A DNA stretch of 43,972 bases, the filler included, from Jimgerdemannia flammicorona (taxonomy: Eukaryota), in assembly GCA_003990765.1 (NCBI GenBank). It is 2 parts of 2 records of this genome, joined end to end, with 100 filler letters (N's around TTAATTAATTAA, not from the genome) between each part and the next. Parts side by side here need not be neighbours in the genome. Positions count along the whole stretch, not along the records: positions 1 to 21,941 come from RBNJ01001362.1; 1 more part is not named here. One strand, written 5' to 3'. The translations under genes were made by a program, and so were the position numbers. Under the pieces are notes generated by a model. It was given only the letters and a program-made list of their open reading frames with translations. It was not told the origin of the DNA and searched no databases. Positions 1 to 43,972 of this stretch are shown here, in pieces (the stretch's first letter is position 1; each line of letters starts with the position of its first letter).

Positions 1-3000
1 TCCCCCCTCCCTCCCCCCCCCCAGCCCTCAGCCCTAACCTGGCCAATATACATTTCCAGAACTCCCCCAGAACCTCACACTCGCCAAGCCAATGTTCAGG
101 CGTTTGTACCACCCCTCCCTCCTGACCAACATTGAAACAATCCTCGCACTCAAAAACCCCACCGTCCACCAAGTGATCAGACCGATAGTTCAGCATCACG
201 TTCCGCCGAAGGATCTGGCACCACGCCAACCAGAACTTGGGGGGCAGCCACTGCCTCACCCTTCTGCTCCAAAGCCAGAGCCCATTCCAATCCCACTCCT
301 CCCTGATTCCAACCCTCTGCCAGGCTTCAGGCCACAGGTCTCCACCCAGGCCTCGCAGGCACTCCAGACCCTCGCCAAGCTGAAAGTCCTCCACCGGAAC
401 ACCACCCAAAAGAAGCCTGTCCCATCTCCACATCTGTGGTCCCCAAACCTCCTCGGCCTCATCTCCTCACCACCGAAGGCTGATTTTCCTAGCTCCATCT
501 ACCGCACCCCACCAAAAGCCTGTAAACCGCATCCTCTGGCTCCCATCAATGGCCACCATTGCAAGCAGGTCGCCGGAGCCACTACGTGGGGAGTTACGAA
601 CCTCCCACAACCTCTGCATAAGTGGCACCCACTCCCGACCTCTAAGCTCACTCGCCCTCCTTAGCCACCAGGCCCTCAGACACAAAAGCTGCTTAGTAAA
701 GTCCACTAAGCCCAGTCCACCTCTTTCCAAGGGCAGTGTGAGCACCTCCCAACCAACCTGTCTCCGCCGCCCTCCCGAAATCCACGACCTCGCCATCTTC
801 AACAACCCCTTAACCACCCACAGTGGGAAATCCAAATGATATCCAACATACCACAGCTTTGGCATCCAGTACACATTCAACACCATCACCCTTCTGGCAA
901 GGGACATATGCCGACCTCCCCACTGAATCAAAACATTGCCCCACTCCAGCAGTTTATGGTCCCACCATGTCCGGGGAAGAAGAGATCCGAATGCCGAGAA
1001 GTAGATCCCCAAGTAGCACACTGGTTCACCAGCCGGAACCACCATCCCAATAACATCACCTCCTACAATTCCAGCACCCAGCACCAGTGTCTCGCATTTG
1101 TGCCAGTTCGGTTTAGCACCAGAGCCCCGCTCATACCATTCCACTGTCCTCTGTAACTCTCCAACATCCCCCAAGGAACCCAGTCCGACCACCATGTCAT
1201 CAGCAAAGGCCCCCACCTTCCAGTTCACCCCTAAAATGTCCAAGCCGCCAATCTTACGCCGAATCCTATCCAGTAGTGGCTCCAGGGAAAGGGCATACAA
1301 TATGGGTGACAAGGGGTCCCCTTGTGGCACCCCACGGCCCAGGGGGAAAGTCACTCCCCAGTGGCCATTGATGACCAATGCTGCCTGACTGTCCTCCAAG
1401 AGGCTGACCAATGACCCTCGGAACCCCGGGGGGATACCAATCCGCTTCAGCACTCCCTCCAGCCATATTCTCTGCACTCTATCATAAGCCTTCTCCTGGT
1501 CCAGAAACACCAATCTGCCATCCACCCCTGTAGCCCGGGTACCTTCAATCACTCCATGAACCCAGGCCGTCCCATCTCGAATCAACCGACCTCTGACAAA
1601 CCCACGTTGCTCCACCCCAAGCACCTGTTGTGCAATCCCTTGCAGCCGCAACACCATGATCTTCGTCACCAGTTTGCGGTCCATGTCCAGAAGCATGATT
1701 GGTCACCAGTTCTTCCAATCCTCCCTCCTACCCTTGTTCTTATAAAGCAAGGAGACCAGTCCCAAGTGCTGTCCCCCAATCCAGGCACCAGACCATAGAA
1801 CTTCATCACACATAGCCCTCATTTCCTCTAGTACCTCACGCACCCCTGTCATCTTCTGCCAAAAATCCCAGAGGAGTCCATCCTCTCCCAGGGCTGTCCC
1901 TTTACTCATAGACGCCACCACCTTGCAAATCTCCTCGCCACTCACTGGGTCCCCCAATGCCCCAAGTCCCACTGCAGAGTCTGGGTGCCAATCCCCCAGC
2001 TGCCTGTCAATGTCCAGAGCATCCAGTCCCCCTTCATCCTCACTCCAAAGGTTCCCCCACTGGGATCGCAATAGTTCCAAAATCGCCGGGGTCCCCATCA
2101 CCAGCTTGCCATCATCGTCCAAAACTCCCTCCCACCACTGCCTCGTTCGTCGAGCTTGTAACAACTGTGACAAGAACCTGGTAGGCCTCTCCCCTTCCTC
2201 AAGCCCCTGCATTCGTAAGCAGGCCACCATCCCCTGTAGTTGTTCCTCTTCCTCCCTTCGTAGCACCCCTTTGAGCTCCTCCACCTCCTGCCAGATTCTC
2301 GCAATACGCCAATCAGCCTCGGCCCTGTCCTCCAGCACACCCGCCCATCTCTCCATGAGCGCCGCCAAACGCCGCGAGGCCCACATCACCCGTCGCCTTC
2401 GCTGAGCACTCTTTCCTTTCCCTGCTTCCCTCCAATACCTCTGAGCCTTCACCTTCAGCCTCCTCCAGCGGTCCCCAATTGCCAGTCCTCGATCCCACCA
2501 CCTGCCGATATCTCCAACCACCTCTGTCTCCCAACCCTCCCACAACGTCCTATCCTCCAACAAGGAAGAGTTTAGCCGCCAATGTCCGGGCCCATCCTCG
2601 TTTCCCCCAAACCTCCCCCCTCCAAGCAACCCCCAGTGATCAGACCATGGACACCATACTACTCCCAGCACCGTCCAGACATCCACTCCCCAACACTCTG
2701 CTGTAAGAACCCAGTCAATCCTAGAGCCCAGTCCTGCTGCCCAATGGGTATACACCTGCTGATCTGCCCAAAAATGTCTCCCTGAGTCCATTAAAGAGCA
2801 CAATCTTTCCGTCTCCAACCAGTCCGCCAACCCACCACTCTCACCCTGCATGCCTCTCCCTCCATCAGTTCTGTCCAACTCCTTATCTCGTACCATGTTG
2901 AAGTCCCCCCCCATACAGTCAAACCCAATTTCTCCCAATAATCCATCCTCTTTCAAGCTGCGAATCCAATCCACCCTCTCCCCTCTCTCAGCCAGGCAGT

Positions 3001-3316
3001 AGCAAGACCCAACCATCAGCAAGCCCCATCCAGGCCTTTTCCATACTCCCCACACCACACGCGACCCCCAATGTCCAATGTCCCCAATGTCCCCCATCAC
3101 TTTCCGAACAAGAATACCCACTTTCCCCCTCCAAACTGCCGCACCCCCCCATTCCTTAGTCCAATCCTGTAAATCCACATCTGCCTCATACCAAACATCC
3201 TGTAACAAGAAGAGGTCTGCATCTAGATCCCAAAGCCAACCAAAAATGTACTTCCTCCTAGCCGCCCCCCGAAGCCCATTAACGTTCAATGAGAATATCC
3301 TAGTAGTACTGTTCAT
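1..3316 (-). pseudogene. LINE ORF2 (APE endonuclease + reverse transcriptase + zf-RVT) with two in-frame TGA stops
   Basis: APE motifs SLNVNGL, GDFN, SRIDW, SDH; RT motifs QRGFVRGR, LDQEKAYDRV, GVPQGDPLSP, FADD, YLG. Reading through the TGA at 1703-1705 gives NW*PIMLL (consensus NWRPIxLL). Reading through the TGA at 467-469 continues in frame to CEDC...QTPEHWLGEC and on to the window edge. Confidence 0.93.
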
Positions 3317-3347
3317 ATTGAGTAGATGTTGTAGAGGAGACCCTAAC

Positions 3348-5264
3348 CTATAATTCCATGCTCATCTCATCCCTCGCTAAGTCCAAGAGCCGCTCAGCTT
3401 CCATTTCACCCTCCGCAATATCCCGAGCATCCAGTGCCCCCAAGATTTCCTGACACTCCACCCTGTCCACCTCCTCCATATCCGCCCTGTAATCCAAGCA
3501 GACCACGCGCCACTTCTCCAGTCCCTTCCTCGAGTTCCACAAGACAAGTGCCCTATCGCTTGCAATCCTTCTAAGCTCCTCCTCTCGCTGATCATCAATC
3601 TGATACACAACAGACTTCAGGAGGACAGCCAGGATCTCATTCCTCATCTTCCTCGGCACCTCTTCCCTATGTAGAATCTCTTCCCAATGCCTCTCCTCCA
3701 TCACCCTGAAGTCCTCCCCCCCCAGCTCCTCAGCCGCCACCCCTTCCAGAGTCTTCCACATCCACTTCTCCTCATCTACCGCCTCCGCCACCCCCTGAGC
3801 AATTTGTCCCCCATCTACCTCAGGGTCCACCAGCGCGCTCCTCCTCACTGACTCATCCCACTCCACATCCGGCACATCCATCAGCTCCTCCTCGCCTCCT
3901 GCCCCATTCGGAATACTATACTGAAGGCGTCCACCTTTGCCCATTTCAGCATCCACCTCCAAGTTATCTTCCCTCCCCTCCCCGACTCCAATCTGAGCCC
4001 CGCCCTGGGCCATCTCACCTCCTTCAGCCCAGGCACTCTCCTGCAACCCTGCGGCCCCCTCCCCAGAGCTTCCACCAGTCCTACCCCCGCCCATCTTTGC
4101 CAACAGCTCTTTCTGGATCCTCCTCCCCTGCATCTTCTCCCAGGCTCCCTTCTCCATCCGAACCCTCTTCCCATCCACCTCCCCCACCACCGTCCTGGCC
4201 TCAAACTCCTTCCAGGCCAATCTCCTCCTCACAACTGCCCCTTCCAGATCCTCCAGAGCCTCCAACAAGTCCTCCTCCTCCTCCTGAGTCCCCTTCACCC
4301 TGGTGATCTTACACTCCACCGGTCCCCATCTCAATGCCGCTGGCCAGTCCCTTGACTTCCCCGTATTCTCCTTTCCAGCCAGTCTCACTCTGACATCAAC
4401 ATCTCCAGTCCTAAGCTCCATGCCCTCTCAGACCTTGAACCCAACATCCACAATCTTGCCATACTCCTTGATCGCCTCTACAACCAACTCCCTGGTCCTT
4501 TCCTTTGACACCATGGGAAGGTCCAACACCGTCAACTGCACCACCCGGGGGTCCCAGTGCATACACCGGGCCATAGGGACCATGACCCCGCCAACCATCA
4601 CCCCCTTTTCCATGGCTGCCAACAAGGCGTCTTCCTCCTCAAACCCCACCTCGACCCCTTCCTTTCCTCTCAAGAACTTCACCGATGCTGCTCCCTTAGC
4701 CTCCTGCGCCACTAGCCCCAAAATCATCCTCGCCATCACTGCCAAGCCCTGGAAGCACATCGTGACCATGAATTCGGACCTCGACTTCTTGAGTAATGGG
4801 GCCGACACCATGCCCATCACCCCATCTGCCAGGTCCCCAGGTCTCGTACCCCCTCCAAGCCCCAAATTACCAACTACCGTCACATCTGGATTTTTTGCCA
4901 GATCCCCAGTCACAGCCCCATCAACCGTCACATCTCCAGCCCCTACTCCGGCCCCTTCCCTACCACCAGAAGTACCCTGGGGTGCACCTCCCTGACCCCT
5001 AGCAGTAGCCATTGATGCCTTCCCCAGGCCCAGCCAACCATCCAGCCCAGAAGCCATCTTCCCCATCTTGACCTTGTCAGCAAAGGTCGTCCTCTCCCCT
5101 CCTCGCTGCTGCAGACCACCCCTCCCTCTGCCACTGGGGCCACAGCCAGCCATCGAGTCCCCTGGCATTCCCAAACCATCTCCCCTCCACCCCACCTGCT
5201 GCCAGCCAAAGACGCCATCACCCCCCTGGCCAGTACACTCACCAGATCGATCGTTGCCATCCAT
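3348..5264 (-). pseudogene. LINE ORF1 (gag-like, RRM-like core) split by one in-frame TGA at 4428-4430
   Basis: ORFs 4428-5264 and 3348-4421 are in the same frame (FKV*EGMELR). It lies directly upstream of ORF2 and contains the RRM-like segment LTVLDLP...IKEYGKIVDV. Confidence 0.8.
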
Positions 5265-5270
5265 GTTATT

Positions 5271-5628
5271 AGTCGTCGGGCACCAAAAATGTTGTAAAAG
5301 ATGTTGTCTGAGTCTTGTGTCACCCGAATGTTACTGGTAAAAGGCAGGACAATATCTTATTAATGATAGCAAAAGGAAGAAGGTGTTGCACCAAAACAGA
5401 TATACTCTAGACACAGCTAAAGGCACTAGAAACTATGAAAAAGTAGAGAAGACACTGATCTGATACCAAGAAAGAGGCAACTCATTACCATTGCCTCCCT
5501 CTCACTGCTCTGTAACAGGTACAGCAAACTAACCCAAGGTAGAGAGGGTAATAATTGTGGAAAGTAGACTCAGAAGGTTGTCTACCAAACCATTATAACT
5601 GGTAAGGTAGTAGAGAAAAGGTCTGATA
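5271..5628 (-). other. Leader upstream of LINE ORF1 resembling an LTR end plus primer-binding site
   Basis: Minus strand reads ...TTTTACAACA-TTTT-TGGTGCCCGACGACTAATAAC-ATG. The same TGGTGCCC follows the LTR of the Gypsy element at 25651-25658. It abuts the truncated Gypsy LTR at ~5629. Confidence 0.4.
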
Positions 5629-5629
5629 A

Positions 5630-5895
5630 CTATAAGGTGACTAAGTTATAACTATATTATGAGTTATTTTTTATAAATATTAATCTTTGATATCTGTTAA
5701 AACTTTGACAATCATCAAAACTTTAATATCTGTGAATTTTTGACATTTGTGAAAAGTTTAACATTCATAAAAACTTAATATTTATGAAATAACTACTATT
5801 TATAAGACTATACTATATTGGGAATTAGGTTTAGGTATTATAATCAAATATCTAATTCTCCTGATTTTTGTTCCTAATTTGGATTAACTGTCACA
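5630..5895 (-). repeat. 3' LTR of Gypsy 1, truncated/interrupted at ~5629
   Basis: Ungapped 266-bp match to 12499-12764; starts TGTGACAG on the minus strand; preceded by the purine tract AGGAGGAAG (5898-5906 region). Confidence 0.93.
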
Positions 5896-6356
5896 ACTTC
5901 CTCCTGAATAGATGATTTGTCCTTAAAATATCCTATTCACTCAAACTCCTAAGCTTCTATGATTTATATCTCCTTGTACTATACAATTTGTATCATTACA
6001 TTCTCCTAATAGTATCTCTTGATACATATATCCAAAGTCTCCTGGAACTACTCCTTGAAAATGGACTAGAGCTGCCTTATCATCTTTGAATAGCTTATTA
6101 ACTTATTTGATAATTGTGATCTGAGAGTGAGAGAGCTAGTACTCTCTGATCTAGTCTTCTTTTCCCATCTCAGGCTACAAATTCAGTAGCTATCCTAACT
6201 TGAAGTATTCTTAAAGCTCTGTCCAATTCTGGTATGCCTTGCAGTGTAAAATTTGTAACAGATATATTTATAATATACTTTGGATGTTGTTAAAGGATTC
6301 TTTCATTGTGGGTGACTTGGTAGTACACTATTGTCTTTCTATGGCTTGCTGTACAG

Positions 6357-6955
6357 TAGTGCTCCGAATGAGTCAATCTGGATGGGATTCGGATGGGATT
6401 CGAATCTCATTCCAATCAACTCAGATGGGATTCAAATCCCATCCAGATGGATTCAAATCAACCATTGTTTTGATTTCCAAATTAGACAATTAAATATTTA
6501 CATCAATAACTCGATGAATAATCATCCAAATTTGATGATCTTGGTGTTATTTGAAAGCCCTTAATAAGGCCTTTCTAATGATACCAAGGACATTAAATTT
6601 GGATAATGCGTTGCCAAGATATTAAGGAAAATGTTCTATTGACGAAATTTCCAAAATTGGCAATTCAGATGTCTTCCTTCATAACTCAGCAATACATGAT
6701 CCAATTTCAATGTTCTTGATATCATTAGATAAGCCTTATTAAGGGCTTTCAAATGACACAAATATCATCAAATTTGGATAATTATCCATCAAGTTATTGA
6801 TGTAAACATTTAATTGTCTAATTTGGAAATCAAAACAATCATTGATTCAAATCCATCTGGATGGGATTCAAATCCCATCTGAGTTGATCTGAATGGGATT
6901 CAATCCAAATCAATCCGAATCCAATCCAGATTAAATTGACTCATTAGGAGTACTA
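6357..6955. mobile_element. Non-autonomous hAT-type foldback MITE inserted in Gypsy 1
   Basis: TIRs TAGTGCTCCGAATGAGTCAAT and ATTGACTCATTAGGAGTACTA; perfect 8-bp TSD CTGTACAG at 6349-6356 and 6956-6963; inverted arms of ~280 bp cover nearly the whole element. Confidence 0.92.
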
Positions 6956-9699
6956 CTGTACAGTATTAGTGATTTTGAGAGCTGTAGCTATACTTTATTG
7001 ACTAGCTATGATATTTCTTAAGTCAGTTTCAGTAGATGGTAGTGGGAATGATTATGCTTGAGAGTTTTCATAGCCAAAAGGTGGTCTCTTTTATATCTTT
7101 TATAAGATAAGGTCCTTCCCACTTAGGCTTCAGTTTTCATGACCATGAAGCTTCTACTATATTCCAATATTCTAAGACCTTGTCTTCTATCTTGATAATC
7201 TCTAGAGACTTGTGAATCTTTTCTGCATTATTCCACTATAGTGTCTACACCTTAGTTATATAATTCTTGGCCTTTTTCCAAATTTGGTATAGTCTTTGTA
7301 TTTCTCTATCTATATGTTTCTATACAGCATCTCCATTGGATAATAGAGTTTCTTGAGAACTTTCTTCTCTGAATAGTATTTCTTGAGGAGTGAAATGGAT
7401 ACTTTGTGTTCAAATATCCCAAAGAGTGAATAATGCTATTAGTAGATAGTGATCTCGGTTTTTATAGTTATTACAGATCTTGGCAATAATATTCTTGAGA
7501 GTTTTATTAGTTCTTTCCATCTATCTATTTTCTTAAGGATAGTATGCTGTAGTCTAAATGTGCTGGATCTTGTACTTCTTATAGAGAACCTCAAAGAACT
7601 GGTTCATGAATTCTGTTTCTGTCTGTAGTTACTTGTATTGAGGTTTTGAACCAACAGATAATTTCTTTGTAAAATAAATCAGCAATTGACTGTGCATTAG
7701 CTTCTTTCAGGAGCCCTACCTCTATCCATTTCATAAAAAGATCTATGATGACAATGATGTATCAGTTGCCAGTCAAAGTCAAGGGTAGAGAGCCAATTAT
7801 ATCTATTGTAATGTGGGCAAATAGTACTAATTCTATATGTACTGATCCTGGGGCTTGATTTTGTTAATCTTATTTCTATTTCTGATATTTGTCACAGGTC
7901 TTGACAAACTGTCTGATATCTTCCTCAATTCCTGGCAACCATATTGTTCTTCTTGCTTTATCATATATGTTTATTCCTCCTAGATGACTAAGTTTGTATA
8001 TTGATTTCATTACTTACTTCTTCTTGTATTCTGGTATAACTAGTAGCTTCTCTTTCTTCAATATTTCTCTATCAGTTTTGAATTGTTTCTATGTTTTGTA
8101 AATAATTATTTGTATTCATTCTTCCAGATATTAAAGCATCTTTCACTATTTCAGATATGTGATAATTCTATAGTAGAGCTCTTTATTTATTTATGATTTG
8201 CTGGTTGAGAGTCCTTCAGAGTGTCCATGAGAGGATATCTACATTGGCATTGGTTCTTTATGAGCAGTGCACAATGGTTACATTATATACTTGCAACTTC
8301 ATAATCTATTTGGTATAGATTTCTTTGGATTGTCCAGTAGTCAGTAGCCAAGTAAGGGCTAAGTGATCTATCTAAATAGTGAAGTATCTCTCAGCAAGAT
8401 AGTAGTAGAACTTCTCTATAGCTCAGATGACTACAAGACATTCTAACTTATAGAATTTATATTCTTTTTCAGCTCCTTTGATTTCTCAGCTTAGGTATGC
8501 AATGATATACTCTACTTTATCTTTTTTTTAAACTAGGACTGCTCCTAGTCCTTGAGTGCTTATATCTATTTACAGGATGAATTCTTGAGTTCAATTGGGT
8601 CTTCTGAGGATAGGTACCTGGGTCAGTCTGACCTTAAGCTTATTGAATGTTTTTTGTTGCCTGCCCATCTATTGGAACTTGGTATCCTTCTTATTGAGTT
8701 TATAGATTGGACCTATAATATTGAAGAATTCTCTGATAAATCTTCCGTAGTAGGAGATGAGTTCTATGAAAGCTTGGGCTTTAGTAACTATAGTGGGCCT
8801 TGGGTATACTACTACTACTTGAATCTTGAGGGGGTCTGTATATATTCCATCTTGATTGATGACATAGCCAAGATAGATGATCTCAATTTTTATAAACTTA
8901 TACTTCTTGGGCTTGATATAAAGACTATGCTGTCTCAGCTTCTCTATTATCTGCTAGATGTACTGCAGATATTCTTCAGCTATCTTGCTGTAGATGATAA
9001 CATCATCTATATAAACCATTATCCATCTTTTTATGTCATAGTAGAAGATTTTGTTCATTATTTACTGGAAGCTTGCAGAGGTATTATACATTCCAAATAG
9101 CACTTACAGATAGATGTAGATTTTATCTAGAGTAATAAAGGCTGACTTTTCACTTACTGCTTCAGTGAGGTCAATTTGGTAGAATTTTGAGTATAAGTCC
9201 AAGATACTGTAGTACTGTACTTTATCTTCCAAGATTATAAGAATGTTACTGATAAGGAGTAATAGTTAGCAATCCTTCTTAGTAATTAAGTTGAGCTTTT
9301 TGTAATCTGTACAGAGTCTTAGGGCAAATTCTCCTGGCTTGCTTTTTTTTTTTGAGGCTAGTACAACTGGTGAAGCCCAGGGGCTACTGGTTTCTTTAAT
9401 GATACTGGCTTCTTTCATCTGCTTTATTTCTTCTCTGAGCCATTTGCAGTATGCTGATAATATTGATCTTGCTTTTTGGTAGATTGGTTCAGTGTCTCCT
9501 ATATCTATATCATAATAGTAATATGGGGTCTTCTCTTTGATATTCTTGAAATCTATAGCTAGGACATTCTCAAAATTATAGAGTATCTTCTTGAGTTCTT
9601 TCTTAAGTTAGAATTCATTTTCAATGGTATAACTATGCTTATTCATAGTTTCTTCCTTCTTGTGATCCAGTTTGGTGATCTTGGTACCAATAAATACTC

Positions 9700-10115
9700 C
9701 TCTTTCTATAGATCTAAATCCTTTCTTTTCTCTTTTCATTTCCTCTAACTTCTTGACTTTCATGATCCTTGGCTGAAGAACTGGGAGGATTAACATCTGT
9801 GCTAATCAGTCCTTTTTCTTGATTGGAAATGGAATTATAGAGTTATGGTTTTTAGCAATAAGCAGTATTTCTCCAATATAATCTGAATTGATAACTCCTC
9901 CTTTGATGGCAATTTTACTCTTAGTCAGACTGCTTCTTGTCTTGAGGATTCTGATATGGTCTTTTAGAATGGTCATCTCCAGACCAGTTGCAAGTAGGGT
10001 GGTTGTCTGGGGCTCAAGTATAGTTTCTTCTACTGTGGCAATATCTATTCTGGCTGTATTTTCTGACTTATATTCTGGTAGGACTGCATTGGAGTGGATC
10101 TTTTGAATCCTGACC
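9700..10115 (-). pseudogene. dUTPase domain in Gypsy 1 pol, between protease and RT
   Basis: Translation gives ARIDIA, TGL, TRSSL, GGVINSDYIGEI, LAQML, REKKGFRSI: degenerate versions of the five trimeric dUTPase motifs. Confidence 0.88.
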
Positions 10116-12254
10116 TTGATTTCTTCTTCATCATCACTGTCTTCCAGGAGGGCTGGTGGTTCATCATCCTCTTTTTTCTCCTCTTCTTTTATCTGCTTTT
10201 TAAGAGCCTTCTGTCTTCTTTTCTGATAGGTACCAATGCTATATTGATAGTAATTATTGATGTGCTCACTACAGTATATTTTGATTCTGTAGGGACAAAC
10301 TCCTTATAGTATATATTCTTCTACAATCTTCTTGCACCAGTTCTCTTTATTAATCCATTTGACTTTCTTCTTCTTTTTCTGAGTAGTTACCATATAGGCT
10401 TCTTCTTACTTGCTTTTTTTTTCCTCCATCTCAGATAGGACTCCTTTGTTGACATTGATGAGAATTCATATCTTCTGTCCATAGTAGGTGATCTGCATCT
10501 TCTGAGCATCTAGATCAATTACTATCTTGGTCTTGTGAAGCCATTGATTGCCAATAAGGATATCATAGTTGGTTATATTGGTTACAATTATATCTACTAG
10601 AATAGTTGCTCCTCCAAACTTGATGGAAACATCTCAGATCTTTCCCAGAGGTATAGCTCATACTATCTATTATTATGAATACTAATTTAGTTACTTCTTC
10701 AACTTCCCAACCTAGGCAATCTGCTGCTTTCTTGCTGAGGAGGTATTCTCCTACTTCTGTATCAATAATGGCTTTAAAGATTCTATCTTCAATCTGACAG
10801 ATTATATAGGTAGAGGTCTTGTAGTTATCTTTGCTCTCTTCTTCTTCTTGAACATTGTTGGCCTTGGTTATCTTCCAACCTTGCTCCTTGGTTATCTCAG
10901 CAGGTCCATATCACATTTGCTGTCTAAATGTGAGTATTTCTACCAGCTGGCCAAAGATTGCATTGACCTTTTATTGACTTAAGTTCTTGAAAATATCAAA
11001 CTTAAAGGTCTTGGTTTTGCAAAGCTTCTTCTTCTTTTCTCCTTTACTAGCTAGAGTAGTTTCTTAGATAATATCTTGAACAGCCTATTCTAGCTCCATA
11101 TCTTAATCCATTTCTTCATCTTAACTTTCTATAGTAGTTTCTATCTGCTTTCTCACCAAGGTTTTCTTGGATCTTCCTGGTGGTCTCTTGTAGAGTTCTT
11201 TGTAGATATCCTTCTTAGTGGTCTGTACAGAATAGGCCTCCCACTCCTCTTTATCAGACTCTTCAATTTCTTTAAAGGTAATGATGTTGGCCTGTTTCTT
11301 ATTTTGAGTAGTATTACTTAGCTGTGCCTTGTATTTTATTTCACTCATATATTCATATAAGTAGTGGTCCTCTTCTCTATAAGTATAGCAGGTATCTCTC
11401 TTTTTGTCTGAGATGATAGTAAACTTCTGAATAGGATGACAGTCTCTTCCTCTGATTTCCTTTATTATATCTTCTAGATAGGCAGTTATTTTAGCAAACT
11501 GCTTAGTGAGTTTCTTCATAGGATCACCATTTCTCTATTATTTAGTAGCTTTTAGTTGAGATGTATTTCAATTGATCACTGTGATAGAGATTATACTGGT
11601 TGTCTTGAGTGCTTCAATTCTAACTCTAGTAACTCTTTCTATTATATAGTCTTGTAGGTGCCTAGCTATCTAGTATTGCTGAGTATAGGTGACCTTCTAT
11701 ATCAGATTCAGAATTATTGGTGATGAGCAGATGATCAGAACTATCTCTGGGTAGATTTCTTTTATAAAGATTACTTCAGCTACTTGATCTCTAATGATAG
11801 TAGCATAATCTGTAAGGATTATCTAATATTAGATTCTAGTGTAGAATATATTTAGATCCTCACTTATTCTTTGGCATATTATATTGAGCTAATCTTTCAA
11901 TATCTGCTTGATCTCATCTATATAGTATATGGCTCAGAGCCAGGTCTTCTGTATTACTAGCATAGCATTGTTATCATTTTTTACATAGGTTGTAGCTATG
12001 AATGCTGCTCTTGCTGGTCCTTAGAGACTGAAGGGTATGAGAGTTATATACTTGCTACCTTACTGTTAGGTCCCTTACAGTGGTATATTGCTCAAAATCA
12101 TCAATAAAGATATGATTGACTCATTTGAAGTATAACTGTGAAATACTAGTAATCTCATATCCATCTTGTCTGAATATCTTGATTCAATTTATATAGTTAT
12201 TCAGGTGGTAGTTATTCATTATTCAGCTTGAAAGTAAGGGATTCATCTTAAATC

Positions 12255-12272
12255 ACCAATCAATAGACACCA
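12255..12272 (-). promoter_or_regulatory. Primer-binding site of Gypsy 1
   Basis: TGGTGTCTATTGATTGG lies 3 nt after the LTR end TGTTACA; homologous to TGGTGCCCATTGACTGG in Gypsy 2. The gag ATG is at 12246. Confidence 0.75.
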
Positions 12273-12275
12273 AGT

Positions 12276-12764
12276 TGTAACATAGTAGATACTTAACCTT
12301 GGAAGTATATCAGATTTCTGTATCTTGAAAACTTGATCTTCTTTGACTCTATAGAGTCCTCAGAATATAGGAGTGGGTGAGTTTGAAGTATATCTGCCCA
12401 TATGCTTACTAGTTCCTTTACTTTCTCTTTGCTTTAAACTATTTCAATCTGAGGTTTATTCACTCTAAGATACTGGATTATTTATATAAGTTTGCTAGCT
12501 ATAAGGTGACTAAGTTATGACTATGTTATGAGTCACTTTTCACAAATGTTAATCCTTGACATCTGTTAAATCTTTGATGATTGTCAAAACTTTAACATCT
12601 GTAAATTCTTGACATTTGTGAAGAATTTAACATTCATGAAAACTTAACATTTGTAAAATAACTACTATTCATAAGGCTATACTATATTGGGAATTGGGTT
12701 CAGATACCATGATCAAATGTCTAATTCCCCTGATTCTTGTTCCTAATTTGGATCAACTGTCACA
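12276..12764 (-). repeat. 5' LTR of Gypsy 1 (~489 bp, TG...CA)
   Basis: Termini TGTGACA...TGTTACA, followed by the PBS; matches the 3' LTR over 266 bp; CpG-rich unique DNA resumes just outside. Confidence 0.92.
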
Positions 12765-13144
12765 CCAGATACAAGTATTTATTTAGGTACTCAGAGCAGC
12801 AATATTTGAACTACGTAAGTTTCGCCAGGCGGCCTTGAGGTACAAGTTAAGCATCTTTCCGCCGGCCGAGTCTCACGGTATTTCGTGTAAAATAACGATA
12901 AAGCCAGATAATTTTCATATCATCTGAAAAAATTTAACCGGCGTTACAAGCGGATAGCAAGAAAATTCGGTCTACATGTGCTCCGAAAAGGAGTGTATGG
13001 ATATTCACCACGCATCGCAAGCTAATGAAGCAATGAAGATGATAAATGAAGAGAAGGAATCACATGGCCATTACACAGACAAATGGAAGAAAGTTCTCTT
13101 TGTAGTACAATTACAATCGGTAATATGTCTGAGGGTTTATTTGA

Positions 13145-15506
13145 TCACTTATCTAAGATATTGTACTTTTGTCTCTTTGCTTGCGGTGTGAACTTTGTGT
13201 CAAAAGGTCGATATTTGACGGCCTCTCTGGGTAATCGCGGCAACGCTAATTTCAAGCCATAGTTGAATCTCTCCGGTTGCCTGTTCAGAAACGATCTGAT
13301 CCACAAGCCGTCCTCGCAGACAGTTTCACGCAGATAGGTCACTAATTTCAGTACGCTTTCAACATTTGTCTCAGCATCTTTAGTCTGGAGATCGAATGAA
13401 AGTCTACTGTCATGAACGTAGATGAGTGTTGAATCTTGTTGATTGAACACAGGTTCGAGCGTGCTCAAATGAATTTTCGTTGCGTTGACTAAATCCGATA
13501 TGCAACCGTGTTCGGTTGACTTCATCTTCTGACAGATCGCACCCTAAAGACAGGATCCTGTTGAACTCATGCGCCGCTTCTGCTACAGCTACAACATCAT
13601 CCTTGTGCACCTCAAACCCATTGTTCTCAAACTCCACCAGAAAAAATGCGAATTGAGTATCGTTCTTGTTTGTCACGAGAGCCGCGAAGTCAGATCGCGA
13701 TGAACCACAGCCGCCGTCCCCGGGAATAAGATGCTGGAGCTCCCAGACGGGAATAAACTTGGAACAATGTAGGACAAATGCAGCAGAAAAAATCTTCGTC
13801 CAAAGCTCGGCCTTTATGTGATTTTCTGATGGTATGCTGCCGAGGCCACGGCATGGTGTAGGGGTGTATAGGACAACAGCGGCAATGACCGACACTGCTG
13901 TGAGAACATCGATATCGTAATGCTTCTCTTTTGAATATTGACTGAAAAGTTGTTTGATGACCGCAGGAGGCGACATCCAGCTGACATCGTTGCTGTCGAG
14001 TTTTCCCTTTCTCTTTAATGCTCGAAGTATCACCGCAGCGGAACGAAGCTGGTCATCAAAGTGCTCTTGTAACACGGCAGATACAAGCTTGAATCCGATC
14101 CGTGGCACAGGAACAGCAGCGAGCTGGGCCCTCCTTTTCCATCCGGCTTCGACAAAAATTTCCCGATCGACAACAAACCACTTCAACATAGCGATAGAAT
14201 GGCGAGCGCGTTGAGAGTCCTCATCGATGTGATGCTCCTGCAAAGCAGAAAAGATCCTACAGTATGATTCTAAAATGGGGTACTTGTCAAAATCGACAAT
14301 CACATCTTCCGTGATATCCCCGATGTATGACGATTCTTGCTTTCGTTTCCGAGGCGTTGTCGGTTCTATTCCACCCTTGATCTCATCGGCAACATCGCGG
14401 AGCTCGCGTAGATTTATCTTTGACACCAGCGTAGAGGATTTTAAGAGGTGATCGTGGCCAGTTTGGTACGTTTGAACAGCACCGCGCGCCTAATTAAAAT
14501 AATGAATTAATAAATGAACAAACAGGGGTAGAATCAAGAAATATTAATTCACATACCTTCAGAAACCTCATCTTCTTGAGCTCGGCAGCAGTGGCGGCTT
14601 CATACATCTTTCCCTCCTCATAAAAATCTTACGTTGCCAGATTTTGTCTCCAGCTTGACGAGCGGCAAGTAAACCGGAAGTTAAAGGGTTAAGGAAGAAA
14701 AATAAATGCAAAGTGAGCCAAAAGACACAGTACGGCAGGAAGACTCCCTCCCCATAACACATGAAAAAGTACATGATCAAGCACAACGATCGCTATGGTC
14801 CCTAAGCGTCTGACTTCAAGCGGAACGCCGTCGGTGCAGGCCTTACAGGAGAACACAATCGTCCGCACGACCAGAAAAGGGCGTGCGCTCCTCAGCAGAG
14901 TCGAAACCTTTCCCATCACAAGTCGAAACCTGTAATAGTAGCCGATGATGTGCTGTCCCATATGAACAATGCCGCAGACACGAAGTTTGTTATGGTCCTT
15001 GGGAGCGTGACTTCCGACGAAGTGCAACCCTCAGGTATGAGGTTGTTCTCAGGAGAACACAAACAACCACAGATTCAGATGAATCATATGCTCGCCGGCG
15101 GAGTCGAAACCTTTCCCGTCGCAAGTCGAAACCCACAACGGTAGCCGGCGATGTATCCTTGGTGTTGCCTTCACCATATGTAATATTCATGCACGTACCG
15201 GCAGCAATCTCAAGGCATGTGACACTTTCTTGTGCGTTCTAGTTTCACTGCCATATTGCTCCAGTTCTGCTTTGTATCGTAAGTGCTCTTTATCCCTCAC
15301 AAGGAAAGTTTGTGGAAAGGACTTCTCACGATACTCAAGAAAGCTTGCAAGAGAAGGAGAAATAATATTGGCCCAATATTCTTCAAAGTTTCAAACGAAA
15401 GTATTAATGGTTAATTGTTGTTTAGAGGATACATTCAAATGATAGATTTCAAAGGATAGTTACCCGGGTCGGTCAAAGTCTCTGTACATGCCTTTTTGAG
15501 TTTCAT
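13145..15506 (-). pseudogene. Crinkler-like protein with C-terminal PD-(D/E)xK restriction-endonuclease-like domain, two frameshifts
   Basis: ATG 15506 in a GCCACCATG context. Exons ~15506-15464, 15380-15199, ~14653-14557, 14489-13145 with GT-AG introns give MKLKKACTETLTDPEYWANIISPSLASFLEYREK...KEHLRY... and SENHIK...RSDF...FLVEFE...HKD. Frameshifts near 14628 (WQRK/DFYEEG) and 13493 (LHIG/LVNATK). Family assignment is by motif recognition only. Confidence 0.65.
14898..15155. repeat. Two ~55-bp direct repeats 203 bp apart, each containing GTCGAAACC twice
   Basis: GAGTCGAAACCTTTCCCATCACAAGTCGAAACC... at 14898 and GAGTCGAAACCTTTCCCGTCGCAAGTCGAAACC... at 15101. Confidence 0.85.
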
Positions 15507-16118
15507 GGTGGCGTGATGAACAATGATGAAGGCGTCGAGAACGTTGAAAAATGTTGAGAATGATCCGATTGTTTGAACGCAGCTGTTTGGGAGACAAGAC
15601 TGACAATCGGGTAAGCAAGAGCCGGTAAAAGTGCCCACAAGGTTGAAATAATATTGACGCGTGGACGCGAAATTGCAAGCAAAGGAACATATTTGTGGGC
15701 ACACGACGCGAACGCGGACAACGAAGCAGACAAAAAAAGGGCAGGCTCAACCGGTGAATGCTAACTTTAAGAGTAAGGGAAGCGAGAATACTAGCGAAAC
15801 TGCGGTAAGACACGCGCAGATGCAACAAGGGCAACTCACCACGGCGACGATGGATATAGCGATTAGGACGCAGGAGGAAGGTTGGAAGATGGGGATGGAG
15901 GCCACGTTCCGTTCAAAGGCGAAAGAGGGATGGCGCCAAAAAAAAAAAAAAACATTTGGGCTATATGACGCGTGGGCGTCCGATAAATGTCAATGTTTAC
16001 TTTGTCTGGTTTTGTTGTAGCACGCCCCATATAAACTTTTTAGTATAATAGCTAATTTATTTTTTTTATGTAAATTGACCAATAGGGATCTTTGTTCCAA
16101 AGTACACCACTTCCAACC

Positions 16119-17347
16119 ATGCAGCTTAAGGTATTTCGAAGCCTTTGGGGTTTGGAATACTCCCAAGAACACCCTGCAGCCAATTCGAAGCTATCCCGTC
16201 GCGAATACTACGAGCACCTGTTTTCTGACCTGCGTGCACTCGGCTATGACGGTATCGAGGCATCTATCAGTGACGTGTGGATTTTGGTGAACGGAGATTA
16301 CTCTGCAGCCTCTGCTAATGCTGAAATCGACACTGTCGCAGACGCATTCTTGGCTCTGCTCAGTAAAAATAATCTGCAGTACATATGTGGTGTTTACACC
16401 TCATGGGTTGGTGATTCTCCTCGCTAACATTGTATTTCCAATATATGGGGCATATATTAAACTATACTAACTTCTTTGTTACGAATGCCAATAGGACGAT
16501 TACATCGGCCCCTGGCAAAAGCGTACCGTTGCCGAACACACTGCGCAATACAAAAGCCAACTCGCCATTGCACGTGCATTAAAGCCCGTCCGCATAAATG
16601 TTCACAGCGGCAGCGACGATTTCACACTAGAGGAGGCAGTGGAATTTTTTGCTTCCGCGCAAGATCTCGAAAAAGATGCGGGTGTCGAGAGGCTTGTGTC
16701 TCATGAGACGCATAGAGTATGTACAAAGCGGCGTATTCAACCCTCCCTGCATTTGATTATCTACTGTGTCTATCGCACATTCACACGTAGATCCCGCAAA
16801 TCTTAACCTGCCGTAGGGCCGGACACTTTACAATCCATGGACGACCCAAATCCTTCTGGCCAAATTCCCAAATCTACACATCACCCTTGACATTTCTCAC
16901 TGGTTTGTCGTCGTCGAGCGTTTATTCTCTCTGGAAGCATATCCGGATCTGTTCAAAGTCGTATTACCTCGTGTAAGGCATGTGCATGCCCGCATGGGTA
17001 CTTCGCAACACGCCCAGATTACATTTGCAACAAATGCAAGTGCTACCACGAACGCCGCAACAGCGTCCGAGGAAGAACAGGAAGCACAAAAGGTGTTCGA
17101 GGAGATATGGAGGGCTTGGTGGGAGTCCCTGAGGACACTGGGTTCGACATTCAATGACAAGATGGCCAGTATGACTCCAGAGTACGGACCACCACCTTAC
17201 CAGATTTCTAGTGGCGATGTCGCGAGAGATGGGACAGAATTGTGGGCAATGGCCAATTGGCAGAAAGGGAAACTAAGGGATCTATTTGCCCAATGGGTGA
17301 CGGGAATAGGTCGAACAAGTGGGAAGGACACCTTATTATGTGAATAA
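16119..17347 (+). CDS. Xylose-isomerase-like TIM-barrel protein (sugar phosphate isomerase/epimerase, AP-endonuclease-2 family)
   Basis: Exons 16119-16406, 16495-16716, 16817-17347 splice in frame. Motifs FRSLWG, GYDGIE, INVHSGSD, HETHRGR, LDISHW, HVHARMG, TPEYGPPPY. Confidence 0.9.
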
Positions 17348-17807
17348 GAAGAGTTGATCAGCGGCGCGCTTGTCGTCTTTCCCTATATATTCAAATACAT
17401 ATTTCCTTTGCATTCTACAATAGTAGGATATCTACCCTGACTGCAAGCTCCTCCTACGAGATATTTTGATGGAAGCAATTAGGAAACTTGGTGCCAATGC
17501 TTCCAACGAGAAAGATCATGCGTAACATGAAAGCGCCTTATTATATTAGGATGAAAGGACATATTTACGAATGGAGAGCAACTTATAGGTAAACGTAATG
17601 ATTGTAGTTGGAGTCGACCAACAACTCCGTAACTCATTGATATTGTTTGCATTACCACTGGCTCAATTTCAAATCATTTATATAATATCGAATATAGCAA
17701 TCCACAAATCTATCTGTAGAAATACAAAGTAAAAATTAGCTATTCCCAGGGGTTTTATCCAGGAAACGATTTCTCTGGATCTTTTGATCAATATGAGAAT
17801 AGCTACC

Positions 17808-18755
17808 TTAAATTTCCTCCACTTCTCCCCCAATCCTGATACCTTCGACTCCATCTGTCAATTCATCAAACGTTTGCACAGCACTCTGTTGAAGCATCAA
17901 TAACTCCATCTTCGAGTCCTTCACTATAAACGGCACCCGCGTAAGATCACTATTCTCAACTTTCCAGGCAGCCTCAACCTTACTGATTCTCACCGAATCC
18001 GCTCGGAGTACCTCTGCGTCTGCCTCTCCATCAGTCATACCCTCCCCTTCTCCAGTACCAAACACCTCCAGCCATTCTTCAACCAAATACGCCACGAGAT
18101 CCATTCCTCGTCCCATCTGTGACAGATATTTTGCCGCCGAGGCCATATTCTCGTCTTGGTGTTGCGCTTGTCCAATATTCGTTAACCCCGTGCCTCCTCC
18201 AGGTGTTATACTAGCCTGCGCTGTTATTCGGGCTTGCGATCGCGGATACTGCACGACTTGGGGAACTTCGGCATGAACGAGGTTAGGAGTGAAGACGACT
18301 GCAATGTTGTGGGGGGTCATGAGATTTTCGGATGAGTGTGCGGCCACAAGATGGAGGAAGGAGAAAAGGTAGCGCATGAGGGGTATGTGGTAAGGCGTTG
18401 GGGAAAGAGTCACAAGTGTATGGCGAATATGTGCGGCACGCTCATCTGCTGGGAGCTCTGTACATAATTATAATAGGATAGGAGTCAGTGCTGCTGTAGG
18501 CATGATTGTAGACACCGTACCATCAAAAATAAAGGTCGTGCCACATGATGGATATTATGCGTAAGTCTGTTGACAAAACTGAAATCCATTTCAACTCACT
18601 GTCAAATTCGCCAACGCCTGCGACAACCTCCAATGGTAGCAGAGACTCCGGAAGTTCACGGAAAAAGACCTTAACCAAAACGGCGGGAATGTGCACGTCA
18701 TGGTGAGTAAGGTCAATTGCGCGGCCTGATGGTTTAAAAAAAAAAAAAAAAAAAA

Positions 18756-18788
<33 letters not shown>

Positions 18789-20333
18789 CGTAAATATAGA
18801 ACATTGGATGTATTGATTGATAGAGACAAAGGTTTATACACAGTGCACTGAACTTAATGGGGGGGACTGACCTCGGTTGAAGGCATCCTTCACCAGACGC
18901 AATTGCTCACTAGAAGGGGATTTGCGGAACAACCCTTCCTTGTCAAGTCCTTGTGGAAGAGTAATAATGTATAGAGAAAATGGATATGAACGATACATGT
19001 GAGATTCACGGTATTTATTGAATAAACTGGATCGGTTTTGGCCTTTCATAACAAAACAACTTACCATACAATCTCAAATGCTCCACCAATGTCCGAACTA
19101 CCCATGGCACTCCGTCTTTCTGTCCTCGTTCATCCTCGTCTCTCATCAGCTCCACAATGCTTCGACCGAACGTGCGATGGCCCGTCTGCGACAGGTCTCC
19201 GTTGAGCTTCGTCAATAGTGATTCTGGAATAGGGATGGGGGGCAGGCGGAAATCGTAGTCGAGAACGGGTTGTGGTGGGTGTAGTTGGGCCACAGGAATG
19301 ACGAGGTTGAGATGATCGAGGGTAGGAAGATAGTGCAATTTGCGGGCAAACTTGGGACTGAAATGGTTACAGCGATTGTTACAGTGCGAATATAGTACGA
19401 ATAAAAAGAAGAATGTTAGAAAGAGATGATACCAGAGGTAGTGTATCCAAAGAAACCAAGGTTAGGCAGGTTTTAATCACACTTGGAAACACATTAATAC
19501 GCCTGACCTTGTTATCTTGTTCGCTAAATCAAACACGATCCGATACACTCTTGTGAGATGTACAACATATAAAGCCTTCAAGTTCTTTTTGTACCTAGCA
19601 AATACATAATGTAATCGATTGCGGACTGCATGAGCATACACATACGTATAATTACAGACACACCAAAAATTATACTCACTTCCTATCCAATGCACGATAG
19701 GCCTTGAGCATCCACATCCATCCTGGGCGGAAATCAACAGGAGCAGATAGAAAGACGAGAACATAGTCATTTTCCACAAAGTTGCTACTGTTAGGCAGAA
19801 TAGGGTAAAACACGGTCCGTTATGTTATTGAATGTGCATTTCTTCATATCGATATAATATGGTATAACATGGTGCTGAGAAAACAAAAAAAAAAAAAAAA
19901 CTTACAGTCGTGCCAGAAGATAGCTAGCAATGGGTATACCATCAATTGTACGGAAGACAATGACCATGAAATAGAAAGAAAAGAGTGGGGTGAGGAAGGG
20001 AAGACTGGAGTCCACTCCACGTAAGCGTGAAATACTGATAGAAAATAACAGGGTGGTACACACGCAAGAATCAAATCATAGTCGATGATTGTTGGGTCCG
20101 GAAGGTTGCAGGCGCATAGAGCAAGTACAGGTCGACTTTCGTCGTCGAGACCTGTGGGTGCGTTCAAGAATGGATGTTAGTGGTGCAAAGTTTGCGTCGT
20201 AGAGCAACGAAGGTTGACGCAATGTACCAGCTTCGTAGATGATATTGAGGGTGGATATGGCCTTGTACTCGGGGTCGTCTGGGGTAAGTGAGCGGCGTTG
20301 TGGGCTGGTTTCACCGGGTTGGTGTTGTGACAT
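17808..20333 (-). CDS. BCH/CRAL-TRIO + RhoGAP domain protein (ARHGAP1/p50RhoGAP-like), about 9 exons
   Basis: Spliced reading gives IIYEAGLDDESRPVL, FVENDYVLVF, YRALDRKYKKNLKALYVVH, SPKFARKL (BCH), then FGRS, EGLFRKS (arginine finger), VKVFFRELPE, NLMTPHNIAVVFTPNL (RhoGAP). Confidence 0.93.
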
Positions 20334-20500
20334 TGTGAAGAGCAGAGGATTCCGAGTAGGACTCGAAGTAGAACCTTCTTATTGGGGTGCCACAGCCACG
20401 GTAACTTTTTAAGGGATCCACGTGGCCGACCATTGTGGCTTCAATGAAAATAATTCAGGAAACGGATCCAAGCCACCAAACATTCCACTTGGTGTATTTA
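20334..20500. promoter_or_regulatory. Compact divergent (probably bidirectional) promoter
   Basis: 167 bp separate the divergent ATGs at 20333 (-) and 20501 (+); palindromic CACGTG at 20419-20424. Confidence 0.55.
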
Positions 20501-21846
20501 ATGTATCGCGCGCGGAACCTGGCAACCACATGGCACCGCGCATGTTTTCTTCAACCCGTCAGGACATACGCTTCGCGAAAAGGCGGGGGGTGCGTTTTGA
20601 TTCATGATTTTCCTTGCTATATAGCAGATCATATGACATGTATCAACGTTGCTTTCCGTGAATTGAAACAGAAGCGAGAGCAAGTTCAGGCGGAAGGTGC
20701 AGAGAACAGAAGAAGAAGTGCGCCACCTGGAACGGAAATTCGACTCCTCGACCAAATCTAAAGTATGTCCATCATCCGATCGCTTCCGTCGTCTCATCAT
20801 CCGCCCCTGACAAATATCTCTCGTTCCCCAACCAGCAACACAAGCACTCCTCTCCCCTCCCTCCTACTTCCATTGCCTCCATCTACGCTTCCATCTCCGA
20901 CATCCAAACCCCATCCCCTGCCCCTCGTTCAAAGATCAATCCGCTTTTCCTCGAAAACCTCAAGCTCAAGTTTCTGGACACGCGCGGTGCCGATGCCGGG
21001 GAGGATATCGGAGCCCTGACGGAGATTACGGCGGACCAGCTGCGGATCGCGAAAGTGGGGAGATGGACATTAGGCGAGCCAGAGTTCAATCAGTTGTTGT
21101 ACGCGAATGTGAGTAGGTGGAAAGCAGGTGGTGATGATGTGTCGTTGGTTAGAAGTGTATCATGGATCCTCTGTACTGCTAACCAATCCATCAACAATAC
21201 TCACCCCGCCGTGCTCTGCCAACTCAGGCCCTCGCGAAACGACCAGCCGAAGCGGAAGCAGTGCTCGAACTGATGAAGGTGAGCCATCTTCCCATTATCT
21301 AGTGGTCATCGAAAGCATCAACGGCTAGCCATTGTCGCACGATCCGATCATATCACCCGTCCAAACCTCCCAACCGCAGGAATACAATATCACGCCCACC
21401 CTCCGCTCCTACAACCACCTCCTCGACGCTTACGCCAATGCCGGTGACTCCCACGGCGCCATCGCGACCTTCAAGCGCATCCGAGCCGGTACACTCTTCC
21501 ACACATACACACATGCACGCACTCTCCCGTTCGTCCTATCCATCGCTCCACTCCTCACCCTTCCCCTTTCCTGCCATAGAGGCCTTCACCCCCGATGTCT
21601 ACACCTTCTCGACGTTGATTAAGGCTTTTGTTTCCCATTCGCGCCTCGACGACGCCTTTATTGTATTTGACCGCATGCGCGAGGGTGGAGTTGTGCCATC
21701 GCAGCCCGTGTTCGCCACGCTCATCAGCGGCTGCCTTAGGGCGGGGGAGCTGAACAGGGCGTGGGATACGTTCGATGACATGAGGCTCAAGTACCATTGT
21801 CCAGATGAGGTCACGTATACCTTGATGATTGGCGCATGTGCCAAGG
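20501..21846 (+). CDS. Mitochondrial pentatricopeptide-repeat (PPR) protein, 5' part only; cut by the assembly gap
   Basis: Exons ~20501-20589, 20672-20762, 20836-21108, 21228-21278, 21380-21488, 21580-21846. Presequence-like MYRARNL...VRTYASRK; PPR motifs SYNHLLDAYANAG, TFSTLIKAF, VFATLISGCLRAG, PDEVTYTLMIGACAK. Confidence 0.88.
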
Positions 21847-21941
21847 TTGGTAGGTGGGTGTGATGGAAGAGGCGTATGTCTTTTGCGTCCTTACCGATGT
21901 TGTATCCATTTCATCAATCCCCCTCAAAAAAAAAAAAAAAA

Positions 21942-22041
21942 NNNNNNNNNNNNNNNNNNNNNNNNNNNNNNNNNNNNNNNNNNNNTTAATTAATTAANNN
22001 NNNNNNNNNNNNNNNNNNNNNNNNNNNNNNNNNNNNNNNNN
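21942..22041. other. Artificial 100-bp contig spacer (44 N + TTAATTAATTAA + 44 N)
   Basis: A symmetric N run around a 12-mer that has stops in all six frames. Confidence 0.97.
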
Positions 22042-22191
22042 GACATAGATAAACAGCTGGACAATAGCTAGCCTAGGTTAATGGGGGGGCAGTGCTTGGT
22101 GGGTGGTGGGGGAGGGTTTTGGCCTATATAGTCTAGGTTTCCTTCTAATAAAAATCCGCGGGACATGAGTCTGTTAAAAAAAAAAAAAAAA
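22042..22191 (+). mobile_element. 3' end of a LINE-like retroposon (AATAAA + poly-A) inserted in the RT region of Gypsy 2
   Basis: AATAAA at ~22147 and an A run at 22176-22191; reverse-complement homologue at ~38100-38235. Confidence 0.75.
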
Positions 22192-23037
22192 GATAAGGTA
22201 TCCTAGGTAGGCAATTTCCTGAGCTGCAAACTTATATTTCTTGGGCTTGATATAGAGGCTATATTCCTTGAGCTTCTTGAGAGTCAGTTATATATGGTTG
22301 ATATATTTCCATATAGTATTGCTGAAGATGATCATATCATAATATAGACAAAGAGCTATTTTCTAATCTCATTACTAAAGACTCTATTTATCATTTACTG
22401 AAAACTTGCTGGGATATTATATATTCCAAATAGTATTTACAGATAGACATAGGTGGTATTAGGTGTGATGAAGGTTGATTTCTCACTGGCATCTTAAGTA
22501 AGATCAATCTGATGAAAGTCTGAGAACAGATCCAAGATAGTATAGTATTTGGTTTTACTTCTAAGAGTAGTAAGGATTTTTTGAATATTTGGTAAGAGCT
22601 GCCTATCCTTCTTGGTAATTATATTGAGCTTCCTATAATCAATGCAGAGTCTTGGAGCAAACTCTCCAGACTTGCTTTCTTTTTTTGGGACTAAAATAAT
22701 GGGTGAAGCCCAGGGGCTGATAGCTTGCTTGATGATTCTAGCTTCTTTCATTTTCTTAAGTTCTGCTTACAGCTATTCTTTGTAGGCAGGTAGTATAGGT
22801 CTGGCTTTCTGGTAGATAGGCTTGGTATCACCAGTGTTAACTTCATAGTAGTACTTGGGTTCTTGATTGTAAATATCCCTAAAATTTATAGTAAGTACTC
22901 CTTCATTCTGATACAGGATCTTAAGAAGTTATTTCTCTAGGGGAAAGTTTTCTCCAATAATATATGTGTACTTATTCTGATCCTTATCTCTCTTGTGCTT
23001 GAGTTCAGTAATCTTGATAGTAGTATAGGCTCCTCTT

Positions 23038-23450
23038 CTAGTAGATCCAAAGCCTTGTTCTTCTCTCTTAGTCTTGATAAGTTCAATGGCTTCAGTGGTC
23101 TTAGACTTCTTAACTTCATGAATCAGCATCTGGCTAATCCTGTCATACTTCTTGACTTTGAATGGGGTGGTGGGGTTATGATTCTTGACTATAAGAAAGA
23201 TCTCACCAGTGTAATCAGAGTCAATTACTTCTCCTTCAATTGAGATTTTGCTTTTGGCCAGACTGCTCCTGGTCTTGATAATTCTAGTATAGTTCTCTGA
23301 CAACTTGACTCCAATTCCAGTACTAAGTAGAGTAATGGTCTGTGGTTTGAGGATAGTATCTTGAATACTGGCAAGGTCTATTCCTATGGCTCCTTCAGTT
23401 TTGTATTCTGGGATCTTGGCTTCAGGGTGAAACTTCTTAACCTTGAGGGT
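23038..23450 (-). pseudogene. dUTPase domain in Gypsy 2 pol
   Basis: GAIGIDLAS, STGIG, TRSSLAK, EVIDSDYTGEI, DRISQML, REEQGFGST. Confidence 0.93.
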
Positions 23451-26153
23451 GATATCTGGTTCTTGTTTCTCCTCATCATCACTGTCAGCTTGAAGCTCTG
23501 AGGGCTAGTTATCTTCTTTGGCTTTCCTTTTTACTTTAGCAGCTTCTTGCTCATATTTTTGTTGACAGATTTCCTTGACTTCATTGATATAAGACCAGTA
23601 GTCATTCAGGTGTTTGAAGCAGTATATTCTAGTACTATAGGGGCATCTTTCTTAAGAACCATAGCCATCAATAATCTTGTTATACCACTACTTATCTGTG
23701 AGCTTAGGTGTCTTGCTCTTATTCTTATATACTCAGTGCATAAAGACTTCTGTGTCCTTTTTATCTTCTTTCTCCATATCTAGCAGTACTCCTTTATAGA
23801 CATTGATAGAGACTCATACCTTTCTTCCTCTATAGTTGATCTGCATCTTCTGAGTATTGAGATCAATGACAGTCTTGGCTTTGTAAAGTTATTAGTTGCC
23901 AATGATGATATCATAGTTGGTGATACTTATAATAATCACATCTACTAGGATGGTAGCTCCTCTTATCTTGATGGGGACTTCTTGGATCTTGTCTAGGGGG
24001 GTAGCTCATATAATATCTGCTGTAATATAGACCATTTTGGTAGACTCTTCAATATCCTAGCCTAGGTGGTCAATTGTCTTCTTGCTTATGAGGCATCCTC
24101 TGGCACCAGTATCAATAATGGTATCAAAGATACAATCTTTGATCTGATATGGAGTATAGGCTGATATCTTGTACTGGTCTTCAGATTCTTCACCTGAGTC
24201 TTCAGATTCTTCTTGTGCATTATGAGCTTCTATGATCTTGTACTCTTAGTTCTTGACAGTAGTTGTAAGTTCTACCCTCAACTACTGTCTGAAGGCAGAG
24301 ACTTTGGCTAGTTGTCCAAAAGTAACATTGATCTTCTATTCCTTAAGATCCTTATAGATATTATACTGATGGATCTTGGTCTTATACAGCTTCTGTTCTT
24401 TCTTGCTTTCACTTTCTTCTGAGACTGAAGTAGTACCTTTAATAATTTGGTAAGCAGCTTCATCTAACTCTATATTTTGATCAATCTCCTCAAGTTGGGT
24501 TTTGCTTTAAATAGTGACAGCTGGGGTCTTCTTTAGTCTTCTAACTAGCTTGCTGTTACTCTTCTTATTATAAGGTTTAGACCAGATTCTGGCACCTTTA
24601 GTAATAGAGTAGAATTTGGACTCCTTATAGTATTCTTTATCATCAGTATCACCAATCTCCTTGATGATTACTGTATTGGTTTATTCTTTGGTTCTGGTAG
24701 TATTACTGGGTTGAGTCTTGTATTTTGTTTTGGTTATGTAACTCTTTACATAGTGGCCTTCTTCTCTATATCTGAAATATGTAATATTGCATTCTTCTAT
24801 AGCAACTGCAAATCTCTATACTAGTCTCCTATTGATACTTCAGACTTCTCTAACAATATTATCAAGGTGTGCAGTCATCTCAGTAAACTGCTTGGCAAGT
24901 TCCTCTACTGGATCAGCTTTGGCTATCTTAGGAGTAGGTAAGGATAGTTATCTGTTTATAACTATAGTGGGTATGATACTAGTTGGCTTTGATAGCTTTA
25001 TCTTGATGTTAGTTATTTTCTTTATTGAGTGTTTGGCAGAGTATCTGGCAGTCTAATATCTTTGTACAAAGACCACTTTCTGGTCAAGGGTCAGAGCAAC
25101 TGAGGTAGACCAGATTGCTAGGATAATTTCAGAGTGAACTCTTTTGAGGAAGATTGGATTAGTTATTTATTTCTTGAGGATATCATTATAGCTAGCCAAG
25201 ACAATCTGGTGGTAGATTTAGGTGTAGAATGAGTTAGAATCTTCACTAAGTCCCTGGCAGATAGTATTGAGTTGATCCTTGAGAGCTTATTTGATCTCTT
25301 CAGTATAGTATATAGTTCTGAGGAAGTTCTTCATGTTAGCAAGTTTGGCTGCACCAGTATCAGCAATAGTGGCTATATTGAACTTGTCTCTGGTAGGTTC
25401 TCTGAGGCTGATAGGTAGAAGAACCAATTGTATATCTATATCAAAGGCTCATATAGTGGTGAATTGTTCAAATTCTTTAATAAAGGTCAGGATAGACTCT
25501 TCAGTAGTATATTCATAGAATGTAGGGAGATATATTTTTATCTTGTCTTAAATTCTTGCAAGGGTGACTCTTGTAGTCAGAGTAGTTGTTGTGGTAATTA
25601 TTTATTTTTCAGCTTGAAAGTAAGAGATTCATCTTGAATCACCAGTCAATGGGCACCAAGTTGTCACATAGTGGTTGCTGAGTTCTTCAAATATGTCAGA
25701 TTTTCTCCAAGATATATCTCTTAGACTAACTACAAGTTCGTTATAAGCAAGTTCTTATTAGAGTATCTTCCTAAGATCTTATAGTTCTCAAACTTCTTAT
25801 CTTTAAACTGTCTTATTATCTCTTAGATTGCTTGTATGGAATTGAGGGTAAGTTAACTTGATTGACTTTATTTTAAAGGAAATAAGAGAGGTATTTATAC
25901 AAAATATAATTCAATGGTTGCTAAGTTATAAAGCTAAATATAAATTCCAATAACTAAATAAAATACTGGAATACAGAAAACTATGATTGTAAGTATAAAT
26001 TCAAGTATTTGTACAAATAGTTGCATAAGTTTAGGATGTCAGTAGAATTTCAGTAGTATAGGAAAAGGATATCAGAAGAATTCTGAGTTATGTAAGATCA
26101 GAATACCAGAAGAATAACAGTTATACAGAAAAAGGATACTGGTAGAATTCAGT

Positions 26154-26323
26154 TTTTTTTTTTTTTTTTTTTTATAGTCACTTGGACTCCTTTCCTTTAT
26201 TAATACCCATCTATTCTTTATAATTACAGTGATCCCACCCCCTATCCAATCCCCCTAGGGGGGCCTCCCCTCCCTACCTTTTCCCTATGAAAGACTACTT
26301 TGTCAAACACCATCTCCACCCTT
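26154..26323 (-). mobile_element. ~170-bp 5'-truncated LINE end or SINE inserted in the Gypsy 2 LTR
   Basis: Poly-T tract, TTTATT poly-A signal, and an exact 15-bp TSD CTGGTAGAATTCAGT at 26139-26153 and 26324-26338. Confidence 0.88.
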
Positions 26324-26399
26324 CTGGTAGAATTCAGTGTTATTAAGAACTTAAAGCAGAATATTCAGGACTATGGAGGCTTCATCTTTATCACTATTA

Positions 26400-27460
26400 T
26401 CAAGACTAGAGGTCAGAGACAGGATGTCTTTGAAGGAGATGAGATCTACAAACATTTTGTCTATTTCATATATATTATATAAGATGACATCATCACTGAT
26501 GACATTATCACATTCAGTAGCAGGGGCTCTCCAATCTATGACATTCTCTTCTACAAAATAAGAAACAAATATGAGGTCTTAGAGAGATCTAACCTAGATG
26601 CTAAAGCCTTGGAATGCTGAGATCAATCCTTATATAAATTGATCTAAGTTATCCTGGAGGATAGAATACTAGAAGTCCTCTATCTTATTACTATTAAGAG
26701 TGATAGTGGACTGAGCCTCTGTAGCCACCATAGCCTCTAGTATATTGGTGTAGTAGACAGACAGTTTCTTGAAGTCTGAGATTCTAATATACTCCAAGTT
26801 GGGGATTAACTATAGTGCATACCTAAAGATCTAATAAATCTTCTTTGCTGTCTTTATTTCACATATATCTATGAGGGTGATACATATCTTGAATCTCCTG
26901 GAGGCTGGTCTGAGGAAACTCCCAGCAGAGAAGGTTTTCTATTTTATACTCCTGTCATATCCAGAGGCATTCAGTAGCAATGGTGATCTTTGTTTCTATT
27001 TTACAGTAGTAGAGGATATAATGATAAGAGTTGCCAGTACTCAGGTTGAGGCTAGGAGTTCTTCTTATATAGATCTTCATGACTCTTCTGATATCTTAGA
27101 ACATCCTATCCTAGACTGAGGGACCTTGGTGGTTCCTGAACCTTGATATTTGGTAAGCAGTAGGTATTTTGTTTACATATAGTAAGTCTTTAGAACTATT
27201 TCTGTAAGCTTTGTTTGGATTGCTGCTACTGCAGTTTCTTGATCTTTCTTTTATATTCCTTAAGATATCTGTCTTGTAGTTACAATGACTTATAGTTAGT
27301 CATCATTACTCATCTTATAGTCTGGATGAGTCATACTATATAATTTTCTTATACTCTAATCTGGTGGCTTGTAAGAAAAGACTGTCTCCTATACTGATGT
27401 CATCATTCTGAGATCACTATTATAATAGATATTATTAGACTCTTGCTAGTTATACTAAGA
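26400..27460. repeat. Unclassified CpG-depleted repeat relic
   Basis: No CpG seen; coding-like decayed frames on the minus strand; no diagnostic domain recognised. Confidence 0.4.
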
Positions 27461-27469
27461 AGGAATAAA

Positions 27470-29100
27470 TATATTCTAATATTTATAGATTATCTAACCA
27501 AATGGCCCAAAGTTTTTCTAATAGAAATCATTAATATTTTGATCATTATTTGTCTTCTCTATAGTCTCATACTCAGATATAGACTTTCAGAAGAACTTAT
27601 CTCTAACTATAGTATATAATTTACTAATAAGTTAGTTATAACTTATATATATATATAAATTTACATAATCTATCTAAAAAGAACTATATTATATATATAT
27701 ATATATATATACTATCTTCAAACTAATAATATAATAGAGAGAATAAACTAGACTATTAAGAAGAACTTATCTGAGTCAATCTTACTAACTATGTAGAATT
27801 TCTACTTATTTGAGATTTTATAGAAAATTTAGAATACTTCTACTATCTCTACTAAAGAAAAGGCTCTTTGAGATAATATTTATCAAAAAGACCAGAACTA
27901 CTGATCATAAGAATCTTAGAGAACTCTTAGATAAGATAGAACAATTGTGAAGTCAAACTCAAGCTCAGATAATTAAGGTTTAAGAAAAGTAGAAGAAGTA
28001 TTATAACTAAAAGTAAAAGAATTAGAAGATTAAAATTAGAGATCAAGTTCTTATTTAGAAAAGTATAATTAAAATCAATTTTATTATCAAACTAGAACTC
28101 AAATAGAAAGGATCTTATCTAATATAAAATATTAGAAAAATAAGTATCTATATATATAAGAAGTATAAATAAATATACTTTAAAGACTTTAGTTTATATT
28201 AATTATCTCAAGATATGTATATCTATTACTTATATAATAACCTAAAGAATTGACCAGTATCTCCAAAGTCTTATTCTTAGCTCTTTTCAGATCCTACTAG
28301 TTTTTCTATTTATAGTTCTGTAAAATCAATAAAACTTACCTCCAACAGATCTAGATATACTAAAAGAACCTCACTCTAATAGAATGTCTACTGTAGATCT
28401 ACTAACTATAAGCATATTATATATGTAATTAGTAAATAGTTACAAGATATCCTAGTTCTAAAATAAGCCTATATCAGAAATACTACTAATCTATCTTAGA
28501 AGAATAATACTACTATAGATAGACTTTATATAATCTATAAGTAGAATATTATAGCTTTGATATAGACTTAGTTCTCTCTAAGCAATATACAAAGAATAAA
28601 TATAGCTACCTATCTGAGTATTATTGACTATATTGAAGTCTTGTAGAAGAAGAGCTTTTAAAATAAAGTAACTGAAATATAAAAAAAAAAAACAGTATAG
28701 ATATAGATATAGAAGATGCTTATAGATATCACAATAATGACTAAAGGATAATCTGGGACAGATTATTCTTTAGTAGTGACTGATGACAAGTGAATACTAT
28801 AGTATAGCTAAATAATATATATAAATAATCAGATGTATTAAACTGGATAACCTGATTTTAAGTGAAACACTTGTTCTAAGTAGAATACTCATTCTACAAG
28901 AAACACCCATCTTATAAGAGAATAAGTAGTTATTATATATTCTATAATTATTCAAATAGTAACCAGATAGCAACCACACTTACATATATAAAATACCCCA
29001 GAGATTCAAGTGAATAAACCTCAGTCTAAAAAGTCAAAGAAAAAAGCAAAAGACAAGTCTACCTATAATATACTTTAAAAGATATATCTGTCAAGAATTA
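27470..29100 (+). mobile_element. Third Ty3/Gypsy relic (integrase and 3' region), extremely AT-rich
   Basis: Decayed integrase motifs TKWP, EELISN (ISD), YYLQTNN..ER.N (YHPQTNG.ER.N), KLELK*KGSY (KL.PKWKGPY). Boundaries are approximate. Confidence 0.78.
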
Positions 29101-29968
29101 CTTAATCTAAGAAAAGAATGCAATACTTAGAAGAAACACCTGCTCTAAAGCCACTATTAAGGAGATTGTGAGCTTTATTCCCTTTTCCACTCTGGTCCAC
29201 TTTCTGATGATACAAAGAAGTCTGAAGAACTTAGAGAAGTCTGCCAATACCCTGAAGCCATGCCTAATAAGGAAATCGCCGAAATCATCCACATTACAAG
29301 AGAACATTTTGTTACTTTTTGACAAAGTAACTGGGGGCTCAAGCCAATCTACATAGCCACCCAAACCTTGTAATTTGGCTCTATTGAGCCGGCACGTTAC
29401 AATATCAAGGAAAGAAGGCGAAACGATCAGGCACGGATTTCTTCACTTCTTTTTAGCCGACATTAAGACGCTTTCCAGTTTACTGCTGGCGGGAAGGATT
29501 AAAATTATTGTATTTTATTTTTGGAAATAAAATTATTTCAAAAGCATGATGTTTACAGTGTGCCAATGACTTATATACAATGGGCCGAGACCTTTGAAGA
29601 CGCGCTATTCCCTATACCAATCAACGACTGGGATTTTATCCGACGGGAATCTCCACGATTTCAAACTAGTAGCCTCGGAGTAAGCAATGCAGCCAAGTCT
29701 GTCTCTTTATTGATTAACATTCTAGGCTTCTAGGACCATTGTTTGCCTAGGGTTCATACAGTGTACGGCACTAAACAGAGTTTGTTGGCAATCCTAGATA
29801 GCATCTGAAAGCACTAATTTGTACCCGTTCATTTCACGGAATCAATTATGTATGAAAATGCGAGATCATAAATTTCCAGTCATGCATCCTCACCCCACAC
29901 TACCCGCATGAAAGCCCATCTATATCACCTTCCCCCCCTCAACGGCCCACAGAACACCCTTGTCCTCC

Positions 29969-32900
29969 TCACGCGGTTCTCGTCAATCCCGAATGCCTAA
30001 GCAACGCTTCGATATCTACGTTCTCCCTCCCCCGAAATTGACGCCACACCTCCCGCGGCGGTGTCCCGCCACCCAGAGCCAACACCGTGTCGCGATAGTG
30101 TTTGCCCATCCGCTTGACGGCGTCGGGATTGGCAGTGATTCGGGCCTCCTCGAAGGCGGCGTAGGCGTCCGCAGAATATGTTTCGGACCATTTGTAGCTG
30201 GAACGTGGATGAGATAGGAGGGATGAATGATGTTGGGATTGTCATACAAATTAGAGTTCGTAGGTTTAATGACGTTGATCATAAACACCCAATATTTAGT
30301 GGATTATGTCTCGATATACCTATAATACCCTGCACTGTACCCGCCGGCGAAGATGTGATTGAATGCGCATAGAAACCTGTCTTCGGGCAGCTTTGGCATC
30401 GGGACTGTCTCGCGGGCGATCTCGGCGTCCACGTCAAAGACAGTACGGTCGCCGGCGGCGAAGGGAGGGCGGAAGGTCGAGTGAAGAGTCAGATCGACCT
30501 TGGCGAAATGCAGCTGTGGAATCGTGCGTTTTTCGGATTTTTCGCATAGAAAAAAAATACAGATGAAGAGTCAATGACAATATTGATAACGGGGGGAAAG
30601 ACCGGTAAGCCAATACCTATCCTACAACCCGATTCATTTTTTATGACCTCAACATGGGGATCCACACATTTCTCCAAAGATTCCAACCAACCGACCTATC
30701 CTCATCCATGCATACAAACACCAACCGCACCACGACCGCTTACTGCTCACTGACCTGTCGCGTCATTGTCATCCCGCTCATGAACTCCCGGTGCCGCTCT
30801 AGCGCGTCAACCATCTCCGCCGGCATCGGTTCGCCCGTCTCGTGGTGGGCGGACAGGCGCGCCAACCACGCCGGCTCGTGGATGAAGTTCTCCATAAACT
30901 GCGAGGCGACCTGAGCGGATGCGATTTGTGGATTATGAAATTTTTGTATGCATACTTTTCCGGGTCGCGTTGAAATGCGTTGCTGTACATCGAAAGTGCT
31001 TACCTCCACGAAGTCCCATTCGATGCCCTTGATACCAGACGCTTGAGGGTAGTCGACCGTGGTGAGCATCTGGATCGACGAGACCAAACGACAATGATGT
31101 CGACGAAATGAGAGCCATTGTCAAAGATCAAAATTGATAAACAGGACAAGCAATATCATAACAAACGTCCCGATTATTGTAGATCTAGACTTACATGTTG
31201 CAAGCAATGCCCGAACTCGTGGAACAGCGTCCTGATGTCAGCAAACTTCATCAGGGGAGACTTGTCGGACGAGGAAGGTGGGAGCTGATTGCAAATCAAG
31301 TAGGCTGATTTTGGTAAGAAGACAGGTATAGCGAAGAACGAGTCTCATTAGAGTTTTGGCTCAGTATCATAATTCTGAAACAGCAACCCCACGAATCCTC
31401 TTTGCACTCTATCAACTCACCAACAGGCACTCTCACCTCATCTCCCTCTCCCCTCATCCTAGTTGTCACCAAATCCATCCACGCCCCACTCCTCTTCTCC
31501 TCAGGCCTCGAATAGAAATCCCCATAAAAATACGCTCTTGTGATTCCTCCTTCCTGCACCCTAAACACCTTCACGTCCGGATGCCACGTCCGTATCCCCA
31601 ATCTAGCTCTCTCATCCTCGCCCACCTCGGCGACCTGCACGCCGAATACTTCGTCCGCGAGCCGGAACAAGCCGTCGATGACGCGGGGGAACGCAAAGTA
31701 GTGCGAGATGGCCTCCTCGTCGTACCGGAACAAGTGCTTACGGTAGGCTTCCGAAACGTACGCTATGTCCCAGGGCTGCAGCGGGGTCGGATGTGCGAGT
31801 GTCGCGGAGGCGAAGTCCGTCAGGGCGGCGAGCTCTGCCCGCGCGGCGGGGAGGGAGGAGGTGATGAGCGATGTGAGGAGGCCCTCGGCTGAAGGGAGGT
31901 CCTGGGCCATCTTGGTGGAGAGAGAGAGAGAGGCGTAGTTGTCGAAGCCGAGGAGGGTGGCTTCCTCTGGACGAAAGGTATGGTAGATGAGAACGTTGCC
32001 GTGTGTGACGTTTGCACGCAGTCGAATAGTACTAAGATATATAAATTTACCCTGCCTCAAATTCAGCATCTCATTGATAATGGGCTCATTGTTAAGCTCA
32101 TCTTTTGACGCCCTGGTGATGTTGGCGCGATAAATCTATCCACGAATTAAGGTGAAAAAATCTCCAGACATCAGAAATGCGCATGTTTTCATAGTTACAG
32201 GCTCTTTTAACCAATAAATTCATGTCGTTTCCACGGCGACACCCCTCTCCAAATTCCCTCACACCTACATACCTTCTCCCTTAACTCCCTATTTTTACAA
32301 TTCATCATAAACGGCACATACGTTGGCGCGTCAAGCGTAATGCACCACGGCCCATTTTCCGGATTCGCCCGATTGACGACCTCCTTCCTCTGCAAGTTTG
32401 CTGTCAGCACCACGAGCAGCTCAGAAGAGCACCCTTCGAGCTCCTTCCTATCCGTTACAATTTGCCCAAACCGCTTGGTCGCGTCCAGTTGGTTATTGCC
32501 GAACCGGGTGCCTAGCAACGACAGCCGCTCGTGGATTGCATTGAAACGCACCTTCTCTGCGGAGCCGGGTAGGAGCCCGACACCCGCTAGACGCATGTCC
32601 CGGATGGTGAGGTCGACAATGCGCTGTTGGACCGGGTCGAGGGAAGACCAGGCAGTGGGAGTGGAGCGGAGTGTGGTCAGGGCGTGATATTTGGAGAGGG
32701 ATTGGTTCATGAGAAGGGAGAGCTTGACGACGAGGGGCTGTAGAAGGGTGGTTTAAGGTGTGCAGATTGGGTTAGATTTTGAGTGTATAGGAGATAATGA
32801 GGATAAAAATGGGACGAACCTGGATGCTCTCTACGACTTGTCTCAGTTCAGGCGAGTTCTTCACCGAATTAAGGTGAGAAATAACGCCGTAAGCTCTTTC

Positions 32901-33418
32901 CAGCTGATCCTCGAGGTCTTGGACTACACCGACACCAAAATTTCCATCATTACCAATCCGCATCAGAATTCTCCATATGAATGAAGGAAATCACATGACT
33001 AACTCCCACCTGCACCAATACAACCCTTCCACGTCGGCTCAAACCTCGCCTCACGCTCGACAAATTCGCGCTCGATCCGCTTGACAAACGCGTCAAAAAT
33101 AGGGACGGCCTTGTCGGGGTTGCACACTGGGAGGATGGATGCGAAGTCCGGAAAGAGGGACCAGTCAACGAAGACGTTGGCAGTCGGAGGAGCGGAGTAG
33201 GGCGGCGGTGCGTCTACGACGGTGGTGAGGTGCCGCATGAGGGTGGGAAGGCGAGTGGGGACGAGAGTGGGGACGAGAGCGTGTCCGGCAAGTGTAGTGA
33301 AGCTAACGCGGGAGAGCTGTGCTAGGAGGATACGGGAGGAAATGGCGCGACTTGCATTTTGGAGTTTTGGGAAGATGGTTGCGCGGACAGCGCCGGTCCG
33401 CAAGAAGGGTCGATGCAT
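29969..33418 (-). CDS. Oligopeptidase A (peptidase M3A, PrlC/OpdA/organellar type) with predicted mitochondrial presequence, about 10 exons
   Basis: Spliced reading gives ISHLNSVKNSPELR, GPWCITLDAP, LGFDNYA, PWDIAY, RPEEKRSGAWMD, TLFHEFGHCLQH (HEXXH at ~31200-31230), [47 protein letters not shown]; TGA at 29969-29971. Confidence 0.95.
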
Positions 33419-34164
33419 TTGGAAGCGGGGCTAGAGGGTTGTGGTGGTGAAGCACGAAATTTGTGGCTCAGCCGACGCGTCTATCCCCGAGATGGCGAAT
33501 ATTCCCTGGTTAGAAAGGCATGTAACTTATTCCACATTATACATATGCCGGTTATGGCGTATGGAAGAGTAAAATACAGGCCAAAATCAGTATCCTTAAA
33601 TTGTGTATACAGTTCTATATCGCCCATTAGGAGAGTCGATCATTTCCAAAGGGATGGCAATCCAATACTTACACCAGAAGGCAGCGCAAAGGCAAGCCGT
33701 GATGCTGTGACGCTACATAATATTATGTTCGCCAATCCGATGTGTACAGTTGGCCGAAGTTGGCTTGCACTCTTCCCTTCTCATTCACACCAACGGTACC
33801 ACCGCACCAAACGTCGATTTGCAAATTGTCACGGGCAAGTAGGCTTCCGACTAACATTAGTGCTGTGACGTGACCTTGGCTAAGCTCCAATACAGTCAAC
33901 ACGACATCGTGTCTATCAAGAAGCACATCAAGGGGCGTCTTCTGGATTGCCAAAGAAGACAAGACCAGCGTGAGCGTGCATGGGTAGTTAAAGATGCGTG
34001 TGATTTTCAGTGGCGTAAATTTCTGAGTCCCGTCAATCTACATTTGCATAGCTGCTTCTGCCGGCTAAGAAATAACACAGGGATCGAAGGCTTTACGCCG
34101 TTCCGACACCGAAAATTCTCCTTATGGTGCAAAAAAAACCAGGGGGCATTCCTCTCATACTATG

Positions 34165-34484
34165 AGTGCGCAAAACTGAGTTCTTATTGCCTCTTTAAGT
34201 GAACTGGATTTGGCAAAGTGGCACTATTCTTATTCACTCAACGAAGTCAAAGAATATTGCAGTCATTGTCTTATGGTGGTGATTTCGCACTTAACGTATG
34301 ATAATTTCGTGGACCTAAGGACGTGGTAATTTCGCGTTCCCTTAGTATAATGCAATACAGACCTATGAGTGTCACACCAATATTTATTCAGTAGTACTTC
34401 AAACGGGTTGCTTTTTATTCTGAAGTACTCTATTATTAATGAAGTTTCTCTATAAGACGTAATAGGAACTCAGTTTTGCGCACT
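34165..34484. repeat. ~40-bp imperfect inverted repeats enclosing ~240 bp (MITE-like relic)
   Basis: AGTGCGCAAAACTGAGTTCTTATT at 34165 and AATAGGAACTCAGTTTTGCGCACT ending at 34484. Confidence 0.7.
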
Positions 34485-34664
34485 TGGCCACTTTAGAAAT
34501 GTTACCTCTGGTGGCTTAGTATGCGTTATCTCTTTTTCTTTTTGCAACGCCCCACAATCCTCGTTTCTGCCTAGCGATATACCAGTCTGTGGGTGTTGAC
34601 AACGTGCGCTAACCCTCCCCTGCAGCCTGCGGCCTGCAGGGCTTTACTATTAAACTGTAGCCCC

Positions 34665-34717
34665 TTCATTGCTTCATTGTTTCATTGTTTCATTGTTCCT
34701 TTTGTTCCTTTTGTTTC
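34665..34717. repeat. Short tandem repeat (TTCATTGT x4, then TTCCTTTTG x2)
   Basis: Seen directly in the sequence. Confidence 0.8.
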
Positions 34718-35777
34718 GCTGTTAGCCATCAACGATGGGACGAACCGATTTGGGTAATTATAAGGATACTATGTAATTAGAGCCAACGAACCCAGTTAAA
34801 ACAGTAATGTAACGATAACCTTTGTCGACGTACACGAAACAACCACATGAATCAGTTAAATCTACGAGCTGTACCTTATATGAATCTACGTTCGGTTATG
34901 ATTACCTATCAGTCTCGCACGATGAGGTTGGGGTGTAGATTGGTACCTTTCCGATATGTATCGGTGAAGGTTAAGCCCCGTAGTGTCGATCTCCACACGG
35001 TGGCGCAGGGTGGAGGATACACTACTGGTCCAATTTTCAGACACCGCCCGGCACGACGACCGGCCCGAGCGCCTGCGGCGGGTCATGATCGACGTTGTAG
35101 AATAGATCGGGCTTGTACCAAACCGCATGTTGTCAATCACTGTAACCGCTCTGGGCAAGCCTCGCCCAGCCCAGCTTATGCACCTTTACGTACATGCATG
35201 ACGTAAAGCCTGTGCCGAAATGATGACAAAGGTCGTAATCATGGGATTGGACGGTTTCGAAATTCGCACAGGCTGGGAAACGTTCAATTCCAAGGCAGAA
35301 CAGGTGATTGAAACGGGGGATGTAAATGGAAATTAACCACACTGCGCAGTCCTCTCGCCTCTTAGGCTTGGCGAAGGCAATTTTAGCGATGTACGTCTCC
35401 CGTTTGGCCCGTCGGATCCCATCCTTCCGACGTGTAACGTGTTCCTTTTAATGCTCCATCGAGGCACGATGCACACCGACGACATGCATGAATTGATAGG
35501 GCTGCGGTTGTAGCTATTTCGAGCGATATGCTCACGATCGACCGAATGCGATAAGTGTGCAGCGTGCGAGAACAAAGCGGCCAACCAGTGACTGCAGATA
35601 AAAAAAAGTTAGGGTACACAGGAAGCTGCGGAGAAAACGTATATAAGGACATGCTGTTCCACCATCTCTACCGTTGATCATCGCATCATTTTCTGCGTAT
35701 ATACGTGATCCACCCAAATTGGCTCACCCACCTACCCATCCATCCACACTCATTACAGTAACATCGAAAACATCGAA

Positions 35778-36257
35778 ATGAACACCACTACTCGCAATCA
35801 CACGCGATTCTCCACTGTCGCCAAACGTATCTTCAAACCCACCGGGGCCCACCTTACCACCGACGGCGACTCCTATCCAGTCACCATATCGGCCCCAATC
35901 CTCACGCCGGCCAGTTCCCGCCGCGCCACGGCACTGACGGGTCGTCCCGACCCCCGCGTCGGCCCAATGCCCTTTGGCACTACGTCCACGCCGACATCCA
36001 CGTCCCCGGCGCCCAGACGCAACAGTAACGCTGGGATGCGCGCGTCCATCGGCCTGGACGCCCTGAAGCCCGGACTCGCCAAGTGTGGGACTAAACCGCG
36101 TAGCCACTCACTTTCATCACCCCACTTACACATCGTTGTGTCCAGTGAGGACCGCAAGCGACTTAGGTTGGAGAAGATGCGCGCGTTTGAGGAGCTGCTG
36201 GCTTCGACAAAGCAGACCACCGTGAGGCTGAGCCTGACGCCGACGCTGGCGTGTTGA
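35778..36257 (+). CDS. Single-exon hypothetical protein, 159 aa, S/T/P-rich with a charged helical C-terminus ending TVRLSLTPTLAC
   Basis: Good start context (GAAATG), GC3-rich codons, TATATAA at ~35640, double stop, AT-rich 3' flank. Confidence 0.7.
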   Translation: MNTTTRNHTRFSTVAKRIFKPTGAHLTTDGDSYPVTISAPILTPASSRRATALTGRPDPRVGPMPFGTTSTPTSTSPAPRRNSNAGMRASIGLDALKPGLAKCGTKPRSHSLSSPHLHIVVSSEDRKRLRLEKMRAFEELLASTKQTTVRLSLTPTLAC

Positions 36258-37014
36258 TGATATGACCAAATTATAAAATAATCCACTATCCACTTAACGA
36301 GGGTCGTAGCGACGAGGACGCTGGATTGCCCTTGTCGTCTCGCACCCATATGTTCCTACAGACATTCTTACTACGTTGCGATAAAGAGCGCATCTCTGTA
36401 CAAATCATAGCTTATCCTACGCATCCCGCTTCCACGCGCGGCCCATGTCCATGCCTGTATATTCTTAGCCTTACTGCATTGTATCGATTTCAAGACCTGT
36501 ACATAATTGCATATAAAGCCATTTTGGTTTGAACAACGTCCTTTAAAACGAACTCTTTACAATGTTATCGGAATTCGGAACACGCTCTCATAACCCGGGG
36601 GGGGGGTGTAGGGGGTGGGGGGGATAGCGTGTGATAGCGGAGAAAGGCTTGGAGCTTTCGCGCCCAAATATGAACAAGCTCTTATCATAGGACACTGGCT
36701 CCTAGCAAGACCCTTAACAAATTCACTGTAACACCGTTTTCTCAGAGCAATGGTAGATAAAAATTTAAACTGCCGTTCGGGTAATAGCGCTTTTTGTTTT
36801 ATGTTTTTTGTTTTTTTTTTCTGACTAGGCGTATATACATGTCAGACGAAATAAGAAAAACTACGAGAAGGGGTCCATCGGTGAGTCCCTCACTTTGCGC
36901 TAGTGCACGTGATCATGTATATGCTGCATGCTACGCAATACCGCCTATCCATAATTATATACTCAGCGGCCTTTGAACTTGTTTAGAGTTCCTGTGATGT
37001 CAACGACGTATGCG

Positions 37015-37580
37015 TTACGGCTTTGAACCCCGAGTGGATTTATACATGATCAAAGAAAAAAAGACAGTATTTTCGAGTTTTTCCTCCGCCTCAACAGCAT
37101 GCTCAAGGTCCCACTTCTGGTTATGGTTGTTTTCGTGACACTTATGCCACACAATGATCTCGGCGCCGTCATCTATGGACTCACCGCGGATGTGGAGCAC
37201 GAGCTCAGGGTTTGCGAGGACATAGATGTAACTGTCCTGGTGGCCAAACGCTGGTTGTCCTGGTAGTCGGCCTTCATGTGTTTGTGATATTGGCAAATAC
37301 GACGATCGGCCTCGAGTTGGCCAGACTCGATGTCGAGCACAAGGCCGGAGTGCTTGTTGATCAGGAAGCCATCTTCGGAGTGCTGCTGCTTGGTGTAGGC
37401 AATGATGTAGGTGCCAGCCTAATGGGAGATGGGGATGAAGGCACGGGAATGGTGGGGTTTAGTGGAAAAGGTCCATAGTATATAATAATCACATAAATCG
37501 TGACCTCCACCTTGGACGTCCAACACCTTACTGGTGCGGGAGCGAATGTAGAAGTAGCCTTAGGGAAATTCCTGATGCAT
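37015..37580 (-). pseudogene. Ricin-B (CBM13) beta-trefoil lectin pseudogene
   Basis: MHQEFP*GYFYIRSRTSKVLDVQGG (TAA at 37560-37562), intron, then EDGFLINKHSGLVLDIE...DNQR, a 1-nt frameshift near 37247, then FGHQDSYIY...ELVLHIRG...NQKWDL. Confidence 0.85.
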
Positions 37581-37627
37581 GTTTCGATGTTCCCGGAGAT
37601 GCCGTCGAATAAACAAAAAGGCACTCA

Positions 37628-37721
37628 TATGAGGCGGTCACTTTTAAAATGTTACTTCTGGTGGCTTAGTATGACTCAAAACAGGAAGAAAGTAACTTTT
37701 TGAAAGTGGTCACCTCATTTA
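37628..37721. repeat. Short hairpin (~30-bp inverted arms), MITE-like relic
   Basis: ATGAGGCGGTCACTTTTAAAATGTTACTT and AAGTAACTTTTTGAAAGTGGTCACCTCAT; shares a 38-nt segment with 34486-34523. Confidence 0.6.
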
Positions 37722-38061
37722 TACTTTCTCCACTAGATTAGATATACTGATTTTCACCACGAGACGCGGGTACGGAACAATATAACAATATGCAAACTGC
37801 AATGGCATGAGTACATTTTATTCCCCATCACCATTTTGTTTGGGAACCCTTCTCTTACATGTTTCACGTGTGGGTCTGGTTCGTCCTAAGAGGTGGTGTA
37901 CGCAAAGCTGCAGTGGCTTGGTGTATACATCTTCCATTCCTCACTTTGTTCATAGTAATACATATATATAATGCTCAGCTTAAGTTGACTTTAATCATAT
38001 TCACCCCTTCTTTTCTATCAACTATATTAATACTATATTACTCAACCTTATAGTCAGAATT

Positions 38062-38979
38062 TTCTTATTTATTTATTTATTTTATTTTATTTTATTTTAT
38101 TTTTTAATAGACTTAAGTTCTGTGGATTTTTATTGAAAGGAAACATAGACTATATAGGCCAAAACCCTCCCCCACCCCTGCCCTGAGAACTACATCCCCA
38201 TGAACCTAGGTTAGCTATTGTCTAGCAGCTCAACCATACCAGGTATAGTAGGGCTTATATTAGTCTATATATATCTCATTCTATATACTATATTCTTTCT
38301 ATTATTAGAGAGAAAGTAACCATATGTATATGACCAAAGATATATATCCAAAACCCCAACATATATACAAGGTCATGTCTGAGTCAATTTGCATAGTCTC
38401 TACTATCTTAAATAGAGTAATAGATAAAGAAAACCTCTATAAAAAATACAGAATAGTAGATAGAACCTAGTTCTCTCTAATAAGATAAGTAGAAGACTTA
38501 TATATGTATGAGATGAGAGGAGATCCTCAATACCCCATTACTCAAGTCTGTAGGCCTTGATTGTATTGCTATATCAGCTCTCAGTTCTAGTTAAGTATAA
38601 TTAAGATGTCTAATCTGAGTAGTCTCAGATCTCTCAATAACTCTCAATAATTAGAGTCTAATCTCATATTACTAAGAGTTACTGAGAGTGATACATATCT
38701 ACTATCTAACTACTTTGTACCAATCAGAAGACCCTATCAATTTATATATATAATACTTATATGTATCAGCTCAACAATTGTTATCAGTTTAGTACTCTAC
38801 TAGTTTACTATAATTATTCTTTCTTCTATCTATAATTACTATCTCCTCTCTCATCCTGATGCTACCTAAAAAGCAGTTATCTATACTAAAACTACACTTA
38901 TTAGAAAACTCACCAAAGCTCAGAGAGCCCTACTATAGATACTGGAGATCTATAGATAATCTATACTAATACTTGATAC
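38062..38979 (-). mobile_element. Decayed LINE-like 3' end with degenerate A-rich tail; same family as 22042-22191
   Basis: A (TTTTA)n tail followed by GGATTTTTATT...AGACTATATAGGCCAAAACCCTCCCCCACC, matching the reverse complement of 22055-22175. Assignment beyond ~38240 is inferred from continuous CpG depletion. Confidence 0.65.
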
Positions 38980-39079
38980 TAGTGCTCTGAATGAGTCAAT
39001 TTGAATCAAATCTAGATTTGATTCATCACATAATGGTTTGATCTAAATCTCAAATCCAAAGCTATCTGAATCAACTTAG

Positions 39080-39390
39080 AATAATCTAAATTACCTTATC
39101 TGAATTGCTCTATTCAAATTACCCATCCAAATCACTCCATCTAAACCACTTCATCCAAACCACTCAATCTGAATTACTCAATCTAAATCACTCAATCTGA
39201 ATTACTCAATCTGAATTACTTAATCTAAATTACTCAATCTGAATTACTCAATCCAAATAACTCAATCTGAATTACTCAATCTGAATTTTCTAATTTGAAT
39301 CCTCCAATTTGAATCCTCTAATTTGAATCCTTCAATCCAAATTCTCATCTGAATCCTTTAACTAAATCCTCCAATCTGAATCCTCCATAT
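39080..39390. repeat. Tandem array of 14-bp (ACTCAATCTGAATT) then 13-bp (CTCCAATTTGAATC-like) units; hAT subterminal repeats
   Basis: Roughly 20 degenerate units directly inside the left TIR. Confidence 0.85.
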
Positions 39391-42149
39391 AACTCATATG
39401 CTAGATATATCTATATATACAATATACAAATATATATATTAACAGATCAGTCTTCAACAGTTCACAGTACTGATGATGCTTCAAGTCAAATATCCCTGAT
39501 AGTTCCATACCTTTTATGCAATCCTTGTTCTGAAATCTGACAATATTGTACTAAGACAGAAGATAATATTATTTATAACTATTGCAGATAAAAAATTAAA
39601 ATACATCTATTAATATAACTGACACTTTTGTTTAATATATATATGATACTATTTCATCTATCCCTATAAACTACACCAGTCAGAAGTTCAAAATGCTTGA
39701 TGGTATGACTTCAAACATATATCAACACATAAAAGATAAGCATTCTAACAAAATTAAAAAGAATATAGAGACAAATAAAATTGACATCCAAGTTGTAGTG
39801 AGTATATTTATCTAAATTGCCTGACTATTTCTGTACCAATAACCCTGTTTAATCAAAAATATTTAGTCATACTCTTTAGTAGAATTTCAAAATTAGCTCA
39901 TTTACTAGATTATATATATAGACCAGCCATTCACAACTATCAAGAGTGATCAATTGCATAGTATCTTTGACCTCTTCAGTATGATTTATATTTGCCAAGT
40001 ATTGATACTATTCACAAAGATGTCCTGGAGGCCTATAGAAAGGAGCATGACAATCTCCACCAGATACTTTAGGTAAAATAAGAGCAGTATCATGACCTTT
40101 TCAAGCTGAATTATATATATATTTTTTATAAAGAGCTCACCAATTTAACCTTATATTCAATAAGTAGAATTCAGTAGATAAAATTTTATTTACAATTGAT
40201 ACATGGACATTCTCTAATGTAATTTCATTTCTGGACATTACTGATCATTAGATTGACCTTGATTGATAGCTTAAATCTCTCACCCTTGACTTTGTCAAAC
40301 TTGCTGGCCCTCATTCTAGAGACAATATCACAGATACTTTTATTAGTTATATCTGGAAGCTTGAGATCACAACCAAGATAAAAAAGAGAGGCTTGCCATC
40401 AGATCAGAATTTTGAGAGAGATCCTAAAACAAAACAGATTTTATTAGTTATTTATTTTCATATAAATTTGCTGACTGAATATTTCCAGTACAGATTTTGA
40501 CCATTATAATAGACAATGCTACAAACAACTCAACATTTTTCTAAGTTTTAACAGCTAGCCTCAAACAGAAAAACATGGCCTTTAGTGCAGAAAGCTATCA
40601 TGTACAATACTAGGCCTATATACTGAACCTCACTGTTCAGGACTATCTTACACATATAGACAAAATATCTGAGAGAGAAGGAGCTCTGAGTATAATTTCC
40701 AAGCTGTACAAACTGGTTGTGTTGGTCTAATCATCCTCACAATAATAAGACAAATTTGCTATATAGTGTAGAACAATCAGTTTAGTCCTGAAAGAGCTTA
40801 TATTAGACATCTATATATATTGGAACTCAATATTTATAATGATCCAGCACATGCTGGAGTTTGCTATGATATGTATTCTTTTTTTCTTTAGTTAGCTGAA
40901 GCAACTTATTTTGGATGATTGAAGATTTTTTTTTTAAAAAAAAAAAAATAAAAAAAGCCATTAGATTCAATAGTGACTGCTGATAAGGAAATATGGGGCA
41001 AGGCTCTAGGTAAAAGCAAGTGAGACATACTTAGAAATATTATCAGAGTTTTGGAAGTAAGTAGTAATTGCTTTAGCTCTATACTCATTTTGTCTGCCTT
41101 CATACAATACAATACCTCACTATATATAACTATCAGTATTTTGATGATTGTATGAAGGATATAGTCAAACAAACAACCCTGACAATAAGCTCTACAATAC
41201 TAGTATACAACCTTCTAATTGACTGGTTAGAGGACAAGCTCAAGGATAGGCTAGAAGGTTGCAGTAATTTATAGTTAAGTCTGGATCAGAGAGATGCTAT
41301 AGAGGTTACTCTATGTAAGCTCAGAAAATACTACTTTAAAACAGATACTGCTGTATACTCAATCAGTATAGATATGTTGGCATGTGGCTATTACTCCTTC
41401 CAAAATAGAGAAACTCTTATAAAAACTTGCTCTCTTTTCTCCAAATAGTGCTGGACCTATGCTTAAAGCTATAATACTATAAAGATTAAAGCTGGAAGTA
41501 GTACTTTATTGGGAGAACCAAGCAGGCTGTAATCAAAGTGTACTGGAAAAACTATATACCACTGCAAGATTCTGACTGAAGTCCAGATAAATATACTAAG
41601 AGATCTCTCTTATCTCATATTTACTTCAACAGAAAGAGAAAGAGAGAACCATCAGTGAAAGAGCTACATCAATAGACAAACTTACTATTTACCTCACCAG
41701 TGACTATATAATCTTGCTGGAGAGTATAAAGGTGCTCAACTAGTGGAAGGTGGGTTGTCAGATGGGCATTGGGTCAATTTAACCTACTAATCTAACCACT
41801 GCTCTTATTCACTAAGACATACAGCTGCATTAAATGAACTTCTCCAGTCTATATGATATGGCTTAGAACTACCTGGTAATTCCTGCCTATAGTACTCCCA
41901 TCAAGCAGGTATTCTCAGATAGGGTAAATCTTATTATTCCAAAGAGGTGTGTGCTAAATACTGAGACAATCTGAGTATATATATATCTGAAGTCTTAGTA
42001 GGGCTCAGACTGCTAAAATTTAGCAGGTCTTGAGAGTTTACAGACAAGTTAGTTGGTCTTATGGAATATTTAATATCTTTCAAAAATAAAAAGAAAAAAA
42101 ATCTGAGAACTTAACCTGGAGTTTGCAACCCAAGTGGGGCAGTAGTTGA

Positions 42150-42640
42150 TAGAGAGAGTATGCAAAATTTGCAGTCCTCTACCAGTAGTAAGGGGTAGCC
42201 CCAAGCTATCAGTACCCAGGTCAGTGGGTGGGTAGGTGGGCAGGTCAGTGGGTGAATTGGTGGGTGTGGGGTCAGTGGAGGGAGCATGCAAAATTTGCAG
42301 CCCTCTGCTAGTAATAAGGGGCAGTCTTAAGCTATAAGTATCCAGGATGAGATATTGGTGGAGAGGGGGTAGGCAGAAAGAGTGTGTAAAATTTGTGACT
42401 CTCCATCAGTAGTGAGGAGCAGCCTCAAGCTGTCAGTACTCAGGTCAGTGAGCAGAGTCAGTTGGTAGGATTGGTGGGTATAGGGTCAGCAGAGAGAGCA
42501 TGTAAAATTTGCAGCCCTCTGCTGGCAGCAAGGGGCAGCTCCAAGCTGCAAGTATCTGAGACAGGCAGGGTAGGTGAAGGGAGTATGTAAAATTTGCAAC
42601 TCTCTATCAGCAGTATAGGAGTAGCCCCAAGCCATCAAGG
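42150..42640. repeat. Five degenerate tandem units of ~85-125 bp with core GAGYATGYAAAATTTGCA
   Basis: Unit starts near 42152, 42277, 42376, 42492 and 42576, each followed by CTCT.CCAG..G..AGGGG.AGC.CAAGCT. Confidence 0.85.
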
Positions 42641-42649
42641 AGTCTAAGT

Positions 42650-42740
42650 CTGAGTCAGAGAGTACTTCTGGTAGTCAGAGGGTACTTCTGGCAATCAAAG
42701 GGCATTTCTGATGATTAGAGGGTGCTTTTGGTAGTCAGAG
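42650..42740. repeat. About four 20-bp tandem units (AGTCAGAGGGTACTTCTGGY)
   Basis: Seen directly in the sequence. Confidence 0.8.
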
Positions 42741-43909
42741 TTCACCACAGATTCAGGTTCTATGAGCACCCTAGCCCTGTACTACAGTACTATACTGGCA
42801 GTACTGCAGAGCAGAGCTAAGGAGCTGGTAAGGCCTAACATAATGGCTAAACTAGTGCTACAGAAGAGGTACCTGACTGTCAGCCCAACCCATACAAAAT
42901 GACTGCTGAACTCTCACAAAAGATTGCCTAACCCTTATAAAAACTGCTCCACTTACTAATCCCAGGCCTTAATGAGTCTGTTATCTATTATGAGTATGAT
43001 AACTATTGTGTCTGAGCTCTTCTCAAAGGTGATGGTACTATGGTAGTTATATAGTTAGAATAGAATGGCCATGTTGGCTGCAAATGGGACCTCAAAACCA
43101 TAGGTGAGATTATACTAGACTCTGCCACTATCCTCTCAGATTGAGCCCTTCCTTTTCAGGACATAGAATATTACCAAGATGATGTTGTTGTCTATATATA
43201 TAGGTAGAGAAACATTACATCTGATGTATCCTAATATGACATAAGTGTATAGTTGGGTGAACCCTTGATCCAAGACCTTGTACTGCCAGGCTATGCTGAT
43301 GGATGCCTGCCCTTGGTCCAGCCCCAGGAGCCCTGGCTTGGAAACCTGTCAAAATGGATGGTAACTGGTCAGTTCTTTTTGTATACAGAGGAGCAGAAAC
43401 CCCAGAAACCCCCCAGACTGCAGTACCTAAAAAAAGTAGAGCTCCTCACCTTATATAGTATGCTAAATTGTACTAAGAATATATATATAGCCATGCCAAG
43501 ATTACCACCAAGCTGACCTGCTGTATGCTCTACCAATCTGCTAAAAGAACCCCAGATTATAGCTGTCATTATCATATAGACTGTATCATACTCATATATA
43601 GTTTACTCTTTGACAGTACTTTTAAAGTTCCAGTAGGGGTACAGAATCTTGTATATCTCTGGAATTGTATCAAAAAGAGTATATTGGTGAAGAGTGTGAT
43701 TTATCTGAGGAGGAGTAAAAAAAAGAGAGACAAGTGTGGGGGATTTCAGAACTCTGGAACCCACTCTTTACCAGTATTGCAGTATACCCAATTCCCATCC
43801 AAACCCTCTCTCCTTACTTTTTTTGCCCTCTCTTTCCTGCTACTCAGTATTTGATACAATCTTTGCAAATCTTGTTAATGTGACAGTAAAGCTCATTGCT
43901 GTAGAGATT

Positions 43910-43972
<63 letters not shown>

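Follow-up and report, generated by a model that had tools for sequence, protein, structure and literature searches.

A RIP-like footprint of repeat-confined C-to-T mutation beyond CpG in an Endogonales fungus

Are the degraded transposons at this locus the product of a RIP-like process, with C-to-T mutations that are restricted to repeats and extend beyond CpG, and if so, in what kind of fungus and by what means? The evidence comes from one window, i.e., the whole 44-kb stretch of DNA analyzed here, in which an artificial linker separates two contigs. The original prediction took the host to be an early-diverging fungus outside Pezizomycotina, and the placement of a host gene bears this out. 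The ORF of a peptidase M3 showed 87% identity to Jimgerdemannia flammicorona, the next matches reaching 54-57%, and this identity places the host in Endogonales (Mucoromycotina), as an early-diverging, root-associated fungus. The endonuclease of a LINE in the same window was also considered as a host marker; its look-alikes in the Atlas were mostly from Basidiomycota, and it was rejected because it belongs to a mobile element, the host gene leading to Endogonales.

The elements, depleted blocks, and controls are located as follows (o/e, observed/expected).

1-5330, minus strand: LINE (endonuclease and RT), contrast element, not hypermutated; GC 0.56, CpG o/e 0.45
5326-12813, no strand: CpG-depleted block 1; 9 CpG observed, 211 expected; GC 0.336; both edges sharp
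5624-5895, minus strand: LTR a of Gypsy1 (3' LTR in element orientation); TG..CA ends; GC 0.217
5896-12492, minus strand: internal region of Gypsy1 (gag, protease, dUTPase, RT, RNase H, integrase)
11349-11390, minus strand: zinc-knuckle relic of Gypsy1 (gag), reading C..Y....H....Y
12493-12764, minus strand: LTR b of Gypsy1 (5' LTR in element orientation); GC 0.305
22042-26150, minus strand: Gypsy2, of a family related to Gypsy1; truncated by the contig end at 22042, upper end approximate
22160-29276, no strand: CpG-depleted block 2; 1 CpG observed, 190 expected
24738-24779, minus strand: zinc-knuckle relic of Gypsy2, reading Y..Y....H....Y
30198-33009, minus strand: control, nine introns of the expressed peptidase M3 gene, 1087 bp in total, defined by spliced RNA contigs
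37902-43972, no strand: CpG-depleted block 3; 0 CpG observed, 183 expected

Membership in Ty3/Gypsy followed from the TG..CA LTR ends and the gag-PR-RT-RH-IN order, the Pfam domains on the minus strand running RVP_2, dUTPase, RVT_1, RT_RNaseH, and Integrase_H2C2. The internal region of Gypsy1 contains numerous in-frame stops and one frame change ahead of the integrase. Gypsy2 aligns without gaps at 22398-23939 to an intact relative, P0121. For Gypsy1, none of the 23 matches in a word-indexed protein search was closer than P0121 (51%), and an exhaustive search of representative proteins yielded one short relative, P0203 (232 aa, 68% identity). A metagenome scan with P0121 returned only three loci, of 38-42% identity and limited to the dUTPase part, and no close-copy DNA.

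The mutations are confined to repeats with sharp limits. Together the three AT-rich repeat blocks cover 20.7 kb and hold 10 CpG where 584 are expected, and the first CpG beyond LTR b, at 12814, lies only 50 bp from the LTR. Elsewhere CpG o/e is close to 1 (about 1.0 in genes), and the depletion is confined to the repeat blocks, as is expected of CpG decay in methylated repeats. The original prediction would have been contradicted had the same bias occurred in single-copy DNA, and it does not: the nine introns have a CpG o/e of 0.99, a TpA/ApT of 0.64, and a GC of 0.41. The TpG/CpA o/e of the repeats (0.99-1.07 vs. 1.06-1.13 in genes) shows no enrichment. The LINE, described as young and essentially intact, adjoins the mutated Gypsy1; three in-frame TGA interrupt its long ORFs. 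Parts of the blocks contain no recognizable element. No Pfam domains were found in the three plus-strand frames of 26200-29300 or in the six frames of 37900-43972, and on the minus strand the three frames of 21900-29500 contained the Gypsy2 domains and no others. Block 3 does include a 14-bp minisatellite (39097-39348), one unit site of which reads CCA, CTG, or CTA, and tandem repeats of about 100 bp (42123-42640) that differ by 39 transitions and 4 transversions.

The two LTRs of Gypsy1, recounted over 266 bp (5630-5895 and 12499-12764), gave exactly the figures first reported, i.e., 35 differences, 34 of them transitions, and no indels, the sole transversion being at position 5702. Over the full homology of 272 bp (5624-5895 and 12493-12764) there are 35 transitions, two transversions, and no gaps. 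This ratio of 35:2 is a transition excess that exceeds chance; a genic duplication shows 29:20, and old repeat pairs have a ratio of about 1:1. Twenty of the LTR changes are at CpA/TpG, in agreement with the earlier estimate for CA and TG, but per site the rate at CpA (20/84) was not significantly higher than that at CpC and CpT (11/84, p = 0.11), and the raw CpA excess is largely explained by CpA being common. CpG was scored at 4/8, every CpG having been lost. The double differences of CA against TG, first read as an ancestral CG that had become TG in one LTR and CA in the other, number two and are located at 5709/5710 and 5713/5714. No preference for the 5' base is visible (ACA 8/32, TCA 10/42). 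The inferred C>T/G>A load is strongly unequal, with 29 changes in LTR a (16 C>T and 13 G>A) and 6 in LTR b (binomial p = 1e-4). No target-site duplication of Gypsy1 was found under any LTR boundary tried, and with this and the unequal load the identity of the two LTRs at insertion is not assured.

Polarized coding changes lead in the same direction. Across 514 codons (1542 bp), Gypsy2 differs from P0121 by 124 amino acids, 12 stops, and no gaps; 106 of the differences need only C>T or G>A, 11 only the reverse, and 7 require a transversion. As P0121 and P0203 are relatives and not ancestors, some of the "reverse" and "other" differences are ordinary divergence. The replacements are of the kinds named in the original prediction: Cys had turned into Tyr in the knuckles of both Gypsy copies, and the comparison of Gypsy2 with P0121 gives C>Y 4, G>R 4, G>E 4, and G>D 2, with G>S 3 in addition. 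The G>A (69) and C>T (42) changes in Gypsy2 do not cluster by strand (62 runs vs. 53 expected, P(runs<=obs) = 0.97), as would be expected from many independent hits. Between Gypsy1 and P0203 there are 72 differences (40 forward, 14 reverse, and 18 other).

Context rates in Gypsy2 were taken from cytosines whose neighbor base is codon-fixed, the A of CpA being fixed by an ancestral His, Gln, Cys, Trp, or Met codon. Mutated were 27/65 at CpA, 13/64 at CpC, and 4/29 at CpT; non-CpG mutation is therefore real, and the TA sites cannot all derive from ancestral CG, an origin that would have contradicted the original prediction. When three independent sets were pooled, the rates were 53/170 at CpA, 18/112 at CpC, and 15/97 at CpT (CpA vs. 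the remaining 33/209: OR 2.4, p = 5e-4). After normalization the CpA preference is thus modest, about 2-fold. The comparison of Gypsy1 with P0121 showed no CpA preference (CpA 11/40, CpC 20/59, CpT 6/22), and these counts were given little weight, since 109 of the 244 differences are of the class "other" and true divergence dominates this noisy set. CpG is by far the most heavily targeted context. In sum, the repeats have lost nearly every CpG and, by C-to-T mutation, roughly a seventh to two-fifths of the remaining cytosines.

RIP is commonly diagnosed by TpA/ApT of at least 0.89 together with (CpA+TpG)/(ApC+GpT) of at most 1.03. By this pair of indices both Gypsy copies fail, with TpA/ApT of 0.92 and 1.09 but a Margolin substrate index, (CpA+TpG)/(ApC+GpT), of 1.38 and 1.20 for Gypsy1 and Gypsy2, respectively. 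Both values lie within the limits only in 26200-29500 (1.15, 0.97) and, on a 1-kb scale, in individual windows at 27, 28, and 38 kb; in 27001-29000 of block 2 they are 1.20-1.26 and 0.69-0.85. The original prediction thus came through in part. Its statement of repeat-restricted C-to-T hypermutation beyond CpG stands, given the outcomes for the host, the origin of the TA sites, and the introns, whereas the interpretation as RIP is only partly supported since CpG is the main target, the CpA signature is weak, and the substrate index is not depleted.

RNA contigs from the same or a related species, obtained in two studies, were compared with the RNA-covered parts of 22042-42041 (repeats and genes). 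They differ from the window by 359 transitions and 57 transversions (X1) and by 532 and 81 (X2). In the peptidase gene X1 is about 99.7% and X2 about 97% identical, so that the two runs represent two lineages. The window has A/T where the RNA has G/C at 217 sites vs. 142 of the opposite kind in X1, and at 314 vs. 218 in X2. Among 40 of the 847 RNA differences, 33 are transitions (CpA 21, CpC 7, CpT 4, CpG 1).

The observed footprint consists of the disappearance of CpG, a loss of CpA about twice that of CpC and CpT, mutation on both strands, sharp edges, and the sparing of genes, introns, and the LINE. Judging from sequence, we lean, though not strongly, towards a repeat-confined C-to-T mutator acting on transposon and repeat DNA, which would most likely start with the methylation of cytosines in every context and lead to their deamination. 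Repeats would be marked by heterochromatin-directed methylation, presumably with CpG served by a DNMT1-type maintenance enzyme and the other sites by one resembling DIM-2, and 5-methylcytosine would then be converted to thymine by deamination, either spontaneous or methyltransferase-assisted. Neither RID nor a meiotic homology search would be required, and the end result would be that of RIP, i.e., an element permanently inactivated through stop and missense mutations. The assignment of enzymes is based on passages of a single paper on other Endogonales (PMC9963178), according to which RID is limited to Pezizomycotina while DIM-2-like homologues are present in Endogonales and Glomeromycota. 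In Zymoseptoria, Dim2 is described as driving a mitotic CA>TA mutator in TEs (PMC8016269). That mutator spares CpG, the prime target here, and at least two activities must therefore be assumed. Some observations are at odds with the methylation model. Neurospora DIM-2 is said to favor CpT, the least-mutated context here; uniform passive decay does not predict the 29-vs.-6 asymmetry of the LTRs; and the CpA preference is absent in the comparison of Gypsy1 with P0121 and does not reach significance when only the LTRs are considered (p = 0.11).

A true RIP-like defense, in which duplicates are recognized by homology (e.g., premeiotically) and actively deaminated in bursts by a non-RID enzyme with CpG > CpA > CpC/CpT, is a less likely alternative. 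It would account for the extreme transition excess with many stops and no indels, for sharp edges that coincide with repeat boundaries, and for the unequal LTR load, as RIP may hit partner copies unequally; the block parts at 27-29 kb and 38-39 kb, where both RIP indices are within the limits, are also consistent with it. Pucciniomycotina offer a precedent outside Ascomycota with a CpG-containing target (PMC3318451), and Neurospora DIM-2 is reported to be able to mediate RIP. On the other hand, C>T and G>A changes are finely interspersed with no strand runs, and an essentially intact GC-rich LINE directly adjoins a mutated element. Endogonales genomes are moreover reported to be large and rich in TEs (96-240 Mb), as would hardly be expected if repeats were killed efficiently, and four ascomycete classes were the only groups in which a kingdom-wide k-mer screen (PMC12543289) detected RIP-like enrichment. 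Ordinary decay, i.e., CpG loss through CpG-only methylation combined with the normal AT-biased, transition-rich neutral mutation of old elements, is improbable. It fits the loss of CpG as by far the strongest signal, the modest CpA preference, and a transition:transversion ratio near 1 in old repeat pairs, and by our own arithmetic the loss of all CpG from an ancestor of about 47% GC could lower GC by about 12 points. However, it is difficult to reconcile with 27/65 CpA and 13/64 CpC changed against 7 of 124 differences requiring a transversion and no indels in 1542 bp, with the 35:2 of the LTR pair, and with single-copy introns that retain a TpA/ApT of 0.64 and a GC of 0.41. The TpG/CpA surplus expected from CpG-only loss is also absent from the repeats (0.99-1.07 vs. 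1.06-1.13).

Two further explanations have very little probability. Copies could have been born mutated if an APOBEC-like activity had edited the retrotransposon cDNA while it was being reverse-transcribed, and G>A indeed exceeds C>T (69 vs. 42) at amino-acid-changing sites on the coding strand of Gypsy2; this excess would be expected, given that G is more frequent at the first two codon positions. Such editing is highly improbable considering that the LTRs were hit on both strands (16 C>T and 13 G>A in LTR a), that tandem repeats of these blocks, which are not retroelements, carry the same transitions (39:4), and that the loss of CpG spans whole blocks, including sequence with no recognizable element. 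Least probable of all is an artefact of DNA damage or assembly error. Endogonales genomes are reported to have been sequenced from field-collected fruiting bodies, and the window does join two contigs by an artificial linker; but damage would neither stop at edges sharp to 50 bp nor spare adjacent genes, and the independent RNA contigs of two studies carry related copies with similar differences.

The observed footprint is RIP-like and lies in a fungal group for which no such footprint has been described. Mutagenic defense of the RIP-like kind is regarded as limited to Ascomycota (PMC12543289), with a TpCpG variant in Pucciniomycotina. Early-diverging fungi are usually described as 6mA-dominated with little 5mC, and RIP signatures were not detected in Mucoromycotina according to PMC8647823, which cites Venice et al. 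2020. The literature searched contained no report of C>T hypermutation in Endogonales, although Chang et al. 2019, Venice et al. 2020, and Bewick et al. 2019 or their supplements might give TE compositions or RIP indices. It is suggested, tentatively and with considerable doubt, that Endogonales possess a RID-independent, repeat-directed, cytosine-deaminating defense, perhaps acting via a DIM-2-like enzyme, with CpG >> CpA > CpC ~ CpT. If so, a RIP-type defense would exist in Mucoromycota, whether by convergence or because it is ancestral to the DNMT1/DIM-2 lineage and predates Dikarya, and the published absence of RIP signatures in Mucoromycotina would be contradicted. The all-context footprint suggests that in the Endogonales lineage transposons are densely methylated or deaminated at cytosines, and the DIM-2-like genes reported there may act mutagenically. 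TE ages estimated from LTR divergence, as well as similarity-based TE annotation, would be badly biased in large TE-rich mycorrhizal genomes.

Among known systems, canonical RIP (Neurospora crassa, RID) shares with this locus C:G to T:A transitions restricted to repeats (35:2 in the LTRs and 106:11:7 in Gypsy2, genes and introns being unaffected), ORFs full of stops, no indels, TpA/ApT of up to about 1, and sharp block edges. It differs in that the host here belongs to Endogonales and not to Pezizomycotina, CpG is the main target, CpA is preferred only about 2-fold, strand clustering is absent, and the substrate index is not depleted in the two Gypsy copies. The Dim2 mutator of Zymoseptoria tritici ("mitotic RIP"; PMC8016269) would be similar as a methylation-linked, CpA-favoring C>T process in TEs with no need of meiosis. 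It needs an enzyme of the DIM-2 class, and DIM-2-like homologues are reported for Endogonales; by type and location (>95% C>T, in TE regions) the present mutations appear to agree with it. However, it places more than 98% of its C>T changes at CA and spares CpG, whereas at this locus CpG has been erased and mutation extends to CpC and CpT. The RIP-like pattern of Pucciniomycotina (Horns et al. 2012, PMC3318451) is likewise repeat-directed, CpG-centered C>T mutation outside the ascomycetes, but is specific to TpCpG, in contrast to the substantial non-CpG mutation and the lack of a 5' preference in the LTRs here. Passive 5mCpG decay, as in vertebrates and in the CpG-methylated TEs of Rhizophagus, which belongs to a related fungal phylum whose TEs have high mCG (PMC8647823), resembles this locus in a TE-restricted loss of CpG. 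The difference is that the loss here is essentially total (10 vs. 584) and accompanied by heavy non-CpG C>T mutation (CpA 27/65, CpC 13/64), with no TpG/CpA surplus.

Three AT-rich blocks in the window are nearly devoid of CpG:

5326-12813: 9 CpGs observed, 211 expected
22160-29276: 1 CpG observed, 190 expected
37902-43972: 0 CpGs observed, 183 expected

The depletion is confined to repeats. In the genic regions of the window the CpG observed/expected ratio (o/e) was 0.98-1.04, and the nine introns of a peptidase gene (1087 bp), delimited by splice joints in RNA contigs, held 46 CpGs (o/e 0.99, GC 0.41, TpA/ApT 0.64). TpA/ApT was 0.68-0.76 in genes and higher, at 0.92-1.21, across the repeat regions. 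Block edges were sharp, with the last base of LTR b of the first Gypsy element (Gypsy1) at 12764 and CpGs back at 12814. The LINE adjoining Gypsy1 (1-5330, minus strand; endonuclease and RT) was not hypermutated (GC 0.56, CpG o/e 0.45), and its long ORFs were interrupted by three in-frame TGA codons only. It lies directly beside hypermutated Gypsy1, yet is not AT-rich; its coding strand is unusually G-rich and C-poor (G 0.37-0.57 and C 0.08-0.23 at each codon position), and Gly and Trp are abundant in the encoded proteins. Within a genic, CpG-normal region (14793-15154), a short tandem repeat of two ~165-bp units (69% identity, 29 transitions, 20 transversions) shows no hypermutation and retained CpGs in both copies. 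In a 14-bp minisatellite of 18 units (39097-39348), one site read CCA (5), CTG (about 9) or CTA (3), as if an ancestral CCG had been resolved to CA, TG or both; several further columns also alternated between C and T.

The host was identified from the peptidase gene:

31296-32135, minus strand: peptidase M3 ORF, 279 aa

Among the best 120 of 608 matches, the ORF showed 87% identity with a Jimgerdemannia flammicorona protein, followed by Mucorales and Umbelopsis (54-57%) and then Mortierellomycotina (44-49%). Spliced contigs from two RNA runs of the same or a related species, X1 and X2, matched the gene, with 7 and 62 differing letters, respectively, over the 6 pieces listed (about 2350 nt), and small parts of it were present in two root metatranscriptomes. 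This places the host among the early-diverging fungi, as the original prediction had guessed, and outside Pezizomycotina; Jimgerdemannia belongs to the order Endogonales, Mucoromycotina. A Basidiomycota host, indicated by LINE look-alikes that were mostly from Basidiomycota, was given no weight because the LINE is a mobile element. At 35382-37382, both X1 and X2 gave very deep RNA contig coverage, with a word depth of roughly 10^3 to 2x10^4, and both root metatranscriptomes contained the region too; its ORFs had no Pfam match except a faint ricin-B-lectin (E 0.0097, 37015-37458). RNA contigs also linked 34523 with 37678/37680, with non-canonical ends.

Two related Ty3/Gypsy copies occupy the repeat regions, of which Gypsy1 is full-length between its LTRs:

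Gypsy1, minus strand: Pfam domains in the order protease, dUTPase, RT, RNase H, integrase zinc-binding; many in-frame stops
22042 to about 26150: Gypsy2, second, related copy; ends at contig end

Since 21942-22041 is an artificial six-frame-stop linker (N44-TTAATTAATTAA-N44) joining two contigs, Gypsy2 stops at 22042 only because the assembly does, and its truncation there is not biological. The zinc-knuckle relics of gag read C..Y....H....Y in Gypsy1 (11349-11390) and Y..Y....H....Y in Gypsy2 (24738-24779); going by the gag motif CX2CX4HX4C, the Tyr positions were probably Cys formerly. In both families the dUTPase lies between protease and RT, on the minus strand at 9779-10100 and at 22929-23504 (Pfam E values between 1e-18 and 5e-26), a layout shared by P0121, an intact metagenome relative. 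Downstream of the Gypsy1 integrase, 6124-6800 holds 7 of the 9 CpGs of its block and a 135-bp tandem duplication (6473-6607/6647-6782; 14 transitions, 19 transversions); at 6001-7000 TpA/ApT is low (0.61) and (CpA+TpG)/(ApC+GpT) high (1.92), and non-CpG changes appear weaker in 6124-6800.

The direction of change was given by P0121, whose 514 aa span the end of the protease, the dUTPase and the start of RT, a comparison that polarises the mutation process without presupposing its direction. It aligned without a gap to Gypsy2 at 22398-23939 (390/514 identities). Among the 124 amino-acid differences, 106 were explained by C>T or G>A only (coding strand) and 11 by reverse transitions only, and the 12 stops replaced Gln seven times, Trp twice, Arg twice and Ser once. 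Gypsy1 was more distant from P0121 (264/515 identities; 112 forward, 23 reverse, 109 other); against P0203, a short but closer relative (68% identity, 225 aligned codons), it showed 40 forward changes, compared with 14 reverse and 18 other.

In the LTR pair of Gypsy1, the predicted 35 differences, 34 of them transitions, without indels (5630-5895 vs 12499-12764) proved exact on recount. With the TG..CA ends, the homology extends over 272 bp at 86.4% identity (5624-5895/12493-12764), with 35 transitions, 2 transversions and no gaps, and the CA-vs-TG double differences were located at 5709/5710 and 5713/5714. With C or G assumed ancestral at every differing site, the rates were CpA 20/84, CpC 4/28, CpT 7/56 and CpG 4/8, the last meaning that every CpG was lost. 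The predicted CpA excess thus holds in raw counts, but mostly because CpA sites are plentiful in the LTRs (p=0.11). The two CA/TG double sites that could not be resolved suggest about 7 ancestral CpGs per LTR, in which case most CpA changes would fall on true CpA sites.

For Gypsy2, the count was limited to sites at which the ancestral amino acid dictates the neighbouring base: CpA in His, Gln, Cys, Trp and Met codons, CpC at Pro first, Gly second and Trp third positions, and CpT in AGY Ser and AGR Arg. The rates were CpA 27/65, CpC 13/64 and CpT 4/29 (CpA vs rest, p=0.002). Gypsy1 vs P0203 gave CpA 6/21, CpC 1/20 and CpT 4/12, and the three non-overlapping sets pooled, the LTR pair included, gave CpA 53/170, CpC 18/112 and CpT 15/97 (OR 2.4, p=5e-4); the noisy Gypsy1-vs-P0121 set was without CpA preference (CpA 11/40, CpC 20/59, CpT 6/22). 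Expressed as -ln(surviving fraction), the Gypsy2 values were CpA 0.54, CpC 0.23 and CpT 0.15, and about 4 is estimated for CpG (10 surviving of 584 expected). As a transversion or mixture was required in only 7 of the 124 differences from P0121, every context is elevated, in the order CpG >> CpA > CpC ~ CpT. A CG origin of the TA sites was considered, and non-CpG mutation stands: the 27 Gypsy2 CpA changes have a codon-dictated A/T neighbour, and in CG>TG>TA the second step is by definition a non-CpG change.

Other copies were compared through RNA contigs with at least 80% likeness to 22042-42041, the totals taking in genic differences:

X1 vs window: 359 transitions, 57 transversions; window A/T where read G/C 217, reverse 142
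X2 vs window: 532 transitions, 81 transversions; window A/T where read G/C 314, reverse 218

Among the 40 rows listed of 847, 33 were transitions (CpA 21, CpC 7, CpT 4, CpG 1). The tandem repeats of ~100 bp at 42.1-42.6 kb differed by 39 transitions and 4 transversions, and older repeat pairs were near 1:1 (Gypsy1 vs Gypsy2 343:281; 22056/38226 12:11; 6473/6647 14:19).

We consider it somewhat more probable than an even chance that cytosine methylation would first be targeted to repeats in all contexts, and that deamination would then follow; the observations themselves establish the type, direction, context and confinement of the mutations, and the methylation, the enzymes and the timing are what we infer. 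A homology-triggered RIP-like event is ranked below this and seems rather unlikely, because C>T and G>A changes alternate closely along Gypsy2 (62 runs vs 53 expected, P(runs<=obs)=0.97), a pattern resembling numerous separate hits to either strand and not a few strand-coherent bursts, and because the substrate index of classical RIP is not depleted (Gypsy1 1.38, Gypsy2 1.20). Only in the most degraded stretches (27-29 kb and 38-39 kb) do both RIP indices reach RIP-like values. The literature also argues for methylation and deamination: PMC9963178 restricts RID to Pezizomycotina and places DIM-2-like homologues in Endogonales and Glomeromycota, functional Dim2 in Zymoseptoria is described as causing mitotic C>T changes at CA where TEs are methylated (PMC8016269), and high mCG is described for Rhizophagus TEs (PMC8647823).

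The mutation load of the LTRs does not fit well with methylation and deamination, as LTR a carries 29 inferred C>T/G>A changes and LTR b only 6 (binomial p=1e-4). The unequal loads may mean that Gypsy1 arose by recombination between two insertions, or that its position beside the gene-rich side matters; that no target-site duplication was found flanking Gypsy1 hints at recombination.

Among known systems, RIP-like enrichment is reported by Badet and Croll (2025; PMC12543289) for four ascomycete classes only, TpCpG hypermutation is described in Pucciniomycotina (Horns et al. 2012; PMC3318451), and a passage of Dallaire et al. (2021; PMC8647823, citing Venice et al. 2020) states that no RIP signature had been detected among Mucoromycotina. 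Our literature search, which covered neither Chang et al. 2019 nor the supplements of the cited papers, found no published report of such hypermutation in Endogonales. Two likenesses to the favoured methylation and deamination are poor: Zymoseptoria Dim2, as described, leaves CpG alone, whereas the repeats here lose CpG, and Neurospora DIM-2 has a reported preference for CpT, whereas CpT changed at only 4/29 sites in Gypsy2. The evidence for the C>T footprint in Endogonales comes from one 44-kb window.
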